In this document: in pieces, positions 1 through 64,000 of the stretch | Numbering within the stretch: the stretch's first letter is position 1 | How the letters are laid out: the number at the start of each line of letters is the position of its first letter | NCBI GenBank assembly: GCA_965243645.1 | Contig: CBDEVD010000006.1 | Location: 1,488,838-1,552,837, forward strand | Source: Arenicellales bacterium | GTDB lineage: Bacteria > Pseudomonadota > Gammaproteobacteria > Arenicellales > JAJDZL01 | Reading direction: 5' to 3' | DNA length: 64,000 bases | Translations under genes and position numbers: made by a program | The notes under the pieces: model-generated | Told to the model about the DNA's origin: nothing | Database searches by the model: none | What the model saw: only the letters and a program-made list of their open reading frames with translations

Positions 1-1229
1 TCTGGTGTTATCTTCCTCAAGTTAATGCAAATGTTTGACACCTCGTTCGGCATTGCAAGTGAAGTTGAGTTTGAGTCTAACGACAATGCTCGATGAACTG
101 TTTCGATTAGTGCCAAAAGGCCTTCGGGAGAACGGGATAGTACATACATGTCATCGGCAAACCTAACAAACGCTCCTCGAAAATTTCCGTCTGTTCTTTC
201 CAGATAATTAAGAACTTCTTGGTCCGCTTGCATCAGCATAACATTGAACAACACCCCGGAGATGGCAAGACCTGTAGGAATTCCATCATACGAACTTTCG
301 CTTATTTTCGGTAACCGATGATTCTTTGGTTTGCTCCAAGAGTCTGGGGGTATATCACTTGTTTCCAACGTGACATTCTTCAAGGCGTTCATTAATCGCC
401 TGCCAATTTCTACTCTGATTTCTTTTTTAGATATCGCTTCCAACACTTGTTCAGGACAGCCGTCGTATAGCGAATGGAATTCTTGCGATTGTTGTGATTC
501 TACCGGTTGTTTCAATGCTGCTTTCATTGATTCAGCCAACTGAGATAGTCGAACCGATGGATAAGCCAATTCAATATCCAAAGATGCCCAGTATGCACAA
601 GGTGGGTCGAGTGAATTTTGCCACCAATCATCTCTTGTCCATTGAGGCAACATCAGTGGGTCGTAATCATTAGGATGCTGAATTTGGGCGGTTTCATCTT
701 CTGATGGAAATTCTGCATTGGTCATTCGAGCGACAGTCCAATGTGCCACACGCCGAAACAACCCGTGGGACCGCGCATAAGACAGATAAGTCCGATCTGA
801 GAGCACTGGATATGGGCGGTTCTTCCATCCAGGAGACTCTTGTCGATAATCCCAGGCTATCGGTCGATACAACCTATTCCCAAAAGCGAAATTTTTCACT
901 TGCCGATCAAGAATTGGTCCCAGCACCACCATGTGAGCCATAAATGCCACTTGATCCCGTACCGTTGGCATCATGTAGTGCCTCAGTCGAGCACCTTTTT
1001 TCGGGTACGGGATTTGCCGCCATTTTTCTGGCTTCCAGCGATTTTCCCGCAACTCAATTGCTAAATTTCGAAGCATTGCTTCTGGATACAGCTGCCACTT
1101 TGATAATTCTGGTTCCGGTGGCAACTCCCCATATTTGTACCAAGACTGTATTCGCATCCATGCTCCCTTCAGTATTACAGGATTTCCTAGTACATCAGCT
1201 ACTCTCTGTACGTTGTTGTTTGAATTCAT
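1..1229 (-). CDS. Reverse transcriptase, N-terminal 410 codons (C-terminus lies beyond the left window edge); unclassified bacterial RT, possibly defence/Abi-like
   Basis: Hand translation of the minus strand from ATG at 1229 stays open to position 1. It is absent from the ORF track because no stop lies in the window. RT motifs occur in order: IPYPKKGARLRHYMMPTVRDQVAFMA (motifs 1-2), ASLDIELAYPSV (motif 3/A), GIPTGLAISGVLFNVML (motif 4/B), FVRFADDMYVLS (motif 5/C, xADD box), NICINLRKIT (motif 6-like). Confidence 0.85.
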   Translation of the reverse strand, partial: MNSNNNVQRVADVLGNPVILKGAWMRIQSWYKYGELPPEPELSKWQLYPEAMLRNLAIELRENRWKPEKWRQIPYPKKGARLRHYMMPTVRDQVAFMAHMVVLGPILDRQVKNFAFGNRLYRPIAWDYRQESPGWKNRPYPVLSDRTYLSYARSHGLFRRVAHWTVARMTNAEFPSEDETAQIQHPNDYDPLMLPQWTRDDWWQNSLDPPCAYWASLDIELAYPSVRLSQLAESMKAALKQPVESQQSQEFHSLYDGCPEQVLEAISKKEIRVEIGRRLMNALKNVTLETSDIPPDSWSKPKNHRLPKISESSYDGIPTGLAISGVLFNVMLMQADQEVLNYLERTDGNFRGAFVRFADDMYVLSRSPEGLLALIETVHRALSLDSNSTSLAMPNEVSNICINLRKITP

Positions 1230-2157
1230 TGTTTATTTTGTGCTTAAATTCAATTTCGGATAGTAGTTTTCGTACAATTTCGATGGGGAACCAAGGTACT
1301 CAATTTAATGATTTGATGACTTAGCATACTATCAATGGAGATAAGAAGTGGCATTTCTTGTATTCGAGTGTTTTTTCAGAAGGCAGAGAATATTTTTGTT
1401 TGTCCCACTGAGGAAGACTTTAGTCTTTCAGACTATACACCGATGCAAAAACTCTTGGGATAGAAGGGAGAGACCAGTTGATGAAAGTTGGTACTCTTGC
1501 GCTCGTGAATTGATCAAGATTTATTGGGAACATTACGACATATCATCCCATCTCTTGTAATCAACTAGCTCGCATAATATCAGTACGCTGTGGAAAGACG
1601 CTCTGAGTTTTTCAGGTCTGCCGTTGGACTCGATCGATCCGAAATCGTGGTGTGAGCAAAAGCAAATCGCACCTAGCGATGGGTATCATTGCGAAGCACA
1701 AGCCGCTGGCGATGCACGATATTGAGGTTGATCGGCACCGCCGTGCAATCAAGGGTTTCGGGCCCAGCCACCCGATCGAGCCGGTTCACGGCTACTGCCA
1801 TGATTTCCTCTCGGTGTGCGAGGCGGACGAGAACATACTGATGTATGCTGACCCGTCGTACGAGTGGAGCAAACGCAAGGCGTCGAATCGCTATCGATAC
1901 TAGTATGAATTCGAGACCAGGACCATTGTGTGCTGATCGGAATCCTGCGGTCTTGGGCGAACCCGGTGATGTTTGCGGGGAATCCGAAAGCAATTCGCTT
2001 GAATTGTCCAGTTATCGTCACAGTCGCACACTGAATGTACAATACTTACCCCAAGCGACGGTAACTCCATCGACTGGAAAACCAGTTGAGCACATAACTC
2101 AACAACATTTCAGAACCAACCTTTCCTCAGCCTGTAACGAATTTAAGGAAATCAGCC

Positions 2158-3624
2158 ATGGATCAATTTCAGCACTACATTGACGGTCACTTCGAAGACG
2201 GCACCGCCACTTTCGAAAGCGTAAACCCAGCAACCGGCGCTACGTGGGCATTGATGCCAGAAGCACGTACCGACGATGTAAATCAGGCAGTAGAAGCAGC
2301 AGCTCGGGCACTTCGCGACCCCCGGTGGACAAAACTCAGTGCAACGGGTCGCGGTAAACTGCTGTATCGATTAGCCGAGTTGGTTGAAGCAAATGCAGCG
2401 GCAATTGCGAAACTGGAAACGCGCGATACTGGCAAGATCATTCGCGAGACCTCTGCACAAATCAAGTACGTCGCCGATTTTTACCGGTACTATGCAGGGC
2501 TTGCTGACAAAATGGAAGGCGCACATGTACCGATCGATCGACCCGATATGGAAGTCTGGTTGAAACGAGAACCCATCGGCGTTGTTGCAGCCATCGTACC
2601 GTGGAACAGTCAGCTGTTTCTGGCGGCAGTCAAACTCGGTCCAGCCCTTGCCGCCGGCTGCACGGTTGTACTCAAAGCGTCGGAGGATGCTGCGGCACCG
2701 CTGCTCACATTTGCCAAACTCATCGATGAAGCGGGCTTTCCACCTGGAGTCGTTAATGTCATCACTGGGTTTGGTCCCGAGTGCGGATCAGTCCTGGCTT
2801 CGCACCCACTGGTCTCTCGTGTTGCGTTCACAGGTGGACCGGAAACCGCCCGTCACATCGTGCGTCATTGTGCCGAGAATTTGGCCAGTTCTTCACTTGA
2901 ACTCGGCGGAAAGTCGCCATTTATCGTCTTCGAAGATGCTGACATCGACAGTGCCGTCAACACACAAGTCTCCGGAATTTTTGCAGCCAGTGGACAGAGC
3001 TGTGTGGCCGGCTCAAGACTGATCGTTGAACGGTCCGTTAAGGACGAGTTTGTCGATCGTCTCAGGCAAGTCGCACAAAATGTCGTCATTGGCGACCCGT
3101 CTGAACAAAGCACTGAAGTTGGCCCACTTTGCACAAGTCGCCAACGGGAGTGGATCAACAAAGTGGTAACTTCATCGATCGATTCGGGCGCCAAATTGAT
3201 AGCCGGTGGTAAGAATCTCGATCGACCTGGATATTTCTTTCAGCCGACGATCCTGGATTGTTCTGAACAACCGGATGCAGCTTCGGTACACAAGGAACTC
3301 TTTGGGCCGGTACTCTCAGTGCTGACATTCGATACTGAAGAAGAGGCAGTCCAAATTGCAAACGATACACCCTATGGCCTTGCCGCTGGCATATTTACCC
3401 GCAATCTAGCTAAAGCACATCGAATGATCAATAACATTGACGCAGGATGCGTGTGGGTGAACACTTATCGCGCGGTCTCGCCAATCGTTCCCTTCGGTGG
3501 TCACGGCCTTTCGGGCTATGGCCGTGAAGGCGGTATACAAGCGGCACTCGAATATACGAAAGTGAAAAGTGTCTGGCTGAATACCTCAGACGATAAGATT
3601 CCAGACCCATTCCTGATGCGATAA
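2158..3624 (+). CDS. NAD(P)-dependent aldehyde dehydrogenase
   Basis: 488-aa ORF with ALDH signatures LELGGKSP (Glu region) and GQSCVAGSR (catalytic Cys). Confidence 0.9.
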   Translation: MDQFQHYIDGHFEDGTATFESVNPATGATWALMPEARTDDVNQAVEAAARALRDPRWTKLSATGRGKLLYRLAELVEANAAAIAKLETRDTGKIIRETSAQIKYVADFYRYYAGLADKMEGAHVPIDRPDMEVWLKREPIGVVAAIVPWNSQLFLAAVKLGPALAAGCTVVLKASEDAAAPLLTFAKLIDEAGFPPGVVNVITGFGPECGSVLASHPLVSRVAFTGGPETARHIVRHCAENLASSSLELGGKSPFIVFEDADIDSAVNTQVSGIFAASGQSCVAGSRLIVERSVKDEFVDRLRQVAQNVVIGDPSEQSTEVGPLCTSRQREWINKVVTSSIDSGAKLIAGGKNLDRPGYFFQPTILDCSEQPDAASVHKELFGPVLSVLTFDTEEEAVQIANDTPYGLAAGIFTRNLAKAHRMINNIDAGCVWVNTYRAVSPIVPFGGHGLSGYGREGGIQAALEYTKVKSVWLNTSDDKIPDPFLMR

Positions 3625-3667
3625 CTTGTCTCAGTGTCGATTTCCAATCTGATTAGTATTTGGTCCA

Positions 3668-5029
3668 ATGGAAAGTTCCTCCGCAACTGAGCCCCGAATC
3701 TACTCAGTCAGCGAACTCAACGCGGCAGCCCGAAAATCATTGGAAAGCCAGTTTGATTCGATCCGACTGCGCGGCGAAGTGTCCGGTGTAACCGCCTCCC
3801 AAGCCGGTCACTATTACTTTTCGTTGAAAGATCAAAATGCTGAGATTCGCTGTGTGCTGTTCGCCTCAACCGTTTACCGAAACCGCATCAAACAGAAACC
3901 TGAGCAAGGTAAGGAAGTGGTTCTCGAAGGTCGGGTTACACTTTATTCGCCGAGGGGAAGCTACCAGTTCTTTGTCGAGAACCTTGATCTCGAACAAGGT
4001 AAAGACGGCGCCTTGTTTCAACAGTTTTTACAACTGAAAAAAGAACTCAACGAAAAAGGTTACTTTCTTGAGCAGCACAAGCAAGCTCTACCGCATTATC
4101 CAAGGCGCGTTGGTATCGTCACCTCCCCAACAGGTGCAGCGGTACACGATATCATTCGCGCCTTCAATCGTCGTAATCCCCTCATCCAATTGCGGGTCTA
4201 TCCGACTGCGGTACAGGGTGAAAGTGCGCCTGCTGAAATCGCGCAGCAAATTGCATTGGCGAACCGCAGAAATGACGTTGACATATTGCTCGTCAGTCGC
4301 GGGGGTGGTTCCCTGGAAGATCTGGCTGCATTCAACGACCGCTTGGTTGCTGACGCGATCTTTGCAAGCGAGATTCCAGTCGTTACCGGAATCGGCCATC
4401 AAACCGATGTTTCGATTGCAGACTACGTTGCCGATAAACCGCTGGCCACGCCAACCGCCGCTGCAGAACACATCAGTACACCATCGCGCGATGAAATGCT
4501 GCAAATGCTAACGAATTTGGCATCGAAATTGCAGCATGAAATCTCATCCAAACTGAACGATCTGGGACAGCGGGTCGATTTGGCGCAACGCAGCCTGGTT
4601 CATCCAGAGCAACGCATCACTGATTTACAGAACCAATTTCGCGCTTGCCAGGAACAACTGATCTTACTTGTAAAAAGTGAGGTCGCCACGCGCAACAGCG
4701 CTGTGCAAGTTTCGAGTCAGCAGCTGCTTAACCGGTCACCAGCAAGCGCCATTGAATTCCACAAAGTCAATCTCGATTCTGCCGCCATTACCGTGCAGCG
4801 TACTACGACAAGTCTCCACGATAAATTAGCCGCACAGGTTGAGTCACTAACCAAGCAGCTTGAAACCATGGACCCACACACTATTTTGAACCGAGGCTAT
4901 GCCATAGTGCGACACCAGCGCGATGACTCCATCGTCACAAATGCAGCTACGTTGAGCCAAGGCGAAAAGGTAACCGCGCAATTGGCAAAAGGTTCCCTGG
5001 ACCTGAATGTCGAGTCAGTAAATTCCTGA
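3668..5029 (+). CDS. xseA: Exodeoxyribonuclease VII large subunit
   Basis: 453 aa; N-terminal OB-fold-like region (YSVSELNAAARKSLE..RLRGEVSG), central VVTGIGHQTDVSIADYVAD motif and a long coiled C-terminus typical of XseA. Confidence 0.9.
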   Translation: MESSSATEPRIYSVSELNAAARKSLESQFDSIRLRGEVSGVTASQAGHYYFSLKDQNAEIRCVLFASTVYRNRIKQKPEQGKEVVLEGRVTLYSPRGSYQFFVENLDLEQGKDGALFQQFLQLKKELNEKGYFLEQHKQALPHYPRRVGIVTSPTGAAVHDIIRAFNRRNPLIQLRVYPTAVQGESAPAEIAQQIALANRRNDVDILLVSRGGGSLEDLAAFNDRLVADAIFASEIPVVTGIGHQTDVSIADYVADKPLATPTAAAEHISTPSRDEMLQMLTNLASKLQHEISSKLNDLGQRVDLAQRSLVHPEQRITDLQNQFRACQEQLILLVKSEVATRNSAVQVSSQQLLNRSPASAIEFHKVNLDSAAITVQRTTTSLHDKLAAQVESLTKQLETMDPHTILNRGYAIVRHQRDDSIVTNAATLSQGEKVTAQLAKGSLDLNVESVNS

Positions 5030-5040
5030 GTACGGACGAG

Positions 5041-6363
5041 TCACCGCTTTGAGTCAAAGGGGTTTTTTCCGGCGCGGAAAACCACCCGTACATCGCACCC
5101 AAACAAATCAAACTGCTCGCGAAAATAGTTTTCCAGATATCTTCGATAGTGATCTGCTATCGAGTCTACATTATTACCATGGACTACAACAACCGGCGGA
5201 TTACGTCCGCCTTGGTGGGCGTATTTGAGCTTTACGGGGCGACGCCTTGACATCGGTGGTGGTGTTCGGGTAACCGCATTGTGAAGTAATCGGTTAAGGA
5301 TGCCGGTTGGCATTTCAGTCATCGCAGAACGATAGGCTTTGCCGACTGCCACCAACAACTTTTTCAATCCCTGGCGTTTCAGCCCGGAAATAAACAGTGC
5401 TTCATGGTGAGCAGCAAACGCGAGCTTCCTCTGTAAGTTTCTGATTGCATCAGCTCGTGTGGCTCTTTTCATCGCATCGGACTTATTCACCACAAGCACC
5501 ACAGGTCGGCCGGCTTTGCGAACCAGCCCAGCCAAAGTTGCATCCTGGTCGGAAATCGGTTCAGTACCGTCCAGCACTAAAATCACAACGTGAGCCGCCT
5601 CAATGGCTTGGAGCGTTTTTACCACCGACAGCTTTTCTAATGATTCATTGACCCGCGAACGTCGCCTGACACCTGCTGTGTCAAGAAATCGAAACCGGTC
5701 ATCGCCAATCTGGACCGGGACTGTTACAGTATCGCGGGTTGTACCCGGCGTATCGCTCACAATTAATCGACTTTCCTGGCAAAGGGTATTGATCAGTGTC
5801 GACTTACCGACATTGGGCTTCCCTACCACGGCAACTTTGGGGCCGGGATCCAGCCAGATTGGATCGTCAATTTTCGGTAGCGCCTGTGCAATGGGCTCAA
5901 GCATCCTTGCCACGCCGTTGCCACGACGCGCCGAAATCGCCACGGGTTCGCTAAACCCAAGCGCCTGAAACTCAACCATTGCCAGCTCTGGTGTCAAGCC
6001 TTCGCACTTGTTGACAACAATCGAAACAGGTGCTTTGGACTTGCCCAAGTGCTGCGCGATCCGCTCATCCGCGACGGTTAAACCATCGGTTGCATCGAGC
6101 AGTAAAATTATCGCGTCCGATTCATCCAGTACGGTTTCAACCTGTTCACTGATCAACTCAGAAAAGTCATCGCTGCCTTCACTTAGCCCACCTGTATCTA
6201 CAACCAGAAAGTTACGATCACCGTAGGCAGTAAGCCCGTACATTCGATCCCGAGTAACCCCGGGCACATCATCAACCAGCGCATCGCGGCTGCGAGTCAA
6301 TCGATTGAACAGCGTCGACTTGCCAACATTGGGTCGACCGACAATGCTGATAACCGGAAGCAT
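5041..6363 (-). CDS. der: Ribosome-associated GTPase Der (EngA)
   Basis: Two tandem GTPase domains (GRPNVGKST / GKPNVGKST, DTGG / DTAG, NKCE / NKSD) plus a KH-like C-terminus. Confidence 0.95.
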   Translation of the reverse strand: MLPVISIVGRPNVGKSTLFNRLTRSRDALVDDVPGVTRDRMYGLTAYGDRNFLVVDTGGLSEGSDDFSELISEQVETVLDESDAIILLLDATDGLTVADERIAQHLGKSKAPVSIVVNKCEGLTPELAMVEFQALGFSEPVAISARRGNGVARMLEPIAQALPKIDDPIWLDPGPKVAVVGKPNVGKSTLINTLCQESRLIVSDTPGTTRDTVTVPVQIGDDRFRFLDTAGVRRRSRVNESLEKLSVVKTLQAIEAAHVVILVLDGTEPISDQDATLAGLVRKAGRPVVLVVNKSDAMKRATRADAIRNLQRKLAFAAHHEALFISGLKRQGLKKLLVAVGKAYRSAMTEMPTGILNRLLHNAVTRTPPPMSRRRPVKLKYAHQGGRNPPVVVVHGNNVDSIADHYRRYLENYFREQFDLFGCDVRVVFRAGKNPFDSKR

Positions 6364-6476
6364 GGTGATTCAGACACTCTGGACAAATTTGTGGGTGGTG
6401 GAATAAACGAGACTGACGAGCCACAACAGTCGTGCCACGCCGATCTGTCTCATCAAACGCGTTGCACTTTAAAAGT

Positions 6477-7622
6477 TTATTCGCCAGCTTGCAGGGAAAG
6501 CGCTTCGATTCGACCTGAACGATAGAAGATATATAGACTGTTACCACTGGCAATCAAGCCGTCCGACGGCACCCGTTCGCGTATTCGACTGCGACCAATG
6601 ATTGCGCCCGACGACTGATCGAGGACATGAAGAAAGCCTAATCGGTCACTGACCACCAAGCGACCACCAACCAACGCAATATCATCCACGCCGCGATGCA
6701 GCAAAGCGTTTTGCTGCCATACCAATGTACCGTCATTTCGGTTCACAGCAAACACCAGACTGTCAGTATCGTGACCATATACACGGGTACTATCGACAGC
6801 CAAGTTTCGACCCGCGGGCCTACGACTCTCCCACATGACATTGCCGGTCGACAGATCGTAGGTAACAATGGCTCTTGCCAAGTCAGACAAGATCATATTG
6901 TTTTCAAATACAAGCGGGTGAGACTCCCTGCTTCGTAAGGCTCCAATACTACGCTCCGAACCCAGGTAAAGCTGCCAGGCATCAAAGCCAGTGTTCACCT
7001 CTGTTGCAATCACCCGTCCCGTTGCATTGCCAATGATGACTGCGTTCTGGTACCCAATTGGGGAAGCTGAACCAAACTCAAGAAACTCCGGCTGATCATA
7101 GATGGCATCCCATAGAAACTCTCCATCAGTAGCTGACAACGCGACCAGGTTTCCATCAATGGTTCGAAGGACGACTCGTTCGCGATAAACGAGCGGCGGT
7201 GCAAAGACCACTTCAGAGAGTTGATACTCCCACAACGCTGCGCCGTCATTGATATCAAGTGCTAATACAACACCTGCATCACTGACCACAACAACAATGC
7301 CTTCGCCCGCACCAACACCAGCAACGATGCGGTGATTCAGCTGGGACTGCCAAATGGATTGTCCATTGGCGGTGTCCAATGCCAAAACCTCACCGTCAAC
7401 CGATACCGCAATCAACTGATTACCGGCCAGAGTCGGACGTAGGGCCAGAAAATCGCGATTCTTCTTTGAAGAAATCTGAACTTTAGTACTAGCCCATCTG
7501 GATTCCAATTCAACCGAAGGGGTAATGTCAGTCAGTGGGGTCGGATCGGGCACTGGAATTCGTGGCGCCGCACATGCGGTCAGCAACAGAACTGTTGCAA
7601 TGATTGTTAATGGTCGAATCAT
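6477..7622 (-). CDS. bamB: Outer-membrane protein assembly factor BamB (lipoprotein, beta-propeller)
   Basis: Lipobox LLLTAC follows the Met at 7622 (the track ORF starts earlier, at 7667). Repeated PQQ-like propeller blades. Sits between the yfgM-like gene and der, as in other gammaproteobacteria. Confidence 0.85.
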   Translation of the reverse strand: MIRPLTIIATVLLLTACAAPRIPVPDPTPLTDITPSVELESRWASTKVQISSKKNRDFLALRPTLAGNQLIAVSVDGEVLALDTANGQSIWQSQLNHRIVAGVGAGEGIVVVVSDAGVVLALDINDGAALWEYQLSEVVFAPPLVYRERVVLRTIDGNLVALSATDGEFLWDAIYDQPEFLEFGSASPIGYQNAVIIGNATGRVIATEVNTGFDAWQLYLGSERSIGALRSRESHPLVFENNMILSDLARAIVTYDLSTGNVMWESRRPAGRNLAVDSTRVYGHDTDSLVFAVNRNDGTLVWQQNALLHRGVDDIALVGGRLVVSDRLGFLHVLDQSSGAIIGRSRIRERVPSDGLIASGNSLYIFYRSGRIEALSLQAGE

Positions 7623-7786
7623 GCTGTCTGCCCAATATGAAGCCTGGTATTTCATCATCTTGATCATGTTTTCAAACTTGGTCTAAGTAGCGATCCCTTT
7701 AAAATTACTCAAATTGGGGTGCAGCGATTTAAGCGATTCAGCGATAGAGCAGAAGATTCGAACAAATCACTCACTGTACTGCGCAA

Positions 7787-8413
7787 CTATTCAGCAATCA
7801 ACGTATCGTTGAGCTTCAGAGTGAGAATGGCTTGGTAACCTGAATTCGAACTGAGCGCTTCTATGCTGGCCTCGTACGCCTCTTTCGCTTCCGCATTGCG
7901 ATCCATCGCCCGATAGGCGTCACCTCTGAGTTCCTGAAAGTAGGACTCAAACCCGGCCGAGTTGCCCGTATCTAGCACATTCAGTGCTTCCTGATACTGC
8001 GCGTCGGCAATCATCAGTTGTGCCAGACGAATTCGTCCCGCGGCTTCGGTGGCTGCATCATTTGAGGCAGAAATCGCCTCCTCAAGCAAGGCACGTGAGT
8101 CGCTGACATCACCTGCTTCGTATGCTGCGCGGGCCAGCAACAAGCGCGCTCTTTCTGCATAGGCCGAACCCGAGTGGTCATCAAGCAGATTATCGAATGC
8201 CTGCCGTGCAGTACTCATATCAGCCTGCACAACCGCGACGGATAACTCCTGGAACAGCACTGACGCAGTTTCCTGTTGAATTCGGGAATATTCATTCCAA
8301 CCCGTCCAACCGCCAACCGCGAGTACACCCACAGTGGTACCACCAATGATTGTCCAGCGGAATTCCTTCCACCAGTTCTTTATCTGTTCTAACCGTTCGT
8401 CATCCGGTGTCAT
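7787..8413 (-). CDS. yfgM: YfgM-like membrane-anchored TPR protein
   Basis: 208 aa; N-terminal TM helix (WTIIGGTTVGVLAVGGWTGW) followed by an Ala-rich TPR-like region. Conserved position upstream of bamB. Confidence 0.7.
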   Translation of the reverse strand: MTPDDERLEQIKNWWKEFRWTIIGGTTVGVLAVGGWTGWNEYSRIQQETASVLFQELSVAVVQADMSTARQAFDNLLDDHSGSAYAERARLLLARAAYEAGDVSDSRALLEEAISASNDAATEAAGRIRLAQLMIADAQYQEALNVLDTGNSAGFESYFQELRGDAYRAMDRNAEAKEAYEASIEALSSNSGYQAILTLKLNDTLIAE

Positions 8414-8449
8414 TCGAGACTCTCTTGTCAGTTCATGCCTGCGCCAAAT

Positions 8450-9736
8450 TTAGCACGATGTTTCAAGCATTTTTTTAATATTCTCAACCACTTGGTCGAG
8501 CGCAATCACTTGTTGCTCGCGATCAGTTCGCAACGATTTGATGGTTACTGTTCGGGCGTCAATTTCGTCTGCACCGATTATAACGCCAAGCGCTGCATTC
8601 ACTCGGTCTGCACTTTTGAGTTGCTGCGCTAATTTGCCCCCGCCGCAGTGTAAAGTCGCACGCACTCCAGCCTCGCGAAGCGATTGGGCAAGGCCTAATC
8701 CTGCAACCTGCGCCGTCTCACCCAGCGTGCATAAATATACTTGTGGACTTACCGATTGATAGTCGAAATTACTTTGCTTTAGCACTTCAATCAGGCGTTC
8801 CAAACCCAGTGCAAAACCAGCACCTGGTATTGAGCCACCGCCCAATAAGGCGACCAGCCCATCGTAGCGACCACCCCCACAAATGGCATTTTGTGCCCCC
8901 AGCAGGTCAGTGGTCCATTCAAAGACTGTATCTGTATAGTAATCCAGCCCCCGAACCAGGCGATGATTGATGCTGAATTCGATATTCTGTGAACGCAATA
9001 ACTCCTTTAGACGGTCGAATCGTTCGCTGGATTCATCACTCAAATAATCCATCATCACTGGCGCGCCTGCAATCATTTCCTGCATGGCTGGATTCTTGCT
9101 ATCCAGAATACGAAGCGGATTGGTTCCTAATCTGCGCTGGCTATCCTCATCCAGGTCGTTTTTGAATTCTTGAAAATATTCGACCAACTCCTGCCGATAG
9201 TGTTGCCGCGACTCAGGTGTACCAATTGAATTGATTTCCAACCGGGCGAATTTAGCAATATCGAGTTGTCGCCACAGTGCATGGGCGAGCAGGATGATTT
9301 CCGCATCAATATCCGGCGTTGTCCAGCCAAAGGCCTCGATGCCAAATTGATGAAACTGCCGGTAACGCCCTTTTTGCGGACGCTCATAGCGAAACATCGG
9401 GCCCATGTACCACAATTTGGCCTTGTTTCGCTGAATCAAGCCATGCTCAATGGCTGCCCGAATGCAGCTTGCCGTCGCTTCCGGGCGCAGTGTCAGGCTG
9501 TCTCCCCGGTTGTCTGCAAAGGTATACATTTCCTTTTCAACGATGTCGGTTTGCTCGCCAATAGAGCGTTTGAATAACTCGGTGCGCTCAACGATGGGCA
9601 AACGAATTTCGCGGTAGCCATATCTTGCCGACACTTCACGAATCGCGGTTTCAACGGCCTGCCATAAATCGGTCTCCGATGGCAGCAGATCGTTCATTCC
9701 GCGAATGGATTGAATCTTCCTGCTCACGGTATTCAC
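8450..9736 (-). CDS. hisS: Histidine--tRNA ligase
   Basis: 428 aa; class II aaRS with the HisRS signature [16 protein letters not shown]. Confidence 0.95.
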
Positions 9737-10887
9737 CTCAGCGCGCCGGGTGCCAATTGTTCATCAGGTGCCACAACAACAGATTGAGCTGCGAGTCGTG
9801 CAGATCGTCGGGTTCGGTCAACAAAGTCGCCTGTCAACTGCCCACACGCAGCTGCTACATCATCACCGCGGGTTTTTCGGGTAATGGTCATGATGTTTTG
9901 CGACAAAAGATAGTCTCGGAAGCGATCAATCACCTCAGGTGTCGAACGCTCGTACTGAAGACCTTCGACTGAGTTGTAGGGGATTAAGTTAACCTTGGCC
10001 GGTACTTCGGTCAACAACCGAGCGAGCTGCCGGGCATGTGAGATGGAGTCATTGATGTCCTTAAGCATAATGTACTCAAACGTCACCCGCCAACGATGAT
10101 CATAGCTGGCATAACGGTAACAGGCTTCCATTAACTGCTCAATTGGGTACTTTTTATTCAAGGGCACCAGTTCATTGCGGAGCTCATCATTCGGTGCATG
10201 CAGCGAAACTGCGAGGCTAACAGGGCAATCGTCCAGCAAACGTTTGATCCCTGGTACAACTCCGGCTGTACTCAGCGTGACGCGCCGTTTGGAAAAGCCA
10301 TAACCAAAGTCGTCAATCATGATACGCATTGCAGAAACGACAGCATCGTAATTGAGCAGTGGTTCACCCATACCCATCATGACAACATTGGTGATTGGTC
10401 GTCGGTTGTCATCGGTCGCCAGTTGTTGCTGTACAAACCACAACTGCGCAATAATTTCAGCTGCGCTCAGATTGCGATTGAATCCCTGCCGTCCCGTCGC
10501 ACAAAACGTACAGTTCAACGAACATCCCACTTGAGACGAAACACACAGGGTGCCGCGGTTGGCTTCCGGAATAAACACCGTTTCCACACAATTGCCATCG
10601 GCTAGAGTCAATAGCCATTTGCGTGTACCATCTGATGAGATGTGTTCGCTCGCTGGCGCGAGTCCCTCGATCGTGGCGACTTCAGCAAGTCGTTGGCGCA
10701 ACACTTTGCTGATATTTGTCATCTCTTCGAAATCAGTCACACCAAACTGATGAATCCACTTCATCACCTGACTTGCGCGAAACTTTGGTTCACCAAGCTC
10801 GGCAAAAAAATCGATCAATTGGTCTTGGGAGAAACCCATCAGGTTAGTATTCATGGCTAATTTTCCGAGCGATCGAGACTCATTCAA
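9733..10887 (-). CDS. rlmN: 23S rRNA/tRNA adenine-C2 methyltransferase RlmN (radical SAM)
   Basis: [11 protein letters not shown] radical-SAM cluster motif and C-terminal AACGQL. The start could instead be Met at 10854. Confidence 0.93.
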
Positions 10888-10896
10888 TCACTGAGA

Positions 10897-11322
10897 TTAA
10901 CGCGAATGGATTTGGTCAGCAGAAAAGAAAAAAGCGATCTCGGTTTTTGCAGTTTCGGGTGCATCTGATCCATGAACGGAGTTGCGTTCCAATGATTCGG
11001 CCAAATCTGCGCGAATGGTGCCAGGTGCGGCGTCAGCGGGATTAGTTGCACCCATGATTTCGCGATTGGCTGCGATTGCATTTTGACCTTCCAGAACCTG
11101 AACCACAATCGGACCCGATTGCATGTATTCAACCAAACTGGAATAAAACGGCCGTTCCTTGTGTACGGCATAAAACCCTTCAGCCTGTGTCTTGTCCAGA
11201 TGCACCATACGGCAAGCCACAATCGATAACCCGCCGGCTTCAAACCGTCGATTGATTTCACCGATCAGATTTCTTCGTACTGCATCGGGTTTGATAATAG
11301 ATAAAGTTCGTTGTAAGGCCAT
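10897..11322 (-). CDS. ndk: Nucleoside-diphosphate kinase
   Basis: 141 aa; [16 protein letters not shown]-terminus and active-site NSVHGSD. Confidence 0.97.
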
Positions 11323-11460
11323 AAGACATACACCTTGATAGTAGATCAGAAAACGGAATAAATTTGAATTCGGGAGACGGACGTACGAGACGAAGTCCGC
11401 TGCTTGTATCAGAGTTGTTATTTTACGAAGATTTGAGGTGCTGAATCGGGTGAAATTGTC

Positions 11461-11475
11461 GCCGCCCGTGGCGGC
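11461..11475 (-). terminator. Possible intrinsic terminator hairpin just downstream of the MtaB-like gene
   Basis: GCCGCC-CGT-GGCGGC stem-loop begins 12 nt after the stop at 11487. The downstream U-tract on the minus strand is weak. Confidence 0.3.
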
Positions 11476-11486
11476 TACCCGACAAA

Positions 11487-12851
11487 TTAGGGCCGAGTCT
11501 GCAAGCTGCCTAATAACCCATCCGCATACAAACTTGTGACATTCAATTTGACAAATTGATTTGACAAGTCTTGGTGACTGAAAAAGTAAATGGGGAGAAA
11601 ATTCGACAACCGCGACCGGTATACCGAATTTTGTTGATTCACCGGCCCTTCAACGAGAGCGGTACCGGTTTGGTTAACATAGCGTTCCAGTACAGTTTTG
11701 CGAACCGCTTCACCGGCTTCTCGCAACTTGCGGGCGCGCATTTTTCGAATGTCATGTGGCACCTGGCGCGGAATTCGTGCGGCAGGTGTATCGTCCCTTT
11801 CCGAATAGGCAAATACATGCGGATAAGTAATTTCCAGATCAAATATTGCCTGCCGCGTCAATTCAAAATCCGCGTCTGATTCGGTTGGAAATCCCGCCAT
11901 GATGTCGGCTGACAAAATCAGCTCGGGTCGAACTTTGCGAAGCTCAGTCACCACATCATAGACCACGTCGGGGCCATAGCGGCGCTTCATACGCTTGAGA
12001 ATGATCGGTGCAGCACTCTGCAAAGAAAGATGAATATGGGGGCAGATATTGTCATGTTGCGCCATGGCATCAATCAGGTTAGGGGTAATGTGTGCCGGGT
12101 CAATTGAACTTAAACGAAAGCGGCAATTGGGATGCCGCGCAGCCAACTCAGCAGTCAGTACTGCAATATCAATGTTCTGCTGTTTACCAGCGGCTAAATC
12201 CGCACCGTAAGAGCCCAAATCAATACCGCAAATGACAATTTCCGCAAATCCCTGACTGACGTATTGTTCCACCTGACGCATTACTGTCGTGGGTGAAATA
12301 GAACGGCTCGCACCGCGTGCTTTGTGGATGATGCAAAATGTACAACCGTTGTCGCACCCTTGCTGGACCTGCAAGTTGGCTCGACTACGCGTTTCAAATC
12401 CGGCGATGGCCTTTACGGGTAACGAAACTTGGGAATCGGTTTGGTCTAGCGGCAACAGGGACTCAGCAGGAATTTCACCCGCGATGAGTTGTGGAATCTC
12501 AAGTTTTCTGCTACCAGGAACGACGTAATCAACGCCCGGAATGCTGGCGCACTCGTCAGGCTGCATTTCTGCGTAGCAACCGGTTACGATGATTGTCGAG
12601 TCGGGATGCTTGCGTATAGCACGGCGAATCGTCTGGCGCGACTGGCGGTCAGCTTCGCGAGTCACCGTACAGGTATTGATAATACAAATTCCGTTGGCGT
12701 CGCCTTGTTTTTTAGACAACTGACGCGATTGTATCTGGTTGGTAATGTACTCTGACTCGAACAGATTGACTTTGCAACCCAAGGTCTCGACAACAACCGA
12801 GCGCGGGTCTTGAACAGAGTCAATTTGCAAAGGTGCTGACATGGAACGCAA
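11487..12851 (-). CDS. MiaB/MtaB-family radical-SAM tRNA methylthiotransferase
   Basis: 454 aa; N-terminal UPF0004-type domain ([14 protein letters not shown]), [15 protein letters not shown] radical-SAM motif and a TRAM-like C-terminus. Confidence 0.8.
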
Positions 12852-12901
12852 TCTTTAGGGTGTGCCAATGATCTGGCATACGTCAAACGACGCAATTTGA
12901 A

Positions 12902-13225
12902 TCAATCGACGGTGAAACTCTCGCCGCAACCGCACTCAGCACTAACATTGGGGTTCTGGAACACAAACGATTCTCCGAGTTCCCACTTTTCAAAGTGAAT
13001 TGTAGTGCCATCGACCAGGTCCAGACTCTTTGGATCAACGAATACATCGATACCGCAGCTTTGAAATACATGGTCATCGCTGTTTGCTTGCTCAGCAATG
13101 TCAACGATGTAGGCAAAGCCAGAGCAGCCCGTTTTGCGCACACCAAATCTTAGACCTTGATTATCTGTTCCATCCAAATAGGTTCGAACGCGATCTGCTG
13201 CGGATTCTGTCAGGATAATGGCCAT
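12902..13225 (-). CDS. A-type iron-sulfur cluster carrier (IscA/HesB family)
   Basis: 107 aa; GCSGFAY and the C-terminal ECGCGESF cysteine motif. Confidence 0.85.
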   Translation of the reverse strand: MAIILTESAADRVRTYLDGTDNQGLRFGVRKTGCSGFAYIVDIAEQANSDDHVFQSCGIDVFVDPKSLDLVDGTTIHFEKWELGESFVFQNPNVSAECGCGESFTVD

Positions 13226-13401
13226 GTCGTATTGAATCGAAGTCGGTTGTATTGCAATAGATGAGATGCATGCAAGTGTTTTTCAAGTCCTTTGAATTTT
13301 ACATCAACCTGTCAATAGGGTTTAGATTTGTAGACATCTGAGGCCGTCATGCGCTGTTGATTAATGGTTGAGACAGGATCGAACAAACCCTGCGCTGGCC
13401 C

Positions 13402-14211
13402 TCAGTTGTAGCCATCGCGAGACACAATACCAAATCCCGGCAATCGCAACGCAAGACCAATTGGATCTATACCAAAGTGTGCACCACCGATATTGAACTC
13501 GACGCCTTCTTCAAATCCCACAGTCATCCCCAGTACACCAAGCAGGGAAATTTGATAGCCAGTACCACTGGGTGCCTTGGCAAAAACTTGCCCGGACCCC
13601 AGCCAGTCCTTGCCAATGGCGGTGGGTGGTAGATCTGCTTTAAGTTCCGGAACCTGCCTTAGCACCCATGCAGTAAATGAATTGCTGTTCGGCCCCGGCC
13701 AGAGGCGATATTCGTTCGCGTATGGATAAGCCATTGCTGCCTGGTGAATTTTTTCGATGACTTCATCCACACCATCACCGCGCAGGTCGGCAAGCAGCCA
13801 AGGTTTTGCACCATACCAATTGCGGTCAGGGATGTCCTCGCGAAAGGACATGGCCGAGTTCCCGTAGCGCAAGCGCCAGCCGATTTTTTGATAGACTGTG
13901 TACGCATCTGCATTAGACGGCTTGACGGATATCCAGGTATGAACGCTCACCGCACCTCGGGCACCCCAGGTGCGTGCTGCATAAACCTGTGCAACTGCTT
14001 CACTGGCAACGGATGGATGGGGTGCGATTCCTGCTGATCCGGTTTCTGCTTCTGACCAATGTCGACCCATGTATTCACCGGACAGCAAAAGATATAGCGG
14101 CCCTGAAAAAATCAAGACCGATAAAGCAACGGTCCACAGCAACCATCGGAATAATCTTCTTTTCCATGCCATCGTTGCGGCTTGCCAGTCAAGACTTTGA
14201 CTTCCTTTCAA
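13402..14211 (-). CDS. Membrane-anchored conserved hypothetical protein (resembles DUF3750 family from memory)
   Basis: 269 aa; N-terminal TM helix. The WPGPNSNSFTAWVLRQVPELKADLPPTAIGKD block is what I associate with DUF3750. Not verified. Confidence 0.45.
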   Translation of the reverse strand: MKGSQSLDWQAATMAWKRRLFRWLLWTVALSVLIFSGPLYLLLSGEYMGRHWSEAETGSAGIAPHPSVASEAVAQVYAARTWGARGAVSVHTWISVKPSNADAYTVYQKIGWRLRYGNSAMSFREDIPDRNWYGAKPWLLADLRGDGVDEVIEKIHQAAMAYPYANEYRLWPGPNSNSFTAWVLRQVPELKADLPPTAIGKDWLGSGQVFAKAPSGTGYQISLLGVLGMTVGFEEGVEFNIGGAHFGIDPIGLALRLPGFGIVSRDGYN

Positions 14212-14929
14212 CCGCGGTCATAATGCCACGCAATATATTGACTTCATCTTCGGTTAGATCGGGTCGTAAAAAAATGCGCCGAATTTTTCTCATCAACACT
14301 TCACGGGGACTCTCTGCTATGAACTCGACTGATTCCAATACCGTTTGAAGATGTTCGAAAAAACCTTCGACTTGTGCATGCGTTGCCGGTACTTCCGATT
14401 CCTCAAGATACGGTTGATCGCCGTTCGCATGTTCGTCCGAAGCGTTTTGTTGAATGGCAAGATGCAATTCGTACAACAGTATGAGCACAGCACCAGCGAG
14501 GTTAATCGAAGGAGAAGCATCATTTACTGGAATTCGAACCAACACGTCGCATTGGTCAATGTGGCGATTGGACAGTCCAGTTCGTTCCGGACCGAACAAA
14601 ATAGCCACCTGTCTTGAATATTCTACCTCGTCGGCGATCCGCTTCATGGCCGCCCGTGGTGCCAGACTCGGCCAGCCGACCGTCCGTGTTCTCGCACTCG
14701 TACCCACAATAAATGAGCAATCCCCGATCGCATCGGCCAGGGATTCAGTCACTTTTGCATTCGCCAGGATGCCTTCATTGCCGGATGAGCGCACCCGCGC
14801 TTCTTCGACAAGATGGTTGACCGGGCGTACCATACAAAGATCGGAAAACCCCATGTTACCCATGGCGCGAGCTACCGACCCGATGTTACCGGGATGAGAA
14901 GGCTCAACTAATACGACGCGAACCGGCAC
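14189..14929 (-). CDS. trmJ: SpoU/TrmH-family tRNA 2'-O-methyltransferase (TrmJ-like)
   Basis: 246 aa; VVLVEPSHPGNIGSVARAMGNMGF N-terminus and LNLAGAV knot motif. Confidence 0.75.
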   Translation of the reverse strand: MPVRVVLVEPSHPGNIGSVARAMGNMGFSDLCMVRPVNHLVEEARVRSSGNEGILANAKVTESLADAIGDCSFIVGTSARTRTVGWPSLAPRAAMKRIADEVEYSRQVAILFGPERTGLSNRHIDQCDVLVRIPVNDASPSINLAGAVLILLYELHLAIQQNASDEHANGDQPYLEESEVPATHAQVEGFFEHLQTVLESVEFIAESPREVLMRKIRRIFLRPDLTEDEVNILRGIMTAVERKSKS

Positions 14930-14959
14930 TGGAAACTTGATCGAAGATTCACCTACTGC

Positions 14960-16438
14960 TTAACGCAATATGAACGGGTTGGGCATCTCAGTTGCCGTTG
15001 ACAGCCACACACTTTTGACCTGCAGATAGTCTCGAATCGCAGCAATACCACTTTCACGTCCCAGGCCGCTACGCTTCATGCCGCCGAACGGCATCATGTA
15101 GCTGAACGCCCGATAAGTGTTAACCCAGACTGTTCCTGCCTTTAAGGCCTTGGTAAATCGCATCGCCCGACGGATATCTTTGGTCCACACGCCAGCAGCC
15201 AGACCATAGACGACATCATTTCCGATCTGGATCGCTTCTTCCTCATCCTTGAATTTCAAAACCGATAGCACAGGACCGAATACTTCTTCCTGCGCAATAC
15301 GCATATCATTGGAAACATTGGTAAAAATAGTTGGCTCAACAAATTGATTGGCATCGGCACCCGGTACTGAACAGGGTGAGCCGCCAAACACCAATTGTGC
15401 ACCTTCCTGCTTGGCTATATCAATGTAGGAGAGGACTTTTTCATATTGCTGCGGAGTGGTTACGGGTCCAATGTGGGTACCTGGTTCCATTGGGTTGCCC
15501 ATTTTTGCGGATTTAGCCAAATTCAACAGGCGTTCCATAAATTCATCATGAATACTTTCCTGGACCAGCAATCGAGAGCCCGCAACACAGGTTTGTCCTG
15601 TTGCACCAAAAATTCCTGCAACCGCCCCTTTTGCTGCCATGTCAAGATCAGCATCCTCAAACACGATATTTGGCGATTTGCCACCCAGTTCAAGTGAAAC
15701 ATGCTTGATATTTCCGGCTGCACTTTCATAAATTTTCTGACCGGAAAGATCTGAACCAGTGAACGTAATCTTAGCGACATCCGGGTGATTCACCAGGTTG
15801 GCACCAACTTCTGCGCCGTAGCCACTGATCACGTTAAACACACCATCCGGGAATCCGGCTTGTTTGACCAGCTCTGCATATTCGAGTGAGCTGGCTGAGG
15901 TAAATTCAGACGGTTTTACGACAACCGTATTTCCGGCTGCCAATGCTGGTGCACACTTCCATGCAATAAAAAGAAGTGGAGAATTCCAGGCTGTAATCGC
16001 GGCAACAACTCCCAGTGGCTCATAGGTTGTATAAGCAAACGCATCCTTTTTATCAATGGGCATGATTGAACCTTCAATCTTGTCTGCCAAGCCACCAAAG
16101 TAATACCACCATTCTGGGTGATACGTCATCTGTGCTTTCATTTCAGAGAATAACTTGCCGTTGTCTTTCACCTCAAGTGCCGCCAGCCGGTCAGCATTGT
16201 CTGCCACCAGATCGCCGAGTCGTCGCATCAATTTACCGCGCGCACTGGCACTGAGTTCTGCCCATTCGGGACTTTCGAATGCTGCTTTGGCAGCCCCCAC
16301 CGCGTTATTGACATCTTCTGCGTTACCATTGGGTACCCGGGCCCAGGTTTCGCCGGAAAACGGATCGACACTCTCGATCCATTCGCCACTGGCAGAGTCA
16401 ACATATTGCCCGTTAATGAAATTCTGATAGGTTTTCAT
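14960..16438 (-). CDS. NAD(P)-dependent aldehyde dehydrogenase (paralogue of 2158-3624)
   Basis: 492 aa; LELGGKSP and GQTCVAGSR motifs. Colinear with the first ALDH. Confidence 0.9.
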   Translation of the reverse strand: MKTYQNFINGQYVDSASGEWIESVDPFSGETWARVPNGNAEDVNNAVGAAKAAFESPEWAELSASARGKLMRRLGDLVADNADRLAALEVKDNGKLFSEMKAQMTYHPEWWYYFGGLADKIEGSIMPIDKKDAFAYTTYEPLGVVAAITAWNSPLLFIAWKCAPALAAGNTVVVKPSEFTSASSLEYAELVKQAGFPDGVFNVISGYGAEVGANLVNHPDVAKITFTGSDLSGQKIYESAAGNIKHVSLELGGKSPNIVFEDADLDMAAKGAVAGIFGATGQTCVAGSRLLVQESIHDEFMERLLNLAKSAKMGNPMEPGTHIGPVTTPQQYEKVLSYIDIAKQEGAQLVFGGSPCSVPGADANQFVEPTIFTNVSNDMRIAQEEVFGPVLSVLKFKDEEEAIQIGNDVVYGLAAGVWTKDIRRAMRFTKALKAGTVWVNTYRAFSYMMPFGGMKRSGLGRESGIAAIRDYLQVKSVWLSTATEMPNPFILR

Positions 16439-16927
16439 TTGGTTTTACTCACGATTTGAAAGGGTTGGTATAAGTAATAAAGTCCAACGGCTCGAGCACA
16501 AGTGCTATGACGCTGACTGGATAAGGAACAGACACAGCTTTTTTTGCAAATGCTGTACCGATCAATAATTTCAAAAATTCTGAAAGTGCAAAACATTATC
16601 TTACATGCTGACGAAACCAGGCTGAGCGAATGGTCGTCGTCGCCTGCGATATGAATCCAGCCCACTTTTCTAACGATCTTCCCCTCTAATGTCCCTGAAT
16701 CAGGGTTAAACCACCATTGACACAGAATAAAATGAACGTTTGACAAATGGATAAATTTCCGGTGATTTCATTCACTGATCCTGGCTTTTTAAGTGCAATA
16801 CGAACCTCAGAGTGAAATCGGTTCACTTAAAGGGGTAGCGAGAAAAAATCAAAGATTCAATTGCCGCTCCTGAGTCAACAAATCACACTTTTCCTGATCC
16901 ATTCGATCCAACTTTACTGGTACCATC

Positions 16928-17737
16928 ATGCATCCACTGCTCAATATTGCGATTTCGGCTGCCCGACGTGCCGGTAAAACCATCATGCACAAATCCTACC
17001 GTGTCGATCAATTAAAGTTTGACCTCAAAGGGGCGCGTGATTTCGTCACCAACGTTGACGTCCTCGCGGAACAACAAATCGTCGAAACCATTCACGATGC
17101 CTACCCCAATCACGCAATTCTCGCCGAAGAGAGCTACCCCGTCGGTGGCGATGATTTCGAGTGGATCATTGACCCCCTGGACGGCACGCTCAATTTCATG
17201 CATGGTATCCCGCAGTTCTGTATCTCGATCGCGATACGCCAACACGGTAGACTCGCACACGCGGTTGTTTACGATCCGGTGCACGAAGAACTGTTTACCG
17301 CATCAAATGGCGGGGGTGCACATCTTAATGATCGAAGAATTCGCGCCAGTGCAATCGGTAAATTGGAGTACGCGTTGATCGGAACTGGTTTTCCTTTTCG
17401 AGAAATGGATAACGTCGAACTTTGGATCGCTATTTTCCGGGAGCTGTCAAAGAAAACGTCTGGAATCAGACGCCCAGGATCTGCTGCTTTGGATTTAGCC
17501 TACGTCGCATGTGGTCGATTTGATGGCTTCTGGGAGTCCGGCCTAAAGATTTGGGACCTCGCCGCCGGTGCGCTGTTGGTTCAGGAAGCAGGCGGTATCA
17601 TTTCGGATTTCGAAGGGAATCAGGATTTTCTGGAAAATGGGACGATCGTCGCAGGTAATCCAAACCTGTACGATGAGATTGCCCGAATTGTGAACCGTAA
17701 ATGCAGGGAACACGAGCCAAACAAACGCAGCAGATGA
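16928..17737 (+). CDS. suhB: Inositol monophosphatase family protein
   Basis: 269 aa; [12 protein letters not shown] and WDLAAG motifs of the IMPase family. Confidence 0.9.
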
Positions 17738-20307
17738 CCGCGAAGCCTGACAGCCGCGTCACACCGATGATGCAGCAGTACTTGCGAATCAAGGCAGATT
17801 ACCCCGACACACTGCTTTTTTACCGCATGGGTGATTTTTATGAACTCTTTTTTGAAGATGCGGAAAAAGCCTCAGAACTACTCGGCATTACATTAACCAG
17901 TCGCAGCAAGTCCAGCCCCAACCCAATCAAGATGGCTGGTGTTCCGTTTCACAGCATTAACCAGTACATTCGAAAGCTGGTGAGTCTATCCTTACCGGTT
18001 GCTATCTGCGAACAGGTCGGAGACCCAGCCACTTCCAAGGGTCCGGTTGAACGAAAAGTAACCCGAGTGATTACCCCGGGGACGCTTACCGACGAAGACT
18101 TGCTGGATGAAAGATCAGACAGTCTGCTCTGTGCGCTGGCTGAAATCAGCGATCAATGGACACTGGCTACCCTTGACGTTGCCAGCGGGCGCTTTACTGC
18201 GCGTGAAATGCCATCTTTTGAGTCCATCGTTTCGGAAGTCGATCGCATCAAACCGGCAGAGATTCTTATTTCAGAAGTCGCCACGTTTACCCCGCTGCAA
18301 AACAAGAATGCACAGGAGGTGCCCCACTGGTACTTCAATCTTGATCGTTCTCTGGCCCTGCTGCAAAAACAGTTTCAAGTCAGAAATCTTACTGCCTTTG
18401 AATGTGAGCAGCATCCCGAAGCATCAGCAACCGCAGGTGCGCTGCTGCAGTACGCAATCGATGTCTGGGGGAAAGAGCTCCCCCACATACATGGCCTGCA
18501 GATTGAAAAGCCCGATGAGTTCGTCTTAATCGATGCTCACAGCTGGCGAAATCTGGAAATTGAAACAACACTGCTCGGTGACACCAGCAACAGCCTATTG
18601 AAACTGTTCGATCAATGTGCGACAACCATGGGCTCCAGGCAGCTGCGCCGCTGGTTTCGTTATCCGCTACGCGATCACGGCGCGATTCGACTACGTCATC
18701 GTATCATCGAACATTATTTGGATTCTACCGATGCCAAGTTAGTAGCTGGGACATTGCGCAATATTGGTGATATCGAACGCATCGCTTCCAGAATCGCTAC
18801 TCGAACTGCCAAACCTGTTGATCTGGTGCGTTTGAAGGATGCACTGAATGTGGTTCCAGAGCTGATTGAGCAATCAAATCCAGTCGAGTGCCCAGAGATG
18901 GCAGAGCTTGGTAGCCGACTGAATTGCCTGCCTGAAATGACTGAATTGCTCGAACGTGCCATATTGGATGAACCTGCGGCAACGCTACGCGACGGTGGTG
19001 TGATTAAAACCGGATTTGATGCACAACTTGATGAATTGATTCGTCTGCGAGATGACTCGGGACAGGCGCTGGTTGAGCTTGAAATTCGCGAACGGGAACG
19101 CACAGGAATCAAGAATCTCAAGGTTCACTACAACCGGGTACACGGTTATTACATTGAAATTTCACGACTCATGGCCGATCAAATTCCGGAAGACTATATC
19201 CGGCGCCAAACATTGAAATCGTCTGAGCGATACATCACGCCAGAGCTACAGGCATTTGAAAGTCGCATATTGAGTGCCAAAGAACAAGCACTTGCTCGCG
19301 AGCGGGAACTCTATGAAACTCTGATTGAACAGCTTCAATCTTTTGTAACGCCGGTGCAATCGACTGCACAGGCGCTAGCTGAAATCGATGTGCTGTGCAA
19401 CTTTGCGATTGTTGCCAATCAGCTAAATCTCAACCGACCAGAACTTGTCGATCGGCCTGGAATTTCAATCGACAACGGCAGACACCCCCTGGTTGAAACC
19501 ATGCTGGACAAACCCTTTGTGCCGAATGGGGTGGAACTCAATCAAGTCCATCGCCTACTACTGGTTACGGGTCCGAATATGGGCGGCAAAAGTACCTATA
19601 TGCGCCAAACTGCGCTGATCGTTTTGCTCGGCCACACAGGATCATTTGTTCCAGCTGCCTCAGCTGTCATTGGTCCGATCGACCGAATTTTTACCCGTAT
19701 CGGTGCATCTGATGATCTGGTTGCAGGGAATTCAACGTTTATGGTCGAAATGACAGAAATGGCCACCATCTTGCACAGCGCAACTGAAAAGAGCCTGGTC
19801 CTGGTAGATGAAATTGGACGAGGAACAAGTACCTACGACGGTCTCGCGCTGGCCTGGGCCTGCGCAACCAGTTTGCTCGACGATGTTCGCGCAATGACCA
19901 TGTTTTCAACCCACTATTTTGAAATCACCGCGCTCGCCAACGAAAGACCCGGTGCCAAGAACGTGCATCTTGATGCTGTAGAACACAAAGGTAACATCGT
20001 CTTTATGTATGACGTGAAAGAAGGGGCAGCCAATCAAAGTTATGGCATACAGGTTGCAAAACTGGCAGGAATTCCGAACAGTGTGATCAAAGAAGCAATG
20101 AAACGGCTGGTAAAATTGGCTAATGCTCCTACTGCACAAGATCCTGTTTTCGTTCAAGGTGTGATGCAAGCCAACATTTTCAGCGAAAAACAACCGCCAC
20201 ATTCTGCTACACTGGAACGCCTTGAACAAATCCAGCCCGATGAATTGAGTCCTCGAGAAGCATTGCAACTATTGTACGAACTCAAAGACATGGACAGCGA
20301 ACACTAA
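17734..20307 (+). CDS. mutS: DNA mismatch repair protein MutS
   Basis: [17 protein letters not shown]-terminus, Walker [22 protein letters not shown] chose the start at 17734 (ATGA overlap with the suhB stop) rather than the track start at 17701. Confidence 0.96.
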
Positions 20308-20506
20308 TATAATTGGTGCAAATGGAATAAACGCTAATTGGACAAATGACAACATGATTGGCCATAATTCGGCGGTTCTAACCCTTTGTTTTCTCTAACG
20401 CATACTGCAACCTGAATCCAAATCCTATTCGGTTCTTGGCCTTCAAGGAGTGGAGACCCAGACAATTCTTTAAATCACTATTCCCTTTGTGAATTGAACT
20501 GAACCC

Positions 20507-20830
20507 ATGACTTATATCGTTACCGAATCCTGCATTCGCTGTAAATACACAGACTGTGTTGAGGTGTGTCCTGTTGACTGTTTCCATGAAGGACCGAATA
20601 TGCTGGTAATCGACCCGGAAGAGTGCATCGACTGCAGTCTTTGCGAACCAGAATGCCCAGTCAATGCGATTTATGCTGAAGATGATCTGCCTGATGAGCA
20701 ACAGGAGTTTCTGGAACTGAACGCTGAATTGAGCCTGGTCTGGCCGGTCATTTCCGCCATCATTGAGGCACCGCCCGATGCCGCAGAATGGGAAGAAGTC
20801 AAAGAGAAACGACAATTCCTCGAACGTTGA
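20507..20830 (+). CDS. fdxA: 7Fe ferredoxin (3Fe-4S/4Fe-4S)
   Basis: 107 aa; [18 protein letters not shown] and [12 protein letters not shown] cluster motifs. Confidence 0.9.
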
Positions 20831-20861
20831 ATCAGTATTGGAATACAAAAGGAGCTTGAAC

Positions 20862-21650
20862 ATGCACGATGAACGTGCCCAACAGGCAGCGGCAACATTG
20901 TGGGCGCTTTGGCAGGCGGGAGAAACAGTCAATTCGCTGCCAGCGCACTGTAAACCCGAGACCGAAACTGAAGGCCGAAACGCCCAATTGTTTTATCCAG
21001 AACTCTCGGGAGACCACATCGGTGGCTGGAAAATTGCGGCAACCAGTGCGGGCGGGCAAAAGCATATTGGTGTGACCGCACCGCTTGAAGGGCCATACTT
21101 AAAGTCGCACATTCACCAAGACGGCGCAGTATTGTCAATGGCGGGCAATCACATGGCAGTTGCTGAGGCAGAGTTTGCTTTTTATTTTGACCACGGTCTG
21201 GATTGTCGCACTGAACCTTACTCAACTGAGGAAGTTCTCAATGCAATTACCAGTCTGCATCCCAGTCTTGAGTTTCCAGACTCAAGGCTTTCAGATTTTG
21301 CGAATGCGGGTATAGAAACTCTGTTGGCCGACTGTGCCTGTTGCCGCGACTGGGTGGTCGGTGCAGCCACTTCTGTCGACTGGCAGCGGGCTGATCTCGC
21401 ATCTGCACCAACCAAACTCATTATCAACAACGAAATCGTGACCGAAGGCACCGGTCGCGACGCACTTGGAGGTCCACTGACAGCACTCACTTGGGTAATC
21501 AATCAACTGTCAACCCGAAAAATTGCCATCGAAGCCGGCCAATACGTTACTACCGGAGTCTGCGGTCTGCCCAAACCAATCCGTGCTGGTGACCAGGTGA
21601 CCTGCGATCTTGGCGAATTCGGTAGCGTTAGCGCCACTGTGGTTGATTGA
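20862..21650 (+). CDS. 2-keto-4-pentenoate hydratase / MhpD-like hydratase-decarboxylase family protein
   Basis: Start chosen at ATG 20862, preceded by AAAAGGAG. GGWKIAATSAGGQKHIGV...VAEAEFAF pattern resembles MhpD-type hydratases. Confidence 0.65.
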   Translation: MHDERAQQAAATLWALWQAGETVNSLPAHCKPETETEGRNAQLFYPELSGDHIGGWKIAATSAGGQKHIGVTAPLEGPYLKSHIHQDGAVLSMAGNHMAVAEAEFAFYFDHGLDCRTEPYSTEEVLNAITSLHPSLEFPDSRLSDFANAGIETLLADCACCRDWVVGAATSVDWQRADLASAPTKLIINNEIVTEGTGRDALGGPLTALTWVINQLSTRKIAIEAGQYVTTGVCGLPKPIRAGDQVTCDLGEFGSVSATVVD

Positions 21651-21807
21651 TACTTATTCGATCTGACCGGTTAACCTCATCGTCGGTGAAACTAAGCCTT
21701 GGATTGCATTGAAATTCCTTGCTCGAATCAGTGCATGATCCGCGAGCCATGACCCACTGCATGCGATGTCATTGGAAAGCGTCAAATAGTGTCTGCGAGA
21801 GCGGCTG

Positions 21808-22911
21808 ATGTCGGACCTCTACGTAATCAACAATCCAGACGAGATCTATTCACCCGGATTGGTGGTATTTGATGAAGTCTTGTGGGAAAACCTTGCCCGC
21901 ATGAAGAAGATTGCCGGCAACCCAAATAGGCTTCGACCCCACTGCAAAACCCATAAGATGATTGACATCATCCGGATGGAAATCAGCATGGGGATATTGA
22001 AACACAAGTGTGCTACCTTTGCCGAAGCTGAAATGCTCGCACTTGCAGGTGCACATGAAGTGACGCTTGCCTACAATCCTGTTGGGCCGAATATTGACCG
22101 CGCTGTGCAATATCGGCGGCGATATCCAAAAGTTAATTTTTCTGTAACTGCTGATCATAGTGAACCATTGAAGGCACTCAGTGCCGCAATGGAAAATGCA
22201 CAGATTGATATTGACGTACTTCTCGACATTAACCCAGGTCTAGGTAGAACAGGATTGAAACCTGGTAATAGGGCTGCCGAAATATATTCTTTGATCGATC
22301 ACCTACCGAATCTACACCCCGCAGGGTTTCATGTCTATGATGGCCACAACCATCAAACGTCGCTTGATGAACGCCAGGCGGCGGTCGACGTAATATGGTC
22401 GCAGGTGCAGGCGTTTCGCAACAAGGTGAACAATGCTTCATTGCCTGTACCCAAAATTATTGCTGGTGGAACAGGAACATTTCCGCTATATGCACAATTG
22501 GAGGATCCTTCCATCGAACTGAGCCCCGGTACCTGCGTCTTCCATGATGCCGGATATTCACAACTATTTCCAGATTTGCCATTTACTCCGGCAGCTTTGC
22601 TACTCACTCGAGTCATCAGTCGTCCTTCGTCTGACCATGTGACATTTGATCTTGGTCACAAAGCCTGCGCTGCGGACCCGCCAGCAGGTCATCGATTACA
22701 GTTTCCATCGATTCCAGACGCCCGTGAGGTATTGCAAAATGAAGAGCACCTTGTGATTCAAACGGCACGGGCTGCCAACTATCAGCCGGGTGATTTCGAA
22801 TTGGCGATTCCGACTCACATCTGTCCGACCTCAGCACTTCATACACACGCGTGGGTAATTCAGAGTGGGATAGTCGCTGGTAAGTGGGAAGTTACCGCGA
22901 GACATCGTTAA
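21808..22911 (+). CDS. PLP-dependent D-serine dehydratase-like / D-threonine aldolase family enzyme (alanine-racemase N-terminal fold)
   Basis: 367 aa; LRPHCKTHK (PLP-lysine context) near the N-terminus, then ATFAEAEMLALAG. Confidence 0.7.
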   Translation: MSDLYVINNPDEIYSPGLVVFDEVLWENLARMKKIAGNPNRLRPHCKTHKMIDIIRMEISMGILKHKCATFAEAEMLALAGAHEVTLAYNPVGPNIDRAVQYRRRYPKVNFSVTADHSEPLKALSAAMENAQIDIDVLLDINPGLGRTGLKPGNRAAEIYSLIDHLPNLHPAGFHVYDGHNHQTSLDERQAAVDVIWSQVQAFRNKVNNASLPVPKIIAGGTGTFPLYAQLEDPSIELSPGTCVFHDAGYSQLFPDLPFTPAALLLTRVISRPSSDHVTFDLGHKACAADPPAGHRLQFPSIPDAREVLQNEEHLVIQTARAANYQPGDFELAIPTHICPTSALHTHAWVIQSGIVAGKWEVTARHR

Positions 22912-23007
22912 TGGCTTGACACGCATTGGATTGAGAACCGGAAATTTGGATTACCCTCCAATTCATGGGGCTGGTGAAAGCCGGAAATCGAGTAGGCTTG
23001 GTGGCCG

Positions 23008-23559
23008 TTAAATTTTCTGCGAAAAATCCTTTGAATGTGTAATCAGCTTATATTGAGCACCAGTGTTGGTCAAAGTGGAGTGAACAAGACAAAGCGCTTG
23101 GACCTGCCACGATATTGGCTCGATTTGTGTATGCACCCGCTTAGGGACCTTTCTTGCAAGCGTTACGTGTGGAGTAAACTTGCGGCGCTTAGCAACATAG
23201 GTTTTGAGGACTCGTTGAATTTGTTTCGATAAATCTGCAAGTTCAATGCTGAGGTGATCAAGGCCTGCCCAAACGATATTGTTATGCGGCCAATAGCCAA
23301 TTCGATTGATCGCCAGGGAGAAAGGTGCAAGCTCAAATTGTTCGATCAACGATTTGATCACCAGCGCATCTTCCTTAGGTATATCACCCAAAAACAACAA
23401 TGTCATATGAAGATTCTTGGCCGGCGTTGGTCGTCCCAACCGGGCTAAGTCCAATCGAGTCTGAACCTCGCAAAGCGCCGATCTAACTGCATCATCTGGC
23501 CACAAGGCGACGAACAGTCGCTGAACCCTAGCTTCTGTCACAGTCTTTGATAAATTCAA
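23008..23559 (-). CDS. thpR: RNA 2',3'-cyclic phosphodiesterase (2H family)
   Basis: 183 aa with two HxT motifs (HMTLLFLG, HVTLARK). Confidence 0.85.
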   Translation of the reverse strand: MNLSKTVTEARVQRLFVALWPDDAVRSALCEVQTRLDLARLGRPTPAKNLHMTLLFLGDIPKEDALVIKSLIEQFELAPFSLAINRIGYWPHNNIVWAGLDHLSIELADLSKQIQRVLKTYVAKRRKFTPHVTLARKVPKRVHTQIEPISWQVQALCLVHSTLTNTGAQYKLITHSKDFSQKI

Positions 23560-24028
23560 TAGCCTCTAAAAGCGCACTTTCAACCGAAGCTGCGCGCACC
23601 TGTTGACGGTCACCAGGAAATAGAAATTTCTGCTCGGCAACCTGACCTGTACGATGAGCCCAGGCTATCCATACCGTTCCCACCGGTTTGTCATCTGTAC
23701 CACCATCGGGCCCTGCAATGCCGGTAACGGATACTGCGATATCAGCACAACTGGCTTGAATCCCACCAATTGCCATCTCGCGCGCGACTACACGGCTCAC
23801 TGCCCCATTTCGCAGCAGGGAATCCTCGCGTACACCGACAAGATCTTGTTTAGCTGAATTGCTGTAGGTGACAAAACCTCGCTCGAACCATGCCGAACTG
23901 CCTGGTATTCGAGTCAAGACTTCGGCGATGAATCCGCCAGTACAGGATTCCACTGTCACGACCGCTGAGTTGCGCTCCAGCAGTAAACTCCCTAATTCAC
24001 GTGCCAGTTCATCCAATCGATTTTGCAA
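23528..24028 (-). CDS. pncC: CinA C-terminal domain / nicotinamide-nucleotide amidohydrolase PncC
   Basis: 166 aa; VESCTGG...VTYSNSAKQDLVGV...GAVS...VSVTGIAGPDGG...KPVGTVWIA. Confidence 0.85.
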   Translation of the reverse strand: MQNRLDELARELGSLLLERNSAVVTVESCTGGFIAEVLTRIPGSSAWFERGFVTYSNSAKQDLVGVREDSLLRNGAVSRVVAREMAIGGIQASCADIAVSVTGIAGPDGGTDDKPVGTVWIAWAHRTGQVAEQKFLFPGDRQQVRAASVESALLEAIEFIKDCDRS

Positions 24029-24033
24029 GCAGA

Positions 24034-26889
24034 CTACTCCTGTGGGAACAGCGTCAGACTTTCTTTGAAACTGTTAAGATCAGCAACAACAATCCCCTGT
24101 CCAGACGGTGCTTCAGATGGCAAGCCGTGGTTATCTCCATAGCCGAAAACAATGAGCCTTCGGTCGGATCCTGTAACAAGCAGATCGGCGACAAACTCAT
24201 TGAACGATTGCCGATCAATGTCGTCAAATGCTGCGGCCATCACTTCGCGAGTGTCAAACTGAAACTCTTTTTGATCAATTGAAGTCCAGTAGATTTCCGT
24301 TTTCTCCGCCAGAGAGTCATGATTCTTCAACAATTGACCAATCAAGCCCTCTTTATAAGCAATAAACTCTTCACTTGAAACATTCTGCTCAAGCCAATCT
24401 GGAAATTCGTTCAGGAACCGATCAATCGCTGCGTTCATGTCCTCGGGAACTACATCAGGGGACTGGATGATGAACATAATGCCTGGCACTCGGCCGACCG
24501 GCAGGTAATGGGAAAATACCACGTACCCAAGCTTTTGCACTGAACGTAAATCTGAGAAAAACGGTGTCTGAATGATCTGTGCTAACAAGCTCATGTAGGC
24601 TCGCTCGTGAACGGACCGGTCAGCACCTTGAATGTAGACAGTAATCGCAGAATCCGCGTTTTCTATACCAATCAGGCGCTTGAAAGGACCACCAGCTGGA
24701 AGCTTGGCCACATCAGACTTGCGCACCTCGACAACACGTTCGGGAGCTACCAACGAGGCAACCATCTGTCCCATTTCGACTGCACTGGACGACGCGACGT
24801 TACCGTGCGAAAGTGCCACAATTCTGATTCTTTCGAAATACCTTGCATTGAATTCCAGCAAATCTTCAAAGGTAACAGCCTGCAATGCTTGCAGTTCTTC
24901 GTCCTCGGACCAATTGGGTACAACAATCATTGAATAGAACTCTGAAATTGTTCGACGATAAGCAGTATCTCTCCGACTGTTTTCGATATCTCGAATCAAC
25001 TCCTGGCGATGCACTTCAAAGCGCTCGGCGTCAAATTGAGCACTTTTAAGAGTAGTGACAATTTTTTCCAACAAAGCTGACTGATTAGCGTTGAACCCTG
25101 AGATGCGGAAACTGAATCCGCGAGAGTGAGGGTACAGACTGAATTCAAGCCCTGCGAGAAGTGCCGGGTATACAAATTCATTCAGTTGATCATTGAATGC
25201 TTCAACGTACAGTGATAACAAAATCGATTCTGTGACGGAACTTTTTGTCACCGGACTTCGCACTGTAACAAAAAAGCTTGCCCGCGGTACATCGAAGGAG
25301 GTATCAGTTTGGTGCCACAATTCAAAGCCGGGGCTGGTGAAAATACGTTCTGGAATTGGCGATTTACCAGTCGCTACCAATTCGAAATTTTCGGGTAGAA
25401 ATTCATTGCGCGGTGGCAGCCATCCTGATGCATCGGCAACATCAGCTTTCCAGTTTACAATCACATCCGCTGGCAGTTCACTGAGCGAATATTCTGATTG
25501 CAGAAAAGGCGTCACTCTGTCAGTTGCTACATTCGCACCGGCAACAATGACCAGTACATTGTCTGGAGTCATATGATCGAGCACATCGACAATGAGATCG
25601 GGCGCATAGTGTTGAACCAGGTACAGCGCAGGCAGCAGTTCATCTTTTGGGTACTTGTCGATCTGTGTAGCAAGAAAATTAACCATACTGGCCGGATCCT
25701 CGACTTCGACAAATCGATAATCAATTTCGCTTAGAATTTTGTTTTCCTTAAAGCGCCACTTTTCGATACCGCGCTGCCGAATTTCCCGAATATACTGAAA
25801 CACATAGGTTGTGACATCCTGCCAGTTTTCATACCCACTTTCGGTCAACGAAATTCGGATGTTAAAGGTAGACGTGGAAATTCCGGTTTCGCCCGATGAT
25901 GCATACAAGCCTAAAGCCCAACCGCTATCTTTGAGCTCTGACAGCAAACTGCCCTGCCCTTCATGACCAATCAAATGAGCAATGTAAGATCCCGGCCGTT
26001 CACGCCAATAGGGCCGCAAATCGTGAAGAGGAAACATAAGTGTCAGATTGGGTTCATGTTTGAGTGTCTTGAACTGAAGAAGTGCCGGCAAACTATTTGG
26101 TGTAAATAAGGGTTCCGACACTTCGCGCTCGGGAAGCTGGTTATTTCTGATATCAGAAAAAATATCTTCCACCCAGCTTTGCAACTCATCGAGCGGTTCG
26201 CGGCCTAGCACAACCAGGTTCATCAGATTCGCACTATATTTCTGTTCAAAAAACTGAACCAATTCTGGGCGTATGTCACCTGCTAAGGTCTCCCCTGTTC
26301 CTGAAGCAAAGCGAGCAGCCGGATGTTTGGGGTTATAGGACTGTCGCATCGCTGACCAACGGCGCACTGCATCGCGCTGGGTGCGCATTTCAAACTCTGC
26401 GTGGACAACTGCTCGTTCCCGATCGATTTGTTGCGTCGGAAACAGTGGTGCAATGAAAAACTGTGCAAATCGATCCAAGGCAGGCTTGAGCTGGTCAGCA
26501 TCGATCCGGAAGTTATAGTTCGTCAAATCGATCGCAGTATAGGCATTGGATGAACCACCATGCTGTTCGATAAAACTGCGATATCCGTCCAGTTCCGGGT
26601 ACTTTTTTGTACCTAAAAATAGCATGTGCTCAAGATAGTGCGCCATTCCTGCCCGATCGGATGGATCATCTGCGGCACCAACTCGAACCACGAGGGATGC
26701 CGCGGCACGGGAGGTTTCTGAATCGGAAATCACCAGTACCTGCAATTGATTGTCGAGTGTGAAAGCGCGATATTGGCGATGATCATTCGGACTTTTCTGA
26801 AACGATGCGCTAAGGGTTAACGAAACCGCAAGTCCGAATACCAGCACCAGTGTTCGTAGCACTGTGTGTGAAATACGCATAACTATCAT
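24034..26889 (-). CDS. Secreted M16-family zinc metallopeptidase (pitrilysin/insulinase-like)
   Basis: 951 aa; N-terminal signal peptide and inverted zinc motif HYLEHMLF (HxxEH). Confidence 0.9.
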   Translation of the reverse strand: MIVMRISHTVLRTLVLVFGLAVSLTLSASFQKSPNDHRQYRAFTLDNQLQVLVISDSETSRAAASLVVRVGAADDPSDRAGMAHYLEHMLFLGTKKYPELDGYRSFIEQHGGSSNAYTAIDLTNYNFRIDADQLKPALDRFAQFFIAPLFPTQQIDRERAVVHAEFEMRTQRDAVRRWSAMRQSYNPKHPAARFASGTGETLAGDIRPELVQFFEQKYSANLMNLVVLGREPLDELQSWVEDIFSDIRNNQLPEREVSEPLFTPNSLPALLQFKTLKHEPNLTLMFPLHDLRPYWRERPGSYIAHLIGHEGQGSLLSELKDSGWALGLYASSGETGISTSTFNIRISLTESGYENWQDVTTYVFQYIREIRQRGIEKWRFKENKILSEIDYRFVEVEDPASMVNFLATQIDKYPKDELLPALYLVQHYAPDLIVDVLDHMTPDNVLVIVAGANVATDRVTPFLQSEYSLSELPADVIVNWKADVADASGWLPPRNEFLPENFELVATGKSPIPERIFTSPGFELWHQTDTSFDVPRASFFVTVRSPVTKSSVTESILLSLYVEAFNDQLNEFVYPALLAGLEFSLYPHSRGFSFRISGFNANQSALLEKIVTTLKSAQFDAERFEVHRQELIRDIENSRRDTAYRRTISEFYSMIVVPNWSEDEELQALQAVTFEDLLEFNARYFERIRIVALSHGNVASSSAVEMGQMVASLVAPERVVEVRKSDVAKLPAGGPFKRLIGIENADSAITVYIQGADRSVHERAYMSLLAQIIQTPFFSDLRSVQKLGYVVFSHYLPVGRVPGIMFIIQSPDVVPEDMNAAIDRFLNEFPDWLEQNVSSEEFIAYKEGLIGQLLKNHDSLAEKTEIYWTSIDQKEFQFDTREVMAAAFDDIDRQSFNEFVADLLVTGSDRRLIVFGYGDNHGLPSEAPSGQGIVVADLNSFKESLTLFPQE

Positions 26890-27071
26890 TGTAAATTCAA
26901 CTGATAGTATTTGACCTGATTCAGACCAAAATGTGCCATGTCATCAGGTATACAAATTGTTCAGGTAGCACGACACCGGCGTGATTAGATTGTGCAGGAA
27001 GCTGCGAGTTCACTACCAGATCGAATTTACAGCAACAAAATACTGTGTCAAACTGGTGTGAAGCGAAGTAA

Positions 27072-27083
27072 TTGGCGTCCCCA
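27072..27083. repeat. attL-like direct repeat TTGGCGTCCCCA (copy of the tRNA-Glu 3' end)
   Basis: Identical 12-mer occurs at 38634-38645 inside tRNA-Glu. The left copy continues as a degenerate tRNA 3' half (..AAGAGGAATTGATTCGCACC). Confidence 0.65.
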
Positions 27084-27111
27084 AGAGGAATTGATTCGCA
27101 CCTTAGGGAGC

Positions 27112-27297
27112 ATGCCAATTTCGATTACTATAATTGATCCTGAAAGAGTACCAGTGTATCAGAGAATAGCTTCCGAAGTATTGCGTCTAAAAGATCTTGG
27201 ATATAGCCAGAACAAAATCGCTCGAACTATAGGAGTTCACTCTAAAGTTGTTGCCAATGCCATTAAATATCAAATGATAAGAGACGAAAAATCATGA
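27112..27297 (+). CDS. Small helix-turn-helix protein (resolvase-type HTH)
   Basis: 61 aa from ATG 27112. The track ORF from 26992 crosses the att repeat. GYSQNKIARTIGVHSKVVANAIKY looks like an HTH_7-type motif. Its stop overlaps the next start (ATGA). Confidence 0.5.
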   Translation: MPISITIIDPERVPVYQRIASEVLRLKDLGYSQNKIARTIGVHSKVVANAIKYQMIRDEKS

Positions 27298-27863
27298 GTA
27301 AGAACGAGTGGACATTAACCCAGATTTCGAATCTACTGGACCAACCACAGTACAGATTGATTTATCTTTGTGAAAAAGGTGTCATCGTACCTGATGGAAG
27401 TGATGCTAAGGGCCGGGGGAGCAGTCGACGATTCTCAGCACGAAATTTGTTTGAATTTGTCGTGGCCCTTAAATTAAGCGAGTTTCATTTACCGACAAAA
27501 TTAACTACAAACGTTCTTAAAGCGCTTCGATCATTTGACAAGCATCTAGGAGAAAGCTATCCAATGCTGAAACTCCCCTATTCACTCAGAATTCCAAACT
27601 CTCCTGAAGTGAAAATAGTTTTGATCAATGGCTCACGTCTGTACTTTTCGATCGGAACCAAGGGTAGAAAAACCACCTATATCGGTGATTTAGATTTGCT
27701 GAACTTCGACAAATATACGGTTTCAAACAATGCTACAGATAATCTCGCTAAGTCTGCATTTCCGATTGAACGGACGAAAACTCTTCCGATCGAGTCAAAA
27801 ATCGCATCGTTTGAATTAAACCTGTCTCAGATAGCAAAAAATATTTCACTGGAATCGGTTTGA
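27294..27863 (+). CDS. MerR/excisionase-like HTH protein with an uncharacterised C-terminal domain
   Basis: 189 aa; N-terminus WTLTQISNLLDQPQYRLIYLCEKGVIVP...GRGSSRRFSARNLFEFVVALKL follows the MerR-type winged-helix pattern. Translationally coupled to the preceding gene. Confidence 0.55.
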   Translation: MSKNEWTLTQISNLLDQPQYRLIYLCEKGVIVPDGSDAKGRGSSRRFSARNLFEFVVALKLSEFHLPTKLTTNVLKALRSFDKHLGESYPMLKLPYSLRIPNSPEVKIVLINGSRLYFSIGTKGRKTTYIGDLDLLNFDKYTVSNNATDNLAKSAFPIERTKTLPIESKIASFELNLSQIAKNISLESV

Positions 27864-30208
27864 TACAGTTTAAACAGGTTTCGATGAAACTACAAATTAT
27901 TCGGTGTGGAGTTTGCTTTGCTATTCGACGGAATTTATGAGCGGCTTTATGTATTGACGCTTTCTTTCGTAGGACACCTTGCAACACAATCAATTTTGGG
28001 GCAATTTTTCGAACAGAATTCTTTGATTCAAGCAGCCATGAGACCGTATTGAATGAGTTTTCAGGATCAAGCCGGAATTAATCGTATCCGAGACGCATTA
28101 TGGCAAAGATTACCTGGAGCGACCGTTATGATAGGTGCAGGATTCAGCAAGAATGCAGAGTCTGCTCAAGGGTCGATGCCCAGTTGGACTGAACTAGCAC
28201 AGTCAATGTGCGAACAATTGTATCCAGATGAAAAGGACCAGCAACGGACGATTTCATTAGCTGCTAGCAATACTACAAGCGGCGCACTACGCCTTGCGCA
28301 GGAGTATAAAGTTGCGTTCGGGCGTAGAGATCTCCATAGATTCCTAAAGAAACATGTCAATGACCAATTGGTGCAGCCCTGTGATTTTCACAAACGGCTA
28401 CTCCAACTTCCTTGGCGGGATGTGTTTACCACTAATTGGGATACGCTACTGGAAAGGGGCCGTTCAATGGTTATAAATCCCTCCTATAGCGTCGTGAACA
28501 GTATTGACGAAATTCCAATTTCTCCAACTCCAAGAATTGTAAAACTGCATGGGTCCTTAAATGGGCATTTCCCACTCATCTTTACAGAGGAAGACTATCG
28601 AACTTTTCCTCAACGTTTTCCTCCTTTTGTGAATATGGTTCAACAATCAATGATGGAATCTGTTTTCCTTTTACTTGGATTTTCTGGAGATGACCCAAAT
28701 TTCTTGCATTGGTCTGGCTGGGTTCGCGACAACCTTGGTGAATCTGCGCCAAGAATTTTCTTGGCTGGGTGGCTGAATTTGTCTAATCACCGCAGAAGAA
28801 TGCTTGAATCTCGCAACGTCGTTTCTATTGATCTCGCTTGCCATCCAAAATCAAATCAGTGGCCACATTCTCTAAGGCACAAAATAGCGACAGATTGGAT
28901 ATTACGATCATTGGAATATGGTCGCCCGTATGAAGTATCTGAGTGGCCATCTCCGCCTCGTCGAGCAGTGGAGTCCGTGGAATCGCACCTAAAACCTATT
29001 CAGACCGTAATGCTGTGGGAACCGAAAGCAGAACCGCAGTTAATTTCTGAACATGGACAAAACGGCACTGAAAAAGTAGAGAAGGTTAGAAGACTGATAG
29101 AGGTTTGGTCCTACAACAGGAAAAACACATATCCAGGTTGGCTGACAGCACCATCAAGAATAAGAACAAATATGTGGTCTACAAGTGAATATGCTAAGGA
29201 TATCTTGGATGAGTTACCTCGGTTTCTCCCTATGGAAAGACTGCTGTCGATTCGAGAACTAACGTGGCGATGGGGGATTATGTTGAATCCATTATCCGAA
29301 GTTGAAGAATTGTCCACAAGACTTGAGAGGGAATCGTCGAACGTTCTAGCAAGTGTAGACTGTTCTCAGCGAAAGGTAGGAGGAGTCAATGTATCGGGCG
29401 CAGAATGGCCAGAGGTTCTAGAAGCTTGGATTGAGCTCAACTTAGCTTTGATGACGTCTGCACGCCATCGTTTTGACAAAAATAGTTTTGAGAGTCGAAT
29501 AAGTTCCGTTCTACCTTTCAAAGATGAAAGTGACGAAATTAATCACCGGATTATCCATGAACAGTGTATGTGGGCAGTTTTCTCATTAGATTTCGTTTCG
29601 CTAAAAAAACTACTTGATGAGTGGGACTGTGGCTCTACGGACCCTGTTTGGATGATGCGTAAGGCGGCACTACTATTCGAAATTGGGGAAGACGAACAGG
29701 CGGAAGAGGTAAACGCATTTGCACTGGCAAAGATTCAACAGAGTAACAATAATCACCAAGATATTGAATTGTCATCCAGAGAAGGTTGGGCTCTGTTTTG
29801 TGCAGGACAATCGTCTGAAGTGGAGGAGTTTTGGTATGCCTCTACCGAGTGGCAACATCGCTGGGATCGGTTTACGCCAATCCAGTGCAACGCGTCTTTG
29901 GAAATGAAACGCTACGAAGACTCCTTCCAAGTAACTACAACCCCGGAAGGAGGTCGACCATTTGACCTTGGGCATGCCTGGGTAGGTGGTTTTTCCTTTT
30001 CGATGAATGCTTACAACCGGTGGGTAGCCGCGCACAGAGCGGTTCGACTTGTCGAGGTTGCTGGTTTGCCTCCTAGAAGGGGCAATATGACGGTGGCATC
30101 AAAACTTCTCGAACTTGCAGCGCGAAACTTGATTACACACGAACCAGAACTAGCGACACGCTTAGTTCTTCGTGCGGCTGAGTATAAAAGTCAAGGAACA
30201 CTCAATTG

Positions 30209-32160
30209 GAGGCCTTTTCGTTGGCGGCCAATTCGTACGCTCTGCGTAACCAAGTTTGACCTCCAATGGAGTCAATTATCCCGCAATCCACTCCACCTGT
30301 GTGTGAATTGAGCACATTGAGCACCACCAGCCTGAATAATCTTCGCCAGTGTAAGATAACACCGAAATTCATCCGCGTTGAATCCTTCAACCTTGTGAAT
30401 ATCTGGCATTTGGAATGAAACGCCCCGTCCAGGCGCCAGGTCAGGCTGCCAACGATAAGACCAGCGAGCGAACCTCGTCGGGTTTGTTCAGCTGCATGGC
30501 AAAATTCGCGGCCGCCATCATGACGACCATTGAGATCGTTACCTTAAGCCCCAGCGATTTTTTGCCGCGCAGGTAGTGACTGTGCAGCATGAAACTATCG
30601 GCCACTCTGGAGTTGATTCGCTCCATTGCGCTTCTTTGGTGGTACAGCCGGTTCCACTTCTTCGTTGCAGGGGGTAGCACCGGGTGCTGCCGCAGGTTGT
30701 CGGCATTCACTTGGGTGCGTACCACTCTGGCCTTGGCGCCGGCTTTTACCTTACCCAGGTAATGACAGTCCTCCCGACCGGCACACTCAAAATCAGACAC
30801 CGAAGCCGGACACTGCCACTTCAGCGTGCCTCTTTTACTCTCATAACCCTGATAATGCATCAGTCGAATCTCACTGGTCTGGGGACAACGACAATATAGA
30901 TCACCGCACTCAGTGCGCAGCATCGTGTCATACACCTGAGCATCCAACGGCCGGGTCGGTACCTTGAGCTGCTCAGGATCGAGATTGACTTCCTGCCACA
31001 GATTGCGCGTGTCAATCACCGGTAAAATATCTTGTTCGTACAACTTCTTGCGCAGCTTATCGCTGTCAAGACCGCGGTCGGCAACAAAACTCTTGCACCG
31101 CGTACCCAACTGCGAGTCAATGAACTCACTCACCAGTGCATCACACAGCGGATGTTCGCTCTGGTTGGCGGGCACCAGCTTGAAATCAATCGGCAATTCA
31201 TAATTAACATCACCCAAAATGCCCAATGAGTAACCATACCAACGCTTCTCAATGACTTTCTCCTTTCCGGTGGCATCGGTGGTGTACTGGCGGTGGCAGC
31301 CCCAGGCGGCATCCGGGTCGGAGGTGCGCTGCTCACCGGTGTCAGGATCAAGGCAGTCCTTACGGCCCGTGGAGTGAGATTCGATGGATTTCCCGTCAAA
31401 GCCAGTGCGTTCACCGAAGTCAGGGCACACTTCAGCAAAACTGTCGCGCAGTTGTTCGAACTGTTGATACAAATAACCGTGTTGATCTTCAACTTTCATG
31501 ATGGTTGCGCGAAACCGGCTAAAGGCCGCTGCTGAGGGGACCCGGTAGGGTAAAAACTGATTGAGGTGATCACCGCCGTCGGGGTTGGCTTTCAATTCAA
31601 ATCCCAGTGTGGTCATCAAGGTGGGATTGCGCATCAGTTCGCGCCGGAACGATTCAGTGCTGCGATGCTGCAGGACACTCATGGCGATTAGTGCGCGCAG
31701 CATTGCCACGACGGGCCAGTCGCAACGGCCGGTGAATCTTCGTTCCCTTAAAATGGCTTCAACCAGTGGCGAAAGCTCAAGCTGGTCGAAGATTCCCTTG
31801 AGTCGTTGCAGCTCAGAACAATCGAGGTAGTCCTTCCAAAATAAGTCATAATTGATGCTTGGTGCCATGGTTCAGCCTGTTGTATTTTGTGGTTTAACAA
31901 TGGTTGCAATTATACTTCACAGAGACTGGATTGTGGCACTAATAATCAATCAAATCATAATGATAGACGAGAATATCCGGATTATCCCAGGACGCTATAG
32001 AGACGCATTGGAAACACCCAGGCAGTGGGGTAGAAATTCGGGATTTTGGCCTCAAAGTGCCAAAAAAGGCCGATTAGGGGCGATATTTTGGGGTAAGCGT
32101 TTTTTCAAGTCTCGGCTTTCGCGCGAAACATCAATACATTACAACCTTCGAAAAGGCCTC
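30209..32160 (-). mobile_element. Insertion sequence, IS4/IS5-superfamily (IS1182-like?), 1952 bp
   Basis: 12-bp perfect terminal inverted repeats GAGGCCTTTTCG (30209-30220) / CGAAAAGGCCTC (32149-32160). Flanked by direct AATTG (30204-30208 and 32161-32165). Confidence 0.85.
30441..31868 (-). CDS. DDE transposase of the IS
   Basis: 475 aa; N-terminal DUF772-like region (LSPLVEAILRERRFTGRCDWPVVAMLRALIAMSVL) and C-terminal YHQRSAMERINSR (Y-x2-R-x3-E). Confidence 0.88.
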   Translation of the reverse strand: MAPSINYDLFWKDYLDCSELQRLKGIFDQLELSPLVEAILRERRFTGRCDWPVVAMLRALIAMSVLQHRSTESFRRELMRNPTLMTTLGFELKANPDGGDHLNQFLPYRVPSAAAFSRFRATIMKVEDQHGYLYQQFEQLRDSFAEVCPDFGERTGFDGKSIESHSTGRKDCLDPDTGEQRTSDPDAAWGCHRQYTTDATGKEKVIEKRWYGYSLGILGDVNYELPIDFKLVPANQSEHPLCDALVSEFIDSQLGTRCKSFVADRGLDSDKLRKKLYEQDILPVIDTRNLWQEVNLDPEQLKVPTRPLDAQVYDTMLRTECGDLYCRCPQTSEIRLMHYQGYESKRGTLKWQCPASVSDFECAGREDCHYLGKVKAGAKARVVRTQVNADNLRQHPVLPPATKKWNRLYHQRSAMERINSRVADSFMLHSHYLRGKKSLGLKVTISMVVMMAAANFAMQLNKPDEVRSLVLSLAA

Positions 32161-33945
32161 AATTGGACACTTTCTAGGAGCACTGTGGCAACAATGCCAT
32201 ACGATGTTGTTAACAAGTTAGTAGAAACGTGCATTAACGCTTCGGAATACATTATTCCTAAACTCAATAAATCTATCAGGGGTAAGCATTGGAACGGTCG
32301 ACTTTCAGTCGTACTGGAAGTATTGTCGAGACTTATTGTGAGGTTGGATACAGAGCGTTCGAGTGAGATGCTCGGCAGAGTGCTAGGTTGGTACAGCGAC
32401 ATTATTAAGTCAATAGATTTTGCACTTCGAAATCCTGTAAGGCACCTACTATTGAGAACATGGGAAACACTTCCACGAGATTTGCAAGGAAAGCATGTTA
32501 TAGACTTGCTAAGGGCCCCGATACCGAGTGTTGCTGGATTTTCTGAAAGAGCCGATAAATTCCAATATCCTGACCCCATTGATGCGGTAAGAGACTATCG
32601 GAACATTGAAGTTACCCGAACAGAAACGAACGATGGAAGCTGGAAGAACATCGTTAGAACTGTACGTAGCGCACTCAGAAGTGACGGAGATGTACGTCAA
32701 CGCGGTATTAGACGACTTGTAGCGCTTACCAAACTCAAAGTTTTAACAAAAGAAGAATCGATAACACTGGCTCAAGGGCTATGGAAACCTAGTGACAGTG
32801 TTGATTGCCAATTTCCTGAAGAAACAGGCATTCTTGAGGAATGGGTTTTCATGGTTTTACCAGAGCCTCGAGAAGGGGTATCTGAGAACAATTTTCGGGA
32901 AAAATGGTTAAGCAATTCCATCGATATTCGGAGAAACCCTAGTGAAATTCTTTGGCAAGTAGGAAGTGCCATCGAGAATTTGAGTGCGCGAGGAACAGAG
33001 TTTCAGATCTCTTCTGAGGAGATGGAGTTTCTAACTGATGTTGTAGAATCATGGGTTCAGGAACCAATACCAATGGAGTTGAGAGTGATTGGTGCAATGA
33101 GGGAGGCATTTGCAGATAACGAGGTTCAAGAAATTCAAAAAGTAATAGTTGGATTGAGAAATATATTGTGGAAAATCGCCATTTCTGAACACTGTGCAGA
33201 AAAAATATATAACAAATGGATGAAACTGAATTCATTGGAAATTCCGGTATTCGATCTAATTCACGTGTTGATTAAGATACTGCCGAATAAAAAAAGCATA
33301 TTAATACAAACACTTCGTACCGGACTCGCTTCAGATGACCCTAAGACGGCAATAAACGCGATTTCTACATTGCAAAATTGGTTAAAGTCCAGGAGAACTG
33401 AAGATGAAGAAACTGAATTCATTCAACCTCCGATCGATTTAATACAAGAAGTAGGCGTCATTGTGTCTACACGCAGGAGAGCAGCTCTTCTCGAAGGTCT
33501 TTTACTTTCGAATTGGATAGTCGAGAATGGCACCGAGAAAGAAAAAAATACAATCAAACCACTCCTTATACAAGGGCTTAATTACCTGAACGAAGAGTTA
33601 AAGTACGAACGTGGTGAAAGAAAGTATGATAACGTGCCAGAGTTGCGCTGGGCATGCACACGTTTAGCTGTATCGATGAATAACCAAAATTGGGCTGAAC
33701 CGGATGGGATTGTTAGTATGTGGATAGAAAACGTAAACAGTGATCCGTTACCGGAGGTACGGAATATCTTCGACAACTGCGGTCAAATACCGGCAACAGA
33801 GTAGAATCCATCGTTTCAGTGAACGGAAATTTATTGCTCTCAATCCTTTGAAAAGTCTGAAAATCGACTTGGCCAAGCAGGGTATTGAAGAACAATTTTG
33901 GTGAAAATCGTGAAACAGGCATACGCTTAACTTGGGTAGAAGAGA

Positions 33946-35787
33946 ATGCAGAATATAGAAGGTGACGACAAAACCGTCGAAGTGTTGCTGTCAGGCGCGG
34001 CATTTGGCATTGACTATTACCAGCGCGAATATCGTTGGGAGCGTAAGCAACTGCAGGAATTAGTTGACGATTTAGTTGGCCAGTTTCTTCAATCATGGAA
34101 TCCTTCAAAACCGGATGCCTCATTAGAAGAACAATCAAAGTATTTTTTGGGTTCTATAGTTGTCAGTAGAGTTGGTGATCTTCGAAATATCGTGGATGGA
34201 CAGCAAAGAATTACCACGATCACTCTATTGCTGATATACCTGAATCACCTACAAAAATGTCTTGACAAAAAAGTGAAGAAAATTGAGTCGTTAATTTATG
34301 ACGAGGAGCCTGGGGGGTATAAATTTAAACTCGACATACAAGAACGCAATGACTGTATGTTCGCGTTACTAAAAGGAGATCACTATAACCCGGAGAATAG
34401 TTCCGGATCAGTCAAAAATATTATTGAAAGATACGAAGATTTCGATGATATTTTCCCGAAAGATCTGTCAGGTGATGCGTTGCACATATTCATTTGGTGG
34501 GTCATACGCAATGTCAAGTTTATCGAAATCGTTGCCCATGATGATGGTGACGCATACACGATATTCGAGACAATGAATGATCGAGGTCTTTCATTAACTC
34601 CTACAGAAATGCTCAAAGGCTATTTACTCGCAAATATTTCTAATCCAAAGAATCGAATCAAAGCAAACAAAACAATTAAAGAATATCTAAATAAATTCGC
34701 GAGGTACGGAAAAGAAACGGACGCAGACTTTTTCAAAGCATGGTTGCGAGCACAATATTCCAACAAAATCAGAGAAAGAAAGAAAGACGCAAAACCGGAA
34801 GACTTTGATCTGATTGGAACGGAGTATCACCGATGGGTACGTAATAATGCTATTCAAATTGGACTAAATATTAGTGGTGACTATTACGAATTTGTAATGA
34901 AGGATTTTCGCTATTTCGCCTCGCTTTACTTACGCCTATTAGATGCTGCCAAGATACGTATGCCCGGAATCGAGAGCGTTCGTTACAATGCTGATGCCGG
35001 CTTTACTCTGCAACATCATATAACGTTAGCTCCCATAACTTCTAATGATAGTGAAGATATCGCACTAACGAAAGTGGGTATAGTGTCAGATTTTCTAGAT
35101 TGCTTGCTCAATCTCAGATTCTGGAACTATAAATCAAATAGTTATTCATCAATGCAATACACAATATTCACAATAATTCGAAGCATCCGAGGGAAATCGA
35201 TAAGTGAATTGCGTAAAATGCTGCGAGGTCGACTACAGGAAGAAATGAATGAAATAAACTTCAATCAACCAGTAGGTCTCAACCAATTTACATCGCGTGC
35301 AGTCCATCGGCAACTTGCGCGGTTTGTTGATTGGCTTCAGTCTGAATCTGATCGCTCGGAAAATTATGAGAACTTTATAGTTCGTTCTGGCAAAGCCGCT
35401 TACGAAATTGAACATATTTGGGCGGACCACCATGAGAGACATAAAGGAGAATTTGAACAACAAAATGATTTTGATTATCACCGTAATCTCATCGGTGGTT
35501 TACTACTCTTGCCAAAGAAAGTCAACAGTAGCTTAAGCGATATGACCTATGAAGATAAACTACCCCACTATCTCAAAGAAAATATTCTGGCTCAATCTCT
35601 GCATAAAGATTTCTACCGCAATAATCCTGGTTTTCATCAGGTGATTGAAAAATTCAACCTGCCGTTCTCACACCATAAAAAGTTTGCCAAATCGGATCTT
35701 GAAGATAGGTGCCAACTTTACTGCCAACTTGCAAAGTTGATTTGGTCACCTGATCGACTGGTTGCCGCTAAAGAGGATACTGTTTGA
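33946..35787 (+). CDS. GmrSD-like type IV (modification-dependent) restriction enzyme, DUF262 + DUF1524
   Basis: 613 aa; N-terminal IDYYQREYRWE and DGQQRITTITLL (DUF262). C-terminal EIEHIWADHHERH...IGGLLLLPKKVNSSL (DUF1524 His-Me finger). Confidence 0.85.
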   Translation: MQNIEGDDKTVEVLLSGAAFGIDYYQREYRWERKQLQELVDDLVGQFLQSWNPSKPDASLEEQSKYFLGSIVVSRVGDLRNIVDGQQRITTITLLLIYLNHLQKCLDKKVKKIESLIYDEEPGGYKFKLDIQERNDCMFALLKGDHYNPENSSGSVKNIIERYEDFDDIFPKDLSGDALHIFIWWVIRNVKFIEIVAHDDGDAYTIFETMNDRGLSLTPTEMLKGYLLANISNPKNRIKANKTIKEYLNKFARYGKETDADFFKAWLRAQYSNKIRERKKDAKPEDFDLIGTEYHRWVRNNAIQIGLNISGDYYEFVMKDFRYFASLYLRLLDAAKIRMPGIESVRYNADAGFTLQHHITLAPITSNDSEDIALTKVGIVSDFLDCLLNLRFWNYKSNSYSSMQYTIFTIIRSIRGKSISELRKMLRGRLQEEMNEINFNQPVGLNQFTSRAVHRQLARFVDWLQSESDRSENYENFIVRSGKAAYEIEHIWADHHERHKGEFEQQNDFDYHRNLIGGLLLLPKKVNSSLSDMTYEDKLPHYLKENILAQSLHKDFYRNNPGFHQVIEKFNLPFSHHKKFAKSDLEDRCQLYCQLAKLIWSPDRLVAAKEDTV

Positions 35788-35803
35788 AGTTCTGGATCAA
35801 TTC

Positions 35804-36538
35804 ATGTCATTACGAGATATTACACAACAGGCTGTATTGGACGCTATTAGCGAATTCAATACCCTTACACGCGAAGTGTTCCTAACAACCTACGAATTCG
35901 GCAAGGCAAAAAAGTATTGGCTAATTTACGACGGACAACGATACGACTCAAAAGCTATTGTAGGAGTTGCACATAAATATGCAACCAATCTAGGGCCATT
36001 AAAGAATTCTGAATTTAGTGGTGGTAAGAAAACAGTCAAACCAAAATTATGCAGTTTGGGGTTTACTGTTATAGATAGTAAAAATGAGGTTAATCAATTA
36101 ATTTTGCCATCTGAATCTTCACCCCCGCCCTTTGACCCGTCAGACGAAACAGATGCCCGAGGACGAATATCTCGAATGATCGCTAGCCGACAAGGTCAAG
36201 GAGCCTTTCGTCACAAAATACTAAACGCCTATAACCGTCGTTGCGCGATTTCTGATTGTGCCGTCGTCGATGTCCTTGAGGCGGCTCATATTGTTCCCTA
36301 TCGAGGTCCAAAGACCAATGTGGCTTCAAATGGACTTCTACTACGTGCGGATATACACACGTTATTCGACTTGGGAATGGTTGCCATCGACAGTAGTCTT
36401 AGAGTTCATGTGCACAACAATCTCAGTGAGACTGAATATTGGGCATTCAATAACAAGGAATTGCGAGTTCCGTCGGCTACAAAACAAAAACCCAATATGG
36501 AAGCATTGAAGTTACATTTAGATCGTTCGCTGTTGTGA
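35804..36538 (+). CDS. HNH endonuclease (HNH_2 type) with an N-terminal McrA/ScoMcrA-like small DNA-binding head domain
   Basis: C-terminal RQGQGAFRHKILNAYNRRCAIS...EAAHIVPY...NGLLLRADIHTLFDLGMVAID. N-terminal YWLIYDGQRYDSKAIVGVAH..FSGG. ATG at 35804 preferred over TTG at 35762. Confidence 0.82.
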   Translation: MSLRDITQQAVLDAISEFNTLTREVFLTTYEFGKAKKYWLIYDGQRYDSKAIVGVAHKYATNLGPLKNSEFSGGKKTVKPKLCSLGFTVIDSKNEVNQLILPSESSPPPFDPSDETDARGRISRMIASRQGQGAFRHKILNAYNRRCAISDCAVVDVLEAAHIVPYRGPKTNVASNGLLLRADIHTLFDLGMVAIDSSLRVHVHNNLSETEYWAFNNKELRVPSATKQKPNMEALKLHLDRSLL

Positions 36539-36809
36539 TTACGAACACCTATGGATACGAATCTCAATCATTCGTAGGATGGGAAAAAGAAAGTTGTACT
36601 ATGATAAATCTGTTGAGCGATGTACCGTTCGACAAGGTGGTTCGTTGATGTACGCCAATATTGATGACATGACAAGTAATTCATTATGCGTTCCAAACAA
36701 AGTATGCCATCTATTGACTTATTCGATCAGTTTAAGTAGTAGAAAATTATCGTAATATGCATTCATTTGTGATAAAATAATAGATATATTATATATATTA
36801 TCTTGAATT

Positions 36810-36965
36810 ATGAATGCACAACAATTACTCAATAACGAGCACTTTTTCAATTCCGATTCGAATGATGTATTCGATGAACTAATTGATCACATCGGAAGTT
36901 TACTTGCACAAGAGTACTTCCAAATTGTGGAAGATGAGAGTCCGGTCGAGGATGATGCAAAATGA
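36810..36965 (+). CDS. Possible small acidic protein (51 aa) immediately upstream of the serine recombinase
   Basis: Hand-found ORF MNAQQLLNNEHFFNSDSNDVFDELIDHIGSLLAQEYFQIVEDESPVEDDAK, below the track cutoff. It ends 16 nt before the recombinase ATG. No family recognised. Confidence 0.25.
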   Translation: MNAQQLLNNEHFFNSDSNDVFDELIDHIGSLLAQEYFQIVEDESPVEDDAK

Positions 36966-36981
36966 ATAATGGAGAATTAGT

Positions 36982-38691
36982 ATGAAAGCTGCAGTATACG
37001 CCCGTTACAGTTCGGAAAACCAGCGTCCGCAAAGTATTGAAGATCAAATTTCAACCTGCCGGAAATTCGCGATTGAAAATGATTTTTTTGTAGATGAAAA
37101 TTACATCTATTCGGATGAAGCAAAGTCAGGGGCGAGTAATGATCGAGATGGTCTCAATTCTCTAAGTGCAGCAGCACGCAACCACCATTTTGAAGTTGTA
37201 CTCGTAGATGATTTATCGCGTTTGGCACGAAATAATTACTTGATGCTTACGGTCCTCGCAGACCTTAGTTTTGAAGGAATTCGGGTAATATCAGTCGCAG
37301 ACGGATTGGATAGTAATGACCAAGAATCAACTCTTGGAATCCAAATTAGAGGGATTTTTAACGAACTTCAATTGCAGGATCTCAAGAAGAAAACGATGAG
37401 AGGTATGATTGGACAAAAACAGCGCGGATTCTCGGCGGGTGAACGCACGTTTGGATATACGTCTATTCCGGTAGGTGATATCCATTTAGATTCAAAAGGT
37501 AAGGAAAGACCTGAAGGATACAGAAAGGTAATTGATCCTCGCGAATCCGCGATTGTGTTGAGAGTATTTGAACATTATCGAAACGGTTGCTCAATCAACC
37601 AAATAGTAAAAATATTCAACCAGGAGAGTGTACCAACTCCGAAAAACAATACTAAAGCATGGTCAGCTGGAACTGTAAGTCGTATTATCAACAACGAAAA
37701 ATATATCGGGAAGTGGGTTTGGAACAAAACCGGAACTCGCCGCGATCCGAGAACTGGACGACAAAAGAAATTCAACAAACCAGAATCGGAGTGGATCGTC
37801 AAATTCGACGACAGTTTGCGTATTGTTTCACAGGATATCTGGGACGAAGTTCAAGCTCGAAGGAATGAACGGAAAAAGTCATGGCCTGGAGGAAAAGGCA
37901 AACGTGGTTTTGAGAGCAAGAATGGAAGTGTGGAAAAACACTTTCCAACAGATCTTTTTTCTGGTGCTATGACCTGCAAGAAATGTGGATCTACGATAGG
38001 AAAAGTGAGTGGAAAAGGTGGTGGATATTTCGGCTGTCTTGGAACAAAGATCGGCAAATGCGACAACAAGGTCAACGTGCGACGAAGCGTCCTGGAAAAC
38101 TTAATCCTTGACGATGTAAAACAACTGCTATCTGAACCCGAAAATATTCAAAGTGTTCTCAACAGTGTCGCAAACAAAATGAAAGAGCTATACTCGGAAT
38201 TTCCAAACAAAATTACCCGGAGAGAAAAAGAGTTGGCATCTGAAGAAAGAAAGCTCAACAATTTCATTAATTTTATCGGTGAAGGAAAGGGTACCCGGTC
38301 TCTCAACCACGCACTGATTGAAAGCGAAAACAAAATAGACAAGCTGAAAAATGAAATTCATGTGCTCCAGACTTCTCATTCAAAGGCGGTCCAAGCACCA
38401 CCGGTCAGATGGATTCAGAATCGACTCAACCATATTCAACACTTGCTTGAACGGAACATTTCTGAATCTGCAATGGTGTTAAGAAAATTACTCGGACCTA
38501 TTGAGCTCGAACCGGTATTTCCGGAGACCGGTAGACCGTATTACTTAGCACATACTACTTTTGAGACAATTTCCATAGTGGTAGATAAAAAATTCGCGCC
38601 TAACCCATTGGACAAAGGTGCGAATCAATATAGTTGGCGTCCCCACGGGGATTCGAACCCCGGTCGCCAGCGTGAAAGGCTGGTGTCCTAG
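36982..38691 (+). CDS. Large serine recombinase (resolvase domain + recombinase domain + Zn ribbon + coiled coil)
   Basis: 569 aa; AAVYARYSSENQ (catalytic Ser), VLVDDLSRLARN, GYRKVIDPRESAIV..., CKKCGS...GCLG Zn-ribbon cysteines, coiled-coil NKIDKLKNEIHVLQ. The last ~19 codons are antisense tRNA-Glu sequence (WRPHGDSNPG). Confidence 0.9.
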   Translation: MKAAVYARYSSENQRPQSIEDQISTCRKFAIENDFFVDENYIYSDEAKSGASNDRDGLNSLSAAARNHHFEVVLVDDLSRLARNNYLMLTVLADLSFEGIRVISVADGLDSNDQESTLGIQIRGIFNELQLQDLKKKTMRGMIGQKQRGFSAGERTFGYTSIPVGDIHLDSKGKERPEGYRKVIDPRESAIVLRVFEHYRNGCSINQIVKIFNQESVPTPKNNTKAWSAGTVSRIINNEKYIGKWVWNKTGTRRDPRTGRQKKFNKPESEWIVKFDDSLRIVSQDIWDEVQARRNERKKSWPGGKGKRGFESKNGSVEKHFPTDLFSGAMTCKKCGSTIGKVSGKGGGYFGCLGTKIGKCDNKVNVRRSVLENLILDDVKQLLSEPENIQSVLNSVANKMKELYSEFPNKITRREKELASEERKLNNFINFIGEGKGTRSLNHALIESENKIDKLKNEIHVLQTSHSKAVQAPPVRWIQNRLNHIQHLLERNISESAMVLRKLLGPIELEPVFPETGRPYYLAHTTFETISIVVDKKFAPNPLDKGANQYSWRPHGDSNPGRQRERLVS

Positions 38692-38712
38692 ACCTGACTA
38701 GACGATGGGGAC
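38635..38712 (-). tRNA. tRNA-Glu (anticodon UUC)
   Basis: Minus strand GTCCCCATCGTCTAGTCAGGTCTAGGACACCAGCCTTTCACGCTGGCGACCGGGGTTCGAATCCCCGTGGGGACGCCA folds as a cloverleaf: acceptor GTCCCCA/TGGGGAC, anticodon stem CCAGC/GCTGG with loop CTTTCAC, T-arm CGGGG-TTCGAAT-CCCCG, encoded CCA. Confidence 0.9.
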
Positions 38713-39142
38713 GACAGTATTTAGCAAATGTCCGGTGAACACGAACACAATTGATGTGAGTGCTAGACAACACACCAATTTTAGTTGCCATCATCGATGC
38801 AAAAATGAAACCCGTGTGGCAGCAGGTCGTAACTGAATTCTACGGCTTACTGTACGCGGGCTCGTTAATTATAGAACAGGTTTAAATCCAAATGTCGATA
38901 CAAATTGATTACATCACGGTACTGAGACTCTATCGCTCCAGCCAATCTGAGGCCGTCGGACTGCTTAACCACTCCGAAATTAGGTTCTTCACAACTGACC
39001 AGTTAGCACTCATTAACCCTACGCGTTGAATCTTGCCACTGACGGTGATTTATGTCGTTTATTACCAGCTTCGCCAATCTTTAGGCACACCCTACACTCC
39101 CCATAGTAACAGAATTTCGATGGGTTTGACTTAGTCTCTTCA

Positions 39143-40369
39143 CTAATTTTCAGCACTTTCGAACGCGCTTGCATAGGCGTCTATGTCGACGGCACTCATA
39201 CCAAGTTGTCGCGCAACTTCGCGCCATTTGGCTATGACCTGGGACACTTCGATAATGATCTGATCTGCCTGATTCGCTTTGAGAGCGAAATACGGCGCTG
39301 CTCTGCGAGCTAAATCAATAGAGGCTTGCGGTCCTTCTTCTGAAATCCATGTTGTCAATTCGCGCACCGACTCCTCAAGGGGCACGGGGTTGAGATCATA
39401 AGCGGGTGATAACTGCCACTTACCGTCTCCTGCATAGAGAAATCCGTGGTTTCTCAGGTGGTCGTCGACATTGCCAATCATTACCCCAAAAATCATTCGC
39501 CTCCAGAGGTCGCATAAATCTTGAATCGGAGATATTGAATGCATGCGTATACTCTCAGCAATATCGGTGTAGGTTGCTATATCTCCATCATTGATTCCCA
39601 ATAGGCTCATTGCTGACAGAAACGGAATGCGGCGGTGCTCTGCCCGGTCGAAACGTCGTATAAGTGCGACCGAGCGCCCGGCAACCACCTCTATGCGTCC
39701 GCACGCGGTATTGATACCGGCTTGCTTGGCCAAAGTGAGAGCCAGAATTTCACCGTGGGTGATGCTACGATCATCATCTAATTTTGGAAACTTCGCAATT
39801 GCAAGCTGTCCGTCTTTATCAACAACAGCAGATTTTGGTCTTGCACCGCCGAGAGGAGATCCCTGGTTTAGCAGTAGATGCAAATCGTCTGTGGTTTCCG
39901 TGTTATTCAATACGGCATCAACAGCATTAAGTAACGCTGACATTTGAGTGAGAGGAGGCGTTTGATATTCGCCAATATTGAAATTAAGATGAGATTCACC
40001 TGCCCGCCTGTATCGAAGCGCACCAATTCGAGTGGCATCTTTCATCGCTAGCAGATAGTCAATTTCTGAAAGCGAACGCTTTTCACCGGATCGACGAAAG
40101 GCACGATGGATTAACTGCCGACCCCAACGATCAGGTGCGCTGTCTCGCAAGGGACCCGGCAAAGCTGATTTCTCAGAATTCGAGTAAACTGGATGCGGAC
40201 TAAGCGGAAGATTGGCTGGATCAAGTGCGAATGGCTTGCGGTAGGTTAGCCATTCATCGGCATATTCAAAAATGGAACTTTGGCTACGAAATTTATCCGC
40301 ATAACGGCATAGACCGACAAGCCGCGTCTCACCAAGACTATCAACGTAGACTTCTAGAGTTTCAGTCAT
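39143..40369 (-). CDS. hipA: HipA-family serine/threonine kinase toxin
   Basis: 408 aa; N-terminal coupling domain (LEVYVDSLGETRLVGL...FEYADEWL...DPANLPL). Catalytic IGNVDDHLRNHGFL and SPAYDLNP motifs are intact. Confidence 0.85.
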   Translation of the reverse strand: MTETLEVYVDSLGETRLVGLCRYADKFRSQSSIFEYADEWLTYRKPFALDPANLPLSPHPVYSNSEKSALPGPLRDSAPDRWGRQLIHRAFRRSGEKRSLSEIDYLLAMKDATRIGALRYRRAGESHLNFNIGEYQTPPLTQMSALLNAVDAVLNNTETTDDLHLLLNQGSPLGGARPKSAVVDKDGQLAIAKFPKLDDDRSITHGEILALTLAKQAGINTACGRIEVVAGRSVALIRRFDRAEHRRIPFLSAMSLLGINDGDIATYTDIAESIRMHSISPIQDLCDLWRRMIFGVMIGNVDDHLRNHGFLYAGDGKWQLSPAYDLNPVPLEESVRELTTWISEEGPQASIDLARRAAPYFALKANQADQIIIEVSQVIAKWREVARQLGMSAVDIDAYASAFESAEN

Positions 40370-40647
40370 GGCTTACATTTCCCGCGGCGATGCGTGACAA
40401 TCCGTTTTGGCAGTGGAGACTTTTCAATGTCGAGACCAAAGGCATCATTGCTGTGGTCGAAAATCGCACCTGACATAAATCAGGACAAAGGTGCGCATCA
40501 ATGTCAGTGGTGGACCCGAGTAAAATTGATTTGAATTCTCGCGAGTGTATCAACTACGTGAGATTAATCGAACCAATAAGGCTAACATCTCCTCGACAGT
40601 TATACTTCTTCACGATTCATAATGTTAATTTAATATACAATCAAAAT

Positions 40648-40665
40648 ATACATATTTATATGTAT
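40648..40665. promoter_or_regulatory. Perfect palindrome ATACATAT-TT-ATATGTAT upstream of phd (candidate operator)
   Basis: 8-bp arms with a 2-bp spacer, 31 bp upstream of the TTG start that has an AGGAG RBS. Phd/YefM antitoxins autoregulate through palindromic operators. Confidence 0.4.
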
Positions 40666-40695
40666 TTTGACCTACTCAATGACAGGAGCTTGAAA

Positions 40696-40944
40696 TTGGA
40701 AAGAATCTTGGCAAATAAAACCGTGTCCCTTACCGAACTTAGAGACCCCGCAAAAGTACTAGCAGGAGCAGGCGAATCACCGGTTGCGGTTTTAAACCGC
40801 AGTAACGTAGTCGGATATTTTGTACCAAAATCAGCGGTAGATAACGTAGATTTCAGGTACGCCGACACCGTTGATGTGCAAAAAACTGTTGATGAGTCAA
40901 TTGAACAAAACAAAGAACTACTTGACTACCTAAAAGACAAATAA
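40696..40944 (+). CDS. phd: Phd/YefM-family antitoxin
   Basis: 82 aa from TTG 40696 (AGGAG 7 nt upstream). An in-frame ATG at 40660 lacks an RBS. ..KTVSLTELRDPAKVL....PVAVLNRSNVVGYFVP.. pattern. Confidence 0.75.
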   Translation: MERILANKTVSLTELRDPAKVLAGAGESPVAVLNRSNVVGYFVPKSAVDNVDFRYADTVDVQKTVDESIEQNKELLDYLKDK

Positions 40945-40945
40945 A

Positions 40946-41317
40946 TTGGAAATCTTACGCAGTGTGGGTGTGCTGAACATTCACGCAAAGGTCATTAGCC
41001 CACAGGAGCTGCAAGGCCTAGCAGGCAATAAATCTTTGGAGGCAATCATCCATCGTATTGAGAATCGCATCCTCTACGGGATGATTGGAGACGTGTACGA
41101 TCTTGCCGCAACTTATGCTGTTGTAATTGCGGTTGACCACGTGTTCAATGATGCAAATAATAGAACAGCGGTTATCGCAATGGATACGGCTTTGCGTAGA
41201 AACGGAATCAGTTTAAGATTTGATGCTGAAAAAATGGGTCAAGTCATCATCAAGGTTGCACAGGGAATAGTTGACGAAACAGAATTGGCACGTCACCTTC
41301 GTTCTTTGTCGCAATAG
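40946..41317 (+). CDS. doc: Doc (death-on-curing) Fic-fold toxin
   Basis: 123 aa; Doc-type Fic motif HVFNDANNRTA (HxFx[DN][AG]NxR). Starts 1 nt after the phd stop. Confidence 0.85.
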   Translation: MEILRSVGVLNIHAKVISPQELQGLAGNKSLEAIIHRIENRILYGMIGDVYDLAATYAVVIAVDHVFNDANNRTAVIAMDTALRRNGISLRFDAEKMGQVIIKVAQGIVDETELARHLRSLSQ

Positions 41318-41432
41318 CAAATGCAAAGAAGAAAATTGTGATAATCGTAACTATTTACGACAATCAAGTTTAATTCGGAATAAAGTCATTAGCCGTTTAA
41401 CGATTTTCGATCATAACTGGAGGATTGTCCTA

Positions 41433-43418
41433 TCATTCGAGAGGGAAAATTTCCCGATATTCTTTATCGAGTTTGAAATCGAGACTACCAAATGCTTCCT
41501 GAATCTGGTCCCATGTAGCTGCTCGGTTATAGAAACTTTTTACAGAAGTACCGATACTGTCGTGAAACTTTCTGTACTCTTCAAAAATCAACTCATCAAC
41601 AATCGTTTTTAGCCACTTTCCAACTATGTATCGTTCTAAAAAATCTTTGTTCCCAAAGTAAGCAGAATTCTCAATCAAACCGTGAGTATACCCACATTTA
41701 TCCAATATTAAACGAAGTACAGCTATTGTTAAATAGTTCGCCATAGAGAAGAAGTGAAAGCTCTGTAGTTCTTTCAATATTTTTTCTTTGTCTTCAAGAA
41801 ATGATTCCTTTGTTTCAAATCTTCTCTTCAGAATTTTGCCAAATAAATAACTTCGGGTGACAATTTCTTTCATATTACTGAGTGTCTTGACATCACTGTC
41901 TTCAGAGTATTGACTGACTTTTAGAAGAATTTGACCGGTTGTTTTTGCATTACCGTAAATGCTGGTTTGGTTTGCTACAAGCTCAAACAAATTGAATGCC
42001 AAAATCATCTCTTTGACATAATCTTCACAAATTTTCTGAGGATCAAAAATTAACTTATAGCTCTTGCTATAGTCAGATCGAAAAATGTTTGCTTTCTGAA
42101 CTTTTCCTAGAGTCGGATCTTCCTTAAATGCCATCCAGATACTGGCCAATTTATCAATTGAAATTTTGTCATTCCAATTATCAAAGTCAGTTTTCCTCAT
42201 ACCTAATATGGAGTGTTTTTCTTTGTGTTCATCTAAATATTTTCTTTCTCCCCTTTTGATTTCATACAAGTATCCGAATTTCGCAAAGTATTTCTGCAAT
42301 TCTATTTGTTCTTTAGCATTAGCATAAAAGTCAGTCTCGTAAATTGAATTTTGACTGTTGTTGTATCGGATGACATTGCGTTCAAAATTTGAGGCTTCTC
42401 CTACCCCTTTACCATCATCTTGAATGACTCGAAACAAAACTTGAACCTCACGAAATTTCTCGATCGCAGAATTTTCGGCATCATCACTTGGATACTTTCT
42501 TGCTAGTTGGTTTTTCTTTTGCTGAAAGGCAGTAAAAATCGAATTAACAGTCTGAGCACCATTAATTATTTGTGGGTACTCAATTCGAAGTTTCTTTGTG
42601 TTTTCCTTGTACTTGAAACCCTTTGATGTGATAGTAAGCCCATTGTTATAGAAATAAAACATCTCTGGAAAATCATTCGCTGTATCACAGATCCCTGTGT
42701 TTATTTTGTTCTTTCCCAATCCAAATCTTAAGTTCTTATCAAACAACTTATAGCGAAACTCTTTTCTAATTCGGATAATTTCATCACCAGAAATTATTGA
42801 TACAAAAGTTCTGTGACGATTACTTAGATCTGGCGCTATATGCTTATGATGTAAAGCTATTTCAATGGATCTGGGTTCGGTCTTTTCTAATTTGGAAGTG
42901 TATTCTTGATATTCTTCCTTGATATCTTCCCACCCTCGATAATTAATATCTTTCTGGTACAGATTTCGTACTTCCTCTGAACAGTGACCAAGATGAAACA
43001 ACCACAGTTGGCTTTGATATCCCTCTTTGTCTGAGAATCTCAGAAATTCTTCGGCAATATCCTTTATCCGTATGTTCGTATGGTTATTGATATATTCACA
43101 GTCCCTTAATTTTTTGGGCACATCGTTGAGGTAGGAAAACCATTCCTTTTTTGCGGAACGTAGCTGCTTAATGGACCGGATAGACTTACACTGAATAATG
43201 TTGATTTGACTGTTCTCATGATCAACGAAAAATCCATCAATTGAATCATCATTAGTGTTGAGGCCGTCAAGCGCGCCATTAATCTCTTCGTGAGACAAGG
43301 AGTCCCAAAACACTTTTAGACAAAAATATGGGAAACTGTCTGTGATCTCGTTAGCATAGTCTTGTGCTTCTTTCTTGATGAATTTAAAGAAAGATTTGTT
43401 ATCTAGGTGAGAATCCAT
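41433..43418 (-). CDS. AIPR-family abortive-infection protein
   Basis: 661 aa, very AT-rich. N-terminal nuclease-like DSIDGFFVDHENSQINIIQCKS; central FYFYNNGLTITSKGF and QIINGAQT, which I associate with the AIPR domain. Confidence 0.72.
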   Translation of the reverse strand: MDSHLDNKSFFKFIKKEAQDYANEITDSFPYFCLKVFWDSLSHEEINGALDGLNTNDDSIDGFFVDHENSQINIIQCKSIRSIKQLRSAKKEWFSYLNDVPKKLRDCEYINNHTNIRIKDIAEEFLRFSDKEGYQSQLWLFHLGHCSEEVRNLYQKDINYRGWEDIKEEYQEYTSKLEKTEPRSIEIALHHKHIAPDLSNRHRTFVSIISGDEIIRIRKEFRYKLFDKNLRFGLGKNKINTGICDTANDFPEMFYFYNNGLTITSKGFKYKENTKKLRIEYPQIINGAQTVNSIFTAFQQKKNQLARKYPSDDAENSAIEKFREVQVLFRVIQDDGKGVGEASNFERNVIRYNNSQNSIYETDFYANAKEQIELQKYFAKFGYLYEIKRGERKYLDEHKEKHSILGMRKTDFDNWNDKISIDKLASIWMAFKEDPTLGKVQKANIFRSDYSKSYKLIFDPQKICEDYVKEMILAFNLFELVANQTSIYGNAKTTGQILLKVSQYSEDSDVKTLSNMKEIVTRSYLFGKILKRRFETKESFLEDKEKILKELQSFHFFSMANYLTIAVLRLILDKCGYTHGLIENSAYFGNKDFLERYIVGKWLKTIVDELIFEEYRKFHDSIGTSVKSFYNRAATWDQIQEAFGSLDFKLDKEYREIFPLE

Positions 43419-43599
43419 ATGCGTTTTCGATTTGCGTCAAATTTTCGAGTAATTGAATAAATTTATTGATTCGCAATTAGATCACATTCTGCCGAGTTGG
43501 TGTCGATTATGATCCACAAATTTCATAAGTGCTGTTAGAGAGCTTCCTTCTTTTGTACATTAGCAGCACCATTCCCAACAAGTCAGATCTCCGTTCCCT

Positions 43600-44106
43600 T
43601 CCACGATCTAACACCAACCCTGAATATTAATCGATATACGACAACCCTGAATCCGAGTGGATTTCTCACACTGACGAAAAACTAAAAATTGTTCCTCAAG
43701 ACCTTTGGGATGAAGTTAGTACAAAAAACTTGTCCGTAAAAGGCTTGGCCAGAAAGAAGAGGCAAACTGACCAACTTCATTGGAGAGGGCAAAGTGACCA
43801 TGTCCCTCAACCAAGCGTTGGTGAACACGTAAAACAAAGTAATCAATTTGAAGAACGAAATCGAATTTCTACAAAGCACCTATTCGAAAACCATAGAAAC
43901 GTCTTCTGTGGAGTGGATAAAGCAAAGACTATTCCAAATTCAATCGCTCCTGGAACAATAATCTGATCAATCCGCAATTGTGCTGCGAAAACTACTGAGG
44001 CTTATTGAACTCGAACCAGTTATATACGATACTGAAATACCGTCTTACATTGCACACACAAAGTTTGAAACGATTTCAATATAGGAAGACAGATTTACAC
44101 CTGCCT
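43600..44106 (+). pseudogene. Relic A of a large serine recombinase (3' part only; internal deletion, three in-frame stops)
   Basis: Reads NPESEWISHTDEKLKIVPQDLWDEV...NFIGEGKVTMSLNQALVNT*NKVINLKNEIEFLQ...AIVLRKLLRLIELEPV...YIAHTKFETISI*EDRFTP, colinear with the intact protein at 36982-38691. Cut off by the IS terminus at 44107. Left limit approximate. Confidence 0.75.
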
Positions 44107-45135
44107 TAGCCCGAGTTTACCGAGTTCATCAAAAAGAATCTGGTGAAATTGCTTCGATTAGTTCGATAGCGCTATTGTAACCCATTGACACAATGGAATT
44201 ACCTCCCGACTGTGTCGAAACAGTCAGGACTTAAGCAATTGTCTGGGTGTGGTGACCTAACCGGCTCGATAACGATCCAGCTGCAGTGCTTCGTATAACG
44301 TTTTCTGGACTTCAGACAAGCTCGACAGCGTCATCTGTATCTTCGGCGAGGTGCCTTTTCTGTTAGCCGGGTAGACGACACCGAGTTCTTTGATTGTTGC
44401 CAGCTCATCGAGTACCTGATGACACGAAAACGTGTGGCCCTCCTGATTGATCAGATGACGATACAGCAGGGTTTGTAACATCAGTGCCAGCACACAGATC
44501 AGTACATGCACCTGGATTTTCTGATCCGTCCAGTGATACTGGGGACGAATGGTAAGGTGGCGGGTGTCTTTGAGATCTCGAAAGGCGCACTCGACATGAT
44601 GCTGTGCGCGATAGCCGTGCACAATCTGTGCATCACTCCAGTCGCTACGGTCAGTGAAGATGAGATGCTTGCCAAGCAACGTGCGCTGCAGATGTTTCCA
44701 GGCCTGCCGATCAAAACGATAGGTCAGTTTAGGGATGTTTTGGTCGCTAAGTTGCACGGCAACCTTGAACAGATCTTTCATGTGCCGGGCTTTGACACAC
44801 TCGTTAACTTTTCTGTGCGTGCCGGCTACGGTTGGAGGTCGGCCTTTTTTGATGAGTCCCTGGTGCCAGCGCCGCAGCTGCCACTGAATCTCGTACAGTT
44901 GTTGCCGGCGCTTGGCAATCTCGCGCATCATGGTGGCTGTTTGGGTTTGTTCCAGATTCTGGTTTTTCGCCACCACCACCGTATACTCGCTCTGCCGTAG
45001 AGTTCTTTGGTGGTGCGCCAGGTGCTCACGCCCGGTATCTCATCGAGCGGTTGGAGCTGGCGCGCCGGCAAGTCTGGATGATGGGTCGGCACCAGGGAGC
45101 CGATCAGGTGATAAGGACTGTCGTGTACGGCGGCA
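44107..45135 (-). mobile_element. IS4/IS1634-like element, copy A: transposase-distal terminus plus the C-terminal ~290 codons of the transposase (frameshifted)
   Basis: Terminus TAGCCCGAGTTTACCGAGTTCA. ORF 44257-44979 (..HGYRAQHHVECAFRDLK..RPQYHWTDQKIQVHVLICVLALML..). The upstream part HDSPYHLIGSLVPTHHPDL lies in another frame, with the shift near 44985-45000. Confidence 0.75.
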
Positions 45136-45332
45136 TGTAGGTAACGGTTGAATATCCCAAAAGTAACGGTTGAAATTCCCCACTATTTAGTGGGCAACAT
45201 AGTGGGGACTATCTCGCCAACCGAACTATGTAGCGTAGTTTATTAACATCCTAATTTAATTGTAAAAAATCAAATCGATGACGACATAGTATAGGCTTCA
45301 ATCACAGCCCGTTTATGGGCAGGAGCTATATT

Positions 45333-46562
45333 ATGAGTAATCGGAATTATGATCAAATTACGTTTCGACGGCCAGCAATTGGACCGTTCGCTTCACATTT
45401 GTCCCAATTTGCTGAGGTATTACGCGCAAAACAGTATGCACCGGTAACTGTTTATTGCATATCGCGTCACGTTGCCCGATTCAGCGAATGGTTGGCAGAG
45501 CAGCAAATTGGACTCGACACATTTTCGGAAGAACAGACCGAACGCTATTTGGAAACCAAGAAAGGCATCGTGCGAACGCATGCACGCAATGCGATTGGGC
45601 ATTTATCCATCTATTTACAATCGGAAGGACTTCCAGCTTTGACTTGCACAGTTCAAGTCTTGTCATCGGTGGACCATTGTGTTGCGCAGTATGCGCAGTA
45701 TTTGCGAGTACAAAGGAATCTGGCCGGAGGCACCATTCGGTGTTATCGCGCAGTCGTTCGAGAATTCCTCCATTATCAATTTGGCAATGAAGCTGTGGAT
45801 TTTGATTCATTATGCACCGAAGGCGTGATTAGTTATTTGCGTCATAAAGCCAAACTGTTGAATCAAGTTGCAAGCGTACAAGCTATTGCCGTTGCATTAC
45901 GTTCGTTTCTGCGCTATGTGAATCGTCAAACCGGAAAACTGACTGAAACAATCTCTCAAGTACCTTCGGTGGCGGGCTGGTCACAGCAATCGTTGCCGCG
46001 CGCAATGGCATCCGAACAGGTGGAAAAGCTATTGGACAGCGTTGACTGCACTACGGCGACCGGAAAGCGAGACTACGCAATCATTTTGTTGCTCGCACGG
46101 CTGGGATTACGTGCTTGCGAGGTGGCATTCTTGACACTTGATGATATTGACTGGAGCACTTCAACGCTGACCGTAACGTTAAAAAGTGGGCGTCAAAGTC
46201 GCTATCCGTTAACCCAACAAATCGGTGATTCGATGGTTGATTATCTGCAAAATGCGCGTCCGAAAAGTCACAGCCGACGCGTGTTTTTGCGTGTCAATGC
46301 GCCATTCGACGGATTTAAAACTTCAGTCGGTGTTTGCAGCCTGGTCAGTCGTCAAATCCAGCGCGCTGGCATCGATGCGCCAACCCGCGGGAGCCATCAA
46401 TTACGACATGCGGTTGCCACCACAATGTTGAGCCAAGGTGCCTCACTGGAACAGATTGGAAACTTGCTCAGCCACCGCGACCTTGAGAGCACGCATATTT
46501 ACACCAAGGTCGATATTGATGCACTGCGTGGTTTGACACTGCGGTGGCCGGGAGTAAGCTGA
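45333..46562 (+). CDS. Tyrosine recombinase, RIT subunit A
   Basis: Start ATG 45333 after AGGAG. C-terminal HQLRHAVATTML...LSHRDLESTHIYTKV (R-H-R-Y catalytic pattern). Confidence 0.85.
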   Translation: MSNRNYDQITFRRPAIGPFASHLSQFAEVLRAKQYAPVTVYCISRHVARFSEWLAEQQIGLDTFSEEQTERYLETKKGIVRTHARNAIGHLSIYLQSEGLPALTCTVQVLSSVDHCVAQYAQYLRVQRNLAGGTIRCYRAVVREFLHYQFGNEAVDFDSLCTEGVISYLRHKAKLLNQVASVQAIAVALRSFLRYVNRQTGKLTETISQVPSVAGWSQQSLPRAMASEQVEKLLDSVDCTTATGKRDYAIILLLARLGLRACEVAFLTLDDIDWSTSTLTVTLKSGRQSRYPLTQQIGDSMVDYLQNARPKSHSRRVFLRVNAPFDGFKTSVGVCSLVSRQIQRAGIDAPTRGSHQLRHAVATTMLSQGASLEQIGNLLSHRDLESTHIYTKVDIDALRGLTLRWPGVS

Positions 46563-47506
46563 TGAATACACTGAAACAGGCGGTTCACGATTACGTGAAC
46601 CTCAGACGTAGCCTCGGATTTAAACTGTCTGATGCAGAACGGTATTTGACGCAATTTGTCATGTATCTCGAGCAGCACAAGCAATCGTATATCACCGAAG
46701 CATGGGCGGTCAAATGGGCGCAGTTGCCGGGCGAAGCAAAGCCTGCTTGGGCGGTTGCCCGTCTTGGCATGGTACGAGAATTTGCGCGTTATCGACAAAT
46801 TGCTGATCCAAGAACCGAAATTCCTGCTTTCCATGTACTGTCGGCAAAGCGTAGTCGACCGAAACCATATCTGTACACGGAAGAAGAAGTGTGCATCTTG
46901 ATGCAGAGCGCACAAAATATGCCTTGTCGAACACGACATGATGCATTGCGTCCATGGACCTACTATTGTTTGATTGGATTGCTGTGCGTTACAGGAATGC
47001 GGCCCGGTGAGGCCTGCGGACTAAAACTCAAGGATGTCGATTTAAATCGTGCATTGATCACAGTTCATGCGGAAAAATACGATCGTACGCGTCTTGTTCC
47101 AATCCATGAGTCGACCTGTACAGCGCTTGAGGAGTATATACAGCGGCGGGCACAATATTGGTGCGGCCACCCAGTGGCCGAACAGTTGTTTGTAACGCGC
47201 AACGGCACACGATTATCCAAAGGGCTGGTACAAGACACTTTCCGCGCTTTGACAATCCAGTCTGGTCTGCGCAAAACGCATGATTCCCATGGACCACGTC
47301 TGCAAGATTTCAGACACCGCTTCGCAGTCAGAGCTCTGGAGAATTGTTATCGCAGCGATGCCGATCCGGAAAAGATATTGCCCGTGCTTTCGGCCTACCT
47401 GGGCCATGTGCGCATTGGCAATACCTACTGGTATCTGGAAAGTAATCCTGGGTTGATGTCACAGGCCATGCGAAAACTCGAACGTCGTTGGGAAGGTGTG
47501 TTATGA
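46562..47506 (+). CDS. Tyrosine recombinase, RIT subunit B
   Basis: ATG 46562 overlaps the subunit A stop (TGATG). GMRPGEACGL, FRHRFAV, LGHVRIGNTYWYL. Confidence 0.85.
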   Translation: MNTLKQAVHDYVNLRRSLGFKLSDAERYLTQFVMYLEQHKQSYITEAWAVKWAQLPGEAKPAWAVARLGMVREFARYRQIADPRTEIPAFHVLSAKRSRPKPYLYTEEEVCILMQSAQNMPCRTRHDALRPWTYYCLIGLLCVTGMRPGEACGLKLKDVDLNRALITVHAEKYDRTRLVPIHESTCTALEEYIQRRAQYWCGHPVAEQLFVTRNGTRLSKGLVQDTFRALTIQSGLRKTHDSHGPRLQDFRHRFAVRALENCYRSDADPEKILPVLSAYLGHVRIGNTYWYLESNPGLMSQAMRKLERRWEGVL

Positions 47507-48513
47507 ATCCTCACACCACCCCCAATGAATTGACCGTTCTGATCAAGCAGTACTTTTTTCAACGCCTGACCAACCAACGTCAAGCAAGCCATCATACGGT
47601 CAAGTCATATCGCGATACATTTCGACAACTGTTCGATTTTGCAGCCAAATACTTGGGACAGGAACCTTCCAAGTTACTGTTCAATCAGCTTGATGAAACT
47701 TTAATCTCAGCGTTTCTTGATGATCTGGAAACTGCCCGTAAGGTCAGTATCCGCACCCGAAATCTGAGATTGACTGCAATTCAGTCGTTTTTCCGCTACG
47801 CATTTGAGCAGACGTTCCCCGAACATTCAGTACAAATTCAAAAAGTGCTGGCTATTCCGGCCAAACGTTTTGTGCACAAACAAATTGGCTTTCTTCGCCG
47901 GGAAGAGGTGGTCGCGTTGCTGAACGCTCCCGTGCGCAGTACGTGGATTGGGCGGCGCGATCACGCCTTTATTCTCACGGCAGTACAAACTGGGCTTCGG
48001 GTATCGGAGATGACCGCACTGAAGCGCGAAGATGTCATTTTGGGTGAAAGTTCTCACTTGCGGGTTTTCGGTAAAGGACGTAAGCAACGTTGTACACCGC
48101 TGGCAAAATCCACTCGTTCAGTGCTGACCCGCTGGATGCGGGAACCGGACCGTGGAAACTCTAAGCAATTGTTTCCAAATTTTCGCGGTGACTCGTTAAC
48201 GATCCACGGTGTTCAGTACATGTTGAAAAAACATCAAAAAAAGGCAGCCATACAATGCCCTACACTCGCAATTAAACAACTCAGCGTCCACCTATTGCGG
48301 CACACCGCGGCAATGGAGTTGTTGCAAGGTGGCGTAGACCGGTCAACCATTGCATTGTGGTTAGGGCACGAGCATGTTGAAACTACTCAGATCTACGTAG
48401 AAGCGACGATGGAGATGAAAATTCAGGCACTCGCCAAAGTGACGCCACTTTCGCAAAAACCAACGCGCTTTACCGCAGATGATCAACTGATGAAGTTTCT
48501 CGACAGCTTGTGA
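47503..48513 (+). CDS. Tyrosine recombinase, RIT subunit C
   Basis: ATG 47503 overlaps the subunit B stop (ATGA). GLRVSEMTAL, HLLRHTAAMELL, LGHEHVETTQIYVEA. Confidence 0.85.
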   Translation: MNPHTTPNELTVLIKQYFFQRLTNQRQASHHTVKSYRDTFRQLFDFAAKYLGQEPSKLLFNQLDETLISAFLDDLETARKVSIRTRNLRLTAIQSFFRYAFEQTFPEHSVQIQKVLAIPAKRFVHKQIGFLRREEVVALLNAPVRSTWIGRRDHAFILTAVQTGLRVSEMTALKREDVILGESSHLRVFGKGRKQRCTPLAKSTRSVLTRWMREPDRGNSKQLFPNFRGDSLTIHGVQYMLKKHQKKAAIQCPTLAIKQLSVHLLRHTAAMELLQGGVDRSTIALWLGHEHVETTQIYVEATMEMKIQALAKVTPLSQKPTRFTADDQLMKFLDSL

Positions 48514-48678
48514 GCGTAGAAATACTATGTAGCGTTGTTCGAAAATTCGTACACTATTATTATTTCTTTTCAACATGATAACGTTGCCTTCAGAAACTAC
48601 GCTACATAGTTCGGTTGGCGAGATAGTCCCCACTATTTAGTGGGCAACATAGTGGGGAATTTGACATCGTTACCTACA

Positions 48679-48859
48679 CGGCAATATTGTCCTCGCAGTT
48701 GTTGCCTTTATCGAACACCAGGGTGACATCGGCATCGTGGTGGTTGCCGAGTTCATGAAACCGTGCCATCAGGGCATCGATGAGACTGCGAAAGGTCGGG
48801 GAGTCAGGCTGGTTGCCAGGATAGGTGTGATGCAGAATCGGCAGGTGATGATCGGCGGC
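48679..48859 (-). pseudogene. IS copy A transposase, central fragment (continuation across the RIT insertion)
   Basis: Minus strand reads AADHHLPILHHTYPGNQPDSPTFRSLIDALMARFHELGNHHDADVTLVFDKGNNCEDNIA. Removing the RIT plus one CGGCA joins it in frame to AVHDSPYHLIGSLVP at 45130 and downward. Confidence 0.75.
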
Positions 48860-48867
48860 TGTAGGTT

Positions 48868-49318
48868 ACTTACACCATTCGTCCCCAGTATCACTGGACT
48901 GATCAGAAAATCCAGGTGCATGTGCTGATCTGTGTGCTGGCACTGATGCTGCAAACCCTGCTGTATCGGTATTTGGGCAGTCAGGGCCAGATGCTTTCGT
49001 GCACTCAGATAATTGAACAGTTGGCGGCAATCAAAGAGGTCGGCGTGGTCTATCCGTCCAAACGCAAAGACTCCTCGCCAACGATACAGATGACGCTGTC
49101 GAGCCTGTCTGAGACCCAGAAAATACTGTACAAGTCGCTACAGCTGGATCGTTATCGAGCCGGTTAGGTCACACGTCCCCAGAGAATCGTTTTGGTCCTG
49201 ACATTTTCAGGAGTGTCAGGAGGTAATTCCATTGCGTCAATGAGTTACAATAGACTCTCCCAATTAATCGAACCTACTTCGCCGAGTGCAAGTTGTTGAA
49301 CTCGGTAAACTCGGGCTA
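48868..49318 (+). mobile_element. IS4/IS1634-like element, copy B fragment: last ~98 transposase codons plus terminus, inverted relative to copy A
   Basis: TIRPQYHWTDQKIQVHVLICVLALMLQTLLYRYL...LQLDRYRAG* parallels the copy A C-terminus with many substitutions. Terminus ..TGAACTCGGTAAACTCGGGCTA ends at 49318. Confidence 0.72.
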
Positions 49319-49463
49319 GGAGGAAAAGGCAAACGCGGACTCCAAAATTAGACTGGAAGTGTGCAACTACGCTACACAAATCACTTTAGAAACCGTTTCC
49401 ACGTTACAAGACAAAATCGCGCCTGACATAGAAGATGAGGTCTAAGATGCGAATTAATATTGG
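49319..49463 (+). pseudogene. Relic B of a large serine recombinase abutting tRNA-Ala
   Basis: GGAGGAAAAGGCAAACGCGG matches 37888-37907 at 19 of 20 positions. Then YATQITLETVSTLQDKIAPD parallels YLAHTTFETISIVVDKKFAPN. Ends GCGAATTAATATTGG directly before the tRNA 3' end. Confidence 0.55.
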
Positions 49464-49539
<76 letters not shown>

Positions 49540-49614
49540 GCCAGTTGTAGGAGCATTCATTATATTGATTGTGCCGCAATAAAATTGTGCGGTTCCAGCA
49601 AACGTGGGGTTATT

Positions 49615-51024
49615 TCAGGAAGAGCGATTCTCGATCCAATCAAGTGCCTGATCAATACGCTGTAACGTCATATCTTTGCCAACCAACTCGATCGTTACGT
49701 CAATTCCAGGGGACACTGTACCACCTGTCAGTGCAACTCGAACCGGCTGCGCAATAGTGCCGAATCCTATCTCTCGACGTTCGACAATTGAAGAGATTTC
49801 TGCATGTATCGAGGTACTGTCCCACTCAACCAACTGTTCCAGGGACTGTCTTAATTCAACCAGCAGTATTGCGGAATCCGCGGTCAGATGCTTTCGGGAT
49901 GCCTTCTCATCATACTGATCGATCTCGCCAAAAAAATACGCGCTTTTTTCGACCAATTCAACCAGTGTTTGCGCGCGCGATTGCTGCACTGTAAAGATCT
50001 TGTAACTACGATCTGAATGACCAACATTGATGTTCCTATCGAGAAAATAGGGCTGCGCCAATTCAATTCCAGCTGCTGGTGAAAGCTTCATTAAATGTTG
50101 ATGGTTGATCCACGTGAGTTTCTTGGGATCCAGTGAAGCTGGGGAACGGTTAATTTTGTCTGCATCAAAATACTCGATCATCTCATCAACGGTAAATAAC
50201 TCCTGATCACCATGTGACCAGCCTAAACGCACAAGATAATTCAGCACTGCTTCAGGCAGATAACCCTCGGACCGCCACTCCAGAACGCCGGCATCATCGT
50301 CTCTTTTTGAAAGCTTCCGGCCTTCTGGCGAAAGGATCATTGGAACATGCCCGAACCGTGGAACAGGTTCGCCAAAAGCTTGAAACAGGTTAATCTGTCT
50401 TGGTGTATTGTTCAGGTGATCATCACCGCGAATAACATGGGTACAACCCATAAAGATCTCATCAACAACGACTGCGAAGTTGTAGGTTGGCGTACCATCC
50501 GTCCGCAGGATGATGAGGTCATCCAACTCGGAATTCTCATATTCGACCACGCCTTGCACCATATCATCGATGACTACGGATCCGGTAAGAGGGTTTCGAA
50601 AGCGAACAGTTGCAGGTTCATCCTTTGACGGTTTCAGTCCGAGATCGCGGCACTTGTTGTCATATCGTGGCTTGACCTTTCGTTCGATACAGTCAGCACG
50701 TAGCGCATCAAGCCGTTCTTTGGTGCAAGTACAGTAATACGCTTTACCAGCATCAATCAGCGATTTTGCGCTGGCCTGATACTGACTGAGTCGCTGGGAT
50801 TGATATAGCGGTTCACGGCCACTTTCAAGGCCGAGCCAACCAAGCGATTCAAAAATTAACGCGGTGGCTTCGTCGCTTGATCTGACCTGGTCGGTATCTT
50901 CTATTCTGAGTAGAAATTCACCGTTATGGCGTCGGGCATAGAGCCACGAAAAGAGTGCTGTACGCACCGAACCGATATGCAACTTGCCGGTTGGACTCGG
51001 CGCAAAACGCGTGATTACGGACAT
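49615..51024 (-). CDS. gltX: Glutamate--tRNA ligase
   Basis: 469 aa; PTGKLHIGSVRTALF (HIGH-type) and KLSKR (KMSKS-type). Confidence 0.95.
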   Translation of the reverse strand: MSVITRFAPSPTGKLHIGSVRTALFSWLYARRHNGEFLLRIEDTDQVRSSDEATALIFESLGWLGLESGREPLYQSQRLSQYQASAKSLIDAGKAYYCTCTKERLDALRADCIERKVKPRYDNKCRDLGLKPSKDEPATVRFRNPLTGSVVIDDMVQGVVEYENSELDDLIILRTDGTPTYNFAVVVDEIFMGCTHVIRGDDHLNNTPRQINLFQAFGEPVPRFGHVPMILSPEGRKLSKRDDDAGVLEWRSEGYLPEAVLNYLVRLGWSHGDQELFTVDEMIEYFDADKINRSPASLDPKKLTWINHQHLMKLSPAAGIELAQPYFLDRNINVGHSDRSYKIFTVQQSRAQTLVELVEKSAYFFGEIDQYDEKASRKHLTADSAILLVELRQSLEQLVEWDSTSIHAEISSIVERREIGFGTIAQPVRVALTGGTVSPGIDVTIELVGKDMTLQRIDQALDWIENRSS

Positions 51025-51305
51025 ATTTAGTGGTCGGGGCAGCTAGAGAATATTCTGAATAAAACCGAATGCGTCAGTCGATCCAAATAGCAAAAACCTG
51101 TTGTTGTGGGAACATCTGGCAATAGAGCACGCTGCAATCGCTCATAAGGTGACTCAATTTGAATCAGAAAGGTTCAGACGCAAGCGAAATGTGAAACCTA
51201 CACGAAATTGAACCGGTCATTTATTTTCAATAGATATTGACTGCTCTGAGTCTATTTCTCTATTTCGGAAGAAATCTTGTTGCTGAACCTACCCTTCTTC
51301 AACAC

Positions 51306-51557
51306 TTAAATCTCAAGAGGATTGAAACGAAAATACCGTTTGATGAACTCAACCGGAACACCATCGCGCAACATTGCCTGAGCGATCTTGTGCTTGGTTT
51401 CCAACTCACCTTTCTTTCTACCTTGTTCCAGGCCTTGTTCCAGACCTTGTTCCAGACCCTGTTCTATACCGATTTCTATGCCCTTAAGCTCACCGACTTT
51501 TTGACTAACTTCATCGTTGCTCCAACTCAAATCGATAATGTTTATTGCACCTGTCAT
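51306..51557 (-). pseudogene. Duplicated 3' fragment of the Rpn/YhgA-like gene
   Basis: The 83-aa ORF MTGAINIIDLSWSNDEVSQKVGELKGIEIGIEQGLEQGLEQG... repeats the C-terminus of 51609-52292. About 70 bp are identical at the DNA level (ttctatgcccttaagctcaccgac...atcgataatgttt). Confidence 0.6.
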
Positions 51558-51608
51558 TTCGATAGTCCATCGTTAACCACAAACTGATCAATTTTCGTAA
51601 AACCGGTT

Positions 51609-52703
51609 TCATCGGCTATTGTTGATACCGTTTTTCAACGCCTTAATCTCATCATCATTGAATTGAAAATACCGTTTAATAAAATCAACCTTAACTCCAT
51701 CAGCCAACATGGCTTGTGCTAGATTTTGCTTGGTTTCCAACTCACCTTTTTTTCTTCCTTGTTCTATGCCTTGTTCCAGACCCTGTTCCAGACCTTGTTC
51801 CAGACCCTGTTCTATGCCGATTTCTATGCCCTTAAGCTCACCGACTTTTTGACTAACTTCATCGTTGCTCCAACTCAAATCGATAATGTTTGTTGCGCCT
51901 GTCATTTCAACCTCCAATTCCGCCCACCACGAAAAATCAAGCTTCTTTCGATCATTAATATATTTTACTACCGGCAACCAATACTCCGAAAATTCCAATT
52001 CGCTCAGCGTCGAGGTCTTGCGAATCATCTCCATTGCAACCGCCCGATCAAAACGCTTGGTATGATTGACCGCACCCATCGCATACAGCATTATGGAAGC
52101 AGGAGACTCGGAAGATTTAAGCCGCTCCAGTACCGGTTCAGAACAAAGATTCAACACCATCACCGGAAACTGCGGAAGAACATCACCAAAGGCTGCTTGA
52201 AACTGGGCTCCATAGTCTTCTATGCAATCGCTGAGATTGATGGTAGTGCCAATCCTGCTTCTAGCATCATTGCTGATTGTCAGTATCACCACCGGTGTCT
52301 AACACTCACACACTGTACCGAAATAATAGCGAAGCAACTGCGACATCAATTGCTTGCGTCTTAGTTTACTCTTGAGTTCCACTAGAATCTGGATCGACTT
52401 GTTGTCCCCGCGTGCGTTCTCACGTAACGGTACCGCAATAAGCGCATCGGCATCTTGCAGAGAACCGCGAGGAGAAGTTGTACGGGTAGACAAAAGCAAA
52501 CTCTTGTGAGAATCGATGACCTGCACTTGCGATTGACTGAAGACCAAGTCAATTAGCAGGGGAATACCCAGACTTGTACGTAGAAATTTTTCAAATATCC
52601 AGTGGTGAGTACGTGCAACAATTGTGTTTGATTGGACCGGTTGGTCTTTCATAAGATCCCTCTTCAACTTTGCAATCAGCAATGATTGGCTTGTGGGTGC
52701 CAA
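51609..52703 (-). pseudogene. Rpn/YhgA-like PD-(D/E)XK nuclease (putative transposase family) interrupted by one in-frame TAG
   Basis: ORFs 52299-52703 and 51609-52292 are in the same frame: ..YYFGTVCEC*TPVVILTISNDARS... The C-terminal GIEQGLEQG...RKKGE...AQAML..G tail is typical of this family. Confidence 0.65.
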
Positions 52704-52943
52704 ATGTGTGTGTCAGACTTCAGCCAGAATTTGTCACCGTGACCAATTGGAACACAACAAACTCAACTGACAAGACATATTATCGGTGGTAGGTATATCA
52801 CCAGATGATACACCTAGAAAAATATTTAATTTTTTAAAATATTTTTATGTACGAATACGATTTGTGTTGTAAAAATGCAACATAAATTTTGCCGATGTAG
52901 ATGCTGATTGCAGGATATATTTTCGAACAATGTTCAATTGTCG

Positions 52944-53894
52944 TTATCGCGCACCATGACACTGAACCAATTCCTCAAGGCGTTGTAAGATGCGGTGATG
53001 GTGGGCCACACCCGAAAACCGACACAACTCCTGTAAACAGGTCGGGCTGGTTACATTCACTTCAATCAGTTTGCCACCAATAACATCAATGCCACAAAAG
53101 AAAATACCCTGCTCAATCAAACCCGGTTTGAGAGCTGTACAAATTTCCCAGTCTCGAGCATCCATTTCATCAACTACCGCTTCACCGCCCTGATCCAGAT
53201 TGTTGAGTTCTTCACCAGCAGCGTGCACGCGCAGCACCGCTCCAATTGGTTCACCTTCGACCAGTAAAATGCGCTTGTCTCCGCGTTGTGCATCTGGCAA
53301 ATACTCCTGTGCAATAATCCAGTGTCTTCCGTCTTTGGATACCCCATTGATACGCAGATTCTTATCTGAATCCTTTGAATTCAAAAACACAATACCCTTT
53401 CCACCGTGCCCGTCAACCGGTTTTAGTGTGATGCGGTCTCGCCCATCCAGAAATCTCAAAATTTCTTCCGTGCTGCTAGATACCAATGTGTCAGGCGTGA
53501 GATCAGGATAAAACAAAGCAGCCAGTTTCTCGTTCCAGTTCCGAATGCCCGAAGGTCGGTTGACCACAAGCGTCTTAGAACTAACGAAATCCAACAGTAG
53601 CGTTGCGTATAAATAACTGCGGTCAAATGGTGGGTCCGTGCGAACTACAATCGCATCCATTACCGCCAAATCAACCCTCGCCCTTTCAAGAACCGTGAAG
53701 GGTCGCGCAACTGAGTCATGGACATCCAGCCTTTCGACGATAGCGGAAACACCCTCGTTTTCCGCTTGCATCGATTCTTGATTAAAATAAAATACTTCGT
53801 TGCCACGCTCCCGTGCAGCCAGCATCAGGTAATAGGTCGTATCCTTGTAAGCCTTGACAGTTTCTAGCGGATTCATCAAGAAAGCAATTTTCAT
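52944..53894 (-). CDS. gshB: Glutathione synthetase (ATP-grasp)
   Basis: Start chosen at MKIAFLMNPLETVKAYKDTTYYLM (53894). Colinear with enterobacterial GshB. Confidence 0.88.
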   Translation of the reverse strand: MKIAFLMNPLETVKAYKDTTYYLMLAARERGNEVFYFNQESMQAENEGVSAIVERLDVHDSVARPFTVLERARVDLAVMDAIVVRTDPPFDRSYLYATLLLDFVSSKTLVVNRPSGIRNWNEKLAALFYPDLTPDTLVSSSTEEILRFLDGRDRITLKPVDGHGGKGIVFLNSKDSDKNLRINGVSKDGRHWIIAQEYLPDAQRGDKRILLVEGEPIGAVLRVHAAGEELNNLDQGGEAVVDEMDARDWEICTALKPGLIEQGIFFCGIDVIGGKLIEVNVTSPTCLQELCRFSGVAHHHRILQRLEELVQCHGAR

Positions 53895-54012
53895 AAGTTC
53901 AGCCTGATTCAAAAAAGGTCCACAATCGCAGCGAACGCCGAGCATCACAGTTGCGGCTCATGCCTGATTGTCCTGAATTTTTCTCTCTCACAGCTACGAG
54001 TTACCGTACAGT

Positions 54013-55671
54013 TTGAAAACATCAAATTTTATCAGGCAAATCATTGATAACGATATTGCCAATAACAAACACGACGGCCGCGTCGTAACTCGATTTCCAC
54101 CCGAGCCCAACGGCTACTTGCATATCGGGCATGCCAAATCGATCTGTCTGAATTTCGGCATTGCCGAAGACTACAACGGTGTTTGCAACTTTCGCTTTGA
54201 TGATACCAACCCCAGCAAAGAGAACATTGATTATGTTAATTCAATCATCAACGATGTTCACTGGCTGGGCTACGCACAAGGCACCCAAATTCTGCATGCA
54301 TCCGATTATTTCGACCAACTTTATACATTTGCTGTCGAACTCATCAATCAAGGCAAAGCTTATGTGGACAGTTTGACTCCGACGCAAATTCGAGAGTTTC
54401 GCGGCACCTTGACCGAACCTGGTAAAAACAGCCCGTATCGGGATCGTTCCATCGGAGAAAACCTGGATTTGTTCACTCGCATGAAAGCTGGTGAGTTTAA
54501 AGAAAACGAGCACGTACTTAGAGCCAAGATTGACATGGAGGCCGGCAACATCAATATGCGGGACCCGGTACTCTATCGAATCAAGCACGAATCACATCCC
54601 ATCACCGGTGACAATTGGTGTATCTACCCCCTCTATGATTTCGCCCACAGCTTATCGGATGCCATCGAAGGCGTTACCCACTCATTGTGCACCATGGAGT
54701 TCGAAGACCACCGACCGCTGTATGACTGGTGTGTAGAGAATGTTTCTGCACCTTACCGGCCGGAGCAGACAGAATTTTCGCGTCTGTCGCTTGAGTACAC
54801 CGTACTGAGTAAAAGACTGCTCACTAAGCTGGTCGAAGACGGTTTGGTTGATTCCTGGGACGATCCCCGAATGCCAACGCTCTCTGGACTTCGGAAACGA
54901 GGCTACACTCCCGCTTCCATCCTCGATTTTTGTGAACGCATCGGTATAACCAAGAATTTCAATGCCGTTGAGATGGGAGTACTGGAAAATTGTATTCGGG
55001 AGGATCTCGACTATTGCGCGCCGCGCGTTATGGCAGTACTCGACCCTGTGCCCGTGGTCATTGAGAATTATCCGGATGAACAAGTTGATTGGCTGAACGC
55101 TCAAAATCATCCGAAACGACCCGAACTCGGTACGCGACAAGTCCCGTTTTCCAAACGAATTTATATTGAGCGCAGCGATTTTCTTGAAGATCCTCCAAAG
55201 AAGTATTTTCGCCTGGCCCCCGGTGCTGAAGTCCGACTGCGCTACGCCTACCTGGTTACCTGTACTGATGTAATCAAGAACAGCGAAGGCAACATCCAGG
55301 AGATCAGATGTCGCTATGACCCGCAAAGCCGTGGTGGAATTGCACCGGACGGACGTAAGGTACGCGGTACGATTCATTGGGTGTCTGAGCCCCATGCAAT
55401 CCATTCAACCGTCAATCTGTATGATCGACTGTTTACCACGCCAAATCCAGCTGCCATGAAAGACACCGAGTTTAAAGAATTAATCAACCCGGACTCCCTT
55501 CAGGTAACCCAGGCAGCAGTTGAACCGGGTATCAAGTCTGCCGTCCCGGGAGACCGATTTCAATTTGAACGATGCGGGTATTTTGTGCTGGCCGCGCAAG
55601 GCGATACTACTCACGCGCCAGTCTTTCACCGAACCGTAACACTGCGCGATTCGTGGGCCAAACGCAACTGA
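54013..55671 (+). CDS. glnS: Glutamine--tRNA ligase
   Basis: 552 aa; [14 protein letters not shown] (HIGH) and VLSKR (KMSKS). Confidence 0.96.
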
Positions 55672-55692
55672 CCACCAGCCAGGAGAGACAAA

Positions 55693-56145
55693 ATGAAACG
55701 CCGCGAAGATGAGCCATGGATGTCAGCACCCGACTATGGGCACTCACTGAAGGCACTGACACTCAATCTGCTGGTAGGCAATATTGAAAACGCAGTTGAA
55801 TTTCAAACCCGCGTACTCGAAGCCACAGTTGTGTACGCAGACGCTGATATTGCAGTATTACAAGCCTGCGGTGCCGAATGGATGCTGCATGCAGATCACA
55901 CCTACCTTGAAAATTCAATGTACGACCTCATCTGTCAAGTAAATCAAAGAGGCATCGGTGCAGAAATTCGCTTGCATGGCTGCAACCCTGACCAAGCGGC
56001 TGCCAGAGCGCGTCAATTCGGCTATACGGTTTTCGCACCGGCTCAAGACAAGCCTCACGGACTTCGCGAGTGCTACCTGCAAGACCCTGACGGTTATATG
56101 TGGGTACCCGATGTCCCCTGTGGTGAAGTTACGAACAATATCTGA
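55693..56145 (+). CDS. Glyoxalase/bleomycin-resistance (VOC) superfamily protein
   Basis: 150 aa. Assigned from size and the C-terminal PHGLRECYLQDPDGYMW pattern; weak. Confidence 0.55.
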   Translation: MKRREDEPWMSAPDYGHSLKALTLNLLVGNIENAVEFQTRVLEATVVYADADIAVLQACGAEWMLHADHTYLENSMYDLICQVNQRGIGAEIRLHGCNPDQAAARARQFGYTVFAPAQDKPHGLRECYLQDPDGYMWVPDVPCGEVTNNI

Positions 56146-56307
56146 TCAGGGTCAGTGCAACTTGAATCAAGCAACACATTAAAATTCTTATCAAAATCTG
56201 CTGATTGCACAAACAGAAATCAACGGCCCGCAACACCACAATACAACTGACCGTGCGAGCCAACAGACGACAGTCTCTCAGCCAACCCAATCATTGAAAA
56301 AATCACC

Positions 56308-57351
56308 ATGGAATACCTTGTCGAATTTATCTTGTTTTTCGCAAAAACCTTGATTGTGATCATAGCGATCGTCATTCCGATCATGCTGATATCTGCCCTT
56401 GCAGCTCGCCAGCGACAACATCATAAGGAACACCTTGAGGTGAACCATATTAACCGTCGCTACGAGACCATGTCCAACACCATTAATGCCGCGCACCTGC
56501 CCAAAAAAGCATTCAAGGAAAAAATCAAGCAGCAGAAAAAAGAGCGCAAGGCTTCAGAGAAAGGCAAACCAGTCACAACTGAAGAAAAAAATCGAATTTA
56601 TGTCTTCCGCTTCAAAGGTGATATGGAAGCGTCCGAAATTGATCTGTTACGCGAGGAAATCACCGCTGTTCTCACTGTTGCGGAACCATCAGACGAAATC
56701 GTCGTCAACGTCGAAAGCCGCGGTGGCGTCGTTCACGGCTATGGACTGGCTGCCTCACAACTGAAGCGAATCAAAGACAAGAACATCAAACTAACCGTTG
56801 CGGTCGACAAAGTTGCTGCAAGCGGCGGCTATTTAATGGCCTGTGTAGCAGACAAGATTATCGCCGCACCTTTTGCGATTGTTGGCTCAGTCGGTGTCTT
56901 GGCACAGATTCCCAATTTTCATCGGGCCTTGGAAAAACACAACATCGATTACCAGGAATATACGGCGGGCGAATACAAACGCACGGTTGGCATGTTCAGT
57001 GAGCCGACCGCTAAAGGTAAAGCAAAATTTCTCGAAGAATTGGAGGACGTACACAAACTGTTCAAAGAGTTCGTCAAGGATAATCGCCCGCAAGTCGACG
57101 TCGACAAGATTTCAACCGGTGAGCACTGGTATGGAACCCGGGCACTTGATCTGAACCTGGTTGATGAGCTTCGGACCAGTGACGATTACCTCCTGGAAGC
57201 CAGTGAGAGTTCCGAGATTTTCGAGGTGAAATATGTACAAAAACCCTCACTCTCAGATCGGCTCAATCCTGCGGTTGTGGCATTCGTGAAAAAACTGCTG
57301 TTCAAGGGCGAACAATCATCAGGTGGTTTCTTTCCACTGGGACGACAGTGA
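56308..57351 (+). CDS. sohB: S49-family inner-membrane peptidase SohB
   Basis: 347 aa; N-terminal TM helix, ESRGGVVHGYGLAASQLKRIKDKNI, VDKVAASGGYLMACVADKI. Colinear with E. coli SohB. Confidence 0.88.
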   Translation: MEYLVEFILFFAKTLIVIIAIVIPIMLISALAARQRQHHKEHLEVNHINRRYETMSNTINAAHLPKKAFKEKIKQQKKERKASEKGKPVTTEEKNRIYVFRFKGDMEASEIDLLREEITAVLTVAEPSDEIVVNVESRGGVVHGYGLAASQLKRIKDKNIKLTVAVDKVAASGGYLMACVADKIIAAPFAIVGSVGVLAQIPNFHRALEKHNIDYQEYTAGEYKRTVGMFSEPTAKGKAKFLEELEDVHKLFKEFVKDNRPQVDVDKISTGEHWYGTRALDLNLVDELRTSDDYLLEASESSEIFEVKYVQKPSLSDRLNPAVVAFVKKLLFKGEQSSGGFFPLGRQ

Positions 57352-57875
57352 TCTACTCGCTGGATAACGGCACACCGCAATGCGGCCAAAACGTCTATGT
57401 CGCACCCAGTGCGGTCATCGTTGGCGACGTTGTTCTGGGCAATAATGTCAGTGTCTGGTTCGGCGCCGTGTTACGCGGCGACAATGAATGCATCAACATC
57501 GGGGACGGCACCAATATTCAGGACTGCTGCGTTATGCATACCGATCCGGGATGTCCACTCACCATCGGTTTAAATGTGACGGTTGGCCATAAGGCGGTTT
57601 TGCACGGCTGCACTGTCGGGAACGGATCCCTGATCGGCATCAATGCTGTAGTACTCAATAATGCTCAGATTGGCAACAATTGCCTGATTGGTGCCAACGC
57701 ACTCATAGGCGATGGCAAAGTCATTCCCGACAACAGCCTGGTTGTCGGGTCACCGGGACGAATCTTACGATCGCTTAAGCCCGAAGAACTCGACATGCTC
57801 AGTCAATTCAACGCTTCTTATATCGGCAAAATTTCGCGTTACAAATCAAGCTTAGAGGCCGTTTTAGATGAATGA
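57348..57875 (+). CDS. Gamma-carbonic-anhydrase-like hexapeptide-repeat protein (YrdA/PaaY family)
   Basis: 175 aa; left-handed beta-helix repeats and the LRGD...IGDGTNIQD..VMH pattern. Confidence 0.85.
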   Translation: MIYSLDNGTPQCGQNVYVAPSAVIVGDVVLGNNVSVWFGAVLRGDNECINIGDGTNIQDCCVMHTDPGCPLTIGLNVTVGHKAVLHGCTVGNGSLIGINAVVLNNAQIGNNCLIGANALIGDGKVIPDNSLVVGSPGRILRSLKPEELDMLSQFNASYIGKISRYKSSLEAVLDE

Positions 57876-58860
57876 AACCATGAAAGTGATTGAGGTCACC
57901 CAGCCCGGCGGGGCTGAGGTCCTTGCCTTGGGCACACGATCGGTACCAACGCTAAATGCAGGTGAGGTGTTGATCAAGGTTGCAGCAGCCGGTATGAACC
58001 GGGCAGATGTCATGCAGCGCAACGGTCACTACCCACCCCCGCCTGGCGCATCCGACTTGCTTGGGCTCGAAGTTTCCGGAACGGTAGTGAGTATTGCACC
58101 CGACGTTAGCAGTATCGCAGTTGGTGATGCAGTCTGTGCCTTGCTCGCCGGTGGTGGGTACGCTGAATATTGCGTTGCCGACGCCTCATCATGCCTGCCA
58201 GTACCCGATGGAATGGCTGTTGTCGATGCCGCCGCCTTACCGGAGACTTTCTTTACTGTCTGGACGAATATTTTCATGCGCGGCAACCTTAAAGCCAGCG
58301 AAAAATGCCTGATTCATGGTGGTTCAAGCGGCATCGGTACAACGGCAATTCAGCTTGCCAAGGCATTCGGTGCAGAAGTTTGTGTCACCGCTGGATCAGA
58401 TGAAAAATGCCAGAAGTGCATCGAATTAGGTGCAGACCGCGCAGTCAACTACCGCGAAAATGACTTCGTCGATGAAGTGAAGGATTGGACGGCTGGAAAA
58501 GGCGTCAATTTGATTCTTGATATCATTTCTGGCGACTACGTGGCAAAAAATATCAAATGCCTCGCCGACGAAGGTCGCATCGTAATCATCGCGACACAAG
58601 GTGGGATCAGAGCCCAAATCAACGTGTTACCGATTATGACCAAACGATTGACGATCACAGGCTCAACCTTGCGTCCTCGAAGTGTCGCGCAAAAGGCCGA
58701 AATTGCTTCTGAACTCAAAGCGCATGCTTGGCCACTTCTGAACCAGGGCCGCGTCAAACCAGTCATTGACTCGCTGTATCCCATGGATCAGGCGCGTCAA
58801 GCTCATGAACGAATCGAGTCGGGTTCTCATATCGGTAAAATCCTGCTAACGATGGACTGA
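57868..58860 (+). CDS. NAD(P)H:quinone oxidoreductase (zeta-crystallin/PIG3 MDR family)
   Basis: 330 aa; AAGMNRADVMQRNGHYPPPPGAS.. and GGSSGIGTTAIQLAK nucleotide-binding motif. Confidence 0.85.
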   Translation: MNETMKVIEVTQPGGAEVLALGTRSVPTLNAGEVLIKVAAAGMNRADVMQRNGHYPPPPGASDLLGLEVSGTVVSIAPDVSSIAVGDAVCALLAGGGYAEYCVADASSCLPVPDGMAVVDAAALPETFFTVWTNIFMRGNLKASEKCLIHGGSSGIGTTAIQLAKAFGAEVCVTAGSDEKCQKCIELGADRAVNYRENDFVDEVKDWTAGKGVNLILDIISGDYVAKNIKCLADEGRIVIIATQGGIRAQINVLPIMTKRLTITGSTLRPRSVAQKAEIASELKAHAWPLLNQGRVKPVIDSLYPMDQARQAHERIESGSHIGKILLTMD

Positions 58861-58883
58861 CACATCTGCGCTGAGGTATTCTG

Positions 58884-59750
58884 GTGCCTGCCGTATTCCA
58901 AAATCCATTACTTGCGACCGATTGGTGTCAAGAGCAGCGCAAGCAGCAGCGGACAATTGGGTTTGTACCAACGATGGGCGCGCTTCACCGGGGTCACCTG
59001 TCACTGGTGGAACGCGCCATTGCTGACAATGATGTAACCTGTGTTAGCATTTTTGTCAACCCCCTGCAATTTAACCAACCGGACGATTATTCAAGCTACC
59101 CACGCCACTTCGATGCAGATTGCCAATTGCTGGATGCAGTCGGCTGCGACATGGTCTTCAGTGGAACCAACCGCGACATGTTTCCTGAGGCCGAAACTCT
59201 GGAAGACGTCAAACTGCTCGACCCGGGTCCGGCCGGGGCCGGACTTGAGGGTCATTTTCGACCGGGTCACCTAGAAGGCGTCTGTACTGTTGTCCAACGA
59301 CTGTTTCAGTTTGTCGGTAATTGCCGGGCTTACTTTGGTCTAAAAGATTTTCAGCAAACCCTGGTGATTCGCGACCTTGCCGCGCGCCTTGGTTATCCTG
59401 AGATCATCACTTGCAAAACAATTCGTGACCACAATGGTCTCGCCCTTTCTTCGCGCAATGCACTGCTCAATTCGGCGGAACTTAAGCTGGCACAAAACAT
59501 ATCGAAAGCATTGACTCTAGCCCGTCAGTTGTGGCAAGCAGGTGATCGCGATTGTGATCAACTAAGAGCTGTCATGCAGAAGAATTTAACCGTCCCACTG
59601 AAAGTCGATTACGCCGATGTTCGCGATCCAGACAACTGGCAGGCACAATCACCACAGGGGACTCTGCAACAGGCAATCGCATTGATCGCTGCATACATCG
59701 GCGACGTCCGACTGATCGATAATTTACGGCTCGATAAAGATCTTTTGTGA
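58884..59750 (+). CDS. panC: Pantoate--beta-alanine ligase
   Basis: 288 aa; PTMGALHRGHLSLV (HxGH) motif. Confidence 0.9.
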   Translation: MPAVFQNPLLATDWCQEQRKQQRTIGFVPTMGALHRGHLSLVERAIADNDVTCVSIFVNPLQFNQPDDYSSYPRHFDADCQLLDAVGCDMVFSGTNRDMFPEAETLEDVKLLDPGPAGAGLEGHFRPGHLEGVCTVVQRLFQFVGNCRAYFGLKDFQQTLVIRDLAARLGYPEIITCKTIRDHNGLALSSRNALLNSAELKLAQNISKALTLARQLWQAGDRDCDQLRAVMQKNLTVPLKVDYADVRDPDNWQAQSPQGTLQQAIALIAAYIGDVRLIDNLRLDKDLL

Positions 59751-59815
59751 CCGCAAATAACCAGGCCGGTTAATCAGTCAGTACACCACGTCCAGTGGTT
59801 AAATGCCTGAGCCGA

Positions 59816-61336
59816 TTAGTTGTCTTCACTGCCCCGTTTGAAATGGAACTTAGCTCCAGATTCAATGGCTTGTGGCCATCTGGCAGTCACAGTCTTCATC
59901 CGGGTATAGAATCGAACACCCTCGGGTCCATGCATGTAGTGATCGCCAAACAGTGATCGTTTCCAGCCGCCAAAGCTGTGATAGGCAACCGGCACCGGAA
60001 TCGGTACATTGACACCCACCATCCCGATACGTACATTCGAGATGAAGTGCTGCGCACGGCCGCCATCTCGGGTAAAAATCGCCGCGCCATTGCCGTATTC
60101 GTGATCGCTCACGAGTCGAACGGCTTCGTCATAGCTGTCCGTTCGTACAACGCTCAACACAGGACCGAAAATTTCATCTGTGTAGATCTTCATATCGGCT
60201 GTGACCTTATCGAACAGGCAACCACCGAGAAATGCGCCCTGCTCGTAACCTGCCAGCGAAAAGTCCCGTCCATCAACGACGAGGTCAGCGCCTTCAGCAA
60301 CGCCAAGATCAACATAGGATTTGACTTTCTGATAGTGGTCCGGTGTGACCAGCGGACCCATCTCGGCGTTCGCGTCCGAGTAAGGTCCAATAACCAAGTC
60401 TTTGACTCTCGGTTTCAGACGATCGATCAGTTCATCCCCGGTCTCATCACCCACAGCCACGATGACTGAGATTGCCATGCACCGTTCGCCTGCTGAGCCG
60501 TAGCCCGCCCCAATCGCGGCATCAACCACCTGATCCATATCTGCATCGGGCATCACGACCATGTGGTTCTTGGCCCCGCATAGCGCCTGAACGCGCTTGC
60601 CGTGCTGGCAACCGGTCTGATAAATGTATTCTCCAACCGCGGTCGAACCAACAAAGCTGATCGCATCTACCCGTGGATGGGACAGTAAGGTATCCACCGC
60701 TTCCTTGTCACCATTAATTACGTTCAATACACCATCTGGAAGGCCGGCTTCCTGCATCATCTCGGCAAGCATCAAGGGACATGTCGGATCTTTCTCAGAA
60801 GGTTTCAGTACAAAAGTATTGCCGCAGGCAATTGCGATCGGAAACATCCACATGGGAACCATTGCAGGAAAATTAAATGGTGTAATTCCAGCACAGACAC
60901 CGACAGGCTGACGAATGGAATAGCTTTCGACACCTCTGGCGACGCGCTCGGACATCTCACCTTTTAACTGCTGAGGAATCCCACAGGCGAATTCAACGAC
61001 CTCGAGACCCCGTCCGATGGAACCCTTGGCATCTTCGATCGTCTTACCATGCTCTGCAGACAAGGCTGCAGCAATGTCTTCGATATTATTTTTAACAATT
61101 TCTCGAAACGAAAACATCACTTGTGCCCGACTCGCCGGAGGCGTAGCCGACCACGCTGGTAGTGCAGTTGCAGCAGCTTCAATGGCGGCACTCACCTCTC
61201 CGGCACTCGCCAATGGTACCCGTTTGACGACCTCACCCAAAGCCGGGTTATAGATATCACCGGTACGACCGCTGGAGCCTTCAACACGTGCGCCGTTAAC
61301 ATAGTGATACAGAATTTCTTTGACTGGCATGTCCAT
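59816..61336 (-). CDS. mmsA: CoA-acylating methylmalonate-semialdehyde dehydrogenase
   Basis: 506 aa ALDH-fold protein with GERCMAISV catalytic-Cys context typical of MMSDH. Confidence 0.88.
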   Translation of the reverse strand: MDMPVKEILYHYVNGARVEGSSGRTGDIYNPALGEVVKRVPLASAGEVSAAIEAAATALPAWSATPPASRAQVMFSFREIVKNNIEDIAAALSAEHGKTIEDAKGSIGRGLEVVEFACGIPQQLKGEMSERVARGVESYSIRQPVGVCAGITPFNFPAMVPMWMFPIAIACGNTFVLKPSEKDPTCPLMLAEMMQEAGLPDGVLNVINGDKEAVDTLLSHPRVDAISFVGSTAVGEYIYQTGCQHGKRVQALCGAKNHMVVMPDADMDQVVDAAIGAGYGSAGERCMAISVIVAVGDETGDELIDRLKPRVKDLVIGPYSDANAEMGPLVTPDHYQKVKSYVDLGVAEGADLVVDGRDFSLAGYEQGAFLGGCLFDKVTADMKIYTDEIFGPVLSVVRTDSYDEAVRLVSDHEYGNGAAIFTRDGGRAQHFISNVRIGMVGVNVPIPVPVAYHSFGGWKRSLFGDHYMHGPEGVRFYTRMKTVTARWPQAIESGAKFHFKRGSEDN

Positions 61337-61825
61337 GATTGATTCAGCCTCCCTCCTGGCTCAAATGAATCTGATTTTAAAATTTAGTATAGCAAAATTT
61401 ACCGTCGGCAAGCATCACCGTGCTCCAATCTGACCAGCAATCCCAGATTCATTGACTCGTATCGAATTTCAAACTTGTCGCGACAGCTTAAGTTATAAAA
61501 CCCAACGATCTGTATTGCTGCGCGGTACCGAACTCGGCGGCGCCTTCGACGAGTATCAGGGCATTGTGGTGAGATTTGCATGGTACTTTCGGTATGGCAA
61601 CTTCCCTGCTGATGTGCCTCAAGGGCAAGCGATTTCCAGATTGGTGCCAAGCAAAATGTGACTTAAGGTTAAAATCCCTCATTTTCTGTGGAAGCGCTTT
61701 CGAACTACCGGTTCGAAAACCGGCAGCATTTTCATGCGAGCCATGCGGACCTACTGAAAGTAAGTTCTTCGCGTCAACCATACGGATTTTATGCAGTGCA
61801 AAGACCGGTCTCTCAACATTTTGCA

Positions 61826-62689
61826 ATGATTGTGGTCGCGCTTGCTGGCCTCGCCTGGGGTGTTTTTTGGATTCCGTTGCGGGCCCTGGACAATGCCGGG
61901 ATCTCCGGCGTTTGGGCGGTCGTTTTATTCTATGTGGTACCGGCCATAGTGCTGTCGCCGGTTGTGTTTTTGCGCCGTCACCAGATCGCCAAGGCGGGCT
62001 GGCCGCTGCAGGTTTCCGGCATCCTCGCTGGGTTGGCCCTGGTTCTCTACGCCGTTGCCCTTGTGTTCACTGACGTTGTTCGCGCGTTGCTGTTCTTTTA
62101 CCTGACGCCTTTGTGGAGCACCTTCCTCTCCAGAATTTTTCTCGGTGAGAAAATTACCGCAATCCGCTGGGTAACGATCGTATTGGCTTTTGGGGGCCTC
62201 TTATTGATCTTGAAGGTCGACACTTTCAGCGCATCACTTTCGCTGGGCGATTGGATGGGGTTAGCTTCCGGAGTCATTTGGGCAATTGCGGCAGTTTGTA
62301 TTCAGTCGGATACACAAGTCGATAGTGTTGACGTCACGTTGTTTTACTTCCTCTGGGGCAGCTTGGTGGCATTGGTACTCATCGTTCTTCCGTTCGACGG
62401 CGCTCGGGCCATGCCAGAGTGGAACACAATATTAAGTGTCCTGCCGTGGTTTGTGCCGGTCGCAATTGTTCTGGTCATTCCCATATCACATGCAGTGATG
62501 TGGGGCGCGACTGTTCTGAGCCCTGGCCTGCTGGCGATTCTGTTCATGACTGAAATCAGTGCTGGCACTGTCACTGCTGCAATCTGGGCAAACGAGCCGT
62601 TTGGACTGCGCGAATTGGCAGGGGTGATTTTGATTACCTCAGCGGGTGTCTTGGAACCCATTACAACCTTGCGTCGCAGCAATGGATAA
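61826..62689 (+). CDS. EamA/DMT-family transporter
   Basis: About 10 predicted TM helices. Start chosen at MIVVALAGLAWGVFWIPLR (61826), since the upstream part of the track ORF is non-hydrophobic and overlaps the promoter region. Confidence 0.72.
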   Translation: MIVVALAGLAWGVFWIPLRALDNAGISGVWAVVLFYVVPAIVLSPVVFLRRHQIAKAGWPLQVSGILAGLALVLYAVALVFTDVVRALLFFYLTPLWSTFLSRIFLGEKITAIRWVTIVLAFGGLLLILKVDTFSASLSLGDWMGLASGVIWAIAAVCIQSDTQVDSVDVTLFYFLWGSLVALVLIVLPFDGARAMPEWNTILSVLPWFVPVAIVLVIPISHAVMWGATVLSPGLLAILFMTEISAGTVTAAIWANEPFGLRELAGVILITSAGVLEPITTLRRSNG

Positions 62690-62779
62690 ACAAGGAGTCA
62701 TTCACTGTGTCGCAAAAAGTGGGATGGACTCAGTGTGTATTTCAGTTGATTTGAACCAAATTTCTGTTGAGTTTCAAGC

Positions 62780-64000
62780 TCAGTTGCCGCTTGCATCCGA
62801 CTGAACCTGGTTGGTCAGATTTTCTGGCGAAAAAATGCTCTGATAACCCTCCGTTCCGGTTGCTGGCGCATCGGCATCCGATTCATCGGCGCTCTCGCCG
62901 AGCAAATTTTCAGGAGCAAACACGCCTTGATATCCTTCCGTACCCGTTACCGGGTCAGTTGCTTCAGATCCGTCCGTCGTGTCACCTTGTAAATTTTCTG
63001 GTGAAAACAGATTCTGATAACCTTCTGTACCCTTTACTGGTGGTTTTGTCTCAGCTTCCGTGTCAGCATCGCCCTGCAGGTTTTCCGGTGCAAATACACC
63101 CTGGTAGCCCTCAGTCCCTTTGACCGTAGCCTTCGATTCGTTTGTGGATTCCGCTTCGGACTGTGCATCAACCGCACTTTGCAGTTTTTGTTGTTGCTGG
63201 CGCTTTTCAATGCGCTTTTGAATTTCAGCCTGCCGCTGCTCCTTAACCGCAACTTTACATTCCTCAACACCAATCGTCCCAGCAAAATAAATCGTTCCGA
63301 ATCCTGCAGCTACAATCAATACAAACAGGATGAAAGCGGGCTCAGCAAAAAACGATCTTTGCTTTTTAGCTTCCTTGGCCACGCCGCGGGCAACGGCCAT
63401 TTGCGCCTTGATTTGACGTGCCTCGCGCCGCTTGACGATTTCATAAATAACCGCACCGACCAAGGTTAAAAACACGATTGTTACTGCCAATGCACTGATG
63501 GACGGATCAATACCGTAACGAACCTTGCTGGCAAGCACCGTCGTCAGCGTACTGCTTGAAACAATTGTGAATATGGTTGTGTTGTAATTTTCAAATGATG
63601 CCAGAAATGCCAGTACCGCGGCGGACCCTATCGCCGGGCGCAGGAATGGCAACAAGATCTTGCGAAACGCCTGAACATGGCTGGCACCGAGATCAAGTGC
63701 TGCTTCTTCAAGTCCCGGATCAAAGCGCTGCAAACGCGCAATGAATATCAACATGGTATAGGCCGAGATAAAGGTCGCCTGTCCAACAATCGTTAGAAAA
63801 ATGCCGTCATAAAATATCGAATCTTCTGAGGCACCAAGGATCAAACCAAACCGATCCCAAAACAGCAATGTTGAAATTCCAAGCACCACGCCAGGCACTA
63901 AAATCGGTGCGATGGTTATGGTGTAATACCAGGGCCGTACCCGTGCACTTGCCTGCATCAGCATCAAAGCACCGGCGAGACCAATTGGGACCGCGAGGAG
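62780..64000 (-). CDS. ABC transporter permease (PotB/PotC-like), N-terminus beyond the right window edge, with an extra TM helix and repeat-containing C-terminal tail
   Basis: EAA-loop EEAALDLGASHVQAFRKILLPFLRP. The frame stays open to position 64000. After the permease core come FFAEPAFILFVLIVAAGFGTIYFAG (TM) and a coiled, acidic repeat tail. Confidence 0.8.
   Translation of the reverse strand, partial: LLAVPIGLAGALMLMQASARVRPWYYTITIAPILVPGVVLGISTLLFWDRFGLILGASEDSIFYDGIFLTIVGQATFISAYTMLIFIARLQRFDPGLEEAALDLGASHVQAFRKILLPFLRPAIGSAAVLAFLASFENYNTTIFTIVSSSTLTTVLASKVRYGIDPSISALAVTIVFLTLVGAVIYEIVKRREARQIKAQMAVARGVAKEAKKQRSFFAEPAFILFVLIVAAGFGTIYFAGTIGVEECKVAVKEQRQAEIQKRIEKRQQQQKLQSAVDAQSEAESTNESKATVKGTEGYQGVFAPENLQGDADTEAETKPPVKGTEGYQNLFSPENLQGDTTDGSEATDPVTGTEGYQGVFAPENLLGESADESDADAPATGTEGYQSIFSPENLTNQVQSDASGN
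62783..63127 (-). repeat. Four tandem 28-29-aa coding repeats [PT]-x-[KT]-GTEGYQ-x2-F-[AS]-PENL
   Basis: TVKGTEGYQGVFAPENLQGD.. / PVKGTEGYQNLFSPENLQGD.. / PVTGTEGYQGVFAPENLLGE.. / PATGTEGYQSIFSPENLTNQ.. Confidence 0.9.

What the first reader, a model, noticed from the sequence alone, without database searches (positions are those of the whole stretch)
1..1650. Edge-truncated unclassified reverse transcriptase with ~420 bp of apparently non-coding DNA upstream
The RT is missing from the ORF track and has all core motifs, including an FADD catalytic box. Its spacing is unusual: about 115 residues between motifs 2 and 3, and about 75 between motifs 3 and 4. That is larger than I expect for group II intron or retron RTs. 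Its N-terminus also lacks the look of either. The gene and the 1230-1560 region are AT-richer than the adjacent aldehyde dehydrogenase gene, which suggests another accessory element to the left of the window. Upstream of the RT on the minus strand (1230-1650) there is no convincing ORF. There is a bulged hairpin CTGA-GG-AAGACT/AGTCTT-TCAG at 1408-1431. Several defence RTs (retrons, DRT2, DRT9) use an upstream structured ncRNA as template, so this region is a candidate, but I cannot show conservation or a fold from one sequence.
Basis: partly seen in the sequence, partly recalled or inferred. Interest (0 to 1): 0.65.

Follow-up and report, generated by a model that had tools for sequence, protein, structure and literature searches.

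The report
Truncated defence reverse transcriptase–nitrilase gene

Summary
The reverse transcriptase (RT) gene is real. Window 3-1229 (minus strand) is an uninterrupted 409-codon reading frame with an ATG at 1229, all RT motifs and an FADD catalytic box. It runs off the left edge.

Relatives in 38 species-representative genomes show the whole protein. It is about 1,470 residues: RT, then about 750 residues of unknown function, then a C-terminal nitrilase. In some genomes it is split into two overlapping genes of about 880 and 580 residues. The RT module is homologous to group UG6 of the UG/Abi defence RTs (hhalign probability 100%, E 1.5e-49), but only over the first ~580 residues. It scores 42-83 bits against the UG6 profile, where true UG6 proteins score 735-809. 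The best solved-structure match is DRT1, in both the RT and nitrilase domains.

Eleven of the 38 loci lie inside BREX anti-phage loci. Others lie beside restriction or methylase genes.

The upstream RNA idea finds no support. There is no Rfam match, folding is no better than shuffled sequence, and the hairpin is at chance level. The region resembles nothing in 52 related loci, and many relatives have under 110 bases upstream. Published work shows the nitrilase-linked RTs (class 3) DRT1 and DRT5 make DNA without any template.

Verdict: an unnamed UG6-sister RT-nitrilase family of moderate interest.

The parts
1..1229 (-). The first 409 codons (RT fingers, palm and start of thumb) of a large RT-nitrilase gene. 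The gene continues past the left edge of the window. Full codons span 3-1229, with ATG at 1227-1229.
   Evidence: The frame is open. Pfam RVT_1 matches at E 2e-9. The best PADLOC hit is RT_UG6 at 71.8 bits. It is 62-66% identical over all 409 residues to the N-termini of ~1,470-aa proteins. The AlphaFold model has pLDDT 87.8 and pTM 0.91.
150..161 (-). FADD catalytic box (RT motif C, residues 357-360).
   Evidence: Read directly from the sequence. D359 and D360 are invariant in family alignment A1, and the matching positions are invariant in A4.
576..578 (-). Codon of D218, the catalytic aspartate of RT motif A.
   Evidence: Invariant in A1 and A4.
1230..1650 (.). AT-rich (39% GC) non-coding stretch of the 928-nt divergent intergenic region between the RT gene and the aldehyde dehydrogenase gene. 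It most likely holds only the promoter and a short leader. There is no evidence of a structured or conserved RNA.
   Evidence: Searches are all negative. A promoter-like site lies at 1335-1308 (minus strand), but the number of such sites is not above the shuffled expectation. In close homologues a TTGAC box sits about 55 nt before the start codon.
1408..1431 (.).
   Evidence: The energy is -5.8 or -7.3 kcal/mol depending on strand. In 66 of 100 shuffles an equal or better hairpin appears.

Best explanation
Window 1-1229 (minus strand) is the N-terminal RT module of a single large defence protein. In relatives this protein runs RT, then an alpha-helical region shared with UG6, then about 600 residues with no recognisable domain, then a C-terminal nitrilase (CN-hydrolase). 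The family belongs with the nitrilase-linked 'class 3' UG/Abi reverse transcriptases. It is the sister of group UG6 but is not a member of any named group.

The proposed mechanism rests on the characterised class 3 enzymes DRT1, DRT5S and DRT5L. The RT needs no RNA template. It primes on one of its own side chains and makes a short, semi-random single-stranded DNA adduct. This adduct governs the oligomeric state and activity of the nitrilase effector. The effector is released on phage infection and causes abortive infection.

The 420 bp upstream is ordinary promoter and leader DNA.

Shown here: the RT identity, the family architecture, the catalytic residues, the defence-island context, and the absence of a conserved or structured upstream RNA. 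Inferred: template-free protein priming, regulation of the nitrilase, and the anti-phage role. Also inferred is that the copy in this genome is full length.
For: **Identity**
- Open frame with intact motifs.
- RT_UG6 is the best of 43 PADLOC hits.

**Architecture**
- The closest genome homologues are single ORFs of 1,461-1,503 aa. Others are 860-930 aa plus 560-680 aa, meeting at fused residue ~893-902 with overlaps as short as 1-13 nt.
- The C-terminal ~300 residues match RTasNitrilase (E 1e-36 to 1e-38), the UG5 nitrilase and Drt1a.
- Invariant E1212, K1286 and C1333 fit the nitrilase Glu-Lys-Cys triad. The Cys aligns with catalytic C1116 of DRT1 (PMC13275509).

**Relationships**
- Hhalign of the family against UG6 gives probability 100% and E 1.5e-49 over columns 6-581.
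- The family profile's best solved-structure match is DRT1 (9YFD), E 5.9e-25, collinear through the RT and nitrilase domains.

**Defence context**
- Six loci lie between PglX (1,333 bits) and PglZ (1,009 bits), with BrxC (1,970 bits) further upstream.
- Five more lie beside another BrxC subtype (1,240 bits).
- One lies next to a type IIG restriction-methylase, and one lies 1.7 kb (three small genes) from an HmaB methylase.

**No RNA**
- Searches are all negative.

**Literature**
- No ncRNA is known in class 3. Deleting the upstream region of a UG5-large system did not impair defence (PMC13436386).
Against: - The nitrilase part of this particular gene lies outside the window, so it could be truncated or decayed.
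- Nobody has tested this family or UG6 experimentally. Mestre et al. 2022 rated the defence association of UG6 as inconclusive.
- Homology to DRT1 is remote. The DRT1 priming serine is not conserved in other class 3 RTs.
- UG6 and UG29 are linked to a DnaG-type primase, which hints at a different priming mode in that branch.
- The closest relatives are only about 63-66% identical in protein sequence. A fast-evolving, lineage-specific RNA therefore could not have been detected by conservation.
- The window's right-hand neighbours are housekeeping genes, not defence genes.
Confidence: 0.72

Rival explanations
1. The RT is a template-dependent defence RT like DRT2, DRT9 or a retron. On this view the 420 bp upstream encodes its structured non-coding RNA template.
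For: There are 420 bp without a credible ORF directly upstream on the RT strand, and a small hairpin at 1408-1431. Several UG/Abi RTs do use a neighbouring ncRNA. No relative is close enough for a covariation test.
Against: - No Rfam hit.
- The fold is no better than shuffles, and the hairpin is at chance level.
- No similarity to any part of 52 related loci.
- Many homologues have 0-110 nt between the upstream gene and the RT.
- Upstream regions of 10 close homologues are not structured.
- Drt2, Drt9 and retron models score far below the UG6 and nitrilase models.
- The class 3 RTs tested so far are template-free (PMC13275509, PMC13436386).
Confidence: 0.06
2. It is a mobile retroelement RT, either a group II intron maturase or a retron RT.
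For: Residues 49-122 resemble group II intron RT fingers (TIGR04416 E 1.9e-17). The top Foldseek PDB hits are group II intron and DGR RT domains.
Against: - TIGR04416 scores 63.5 bits against a cut-off of 300. The retron St85 model scores 21.9 against 235.
- Full-length homologues have no maturase or endonuclease domain and end in a nitrilase.
- No group II intron RNA or retron RNA family was found in window 1-2300 or in 7 homologue loci.
- The Foldseek matches are generic RT folds with TM about 0.5.
Confidence: 0.01
3. The copy in this genome is a decayed remnant, an N-terminal pseudogene fragment of an eroded defence island, and is not a working gene.
For: The gene cannot be followed past residue 409. 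The flank holds an orphan 83-aa ORF with a weak Dam-like DPPY motif, which might be a methylase remnant. The neighbours to the right are housekeeping genes.
Against: All 409 visible codons are open, and every family-invariant residue is intact. The start codon coincides with that of homologues. The truncation is simply the window edge.
Confidence: 0.12

Closest known systems
UG6 (class 3 UG/Abi reverse transcriptases; family E of Kojima & Kanehisa; Mestre et al. 2022)
   Same: The RT module and the following helical region are homologous over ~580 residues (hhalign probability 100%, E 1.5e-49). This includes the long insertion between RT motifs 2 and 3. Both are partnered with a nitrilase of the same RT-associated clade (RTasNitrilase is the best nitrilase hit). 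The split form of the family resembles the UG6 layout of an RT gene followed by a nitrilase gene.
   Different: - The family scores 42-83 bits, over profile positions ~4-370 only. True UG6 proteins score 735-809 bits end to end.
- The pseudokinase-like C-terminal domain of UG6 is not aligned.
- No conserved DnaG-type primase gene accompanies the family.
- The nitrilase is fused in the window's closest relatives.
- About 600 further residues of unknown nature lie between the shared region and the nitrilase.
DRT1 / UG1 (PDB 9YFD; Neville et al. 2026, PMC13275509)
   Same: Both are a single polypeptide of RT, helical region and C-terminal nitrilase. DRT1 is the best solved-structure sequence match, collinear through both catalytic domains (E 5.9e-25). 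The nitrilase Cys aligns with DRT1 C1116. This is the most likely functional model: a template-free, protein-primed DNA adduct controlling the nitrilase.
   Different: The Drt1a profile matches only the nitrilase part and a few palm residues (52-76 bits). The family protein is about 250 residues longer. The S402 priming site is not conserved outside DRT1. Nothing has been tested experimentally.
UG5-large and UG5-small (DRT5L, DRT5S, DRT11; PMC13436386)
   Same: RT plus nitrilase occurs in both fused and split versions, as in this family. No ncRNA is present. Defence needs both active sites.
   Different: The UG5 profile matches only the nitrilase end (82-91 bits). The RT module is closer to UG6. 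No conserved transmembrane partner gene was found.
Template-dependent defence RTs (DRT2/UG2, DRT9/UG28, retrons)
   Same: They share the RT fold and a defence context.
   Different: Profile scores are very low (Drt2 29.1 bits against a cut-off of 390; Drt9 20 bits). No conserved or structured upstream RNA was found. These RTs are not linked to a nitrilase.

Membership tests
Class 3 UG/Abi RTs (Mestre et al. 2022) | RT domain of the UG/Abi lineage | tested here: met
   The best PADLOC hit is RT_UG6. Hhalign against UG6 gives probability 100%. DRT1 is the best PDB sequence match for the family profile.
Class 3 UG/Abi RTs (Mestre et al. 2022) | Large protein (>1,000 aa) fused to, or adjacent to, a C-N hydrolase (nitrilase) or phosphohydrolase domain | tested here: inconclusive
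   Met in every complete homologue: ~1,470 aa fused, or 880+580 aa split, with a nitrilase at E 1e-32 to 1e-38. It cannot be seen for the window's own gene, which is cut at residue 409.
Class 3 UG/Abi RTs (Mestre et al. 2022) | Extension of unknown function between the RT and the C-terminal enzyme domain | tested here: met
   In homologues, about 750 residues lie between RT motif 7 and the nitrilase. They have no Pfam hit. The first ~170 of them are shared with UG6.
UG6 | End-to-end match to the UG6 RT profile (PADLOC RT_UG6, 925 positions) | tested here: not met
   The window fragment scores 71.8 bits and full-length homologues 42-83 bits, covering positions ~4-370. True UG6 proteins P0166, P0170 and P0177 score 735-809 bits over positions 2-923.
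UG6 | C-terminal pseudokinase-like domain | tested here: not met
   The hhalign alignment ends at family column 581 and UG6 column 559. Nothing beyond that aligns.
UG6 | Associated DnaG-type primase gene (cluster 192) and a separate nitrilase gene (cluster 285) | tested here: not met
   Clustering of neighbours across 38 loci finds no conserved third gene. I did not run a targeted primase-domain search on the neighbours. The nitrilase is fused in the window's closest relatives and separate only in the split subclade.
DRT1 / UG1 | Full-length match to the Drt1a profile | tested here: not met
   The scores are 52-76 bits, almost all in the nitrilase region.
DRT1 / UG1 | [quoted passage not shown] | not testable with these tools
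   This needs biochemistry. It is inferred only from homology and from PMC13275509.
Group II intron RT/maturase | Passes TIGR04416, has maturase (X) and endonuclease domains, and has flanking intron RNA domains | tested here: not met
   TIGR04416 scores 63.5 bits against a cut-off of 300. Homologues have no such domains. Rfam finds no intron RNA in window 1-2300 or in 7 homologue loci.
Retron, DRT2 and DRT9 (ncRNA-templated RTs) | Adjacent conserved, structured ncRNA, and a match to the family's RT model | tested here: not met
   Scores against cut-offs are: retron St85 21.9 vs 235, Drt2 29.1 vs 390. No conserved or structured upstream RNA was found.

The most novel reading that the evidence does not exclude
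Unlike DRT1 and DRT5, this UG6-sister RT-nitrilase family might be templated by a fast-evolving, lineage-specific RNA. Candidates are the 1230-1650 leader or the gene's own mRNA. Such an RNA would be invisible to conservation tests when the nearest relatives share only ~63% protein identity. That would make it the first RNA-templated class 3 UG/Abi system.
Probability: 0.05. Interest if true: 0.7.

Novelty: new variant of a known kind. Interest (0 to 1): 0.4.

Why it matters
The nitrilase-linked (class 3) defence RTs have only just been explained mechanistically, through DRT1 in 2026. UG6, the closest group to this one, is untested, and its defence role was rated inconclusive.

This family extends that class in four ways:
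- It has 223 clusters at 50% identity with E<=1e-30 in public data.
- It is spread across at least eight phyla.
- It combines a UG6-type RT with a fused or split nitrilase and a ~600-residue region of unknown fold.
- It lies repeatedly between pglX and pglZ inside BREX loci.

This offers a natural fused/split pair for dissecting how RT-made DNA controls a nitrilase. It is also a candidate abortive-infection back-up module for BREX. For the window itself, the practical result is a correct annotation and the removal of a speculative ncRNA.

Tried and rejected
- **Foldseek of the AlphaFold model against the PDB.** It returned only generic RT folds (group II intron, DGR, G2L4; TM about 0.5). DRT1 did not appear. 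That library stops at April 2026, so the search could not assign a subclass.
- **Pfam on full-length homologues.** It found nothing beyond a weak RVT_1 hit, so the middle region remains uncharacterised.
- **Metagenome scan for closer relatives.** The best hit was only 49-50% identical, so no covariation test of the upstream region was possible.
- **ENA contigs of the closest proteins.** They added three more upstream regions. None resembles the window's.
- **Downstream regions of homologues.** They share only pairwise, gene-length similarities. No common non-coding element was found.
- **The short conserved block just upstream of the start in L002, L003 and L028.** It turned out to be a TTGAC promoter-like box plus a ribosome-binding region, not an RNA element.
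- **Compositional argument for foreign origin.** I rejected it as weak.
- **The 83-aa ORF at 1652-1903.** It has no Pfam hit and no phage match. It shows only a weak Dam-like motif.

Full report
**1. The observation**

Window 3-1229 on the minus strand translates into 409 codons without a stop. The start is an ATG at 1227-1229, and an in-frame TAA lies two codons upstream. The ORF was absent from the mechanical ORF list only because ORFs that run off the source are not listed. Pfam RVT_1 passes its gathering score (37.8 bits against 29.6).

The RT motifs can be read directly:
- PYPKKGARLRH, residues 74-84
- PTVRDQVAFMA, 88-98
- WASLDIELAYPSV, 214-226
- GIPTGLAISGVLFN, 316-329
- FADD, 357-360 (window 150-161)
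- NLRK, 403-406

The gap between motifs 3 and 4 is about 90 residues rather than 75.

An AlphaFold model built on 47 family sequences is confident (pLDDT 87.8, pTM 0.91). The inserted segments are well ordered.

The compositional contrast is real but mild. The RT is 45.1% GC and 1230-1650 is 39.2%. The window as a whole is 47.5%, and other gaps in it are 34-41%.

**2. What the gene is**

No curated family claims the fragment. Group II intron, Drt2, retron and Drt3a models all score far below their cut-offs. Among anti-phage models the best hit is RT_UG6, at 71.8 bits over a small part of the 925-position profile.

A search of 5.8 billion proteins found only 58 relatives, the best 63-64% identical. 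A scan of one genome per prokaryotic species found 38 loci. All are metagenome-assembled genomes. They come from Gammaproteobacteria, Acidobacteriota, Spirochaetia, Gemmatimonadota, Myxococcota, Chloroflexota, Planctomycetota and Bacillota.

In these loci the reading frame continues far beyond residue 409. The closest relatives encode single proteins of 1,461-1,503 residues. Another subclade has an RT gene of about 880 codons followed by a second gene of about 580 codons. The two-gene form breaks at one consistent point, residue ~893-902 of the fused protein. In 7 of the 14 split loci the second ORF overlaps the first by only 1-13 nt. This is a real fused/split pair rather than an assembly error.

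The last ~300 residues are a nitrilase of the RT-associated clade: RTasNitrilase E 1e-36 to 1e-38, UG5-nitrilase 1e-24 to 1e-26, Drt1a 1e-15 to 1e-22. Invariant Glu, Lys and Cys residues fit the nitrilase triad. The Cys aligns with the catalytic C1116 of DRT1.

An exhaustive profile search of 1.84 billion cluster representatives found 223 clusters at E<=1e-30. Most are 1,400-1,650 or 850-900 residues long.

**3. Relationship to named groups**

The same search reached proteins of 1,016-1,087 residues at about 146-166 bits. The three I scanned proved to be true UG6 members. They match the UG6 profile end to end at 735-809 bits. Members of the present family reach only 42-83 bits, over profile positions ~4-370.

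Profile-profile comparison shows unambiguous homology between the family and UG6 (probability 100%, E 1.5e-49). It covers the RT and the following helical region, columns 6-581 against 6-559, and nothing further. The long insertion between motifs 2 and 3 is part of the shared region, so the 'unusual spacing' is a trait of this branch.

According to Mestre et al. 2022, UG6 has a pseudokinase-like C-terminal domain, a separate nitrilase gene and an associated DnaG-type primase gene. The family here lacks the first. It shows no conserved third gene. In the window's closest relatives the nitrilase is fused.

Against solved structures, the family profile's best sequence match by far is DRT1 (9YFD, E 5.9e-25). 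The matches are collinear in the RT fingers, the palm and both halves of the nitrilase.

I therefore place the gene in the nitrilase-linked class 3 UG/Abi RTs, as an unnamed sister of UG6.

**4. Genomic context of relatives**

Clustering all neighbouring ORFs shows that only the RT(-nitrilase) unit is universal.
- Six loci have the unit directly after a PglX methylase (1,333 bits) and before PglZ (1,009 bits), with BrxC (1,970 bits) further upstream. The unit is thus embedded in a BREX locus.
- Five more lie beside a second BrxC subtype (1,240 bits) and an M78-peptidase/HTH gene.
- One lies next to a type IIG restriction-methylase. One lies 1.7 kb, three small genes, from an HmaB methylase. 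One lies next to transposase genes.

This is the signature of a defence gene. In the window itself the visible neighbours are housekeeping genes: aldehyde dehydrogenase, an exodeoxyribonuclease VII large subunit-like gene and a GTPase. Any island must lie to the left of the window.

**5. The upstream region**

Every test of the ncRNA idea was negative.
- No Rfam family matches window 1-2300 at E<=1.
- The 421-nt region folds no better than shuffles (z = -0.75; 22 of 100 shuffles fold as well).
- Its two 250-nt halves give z = +0.99 and 0.0.
- The hairpin at 1408-1431 is weak, and 66 of 100 shuffles match or beat it.
- Blastn of 900 nt upstream of every locus finds nothing shared with the window. 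The only cross-locus matches are upstream genes, or a ~60-nt block that holds a TTGAC box and a ribosome-binding site.
- Blastn and nhmmer of the whole 928-nt intergenic region against all 52 fetched loci give only chance hits (E>=0.05).
- The upstream regions of ten close homologues are not unusually structured (z from -1.07 to +1.91).
- In many homologues the preceding gene ends 0-110 nt before the RT start, which leaves no room for such an RNA.
- No known RNA family flanks the gene in seven homologue loci.

The limitation is that no relative closer than ~63-66% protein identity exists in any collection searched. A rapidly diverging RNA therefore cannot be formally excluded.

**6. How it most likely works**

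This part is inference from the literature.
[quoted passage not shown] They attach it covalently to the protein.
- In DRT1 the adduct drives the assembly of nitrilase tetramers into dormant filaments. Phage components reactivate these filaments and cause abortive infection.
- Both the RT and the nitrilase active sites are required (PMC13275509).
- A UG5-large system showed no flanking ncRNA by RNA-seq. It tolerated deletion of its upstream region (PMC13436386).

The family here has the same pair of catalytic domains, both intact. The most economical model is therefore the same: a self-primed, untemplated DNA adduct that gates a nitrilase effector. The ~600 residues unique to this family may provide sensing or assembly functions. 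The closeness to UG6, a group linked to a primase, leaves room for a different priming mode.

**7. Verdict**

The RT is real and is correctly flagged as unclassified. It is not a group II intron RT or a retron RT.

The proposed upstream template RNA is unsupported and, given the class, unlikely (about 5%).

The gene is a member of an unnamed, uncharacterised UG6-sister RT-nitrilase family. That makes it a new variant of a known kind of defence system, of moderate interest.

Noticed in passing
L012-L016, L018-L021, L024, L026, L032, L010, L011 (junction near locus position 12,600); fused in L001-L003, L005-L008, L017, L022, L023, L028, L036: The family exists both as one ~1,470-aa protein and as two overlapping genes (~880 + ~580 aa). 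The split falls at the same point, fused residue ~893-902. In 7 of the 14 split loci the overlap is only 1-13 nt. This is a natural fused/split pair.
   Followed up: yes
L010, L013, L019, L022, L026, L034 (RT between PglX and PglZ); L014, L018, L021, L025, L032 (beside another BrxC subtype): Eleven of the 38 genome loci have the RT-nitrilase unit embedded in BREX loci of two subtypes. It may act as an accessory or back-up module of BREX.
   Followed up: partly
window 1652-1903 (+): An orphan 83-aa ORF at host-like GC contains YADPSY, a DPPY-like methyltransferase motif IV. It has no Pfam hit and no phage hit. It may be a remnant of a DNA methylase.
   Followed up: partly
L050 3807-7919; also L004, L025, L027, L029-L031: In several long-read metagenome assemblies the RT-nitrilase frame is broken into pieces (for example 628 aa plus 685 aa). 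As a result, many database proteins of this family look like 430-710-aa RTs with no nitrilase. This is probably assembly frameshifts, or in some cases real decay.
   Followed up: partly
homologues, alignment A1 columns ~455-470 (just after the window fragment ends): A Cys-x2-3-Cys pair in a variable, proline-rich loop (GWxECxxCxQxxP), conserved in most family members, follows RT motif 7. DRT1 has its disordered priming loop in the same place. It could be a metal-binding or priming segment.
   Followed up: no
L001-L004, L028: Proteins about 62-63% identical to the window's occur in Gammaproteobacteria, Terriglobia and Vicinamibacterales alike. This points to horizontal transfer of the gene across phyla.
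   Followed up: no
L003 2841-2957; L002 17374-20902: An ALIL pseudoknot (the IS3-type frameshift element) lies 7 kb upstream of the RT in L003. In L002, two tRNA genes and 23S and 5S rRNA genes lie 3 kb downstream of the RT-nitrilase gene.
   Followed up: no
window 26890-28052, 36539-36981, 40370-41432, 43419-44256: Several other stretches of 0.4-1.2 kb have no ORF of 200 aa or more and have low GC (34-41%). I did not examine them.
   Followed up: no

What the first reader, a model, noticed from the sequence alone, without database searches (positions are those of the whole stretch)
27072..38645. 11.6-kb island at the 3' end of tRNA-Glu whose integrase is a large serine recombinase, not a tyrosine integrase
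A perfect 12-bp direct repeat TTGGCGTCCCCA occurs at 27072-27083 and 38634-38645. The right copy is the acceptor/CCA end of an intact tRNA-Glu(UUC). The left copy runs on as a decayed tRNA 3' half (TGGCGTCCCCAAGAGGAATTGATTCGCACC versus TGGCGTCCCCACGGGGATTCGAACCCCGG). The interval is AT-richer than both flanks. It ends with a 569-aa serine recombinase whose final ~19 codons (WRPHGDSNPGRQRERLVS) are antisense tRNA sequence. tRNA-targeting islands are classically tyrosine-integrase elements, and I cannot recall a characterised large serine integrase that uses a tRNA 3' end as attB. The cargo is entirely defence-type: SIR2, GmrSD-like and HNH genes.
Basis: partly seen in the sequence, partly recalled or inferred. 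Interest (0 to 1): 0.72.

Follow-up and report, generated by a model that had tools for sequence, protein, structure and literature searches.

The report
Serine-integrase defence island in tRNA-Glu
An 11.6-kb mobile island of anti-phage genes sits in the 3' end of a tRNA-Glu gene, put there by a large serine integrase from a widespread, almost undescribed family that targets tRNA and tmRNA genes and whose own gene is cut by the insertion.

Summary
The observation largely holds. An 11,562-bp island lies between tRNA-Glu(UUC) and an M16 peptidase gene. A relative has the empty site: tRNA-Glu, 194 nt, M16. The only recombinase inside is a canonical large serine recombinase (LSR).

One detail is wrong. 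The "decayed tRNA half" at the left end is the P' arm of attP. It is a perfect 15-bp inverted repeat of the P arm.

A 9-bp GGTKCGAAT motif lies at half-site positions 16-24 in P and P'. The tRNA T-arm supplies the same motif at positions 11-19. This is the 5-bp attP/attB shift described for LI integrase.

The family is large and spans many phyla. In 62 of 80 related loci the LSR gene ends inside a tRNA or tmRNA gene, and 62 of 63 junctions share the spacing.

attP lies inside the LSR gene. In 7 of 7 reconstructed excised forms the reading frame continues into a conserved ~70-aa helix-turn-helix domain, which integration strands at attL. A conserved MerR-like 189-aa partner accompanies the LSR.

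Cargo is DSR2 (split by an IS), GmrSD and an HNH nuclease.

The only precedent found is the Dehalococcoides ssrA islands (DsiB, 2011). I rate this a new variant of a known kind.

The parts
27053..27104 (+). attL, made of the B arm (host DNA downstream of the ancestral tRNA 3' end) and the P' arm. The inferred crossover dinucleotide TC is at 27078/27079. The 12-bp core repeat is 27072-27083. The P' zinc-ribbon-type motif ATTCGCACC (reverse complement GGTGCGAAT) is at 27094-27102, which is half-site positions 16-24.
   Evidence: (I11)
27073..27297 (+). Detached 3' end of the recombinase gene: 74 codons plus stop, encoding WRPQEELIRT... and a helix-turn-helix domain. It is in the same frame as the LSR ORF across attP, so the excised form would encode a 625-aa protein.
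27294..27863 (+). orf189, the conserved partner of the recombinase. It has a MerR-type winged-helix N-terminal half and a beta-rich C-terminal half. It is a candidate directionality factor or regulator (inference only).
28053..30210 (+). DSR2 (SIR2 anti-phage protein), N-terminal part, covering PADLOC profile positions 13-691.
30211..32167 (-). Insertion sequence interrupting DSR2. The DDE transposase is at 30441-31868 (minus strand). The terminal inverted repeat is GGCCTTTTCG, the target duplication is CTCAATTGGA (30201-30210 and 32158-32167), and GC is 0.517.
   Evidence: (I8)
32168..33804 (+). DSR2 C-terminal part, covering profile positions 691-1218. Removing the IS and one duplication copy restores a 1264-aa ORF.
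33946..35787 (+). GmrSD-type (DUF262/DUF1524) type IV restriction enzyme.
35762..36538 (+). HNH_2 nuclease. It has weak similarity to a phosphorothioate-DNA-dependent restriction endonuclease and to a type IV enzyme N-terminal domain.
36982..38691 (+). Large serine recombinase in its integrated form (569 aa). Domains: catalytic, recombinase, zinc ribbon with coiled coil, and a C-terminal helical/beta region. The last 16 residues are encoded antisense to the tRNA downstream of the inferred crossover. From residue 528 to the end the model is predicted disordered.
38615..38666 (+). attR, made of the P arm and the B' arm (the tRNA). The P motif GGTGCGAAT is at 38617-38625 (positions 16-24). The inferred crossover TC is at 38640/38641. 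The B' motif ATTCGAACC, which is the tRNA T-arm, is at 38651-38659 (positions 11-19). The core repeat is 38634-38645.
38635..38712 (-). tRNA-Glu(UUC), the integration target. Its last 6 nt (ACGCCA) are now supplied by the element's P arm.

Best explanation
This is an integrative mobile island of 11,562 bp (27079-38640). A large serine recombinase (LSR) inserted it into the 3' end of tRNA-Glu(UUC).

Reconstructed attP. The sequence is AAGGTGCGAATCAATATAGTTGGCGT|CCCCAAGAGGAATTGATTCGCACCTT. It lies inside the 3' end of the LSR gene.

How the sites are read. Each attP arm carries the 9-bp motif GGTGCGAAT at half-site positions 16-24. I infer this is the binding site of the zinc-ribbon domain. In attB the tRNA's own T-arm (GGTTCGAAT) provides the same motif 5 bp closer to the centre, at positions 11-19. 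This is the attP/attB asymmetry that lets serine integrases tell their sites apart.

Strand exchange. It is inferred at the non-palindromic dinucleotide TC, 6/7 nt from the tRNA's CCA end. The element's P arm carries TGGCGT, so the tRNA is rebuilt intact.

Effect on the recombinase gene. Integration cuts the LSR gene. The last 73 codons, which include a helix-turn-helix domain, end up at attL 11.5 kb away. About 16 antisense-tRNA codons replace them. The full 625-aa enzyme can only be encoded after excision, or in a tandem array. I infer this is a built-in switch of recombinase activity or regulation, possibly acting with the conserved MerR-like orf189 as excision factor or regulator.

Chassis and cargo. 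The chassis (LSR, HTH tail, orf189) carries exchangeable anti-phage cargo. Here that is DSR2 (now inactivated by an IS), GmrSD and an HNH nuclease.

Shown: the island boundaries, the empty site, the site geometry, the family-wide tRNA/tmRNA association, and the in-frame conserved tail. Inferred: which protein domain reads which motif, the exact cleavage position, current activity, and the role of the split and of orf189.
For: Boundaries:
- A 12-bp repeat not expected by chance.
- A perfect 15-bp inverted repeat just inside both repeat copies (I11).
- The empty site tRNA-Glu, 194 nt, M16 in relative L083.
- Low GC in the island.

Enzyme:
- Three LSR Pfam domains.
- Ser10, Arg8 and four zinc-ribbon cysteines are invariant in 42 homologues.
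- The AF2 model matches the full-length SPbeta-type, Bxb1 and PhiC31 integrase structures, with E down to 4e-21.
- No tyrosine recombinase in the island.

Family:
- More than 1000 homologues. Nearly all of the top 120 end in antisense-tRNA/tmRNA peptides.
- 62 of 80 genome loci have a tRNA or tmRNA overlapping the LSR 3' end: tmRNA 33, Ser 14, Ala 5, Glu 4, Met 4, Arg 1, plus L009, whose tmRNA starts 204 nt beyond the LSR match end.
- 10 more loci have fragments or contig-cut tmRNAs.

Geometry:
- In 62 of 63 junctions the best GGTTCGAAT-like motif lies exactly 25 nt (15 + 10) upstream of the T-arm motif.
- This corresponds to positions 16-24 in attP and 11-19 in attB, as reported for LI integrase (PMC3783163).
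- In five tmRNA islands the attL/attR identity block ends one base to the right of the geometric centre (GTGG|A). This independently places the crossover there.

Gene split:
- 7 of 7 reconstructed excised forms read in frame into a conserved tail, giving 592-634 aa in total; 6 of the 7 keep the full helix-turn-helix tail and the seventh (L034) stops early. One tail passes the Pfam HTH_23 threshold.
- Fused ORFs exist in databases and metagenome contigs, for example L175 with at least 560 aa.

Modularity: sister island L007 has an 80% identical LSR in tRNA-Glu(CUC) at another locus. It has the same tail and orf189 but carries a type I R-M system plus M78/DUF4411.

orf189 is found in at least 50 of 80 loci.
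Against: - No excised circle or attB-containing sibling of this exact strain was found. The exact-attB metagenome scan gave 0 hits.
- Fused LSR-tail ORFs in databases can also arise from tandem arrays (the L024 attL; L085 is a truncated remnant). They therefore do not prove circles.
- The left (B) arm of attB has only a weak motif in the window (6 of 9 positions). My own reading of the attL sequence printed finds almost none (1 of 9) in L007.
- The truncated 569-aa protein keeps every domain that canonical serine integrases need. The HTH tail may therefore be dispensable.
- DSR2 is disrupted by an IS, which shows some residence time and decay.
- No transfer functions (relaxase, capsid genes) are present, so how the island moves between cells is unknown.
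Confidence: 0.82

Rival explanations
1. The island was integrated by the LSR as described, but the HTH 'tail' is an independent small gene or a regulatory leftover. On this reading the in-frame continuity across attP has no functional meaning, and the 552 element-encoded residues are the whole working enzyme.
For: - The truncated protein has all canonical LSR domains.
- In the window and in L007 an ATG precedes the HTH (..LGSMP..).
- Gene callers predict many short stand-alone ORFs for this domain.
- Part of the tail's conservation (W-T-R-T-Q-R-I-R-T) is forced by the DNA sequence of the P' arm.
Against: - The frame is kept in 7 of 7 independent islands from several phyla, with no stop between the crossover and the HTH.
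- Most tails have no ATG or other obvious internal start before the HTH. Examples are L015, L029 and L037 and P0243.
- Contiguous fused ORFs exist.
- A more distant 802-aa LSR carries three such HTH repeats as a genuine C-terminus (P0252).
Confidence: 0.3
2. The element is now a fixed relic. It was integrated in the past by the LSR but can no longer excise, because the integrated recombinase is truncated or its partner functions are lost.
For: - DSR2 is split by an IS.
- A neighbouring island of the same family at tRNA-Ala is clearly dead.
- Many family members in databases are truncated remnants.
- No circle was found.
Against: - The LSR ORF is intact, with all invariant residues.
- attL and attR arms are a perfect 15-bp inverted repeat and the core is a perfect 12-bp repeat.
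- orf189 and the tail ORF are both intact.
Confidence: 0.2
3. The island entered by some other route, such as a lost tyrosine integrase or homologous recombination between tRNA copies. The serine recombinase would then be a passenger, for example a resolvase or invertase.
For: tRNA 3' ends are the classical targets of tyrosine integrases (Williams 2002, Hudson 2015).
Against: - There is no tyrosine recombinase in 27072-38645.
- The recombinase gene itself contains the att site, in this island and in 62 of 80 relatives.
- The palindromic ~50-bp attP with a 2-bp crossover geometry is the signature of a serine integrase, not of a tyrosine integrase.
Confidence: 0.02

Closest known systems
Dehalococcoides ssrA-specific genomic islands with serine recombinase DsiB (McMurdie et al. 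2011, PMC3146451)
   Same: - A ~540-aa CcrB-like large serine recombinase sits at the island end next to a tRNA-like gene (ssrA).
- A direct repeat of the gene's 3' end flanks the island.
- The recombinase ORF always runs across the att site, with its stop codon outside the island.
- Tandem arrays occur.
- The authors speculated that the gene might be complete only in the circular form.
- The window's LSR also scores best against CcrB among named families.
   Different: - The target here is a true tRNA (Glu). Family members use Ser, Ala, Met, Arg and Val tRNAs as well as tmRNA.
- The six-gene Dsi integration module (small serine recombinase DsiA, RecF-like, ParB, Mom with embedded tRNA-like locus, RNA-polymerase-domain protein) is absent. 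A 189-aa MerR-like partner is present instead.
- The repeat is 12 bp here, against 20 bp there.
- That paper placed the insertion in the T-loop. Here the crossover is placed 6/7 nt from the 3' end.
- Sequence relatedness to DsiB could not be tested.
Canonical phage serine integrases (LI/A118, Bxb1, PhiC31, SPbeta)
   Same: - The same domain order and fold.
- A ~50-bp palindromic attP with a non-palindromic central dinucleotide.
- A 9-bp distal motif at positions 16-24 in attP and 11-19 in attB.
   Different: - Sequence identity is below 32% to anything in the phage or plasmid collections.
- attB is a tRNA/tmRNA 3' end rather than a protein-coding gene.
- attP lies inside the integrase gene.
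- There is an extra C-terminal HTH domain that integration removes.
- The elements are small non-phage islands.
Integrase genes that contain their own attP: SSV1-type archaeal integrases and Myxococcus phage Mx8 IntP
   Same: Integration at a tRNA gene partitions or changes the C-terminus of the integrase gene, so integrated and free forms encode different proteins. This rests on my own knowledge. Tojo et al. 1996 on Mx8 is cited in the Islander paper.
   Different: Those enzymes are tyrosine recombinases, with a different chemistry and a different att architecture.
Classical tRNA-integrated genomic islands (Islander/TIGER type) and tycheposons
   Same: They target a tRNA 3' end, rebuild the tRNA from element sequence, and carry defence or adaptive cargo. 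A minority of tycheposons (27 of 937) carry a large serine recombinase.
   Different: They are overwhelmingly driven by tyrosine integrases. The Islander authors excluded serine integrases because none were known to target tRNA genes.

Membership tests
Large serine recombinase / serine integrase | N-terminal resolvase-type catalytic domain with the nucleophilic serine | tested here: met
   PF00239 at 2.3e-26, residues 3-149. Y6, R8, S10 and S11 are invariant in 42 homologues. Structural match to resolvase and integrase catalytic domains.
Large serine recombinase / serine integrase | Recombinase domain followed by a zinc-ribbon domain with an inserted coiled coil | tested here: met
   PF07508 at 3.8e-24 and PF13408 at 1.6e-08. 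C332, C335, C352 and C360 are invariant. The AF2 model shows long helices at 368-467 after the ribbon. Full-length Foldseek matches to 9dxh, 9iu2 and 9rah, with E from 4e-21 to 2e-17.
Large serine recombinase / serine integrase | A ~50-bp attP with inverted-repeat arms around a 2-bp crossover, and a shorter attB with the distal (zinc-ribbon) motif shifted 5 bp inward | tested here: met
   A 52-bp reconstructed attP with perfect 15-bp arms. The motif is at positions 16-24 in P and P' and at 11-19 in the tRNA arm, in 62 of 63 junctions. This matches Rutherford et al. 2013. The left B arm has only a weak motif.
Large serine recombinase / serine integrase | Demonstrated attP x attB recombination, and RDF-dependent excision | not testable with these tools
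   No experiment was possible, and no circular junction was found.
Dehalococcoides ssrA-GI (DsiB) elements | The serine recombinase ORF overlaps the att site, and the island is flanked by a repeat of the target's 3' end | tested here: met
   description of the family
Dehalococcoides ssrA-GI (DsiB) elements | The target is the tmRNA gene ssrA | tested here: not met
   The window's target is tRNA-Glu(UUC). However, 33 of 80 related loci do abut tmRNA directly, and L009 lies 204 nt from one.
Dehalococcoides ssrA-GI (DsiB) elements | A six-gene integration module (DsiA small serine recombinase, RecF-like, ParB, Mom with embedded tRNA-like locus, RNA-polymerase-domain protein) | tested here: not met
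   None of these domains is found in the island's ORFs. The only RNA gene is the target tRNA.
Dehalococcoides ssrA-GI (DsiB) elements | Orthology of the recombinase to DsiB (ACZ62382) | not testable with these tools
   The DsiB sequence could not be fetched. Both proteins are CcrB-like.
Classical tRNA-targeting genomic island | Integration in a tRNA/tmRNA gene, with the element restoring the gene and leaving a repeat at the far end | tested here: met
Classical tRNA-targeting genomic island | A tyrosine-family integrase encoded at the island end | tested here: not met
   There is no Phage_integrase domain between 27072 and 38645. The three tyrosine recombinases in the window lie outside the island, at 45315-48513.
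DSR2 anti-phage system | A single ~1200-aa protein with an N-terminal SIR2 domain and the DSR2-specific C-terminal region | tested here: inconclusive
   Both halves match the Dsr2 profiles (4.9e-139 and 4.2e-32; NCBIfam 1e-138). The gene is interrupted by an IS. The restored ORF would be 1264 aa.

The most novel reading that the evidence does not exclude
A clade of large serine integrases found across many bacterial phyla reads the near-universal tRNA T-arm with its zinc-ribbon domain. This would let lineages hop between tmRNA and many tRNA species. The clade would also use integration-coupled loss of a C-terminal HTH domain, caused by attP lying inside the integrase gene, as an intrinsic switch of activity or directionality. 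Together with a MerR-like partner this would form a minimal ~4-kb chassis that shuttles defence genes. Such enzymes would be natural starting points for integrases aimed at tRNA genes in any organism.
Probability: 0.35. Interest if true: 0.85.

Novelty: new variant of a known kind. Interest (0 to 1): 0.68.

Why it matters
Textbook and database practice treat tRNA-gene integration as the domain of tyrosine integrases. The Islander pipeline excluded serine integrases for this reason. This window belongs to a family of more than 1000 serine integrases spread over many phyla that does the same job with different chemistry. Island-finding tools keyed to tyrosine integrases would therefore miss a whole class of tRNA/tmRNA islands, many of them defence islands.

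The att sites give an unusually clear natural example of the attP/attB 5-bp-shift rule. They suggest how one enzyme scaffold can be retargeted among tRNAs: the T-arm stays constant while the acceptor stem varies.

The split integrase gene with a conserved detachable HTH domain offers a testable mechanism for controlling directionality or expression.

Serine integrases are leading genome-engineering tools. A family whose natural target is a motif present in every tRNA gene could therefore be of practical interest.

Tried and rejected
- Exact look-up of the window's LSR (P0001) and of M16 homologue P0124 in the contig index: not on record.
- Exact-match scan of JGI metagenomes for the predicted empty attB (38-mer): 0 hits. 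The empty site was found instead through M16 peptidase homologues.
- L081 and L082 (M16 84% identical) end about 1 kb upstream of M16 and carry another gene there. They were uninformative for the tRNA.
- tblastn of the reconstructed 625-aa protein against plasmid and phage collections gave only distant LSRs, below 32% identity. The family is not represented among sequenced plasmids or phages. IMG/VR holds only three family-level hits.
- Looked for proof of a free circular form. Fused LSR-tail ORFs exist. But L085 is a truncated remnant, and L175 is cut by the contig start with no wrap-around. Circle and tandem array could not be told apart.
- Searching upstream flanks for direct repeats of the tRNA end found few attL sites, because most islands exceed the 10-kb flank. 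Searching for the P' inverted repeat worked better.
- Pfam, NCBIfam and PHROGs give nothing for orf189. Only structure prediction placed it, as MerR-like.
- The relationship to DsiB could not be tested because no sequence was accessible.
- The TIGER paper (Mageeney 2020) is not in the held library. I could not check whether it already lists serine integrases at tRNA genes.
- Rejected the 'decayed tRNA half' reading and the 'tyrosine integrase lost' reading (see rivals).


Full report
**1. The observation**

The 12-mer TTGGCGTCCCCA occurs exactly twice in the window, at 27072-27083 and 38634-38645. None of 100 dinucleotide-preserving shuffles gave any match.

The right copy is the 3' end of an intact tRNA-Glu(UUC) on the minus strand, 38635-38712 (ARAGORN; Rfam 62 bits).

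A 569-aa ORF (36982-38691) ends 57 nt inside the tRNA on the opposite strand. It has Resolvase, Recombinase and Zn_ribbon_recom domains.

The interval has GC 0.433, or 0.415 without an inserted IS. The flanks have 0.49.

One element is not. The sequence following the left repeat is not a decayed tRNA half. Positions 27090-27104 (ATTGATTCGCACCTT) are a perfect 15-bp inverted repeat of 38615-38629 (AAGGTGCGAATCAAT), and both lie just inside the direct repeats (I11).

**2. Boundaries and the empty site**

Homologues of the flanking M16 peptidase were collected and their contigs fetched. In L083 (M16 78% identical) a tRNA-Glu(ttc) lies 194 nt upstream of the M16 start codon, with nothing in between.

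In the window the left repeat lies 183 nt from the M16 start. The tRNA ends in GGGGACGCCA in both genomes, so the insertion rebuilt it.

**3. The att sites have serine-integrase architecture**

Joining the two island ends gives a 52-bp attP: AAGGTGCGAATCAATATAGTTGGCGT|CCCCAAGAGGAATTGATTCGCACCTT. It is symmetric about the marked centre. The centre falls inside the 12-bp identity block, 6/7 nt from the tRNA's CCA end. The central dinucleotide TC is not palindromic.

- Each P arm carries GGTGCGAAT with 15 nt between it and the centre. That is half-site positions 16-24.
- In the tRNA arm of attB the T-arm GGTTCGAAT lies 10 nt from the centre, at positions 11-19.
- Rutherford et al. 2013 showed for LI integrase that the zinc-ribbon domain reads a 9-bp motif at positions 16-24 of attP. 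The same motif sits 5 bp closer, at 11-19, in attB.

The numbers coincide.

**4. The pattern holds across the family**

The recombinase has more than 1000 homologues. Nearly all of the top 120 end in peptides such as WWRRRESNPRP, WWARKDSNLRPMDYESTALTD or WRPxGDSNP. These are translations of antisense tRNA/tmRNA 3' ends.

A scan of one genome per species found 543 relatives, of which the best 80 loci were kept.

- In 62 of them a tRNA or tmRNA gene on the opposite strand overlaps the 3' end of the recombinase gene: tmRNA 33, tRNA-Ser 14, Ala 5, Glu 4, Met 4, Arg 1, plus L009, whose tmRNA starts 204 nt beyond the LSR match end.
- Ten of the remaining 18 show a tRNA/tmRNA 3' fragment or a tmRNA cut by the contig end. 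Three have a truncated recombinase gene.
- Hosts include Arenicellales (the closest relatives, 72-83% identity), Acidobacteriota, Gemmatimonadota, Solirubrobacterales, Myxococcota, Methylomirabilota, Binatia, Omnitrophota, Planctomycetes-type MAGs and delta-proteobacterial lineages (Desulfomonilaceae, Syntrophorhabdaceae).
- A viral-collection contig adds tRNA-Val.
- In 62 of 63 junctions the best GGTTCGAAT-like motif lies exactly 25 nt (15 + 10) upstream of the T-arm motif.
- The P-arm motif can co-vary with the host T-arm. In L033 and L035 both are GGTGCGAAT.

Searching for the P' inverted repeat recovered attL in six further islands (L007, L015, L024, L029, L034, L037). In the tmRNA islands the identity between attL and attR is only GTGG|A. 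It stops one base to the right of the geometric centre. A 2-bp crossover at that centre predicts exactly this, and the evidence is independent of the palindrome.

**5. The enzyme**

Ser10, Arg8 and four zinc-ribbon cysteines are invariant in 42 homologues.

The AF2 model (pLDDT 74.6) has the expected order: catalytic domain, long helix E, recombinase domain, zinc ribbon, long coiled-coil helices (368-467), and a further helical/beta region. From residue 528 to the end the model is disordered (pLDDT below 50). This stretch covers the attP-encoded residues and the antisense-tRNA-encoded tail.

Foldseek aligns the model over its full length to the SPbeta-type, Bxb1 and PhiC31 integrase structures, with E from 4e-21 to 2e-17. 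Among named families CcrB scores best, but far below its cutoff.

Nothing above 32% identity exists in the phage or plasmid collections. Only three family-level hits exist in IMG/VR. These are chromosomal islands, not known phages or plasmids.

**6. Integration splits the recombinase gene**

The ORF at attL (26992-27297) is in the same frame, through W-R-P, as the recombinase ORF at attR.

I reconstructed the excised form for seven islands from different lineages. In all seven the ORF continues across attP. In six it runs through a conserved ~70-aa tail with the pattern ..P.YQ.IA....L..LG.S...IA..LGV..K.V.KAI.., giving proteins of 618-634 aa. The seventh (L034) stops early, at 592 aa.

The tail is a helix-turn-helix. 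For the L037 tail, HTH_23 scores 26.9 bits against a threshold of 24.6. The other tails give weaker HTH hits.

An exhaustive profile search with the window's 74-aa tail found 177 relatives. Most are short ORFs called across attL. Several are contiguous LSR-C-terminus + tail fusions (P0264, P0311, P0369, P0373, P0256). One distant 802-aa LSR ends in three such HTH repeats.

A pattern scan of metagenomes for the tmRNA-type P|P' junction found 12 contigs. One of them, L175, has an uninterrupted fused ORF of at least 560 aa.

These fusions can come from excised circles or from tandem arrays, as in the L024 attL, where one island's P arm abuts the next island's P' arm. I could not tell the two apart.

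What is shown: the HTH domain is conserved as protein and is always in frame with the recombinase across attP. What is inferred: the 625-aa protein is the complete enzyme, and truncation on integration changes its activity or regulation.

McMurdie et al. raised the same possibility for dsiB.

**7. A conserved partner**

The 189-aa ORF at 27294-27863 overlaps the tail's stop codon. It has tblastn matches in at least 50 of the 80 loci. In most it lies immediately upstream of the recombinase gene. In the window, L007, L009 and L015 it lies right after the tail.

It has 746 homologues, none with a Pfam domain or a name. Its AF2 model (pLDDT 83.9) has a MerR-type winged-helix N-terminal half. The top Foldseek hit is CvkR (E = 3e-3, probability 1.0), followed by many MerR-family members.

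A role as directionality factor or regulator is an inference only.

The smallest island seen (L037, 4.2 kb) is essentially tail + orf189 + recombinase.

**8. Cargo**

- The SIR2 ORF matches Dsr2 profile positions 13-691, and the next long ORF matches 691-1218 (NCBIfam).
- Between them lies an IS: a DDE transposase on the minus strand, GC 0.517, 10-bp terminal inverted repeats and a 10-bp target duplication CTCAATTGGA.
- Removing the IS restores a 1264-aa ORF.
- A GmrSD-type enzyme and an HNH nuclease follow.

The sister island L007 has an 80% identical recombinase. It sits in tRNA-Glu(CUC) between a thioredoxin gene and pcnB. It has the same tail and orf189 but carries a type I restriction system and an M78/DUF4411 pair. 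The chassis is constant and the defence cargo is exchangeable.

**9. Comparison with the literature**

- The one clear precedent I found is the Dehalococcoides ssrA islands. They have a CcrB-like 540-aa serine recombinase whose ORF always crosses the att site, a 20-bp repeat of the tmRNA 3' end, and tandem arrays.
- The present element shares that architecture. It differs in targeting a true tRNA, in lacking the six-gene Dsi module, and in having the MerR-like partner.
- I did not find the following described anywhere: the family-wide tRNA repertoire, the T-arm/zinc-ribbon geometry, or the conserved HTH tail.
- A minority of Prochlorococcus tycheposons carry a large serine recombinase, but no att analysis is given.
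- I could not read the TIGER paper, so some of this may already be catalogued there.

**10. Verdict**

It is a new variant of a known kind (serine-integrase islands; DsiB-type att-in-gene architecture), not a new category.

Confidence that this is a serine-integrase-mediated insertion into tRNA-Glu with the stated site geometry is high, about 0.8-0.9. Confidence that the gene split is a functional switch is moderate, about 0.4-0.5.

Noticed in passing
window 43556-49539: A second, decayed island of the same family lies at the neighbouring tRNA-Ala(GGC) (49464-49539, minus strand). A P-arm-like GATGCGAAT sits 9 nt before the tRNA 3' end, with the family's spacing. LSR pseudogene fragments are at 43556-43726 and 43773-44102 (57% identity to residues 430-540).
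   Followed up: partly
window 44107-49318: A recombinase-in-trio element has apparently inserted into the 3' part of the dead LSR gene. It has three tandem tyrosine recombinase genes (45315-46562, 46544-47506, 47488-48513), bounded by ~450-bp inverted repeats (44107-44553 and 48874-49318).
   Followed up: partly
window 30201-32167: An IS (DDE_Tnp_1/DUF772 transposase, GC 0.517) splits the DSR2 gene. It has 10-bp terminal inverted repeats GGCCTTTTCG and a 10-bp target duplication CTCAATTGGA. Clean removal restores a 1264-aa DSR2.
   Followed up: yes
window 39143-43418: Between the two tRNAs lie further toxin and defence-type genes: HipA kinase (39143-40369, minus), a Fic/DOC fragment (40946-41317) and an AIPR abortive-infection protein (41433-43418, minus; GC 0.34). 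They are probably cargo of the decayed tRNA-Ala island. The relative L083 has Calx-beta genes there instead.
   Followed up: partly
L024 2150-2220; L085 10001-10516: Tandem arrays occur. The attL of one island abuts the P arm of another LSR, which creates attP-like P|P' junctions and fused LSR-tail ORFs inside chromosomes. This mirrors the Dehalococcoides ssrA arrays.
   Followed up: partly
L086 and L087 5312-5387: Two IMG/VR contigs with a 50% identical LSR carry an odd tRNA-like gene (4-nt anticodon 'ctac') about 600 nt upstream of the LSR. It recalls the pseudo-tRNA embedded in the Dehalococcoides integration module.
   Followed up: no
L033 and L035 attR: The tmRNA T-arm is GGTGCGAAT instead of GGTTCGAAT, and the element's P-arm motif carries the same change. 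This suggests co-variation of the element with its host target.
   Followed up: no
window 35762-36538: The HNH protein combines an N-terminal region resembling type IV methyl-directed restriction enzymes with an HNH domain resembling phosphorothioate-DNA-dependent nucleases. Its reading frame overlaps the end of the GmrSD gene by 26 nt.
   Followed up: no

What the first reader, a model, noticed from the sequence alone, without database searches (positions are those of the whole stretch)
28053..33804. A ~1264-aa SIR2-domain (DSR-like) defence gene split by a recent IS insertion, reconstructable to the base
ORF 28053-30311 opens with a complete SIR2_2-type NADase core (GAGFS, TTNWD, KLHGS, LLGFSGDDPNF). 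Its last 34 codons are IS sequence. The IS has 12-bp perfect terminal inverted repeats, GAGGCCTTTTCG (30209-30220) and CGAAAAGGCCTC (32149-32160), flanked by direct AATTG (30204-30208 and 32161-32165). Removing 30209-32165 fuses ..RAAEYKSQGTLNW to TLSRSTVATMPYDVVNKLVE.. in the frame of ORF 31852-33804. The result is 3795 nt, or 1264 codons plus stop. About 970 residues after the SIR2 domain are helical-looking, show no Walker A motif, and match no domain I can name. That layout (SIR2 effector plus large sensor) is the architecture of DSR1/DSR2, but I cannot tell whether this C-terminal region belongs to either family or is new. The intact target duplication and undamaged flanks argue that the inactivation is recent.
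Basis: partly seen in the sequence, partly recalled or inferred. Interest (0 to 1): 0.8.

Follow-up and report, generated by a model that had tools for sequence, protein, structure and literature searches.

The report
DSR2 anti-phage gene broken by IS
This is a known kind of single-gene anti-phage NAD-destroying defence protein (DSR2 family) that a multi-copy jumping gene has cut in two, which is an ordinary event in a bacterial defence island.

Summary
Removing 30209-32165 (a 1952-bp IS plus one copy of its AATTG duplication) fuses ORFs 28053-30311 and 31852-33804 into one 3795-nt, 1264-codon gene with no internal stop. The junction aligns without gaps to 13 full-length homologues.

The open question, whether the C-terminal ~970 residues are new, is answered: they are not.
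- The repaired protein matches the PADLOC Dsr2 model (E 1e-175) and NCBIfam NF041819 Dsr2 (588 bits) end to end.
- Its family profile aligns over 1137 columns with a protein NCBI names Dsr2 (WP_017895821.1; hhalign probability 100%, E 1.6e-91).
- More than 4000 homologues exist in bacteria and archaea.

It is a diverged member: it scores below NCBIfam's 1400-bit cut-off, and the nearest intact relative is 62% identical. It resembles the structurally solved Bacillus DSR2 by sequence only in the SIR2 domain, where the catalytic N128/D130/H166 are conserved. Structure models show the same layout: SIR2, then a helical middle region, then a HEAT-like solenoid.

The IS is an IS5/IS1182-like DDE element with at least 12 near-identical transposase variants in the source assembly.

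Verdict: an IS-inactivated member of a known defence family. "Recent" is plausible but cannot be dated. Low interest.

The parts
28053..30208 (+). 5' part of the DSR2-family gene (codons 1-718 plus 2 nt of codon 719). It covers the SIR2 NADase domain (about aa 1-290) and the helical middle region.
   Evidence: AF2 model of aa 1-718: pLDDT 79.9. Its top 43 PDB matches are all B. subtilis DSR2.
28422..28823 (+). Pfam SIR2_2 core (aa 124-257). Catalytic N128 (28434-28436), D130 (28440-28442) and H166 (28548-28550).
   Evidence: E 1.7e-17. The alignment to Bacillus DSR2 places N128/D130/H166 on N133/D135/H171. H166 is invariant and N128/D130 are at least 90% conserved in 48 sequences.
30204..30208 (.). 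Left copy of the target-site duplication AATTG.
30209..32160 (-). Insertion sequence, 1952 bp, IS5/IS1182-like DDE element. 12-bp perfect terminal inverted repeats at 30209-30220 and 32149-32160.
   Evidence: GC is 0.517 against 0.439 for the host gene.
30441..31868 (-). Transposase, 475 aa (Pfam DUF772 + DDE_Tnp_1). At least 12 near-identical full-length variants exist in the source assembly.
   Evidence: NCBIfam IS1182 60.9 bits, below the 270 cut-off; weaker IS5 hits.
32161..32165 (.). Right copy of the target-site duplication AATTG.
32166..33804 (+). 3' part of the DSR2-family gene (last nt of codon 719, codons 720-1264, stop). This is the all-helical HEAT/ARM-like solenoid, the presumed sensor domain.
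   Evidence: AF2 model: pLDDT 88.2, pTM 0.86. Foldseek returns only generic alpha-solenoids. The region is covered by the Dsr2 HMMs.

Best explanation
The locus is a single-gene DSR2-family (defence-associated sirtuin 2) anti-phage gene of 1264 codons. It sits in a low-GC defence and mobile-element island. A 1952-bp IS5/IS1182-like insertion sequence has inserted after codon 718 and disrupted it.

Shown:
- The gene can be repaired exactly.
- The repaired protein is homologous over its whole length to the Dsr2 family models and to thousands of stand-alone proteins of about 1250 aa.
- The SIR2 catalytic residues are intact.
- The IS is multi-copy in the source genome.

Inferred from the B. subtilis DSR2 work:
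- The intact protein would form an auto-inhibited oligomer through its SIR2 and middle domains.
- Its C-terminal alpha-solenoid would bind a newly made phage structural protein (the tail tube in Bacillus; unknown here).
- That binding would open the SIR2 site, and NAD+ would be hydrolysed to ADP-ribose and nicotinamide, aborting the infection.

The insertion removes the C-terminal 545 residues, which make up the sensor. The remaining product of 718 + 34 aa should be unable to sense phage, so the system is most likely dead. Losing an abortive-infection NADase is either neutral or mildly favourable. It is the kind of event expected in a genome where this IS is proliferating.
For: Repair and junction:
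- Exact in-frame repair.
- Gap-free junction against 13 homologues.

Family membership:
- PADLOC Dsr2: E 1e-175, residues 9-1253 in one stretch.
- NCBIfam NF041819 Dsr2: 588 bits, residues 9-1251.
- hhalign of the 48-sequence family profile against the NCBI-named Dsr2 WP_017895821.1: probability 100%, E 1.6e-91, 1137 columns.
- tblastn to the same gene covers residues 9-964 in one piece.
- More than 4065 homologues, most of those listed being 1210-1290 aa at 97-100% coverage.

Structure and catalysis:
- N128/D130/H166 align with Bacillus N133/D135/H171.
- The N-half model's top 43 PDB hits are all Bacillus DSR2, with the SIR2 domain at TM 0.73-0.78.
- The C-half is a confident alpha-solenoid, the same fold class as the Bacillus HEAT-like CTD (PMC11850899).

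Stand-alone system:
- No neighbour family recurs in more than 6 of 35 loci.
- The window's own neighbours are absent from the homologue loci.

The IS:
- 13-member transposase cluster, 12 members from the source assembly's two contigs, differing from the window copy at 3-7 residues.

Context and published mechanism:
- The island also holds GmrSD, HNH, a serine recombinase, tRNA-Glu, HipA, Doc, AIPR/AbiU and a tyrosine integrase.
- The CTD is the sensor and apo DSR2 is inactive (PMC10981675, PMC11263360, PMC11087589; Garb et al., bioRxiv 10.1101/2021.12.14.472415).
Against: - The NCBIfam score (588 bits) is far below the equivalog cut-off (1400), so NCBI would name this protein only 'SIR2 family protein'.
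- Neither this protein, nor its family profile, nor the NCBI-named Dsr2 shows sequence similarity to the solved Bacillus DSR2 beyond the SIR2 domain.
- The C-half model does not pick out the Bacillus DSR2 CTD among the top 50 solenoid hits. Transfer of the tail-tube trigger is therefore unsupported, and only the general sensor-effector logic can be inferred.
- No NADase or defence assay exists for this clade in the papers I could read.
- Loss of function of the truncated product is inferred, not shown.
- No read-level evidence is available to exclude a mis-assembly.
Confidence: 0.88

Rival explanations
1. The C-terminal ~970 residues are a new sensor, making this a new SIR2-effector defence family distinct from DSR1 and DSR2.
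For: - Pfam sees nothing beyond the SIR2_2 domain.
- PDB sequence and profile searches match only the SIR2 part.
- The C-half gives only generic solenoid fold hits.
Against: - The PADLOC and NCBIfam Dsr2 models align end to end.
- hhalign to an NCBI-named Dsr2 gives probability 100% over 1137 columns.
- The family is large and already captured by existing defence-finder models.
Confidence: 0.04
2. The split gene still works. Either the SIR2-middle fragment (752 aa) and an IS-promoted C-terminal fragment (ORF 31852-33804) act together, or the truncated SIR2 protein alone is a differently regulated NADase.
For: - Both fragments remain open reading frames.
- A TTG-initiated ORF runs from inside the IS into the 3' part.
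- One promoter-like site lies at 31933-31961 (+).
Against: - Promoter-like sites occur at chance frequency: 11 found against 11.0 expected.
- In Bacillus DSR2 the signal passes from the CTD through the MID to SIR2 within one chain, and apo protein is inactive (PMC10981675, PMC11263360).
- Every intact homologue listed is a single chain of about 1250 aa.
Confidence: 0.05
3. The interruption is an assembly artefact: a multi-copy IS collapsed or mis-joined in a metagenome-assembled genome. The real genome would then carry an intact gene.
For: - The IS exists in at least 12 near-identical variants on two large contigs. Their substitutions form a mosaic, which could reflect assembly or consensus mixing.
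- The source looks like a long-read MAG or genome with contigs of 2.16 and 1.13 Mb.
Against: - A mis-join would not create a precise 5-bp target duplication flanking perfect terminal inverted repeats.
- Nor would it leave a host gene that closes in frame to the base.
Confidence: 0.03

Closest known systems
DSR2 as defined by family models (Gao et al. 2020 family; PADLOC PDLC02184; NCBIfam NF041819; e.g. Clostridium tyrobutyricum plasmid WP_017895821.1, 1246 aa)
   Same: - Same length class (about 1215-1250 aa).
- Same N-terminal SIR2 domain.
- Collinear homology over essentially the whole protein.
- Stand-alone gene in variable defence-island contexts.
   Different: - Only about 25-27% identical to the named reference.
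- 588 bits against the 1400-bit equivalog cut-off.
- Here the gene is interrupted by an IS.
Bacillus subtilis 29R DSR2 (WP_029317421, 1005 aa; PDB 8K98, 8WKN, 8WY8, 8Y13 and others)
   Same: - SIR2 NADase domain with the same catalytic N/D/H.
- It is the best structural match for residues 1-718.
- Same overall plan of SIR2, helical middle region and HEAT-like alpha-solenoid (PMC11850899).
   Different: - About 260 residues shorter.
- No detectable sequence similarity beyond the SIR2 domain, even with a family profile.
- The C-half model does not specifically retrieve its CTD.
- Its trigger (SPR tail tube) and inhibitor (DSAD1) cannot be assumed here. Activator-binding regions are reported not to be conserved between species (PMC11087589).
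ThsA (Thoeris) and other SIR2 defence effectors (SIR2-HerA, Avs5, DSR1)
   Same: SIR2 NADase domain of the same subfamily. ThsA chains are the top sequence hits in the PDB for the SIR2 part, and PADLOC ThsA scores E 1.8e-18.
   Different: - No SLOG/STALD domain, no HerA partner and no STAND NTPase; there is no Walker A motif.
- No PADLOC Dsr1 hit at E <= 0.01.
- The Dsr1 sensor is a TPR domain shared with Avs7 that senses major capsid protein (PMC12803255).
IS5 / IS1182-type insertion sequences (DDE_Tnp_1 + DUF772 transposases)
   Same: - Single transposase of 475 aa with DUF772 + DDE_Tnp_1.
- Short terminal inverted repeats and a short target duplication.
- Multi-copy in the host.
   Different: - Scores are far below the NCBIfam family cut-offs (IS1182 60.9 against 270; IS5 under 27 against 110-140), so the family-level name is unresolved.
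- No DNA match in PLSDB plasmids.
- Only about 80 relatives were found in 5.8 billion proteins.

Membership tests
DSR2 (defence-associated sirtuin 2) | N-terminal SIR2 domain with catalytic Asn and His (Bacillus N133/H171) | tested here: met
   - Pfam SIR2_2, E 1.7e-17.
- N128/D130/H166 align to N133/D135/H171.
- These residues are conserved across 48 family members.
DSR2 (defence-associated sirtuin 2) | Full-length match to the family HMM used by defence finders (PADLOC Dsr2) | tested here: met
   PDLC02184: E 1e-175, 585 bits, residues 9-1253 against model positions 13-1218 of 1222 in one stretch.
DSR2 (defence-associated sirtuin 2) | Score above the NCBIfam NF041819 equivalog cut-off (1400 bits) | tested here: not met
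   588.1 bits, although the alignment is collinear over residues 9-1251 against 8-1212 of 1215. This is a diverged member, not an equivalog of the seed sequences. hhalign to a protein that does pass the cut-off gives probability 100% and E 1.6e-91.
DSR2 (defence-associated sirtuin 2) | Single-gene system with no conserved partner gene | tested here: met
   - No neighbour family occurs in more than 6 of 35 homologue loci, and the most frequent one has no fixed side or strand.
- The window's flanking ORFs are absent from the homologue loci.
DSR2 (defence-associated sirtuin 2) | SIR2 + middle helical domain + HEAT-like alpha-solenoid C-terminal sensor, as in the solved Bacillus protein | tested here: inconclusive
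   - The fold class agrees.
- The N half retrieves Bacillus DSR2 first, with alignments of 800-940 columns, but TMq is only 0.32-0.48.
- The C half gives only generic solenoid hits at TM 0.2-0.34, and Bacillus DSR2 is not in the top 50.
DSR2 (defence-associated sirtuin 2) | Phage-triggered NAD+ depletion and abortive infection; activation by a phage structural protein | not testable with these tools
   Needs expression of the repaired gene, phage challenge and NAD+ measurement.
DSR1 | Match to the Dsr1 model / TPR sensor shared with Avs7 | tested here: not met
   - No PADLOC Dsr1 hit at E <= 0.01.
- Only marginal TPR-like hits (HOP/STI1, E 0.006-0.2) at profile positions 520-640.
IS1182 / IS5 family insertion sequence | Transposase above the family cut-off, terminal inverted repeats, target-site duplication | tested here: inconclusive
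   - The IRs and duplication are present.
- The Pfam domains DUF772 + DDE_Tnp_1 pass their cut-offs.
- The NCBIfam IS1182 and IS5 scores are far below their cut-offs.
- ISfinder was not available.

The most novel reading that the evidence does not exclude
The ~1250-aa 'long' DSR2 clade to which this gene belongs may carry a sensor region that is not the same module as the tail-tube-binding CTD of Bacillus DSR2 and that recognises a different phage protein. 'DSR2' as used in databases and 'DSR2' as understood mechanistically would then be two different sensors on a shared SIR2 effector. The evidence here does not exclude this:
- There is no sequence similarity beyond the SIR2 domain.
- The C half gives no specific fold match.
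Probability: 0.3. Interest if true: 0.35.

Novelty: new member of a known kind. Interest (0 to 1): 0.15.

Why it matters
It matters little beyond annotation. The locus should be labelled as an IS-disrupted DSR2-family pseudogene, not as two 'SIR2 family' or hypothetical proteins.

Two modest points of wider use:
1. It is a clean, base-exact example of an active multi-copy IS knocking out an abortive-infection NADase inside a defence island. This is relevant to how defence repertoires turn over.
2. The database 'Dsr2' family (about 1250 aa, thousands of members from Proteobacteria to Methanosarcina) shares no detectable sequence similarity outside the SIR2 domain with the only DSR2 whose trigger and structure are known. 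The tail-tube model should therefore not be transferred to this clade without a test.

Tried and rejected
Searches for the uninterrupted allele or the source genome:
- An exact 40-mer across the empty site found nothing in the JGI metagenome contigs.
- The GTDB genome scan returned 73 homologue loci but not the source genome. The nearest locus (L070) is itself an internally deleted remnant and is not syntenic.
- The nearest intact protein is only 62% identical.
- Exact-protein look-ups of the 752-aa ORF and of the transposase found no contig on record.

Searches on the IS:
- IS DNA against PLSDB plasmids: no match.
- Transposase tblastn against plasmids: only 25-29% partial hits.
- Transposase scan of the metagenome contigs: one 46% partial relative.

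Links to the solved Bacillus DSR2:
- The family profile against PDB sequences did not extend the Bacillus DSR2 match beyond the SIR2 domain.
- The NCBI-named Dsr2 did not hit it at all at E <= 0.01.
- Foldseek of the C half gave only generic solenoids.
- I could not obtain the Bacillus DSR2 sequence for a direct profile-profile comparison.

Other:
- Gao et al. 2020 (PMC7985843) is not held, so the origin and length of the original tested DSR2 come from the family models, not from the paper.
- Promoter and terminator scans were at chance level.
- I considered the two small upstream ORFs (26992-27297, 27294-27863) as possible partners and rejected them, because they are absent next to all homologues.
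- I tested for relaxed constraint. The window protein keeps 94.7% (N part) and 91.4% (C part) of highly conserved columns, against family means of 96.7% and 95.9%, and all mismatches are conservative. This is within the family range, so it is not evidence of decay. Nor is it a date.
- I did not determine the organism. The only hints are a 99%-identical transposase labelled 'Gemmatimonadota MAG' and gammaproteobacterial-looking neighbours.
Full report
**1. The observation**

- ORF 28053-30311 (+, 752 aa) and ORF 31852-33804 (+, 650 aa, TTG start) flank a minus-strand ORF 30441-31868 of 475 aa.
- GAGGCCTTTTCG at 30209-30220 and its reverse complement at 32149-32160 are perfect 12-bp inverted repeats. 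They are the only two matches in the window, against 0.27 expected with one mismatch allowed.
- AATTG flanks both ends. The identical direct stretch is really 10 bp (CTCAATTGGA, 30201-10 and 32158-67) because it overlaps the IR tips. The duplication could therefore be read as 5 or 6 bp, but every reading removes the same 1957 bp.
- Deleting 30209-32165 gives a 3795-nt ORF of 1264 codons plus a stop, with no internal stop and the junction ...QGTLNW|TLSRSTVATMP....
- The quoted SIR2 motifs are at residues 28, 126, 164 and 207. There is no Walker A motif.

**2. Is the repair biologically right?**

A search of 5.8 billion proteins returned more than 4065 homologues at E <= 1e-10. Most of the 120 listed are 1210-1290 aa and cover 97-100% of the repaired protein. 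Thirteen of them, at 43-62% identity, align across the junction without a gap. The nearest, P0001, reads GTLNWTLSRSTVATMP. The exact 752-aa truncated ORF is itself in the collection, from an NCBI contig of 2,160,945 bp (P0002). The interrupted state is therefore what the public assembly holds.

**3. What family is it?**

- Pfam sees only SIR2_2 (residues 124-257, E 1.7e-17).
- The PADLOC Dsr2 model matches in one stretch over residues 9-1253, against model positions 13-1218 of 1222 (E 1e-175, 585 bits). No Dsr1 hit appears.
- NCBIfam NF041819 'anti-phage defense-associated sirtuin Dsr2' matches residues 9-1251 against 8-1212 of 1215, with 588 bits. That is well below its 1400-bit equivalog cut-off.
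- To bridge that gap I looked for a protein that NCBI itself names Dsr2. Clostridium tyrobutyricum plasmids carry one (WP_017895821.1, 1246 aa). tblastn aligns my residues 9-964 to it in one piece (26.5% identity, E 7e-76).
- hhalign of my 48-sequence family alignment against that protein gives probability 100%, E 1.6e-91 and 1137 aligned columns, 12-1234 against 16-1211.

The C-terminal ~970 residues are therefore not new. They are the Dsr2 family's own C-terminal region. The protein is a diverged member of that family.

**4. Relation to the mechanistically characterised DSR2**

All structures and trigger data are for the 1005-aa B. subtilis 29R protein (Garb et al., bioRxiv 10.1101/2021.12.14.472415; PMC10981675; PMC11087589; PMC11263360; PMC11850899).
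- By sequence, my protein matches it only over the SIR2 domain: residues 41-288, E 7e-7.
- A family profile does not extend the match: 41-229, E 6.5e-12.
- The NCBI-named Dsr2 does not hit it at all at E <= 0.01.
- Within the SIR2 domain, N128, D130 and H166 align with the Bacillus catalytic N133, D135 and H171. They are invariant or at least 90% conserved in the family.

I modelled the two window-encoded halves with a 48-sequence alignment.
- Residues 1-718 (pLDDT 79.9, pTM 0.71) form a Rossmann-type SIR2 domain followed by about 370 residues of helices. The top 43 Foldseek hits in the PDB are all Bacillus DSR2 chains (E down to 8e-11), ahead of ThsA. SIR2-only chains superpose at TM 0.73-0.78 and rmsd 4.0-4.7 Å. 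Full chains align over 800-940 columns, but with TMq of only 0.32-0.48.
- Residues 720-1264 (pLDDT 88.2, pTM 0.86) form an all-helical repeat. It retrieves only generic HEAT/ARM solenoids such as PP2A-A, importins, CAND1 and SF3B1, at TM 0.2-0.34. Bacillus DSR2 is not in the top 50.

The Bacillus CTD is itself described as HEAT-like and distantly similar to a PP2A subunit (PMC11850899). The architecture therefore agrees, but specific homology of the sensor regions is not demonstrated.

**5. Stand-alone system and context**

Across 35 loci with near-full-length homologues, no neighbouring ORF family recurs in more than 6 loci, and the most frequent one shows no fixed side or strand. The window's own flanking ORFs are absent next to the homologues. 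That fits a single-gene system.

In the window the gene lies in a low-GC block (0.37-0.46 against about 0.50) from about 26 to 44 kb. The block contains:
- a GmrSD-type protein at 33946-35787 and an HNH protein at 35762-36538;
- a large serine recombinase at 36982-38691 abutting tRNA-Glu;
- HipA, a Doc/Fic toxin and an AIPR/AbiU protein, followed by a tyrosine integrase.

This is a typical defence and mobile-element island.

**6. The insertion sequence**

- The 475-aa protein has DUF772 + DDE_Tnp_1, with a sub-threshold DDE_Tnp_1_6 hit.
- NCBIfam places it nearest IS1182 (60.9 bits against a 270 cut-off), then IS5 models. It is an IS5/IS1182-like DDE element whose family name I cannot fix without ISfinder.
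- It has no DNA match in PLSDB, and only about 80 protein relatives were found.
- Its 90% cluster holds 13 full-length 475-aa sequences. Twelve come from NCBI contigs of 2,160,945 and 1,128,516 bp. The other members differ from the window copy at 3-7 residues, in a mosaic over about 10 sites.

The element is therefore multi-copy and presumably active in the source genome. That makes a hit in DSR2 unremarkable.

**7. Consequence and timing**

The insertion lies after codon 718 and removes 545 residues (43%), the solenoid that is the sensor in Bacillus DSR2. Apo Bacillus DSR2 is inactive and needs ligand binding in the C-terminal cavity (PMC10981675, PMC11263360). I therefore infer loss of function, but this is not shown.

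Both halves remain open. They keep 94.7% (N part) and 91.4% (C part) of highly conserved family columns, against family means of 96.7% and 95.9%, and all mismatches are conservative. Together with the intact duplication, this is compatible with a recent event, but it gives no date. I found no empty-site allele.

**8. Verdict**

This is an IS-inactivated, diverged member of the known DSR2 family. The possibility of a new sensor family is excluded at the family level.

One caveat is worth keeping. The long (~1250 aa) database Dsr2 clade has not been tied by sequence or specific fold to the Bacillus sensor domain, so its trigger remains unknown.

Novelty: new member of a known kind. Interest: low.

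Noticed in passing
L070:8001-9072 (MAG Arenicellales bacterium, CBDBBP010000004.1): The closest genome-collection relative is itself a decayed copy. Residues 3-273 (63% identity) run directly into residues 1167-1251 (37%), an internal deletion of about 890 codons. It is not syntenic with the window outside the gene. It is a second, independent example of DSR2 loss in this sub-clade.
   Followed up: partly
window 30441-31868 (-) and proteins P0122, P0203-P0214: The 12 transposase variants from the source assembly differ at only about 10 sites, and the substitutions occur in many different combinations (a mosaic). This suggests recombination or gene conversion between IS copies, or consensus mixing in the assembly. 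One 99%-identical copy is labelled 'MAG: transposase [Gemmatimonadota bacterium]' (MDE2723345.1).
   Followed up: partly
window 36982-38691 (+) and 38635-38712 (-): A 569-aa large serine recombinase ORF (Resolvase + Recombinase + Zn_ribbon_recom) overlaps, at its 3' end, a tRNA-Glu(TTC) gene on the opposite strand by 57 nt. This looks like the integration module and attachment region of the island carrying DSR2, GmrSD and HNH.
   Followed up: no
window 33946-35787 (+) and 35762-36538 (+): A GmrSD-type protein (DUF262/DUF1524; best PADLOC hit HEC-06, E 8e-38) overlaps a downstream HNH_2 protein by 26 nt. The HNH protein weakly resembles phosphorothioate-DNA-dependent restriction enzymes. The pair may be a two-gene type IV restriction unit immediately downstream of DSR2.
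   Followed up: partly
window 39143-43418: A second block of defence and toxin genes lies beyond the tRNA: HipA kinase (39143-40369, -), a Doc/Fic toxin (40946-41317, +) with a small upstream ORF, and an AIPR/AbiU-like protein (41433-43418, -). The GC minimum here is 0.366. A tyrosine integrase follows at 45315-46562.
   Followed up: partly
window 26992-27297 (+) and 27294-27863 (+): Two overlapping small ORFs lie just upstream of DSR2 with no Pfam, PADLOC or NCBIfam family. By eye, the first ends in a helix-turn-helix-like stretch reminiscent of a resolvase C-terminus, and the second starts with a MerR/excisionase-like HTH. Neither is found next to DSR2 homologues.
   Followed up: partly
L074:3953-7690 (C. 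tyrobutyricum plasmid NZ_CP047468.1) versus PDB DSR2 entries: The NCBI-named reference Dsr2 (1246 aa) has no phmmer hit to the solved B. subtilis DSR2 chains at E <= 0.01, although it hits ThsA. The database family 'Dsr2' and the structurally characterised 'DSR2' are therefore very distant. This nomenclature point could mislead mechanism transfer.
   Followed up: partly
alignment A1, profile positions ~520-640 (window protein aa ~515-630): The family profile gives marginal TPR hits in the middle region (HOP/STI1 TPR2A, E 0.006-0.2), and one homologue (P0118) has a precomputed TPR_12 Pfam hit. The middle domain may be TPR-like rather than a novel helical bundle.
   Followed up: no

Follow-up and report, generated by a model that had tools for sequence, protein, structure and literature searches.

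RIT (recombinase-in-trio) elements are reportedly exemplified by ritA1B1C1 of Cupriavidus metallidurans CH34 and by copies on C. necator pHG1 and in Aromatoleum aromaticum EbN1, in work ascribed to Van Houdt in 2009 and 2012 and to Ricker in 2013. The published gene overlaps are 4–8 bp and ATGA (PMC3414803, PMC2864759), and the published inverted repeats measure only 28–34 bp (PMC3414803, PMC10214605). Two sequential core-binding (SAM-like) domains characterize RitA (Smyshlyaev 2021, PMC8138268), and a further C-terminal helix that is conserved characterizes RitC (PMC8138268). Insertion in transposase genes has precedents in IS66 tnpA (CH34) and in a Tn6049-like tnpA (Acidithiobacillus) (PMC2864759, PMC3414803), and palindromic direct repeats at both ends of Sphingobium RITs were reported without explanation (PMC5737581). 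The movement of RITs has yet to be reproduced, and their target specificity carries the label "not tested" (PMC10214605); experiments have obtained neither a circular junction nor transposition for any RIT (PMC10214605, PMC5737581), and the need for three recombinases is unexplained (PMC3414803). Other prokaryotic transposons with multiple tyrosine recombinases use site-specific targets, and their 6-bp flank travels with the element and is not duplicated (PMC10214605). In the literature covered, which did not include Ricker et al. 2013 or Van Houdt et al. 2009, we found no description of RIT junctions, targets or homing. "RIT" in PMC12306157 is an unrelated abbreviation.

A RIT element inside an IS1634-family transposase gene

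The window, the whole 64-kb stretch of DNA analysed here, contains a RIT of 3,543 bp at positions 45136–48678, with a direct CGGCA on both sides at the coordinates given in an earlier note on this DNA (Table 1). All that the note states about the sequence was confirmed, including the three overlapping tyrosine recombinase genes. Each ORF gave a PF00589 match (Pfam, E 1e-23 to 1e-30), and the genes lie adjacent on the same strand with overlaps of a few bases, TGATG and ATGA as had been claimed. They follow the order RitA-RitB-RitC, each in its own subfamily, and align end to end with the positional counterparts of the RIT on Aromatoleum EbN1 plasmid 2 (46, 50 and 61% identity, respectively; E 6e-112 to 8e-152).

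RitA matched PF13495 at residues 23–74 and PF02899 at 118–199, while Xer-like models begin only at ~114–119. It consists of an extra N-terminal SAM-like domain and a Xer-like body, and carries the two sequential core-binding domains of its subfamily. Beyond its catalytic Tyr, RitC has a tail of ~35 aa that EbN1 RitC and reconstructed RitC-type targets also conserve (..RF...D.L..FL.SL). The translations show the box-II motif in RitA (HQLRH) and RitC (HLLRH), and the C-terminal Tyr context in all three proteins. RitB has Gln248 (QDFRH) in place of the near-invariant box-II His, which is present in 24/25 relatives. Three intact, ordered and overlapping genes between inverted-repeat ends support the view that this is a complete RIT, as the earlier note had proposed. 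It is a new copy of a familiar type and adds to an already known class.

Table 1 Features of the RIT element and its surroundings (positions in the window).
Feature	Position	Strand	Remarks
IS#1 3' part, IS1634-family	44107..45135	-	transposase residues ~276 to end and IS end; frameshift near 44980-45020
Direct repeat CGGCA, left copy	45131..45135	.	host IS sequence; proposed crossover core
Left outer shell	45136..45177	+	11-bp terminal inverted repeat TGTAGGTAACG; tandem ~19-22-bp units 45141-45159, 45163-45181
Left 30-bp block	45178..45207	+	9-bp inverted arms CCCCACTAT / ATAGTGGGG; 12-bp spacer TTAGTGGGCAAC
Left inner inverted repeat	45199..45240	+	42-bp perfect match with right inner repeat
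Third motif copy, inverted	45280-45290		GACGACATAGT
ritA	45333..46562	+	409 aa; AGGAG 8 nt upstream; alternative ATG 45315
ritB	46562..47506	+	314 aa; shares 1 nt with ritA stop (TGATG)
ritC	47503..48513	+	336 aa; 4-nt overlap with ritB (ATGA)
Extra inner-repeat motif	48523..48539	+	TACTATGTAGCGTTGTT; directly after ritC stop; mirrors 45280 copy; kept in relatives
Right inner inverted repeat	48595..48636	-	42-bp perfect match with left inner repeat
Right 30-bp block	48628..48657	+	same sequence and strand as left block
Right outer shell	48658..48678	-	single unit AATTTGACATCGTTAC and terminal inverted repeat ..CGTTACCTACA
Direct repeat CGGCA, right copy	48679..48683	.	
IS#1 middle part	48684..48859	-	transposase ..AADHHLPILHH..NIA; homology to intact transposases ends at GGCGGC (48854-48859)
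Second junction/footprint	48853..48874	+	CGGCGGC/TGTAGGT, repeat of RIT left junction
IS#2, inverted 3' fragment of second, diverged IS1634-family copy	48874..49318	+	

Deletion of 45136–48683, the element and one CGGCA, restored a minus-strand reading frame (..FDKGNNCEDNIAAVHDSPYHLIGSLVP..). The restored junction (..NCEDNIAAVHDSPYH..) is the exact sequence of intact IS1634-family transposases that are 80% identical to the host copy. According to the earlier note, its reading would fail if uninterrupted IS homologues lacked this junction; P0123 (577 aa, 80% identity) and P0124 (565 aa, 79%) both carry NCEDNIAAVHDSPYHMIGSLVPTHHPDL, gap-free at the junction, and the reading withstood this check. 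The intact homologues call for a single CGGCA. The insertion is base-precise, with one extra CGGCA. The host transposase also aligned over its length, almost gap-free and with no gap at the junction, with a Rhodococcus IS1634-family transposase (34% identity, residues 222–558), which places it in this family.

The host IS has neither an intact transposase nor two ends. It lacks the N-terminal ~220 aa and the left end, contains a frameshift, and at ~48860 runs directly into a piece of another IS in inverted orientation; it was, or later became, a pseudogene. Exactly at its truncation point lies a second junction, in which TGTAGGT and TACtTACA correspond to the first 7 nt of the left end and the last 8 nt of the right end of the RIT with one mismatch. 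CGGCGGC/TGTAGGT occurs twice, here (48853–48866) and at the left junction of the RIT, against 0 expected. That both junctions have the 7-bp flank CGGCGGC speaks for a target chosen by sequence at the outer terminus. For the window element, the evidence on end points and target rule comes from one full junction pair and one remnant.

Other copies of the element

A RitB cluster comprised three near-identical variants, namely P0122, which is the window copy, P0121 (L4M), apparently from the same genome, its contig sharing the window contig's length of 2,160,945 bp, and P0001, on a 1,128,516-bp contig of another genome. These proteins indicate that further near-identical copies of the element are likely to exist. 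Exact-protein look-ups with the window RitA (two starts), RitC, P0001 and P0121 found no record, a metagenome scan found no relative above 55% identity, and a viral contig scan with the inner-repeat pattern gave no match. A scan of a genome contig collection yielded only five RITs, all distant (37–48%). One RitB query returned 3,556 RitB-like proteins at E <= 1e-20; with more than 3,500 relatives from this single query, RITs are widespread.

The near-identical RitB variants on other contigs, the base-precise interruption of a conserved ORF and repeat patterns that far exceed chance make it hardly credible that the trio is a fixed, immobile gene cluster whose repeats and CGGCA arose by chance or through assembly. 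The one argument for such a cluster is that the literature contains no experimental RIT transposition.

Architecture of the ends

The terminus TGTAGGTAACG is present exactly twice in the 64-kb window, at 45136–45146 (+) and 48668–48678 (−). The imperfect inverted repeats, put at about 100 bp in the earlier note, start at the termini and span 111 bp (left) and 90 bp (right) when aligned with gaps; their gap-free core is 74 nt with 86% identity (45173–45246 / 48589–48662). The internal 22-bp tandem duplication that the note had seen corresponds to an additional unit at the left end (45141–45158 vs 45163–45180, 89% identical).

The ends are three-layered, with an outer shell, a 30-bp block and a 42-bp inner inverted repeat containing ACTAT(C/G)T motifs. 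On the left these motifs are ACTATCT (45208) and ACTATGT (45225). The inner repeat is identical at 21/32 positions to that of main-clade RITs. The 30-bp block CCCCACTATTTAGTGGGCAACATAGTGGGG has palindromic arms and lies on the plus strand at both ends, so that its 12-bp centre is a direct repeat, in agreement with the earlier observation. With the centre left unconstrained, the arm pattern was found twice, where 0.01 matches would be expected. The left block contains TAGTGGG in three copies, one inverted and two direct.

Two candidates were rejected. The outer shell was considered as a decayed inner repeat; CAACCG alone is common to both by eye, and this was judged not significant. ATTTGTGTAGCGTAGTT at 49365–49381 was considered as a RIT remnant; it has 3 mismatches and lies within a serine recombinase gene fragment that is homologous to 37883–37942, and the match is probably due to chance.

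Targets and blocks of RIT relatives

We compared the element with ~45 RIT relatives from metagenomes and plasmids pHG1 and EbN1-2, and the comparison suggests how RITs choose targets and integrate. A first hairpin pass gave spurious blocks in coding flanks, and the block criterion was then tightened. The insertion sites of main-clade RITs fall precisely on the box-II Arg-His codons of other tyrosine recombinase genes. Among 41 main-clade RITs, block-less ends adjoined an ORF ending in H..RH in 39 of 43 cases, and block-bearing ends adjoined an ORF starting with RH.. in 34 of 37. These insertions have an nCGnCA core at both flanks, often imperfect, and a palindromic block on a single side only. 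Junctions have the consensus nCnCCnCATnnnnTn-CGnCA-CTATCTACC, and inner sites read GACATAG-nCGnCA-CTATCTAC; among the cores, CGGCAC is the most frequent (13/43 ends). In-silico excision of main-clade RITs restored full-length integrase ORFs of 304–356 aa, and the four that were scanned each gave one Phage_integrase hit covering positions 2–170 of 172. The classical RITs on pHG1 and on EbN1 plasmid 2 share this layout, as do distant Acidobacteriota RITs.

In a by-eye comparison, the two junction cores were unequal in about two thirds of 27 one-block elements. This is expected if the element brings the core in, and is unlike a fresh duplication. The earlier note had called CGGCA a target-site duplication. 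The term holds as a description. The relatives, however, point to a shared crossover core of a conservative tyrosine-recombinase reaction rather than to the product of a staggered cut. It is very unlikely that, as a literal reading of the note would have it, the RIT makes a true 5-bp duplication by staggered cleavage and repair at nearly any sequence, in the manner of a classical transposon. The repeat is indeed perfect and exactly 5 bp, and removing one copy restores the target gene. However, tyrosine recombinases join DNA conservatively, without repair synthesis, the core of the relatives is sequence-specific and often imperfect rather than a random duplication, and the flank CGGCGGC recurs at the two window junctions. 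Tn554 generates no duplication, as cited in PMC10214605.

L007 and L008/L009 are one RIT in one IS target in opposite orientations, with the block on swapped sides and the spacer orientation relative to ritABC unchanged. This pattern is consistent with a circle whose junction is palindromic. We rejected a simple inversion across the inverted repeats (L007 vs L008), as it predicts the spacer orientation opposite to that observed. In the two-block relatives L053, L060 and L068, the spacers are direct in 3/3, as in the window element; the block would form a direct repeat when it is at both ends because the spacer would keep one orientation relative to ritABC. A spacer orientation fixed throughout the family was rejected, both orientations being found among different elements; it is fixed among close copies and within two-block elements. 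L006 represents an independent RIT lineage, with a tandem pair of units beside ritA and a single unit beside ritC, and its sequence is unrelated to that of the window element.

Possible mechanism of integration

Taken together, the window copy is an intact ritA-ritB-ritC RIT, a discrete unit of 3,543 bp that entered a decaying IS1634-family element of a genomic island, and we consider it probable that it did so by conservative recombination. The three Xer-like tyrosine recombinases would perform site-specific recombination via a circular intermediate, not through staggered cuts. CGGCA would be the conserved part of the 6-bp crossover spacer nCGnCA used by the relatives. In the main clade this spacer would coincide with the two Arg-His codons (CGN CAC) in other tyrosine recombinase genes, the regular target, and GGCGGCA in the IS would be an off-target site with the same core. 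As CGGCA is the commonest core of the relatives, we infer that it is a recombinase crossover region and not a staggered-cut duplication. Joined around a single CGGCA, the two termini would give CGTTACCTACA-CGGCA-TGTAGGTAACG, shaped like a classical recombinase core site. The 30-bp block would be the palindromic core-type site of the family, the arms of the relatives' blocks carrying the integration core, and its spacer would hold one orientation relative to ritABC. The earlier suggestion that the block is a candidate binding or crossover site fits this family-wide architecture.

Several points count against this mechanism. The overlap regions of tyrosine recombinases are usually 6–8 bp, and the flank copies of the window element, taken as 6 bp, mismatch at position 1 (G vs A). 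The box-II Gln of RitB was also counted against it. In the relatives the crossover core adjoins the inner repeat, whereas the homologous position of the window element is TGGGGA; its CGGCA adjoins the outer shell, which main-clade RITs do not have. The CGGCA match could therefore be a coincidence. The chance of a random 5-mer fitting CGNCA is about 0.4%.

DDE transposon ends typically combine TG..CA termini with subterminal units of 22 bp and a perfect repeat of 5 bp, and the ends of the window element also resemble those of Tn7, Tn402 or IS3-type elements, a further point against the mechanism. On a nested reading, which we regard as rather unlikely, the outer shell (45136–45177 and 48658–48678, possibly with the block in its centre) was a small palindromic TG..CA carrier that the RIT later entered at its centre. 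A DDE transposase of Tn7, Tn402 or IS3 type would have moved the carrier and so made the CGGCA duplication, the RIT's own 6-bp spacer would be TGGGGA, and CGGCA would be uninformative on RIT integration. Going by the main clade, sequence beyond a block's outer arm belongs to the target, and the window has this layout at both ends. The inner core TGGGGA is unlike CGGCA, and the reconstructed empty shell folds into a long hairpin (z = -5.25). L006, too, can be read as a one-block insertion in the centre of a near-perfect palindrome (..GATTATTCTGA-AT-TCAGAATAATC..), but its units are laid out as in the window element with unrelated sequence, which resembles binding sites that evolve together more than a host met by chance. 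A carrier of ~65–95 bp would moreover be very small, and within the 64-kb window we found no solo shell or shell-only copy, no further TGTAGGTAACG end and no cognate DDE transposase. CGGCA is the modal RIT core, and 7 flank bases common to both junctions are unusual for DDE elements.

Possible homing and candidate sites

Returning to conservative recombination, we propose tentatively, as a possibility for the family at large, that RITs are homing integrative elements with a palindromic circle junction and crossover in the 6-bp nCGnCA at recombinase Arg-His codons. Their targets would include ritB and ritC of other RITs, and they would parasitise other mobile elements at those codons that their own family of enzymes conserves most; the window copy would have used the same core at the off-target GGCGGCA of an IS transposase gene. 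Homing, if true, would account for the "mazes" that truncated recombinase genes form on pHG1 and EbN1. If the rule holds, it would allow simple annotation of RIT boundaries and interpretation of truncated integrase clusters on plasmids. The extended two-layer end of the window element would hint that the recombinases of the trio differ in the type of site on which they act. The base-precise insertion and the homologue-confirmed empty site provide concrete att-like candidates, namely the termini joined around CGGCA, the 30-bp block and the family-wide nCGnCA at Arg-His codons.

Comparison with known systems

The window element has in common with known RITs the overlapping Xer-like A-B-C genes, the size of ~3.5 kb and the inverted-repeat ends. 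It differs in its ends of 90–111 bp with an outer TG..CA shell, absent from the main clade, in a block spacer of 12 bp instead of 4–8 bp, in its target, which is an IS1634 transposase gene and not a recombinase gene at its Arg-His codons, and in the Gln at the box-II His position of RitB. The imperfect core copies of RIT relatives look like the travelling 6-bp flank of the other multi-recombinase transposons. Those transposons, however, have no terminal inverted repeats and carry a non-recombinase third or fourth protein (TnpC, Srap, Tfp) and cargo, whereas RITs have three recombinases alone and long inverted repeats.

Inverted arms around a short asymmetric spacer, whose orientation sets the outcome, are also features of dif/XerCD, loxP/Cre and FRT/Flp. 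Similar to these simple core sites are the main-clade inner site, the blocks, and the window element's termini once virtually joined. A RIT end differs in having several such sites and extra motif copies, with three recombinases encoded, and no well-studied overlap region is as long as the window element's 12-bp block spacer. The TG..CA termini, the 5-bp direct repeat and the ~22-bp units in unequal number per end are shared with DDE ends of Tn7, Tn402 and Mu type. Unlike in DDE transposons, no DDE transposase or ATPase gene lies in or beside the window element, the shell measures 21–42 bp per side, and it encloses recombinase genes only.

Structure of the RIT element and its ends

The features of the RIT (recombinase-in-trio) element are summarized in the table below. 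Copies of CGGCA abut both ends, as the earlier note had claimed, and a whole-window pattern search located the 11-mer TGTAGGTAACG only at the two termini. The proposed imperfect inverted repeats were recovered as a gap-free alignment of 74 nt (86%), and with gaps allowed the alignment begins at the termini. A second copy of a ~19–22-bp unit, corresponding to the tandem duplication noted previously (89% identical), makes the left end longer than the right. The 30-bp block CCCCACTATTTAGTGGGCAACATAGTGGGG was likewise found at both ends, and its centre does lie in one direction on the plus strand in both copies; since it reads the same way at both ends, it is listed as a 37-nt direct repeat (repeat family D2). 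These end-repeat patterns were far above chance, with expected counts of 0.00–0.4 in shuffled sequence.

From outside to inside, the ends are three-layered, consisting of an outer TG..CA layer (the shell), the 30-bp block, and a 42-bp inner inverted repeat. The ACTAT(C/G)T motifs are arranged across the element in the pattern > > < ... > < <. The GC content of the RIT (0.482) does not differ from that of the window (0.475).

Features of the window RIT element, its target site, and a candidate ritC target
Feature	Position	Description
RIT element	45136–48678	3,543 bp; direct reading and formal alignment of both ends
CGGCA copies	45131–45135 and 48679–48683	flanking both ends
Shell		layer (i); terminal TGTAGGTAACG and subterminal unit, two on ritA side, one on ritC side
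Left tandem unit	45141–45159 and 45163–45181	~19–22 bp
30-bp block	45178–45207 and 48628–48657	layer (ii); 9-bp inverted arms, 12-bp asymmetric spacer, TAGTGGG three times
Inner inverted repeat		layer (iii); perfect 42 bp, two ACTAT(C/G)T motifs
Third, inverted ACTAT(C/G)T motif copy	45280–45290 and 48523–48539	45–70 bp further inward
ritA	45333–46562	Phage_integrase catalytic domain
ritB	46562–47506	Phage_integrase catalytic domain
ritC	47503–48513	Phage_integrase catalytic domain
IS target site of window RIT		GTACGGCGGCAATATT
Candidate target sequence in a ritC gene		..CTATTGCGGCACACC..

Recombinase genes

The three tyrosine recombinase genes overlap as described earlier, by TGATG (ritA/ritB) and ATGA (ritB/ritC). 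RitA is extended at its N-terminus by ~115 residues that include a second SAM-like domain, in agreement with the published description of RitA (PMC8138268). All three proteins are Xer-like, yet they score far under the NCBIfam cut-offs for XerC/XerD. A distant blastn search against plasmids matched Aromatoleum EbN1 and C. necator pHG1, both classical hosts of RITs, and RitA, RitB, and RitC aligned end to end with the RIT proteins of EbN1 plasmid 2, with identities of 46%, 50%, and 61%, respectively. On the strength of this end-to-end match, assignment of the window element to the RIT family is well supported. The box-II His, present in 24 of 25 aligned relatives (..GPRLHDFRH..) and usually listed as a catalytic residue, is replaced by Gln248 in RitB (..GPRLQDFRH..).

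Insertion into an IS1634-family transposase gene

On the minus strand, the flanks of the RIT encode an IS1634-family transposase (host element, IS#1), which matched a Rhodococcus IS1634-family transposase at 34% identity (residues 222–558) in an almost gap-free alignment with no gap at the junction. A database search identified intact transposase homologues of 565–580 aa with 75–80% identity. Their sequence, ..LVFDKGNNCEDNIAAVHDSPYHMIGSLVPTHHPDL.., agrees fully across the junction with the window once 45136–48683 is removed, which bears out the earlier claim that removal restores the frame. Therefore, the insertion is exact and leaves one extra CGGCA.

IS#1 is decayed; its N-terminal ~220 codons are missing, a frameshift lies near 44980–45020, and it is fused at ~48860 to an inverted 3' fragment (48874–49318; 75–91% similar) of IS#2, a second, diverged IS1634-family copy. 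The 14–15-mer CGGCGGC(A)TGTAGGT recurs at 48853–48866, with no match expected by chance, and this recurrence coincides exactly with the end of IS#1 homology to the intact transposases (codons ..AADHH). The 15 nt after GGCGGC in this second junction (48853–48874), TGTAGGT+TACtTACA, match, with one mismatch, the left RIT end over its first 7 nt joined to the right end over its last 8 nt. We infer that another insertion, at a further GGCGGC (Ala-Ala) site, left the second junction as its scar, and that this junction later took part in the rearrangement fusing both IS copies. The identical 7-bp flank at two junctions speaks for recombination at the outer terminus being sequence-specific.

Related RIT elements at box-II Arg-His codons

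Relatives were gathered through RitB, giving 5 genome loci, 4 ENA-contig loci, 80 metagenome loci, and the pHG1 and EbN1 regions. The inner repeat of the main clade, CACTATCTACCCTTCCTGACTATGTC, is identical to that of the window at 21 of 32 positions. The layout varies strikingly little: at the block-less end, main-clade elements read flank-CGNCA-CTATCT.., the flank translating as ..(K/R)V(S/T)PHxLRH, and at the block-bearing end ..AGATAG-TGNCG-CTATGTC-spacer-GACATAG-nCGNCA-flank, the flank translating as RH(S/T)xA(T/M)HLL... This pattern fits 39 of 43 block-less and 34 of 37 block-bearing ends. Taking out the RIT in silico together with its block and one core (the proposed nCGnCA crossover spacer) restored ORFs of 304–356 aa wherever the contig was long enough; the four scanned each contained a single complete Phage_integrase domain, and several restored target ORFs were RitC-like. 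The classical RITs share this layout: the EbN1 RIT is flanked by a ritB-type 5' part (..GPRLHDLRH) on one side and a ritC-type 3' part (RHTTAMHLLQAG..) on the other, and in both pHG1 copies the block adjoins RitC-type 3' halves. Two distant Acidobacteriota RITs (42–46% RitB identity) likewise lie at RH codons, judging from flank translations read by eye. This comparison places main-clade RITs, the classical pHG1 and EbN1 copies among them, within other tyrosine recombinase genes, precisely at the Arg-His codons of box II. We found no description of such Arg-His targeting in the accessible literature. The pattern could account for the truncated RIT genes that PMC3414803 describes as occurring in 'complex combinations'.

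Many RitB-encoding contigs in the RitB match list are 3.40–3.46 kb, the size of one RIT, which may mean that multi-copy repeats were collapsed or that circles were assembled.

Proposed core site and circle model

The junction consensus contains an inner site, GACATAG-nCGnCA-CTATCTAC, with 7-bp inverted arms and a 6-bp spacer, an arrangement like that of simple tyrosine-recombinase core sites. The one-block layout would be expected from a circle junction composed of the reverse-complemented inner repeat, the block, and the inner repeat, with one arm crossing over at its nCGnCA spacer; crossover in the other arm would reverse the element and place the block on the opposite side. L007 and L008/L009 (about 2600–2650 and 6060–6110) share one RIT, which occupies a common IS transposase target in opposite orientations. 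Their palindromic blocks are on opposite sides, and the orientation of the spacer TTTCTC is constant relative to ritABC. This constancy fits the arm choice of the circle model and not a simple inversion, which would not produce it. In L007, 7 target bp (ACGGCAA) are missing beside the RIT.

The core copies at the two junctions, compared by eye, are identical in 9 of 27 one-block elements; that they mostly differ would be expected if one copy arrives with the element, for which Tn554 and SEs provide precedent (PMC10214605). Seven elements lack the block and are flanked by two 5' halves, and three have two blocks and are flanked by two 3' halves; we read these as reciprocal products of inter-copy recombination. 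The three two-block relatives all resemble the window in having direct spacers. The puzzle of the like-oriented centre is answered if the asymmetric block centre is part of a single junction site with its orientation bound to the element, and is therefore not inverted along with the arms. Palindromic direct repeats have been reported at both ends of Sphingobium RITs (PMC5737581).

The CGGCA of the window matches the conserved part of nCGnCA, a fit with a chance of ~0.4% for a random 5-mer to CGNCA, and CGGCAC is the most frequent main-clade core. Taken as 6-bp spacers, the window copies (GCGGCA and ACGGCA) differ at position 1 only, which is variable in the family, and an 11-5-11 palindromic site results when the termini are joined around one CGGCA. 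In relatives, the core lies directly against the inner repeat; the window has TGGGGA at that position (GCCGAA in L008, TCGGAA in L006). Both window ends resemble block sides with the shell as outer flank, and under the rules of the main clade such a shell would count as target DNA. In this nested reading it would be a separate small carrier moved by a DDE transposase, with the RIT proper integrated into its centre. L006 is readable as a one-block insertion into a palindrome centre, and the shell resembles DDE transposon ends in its TG..CA termini, perfect 5-bp repeat, and 22-bp units. However, the 64-kb window contains no shell-only copies, the two-plus-one unit layout also occurs in L006, whose shell is unrelated, CGGCA agrees with the family core, and the junction flank is repeated at the second junction. 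On balance, we give nested elements a lower but appreciable probability. Candidate circle junctions are ..CGTTACCTACA-CGGCA-TGTAGGTAACG.. for the whole unit and ..GGCGAGATAGT-[30-bp block]-ACTATCTCGCC.. for the inner unit.

Genomic surroundings

The sequence around the RIT resembles a genomic island. At 36982–38712, a large gene for a serine recombinase with Resolvase, Recombinase, and Zn-ribbon domains overlaps tRNA-Glu at the 3' end of the latter and looks like an island integrase gene. Between the end of IS#2 and tRNA-Ala (49314–49539) lies a ~60-bp piece of a homologous gene. Genes for a HipA-like toxin kinase (39143–40369) and an AIPR abortive-infection protein (41433–43418) occupy a low-GC stretch (0.41 vs 0.475), which looks like a defence or toxin island beside IS/RIT remains. 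Two ~340-bp units at 51290–51908, 80–93% identical, contain 12-nt tandem repeats of ACCTTGTTCCAG; the ORF containing them had no Pfam match.

Comparison with known RIT elements

Insertion of RITs into transposase genes has precedent (PMC2864759, PMC3414803). According to PMC10214605, RIT target specificity is 'not tested' and RIT transposition has never been reproduced, and the readable literature gives no RIT junction sequences. Thus, the base-precise proof of the empty site, the Arg-His homing pattern seen across the family, and the model of the core site may be new, and all three are open to direct testing.
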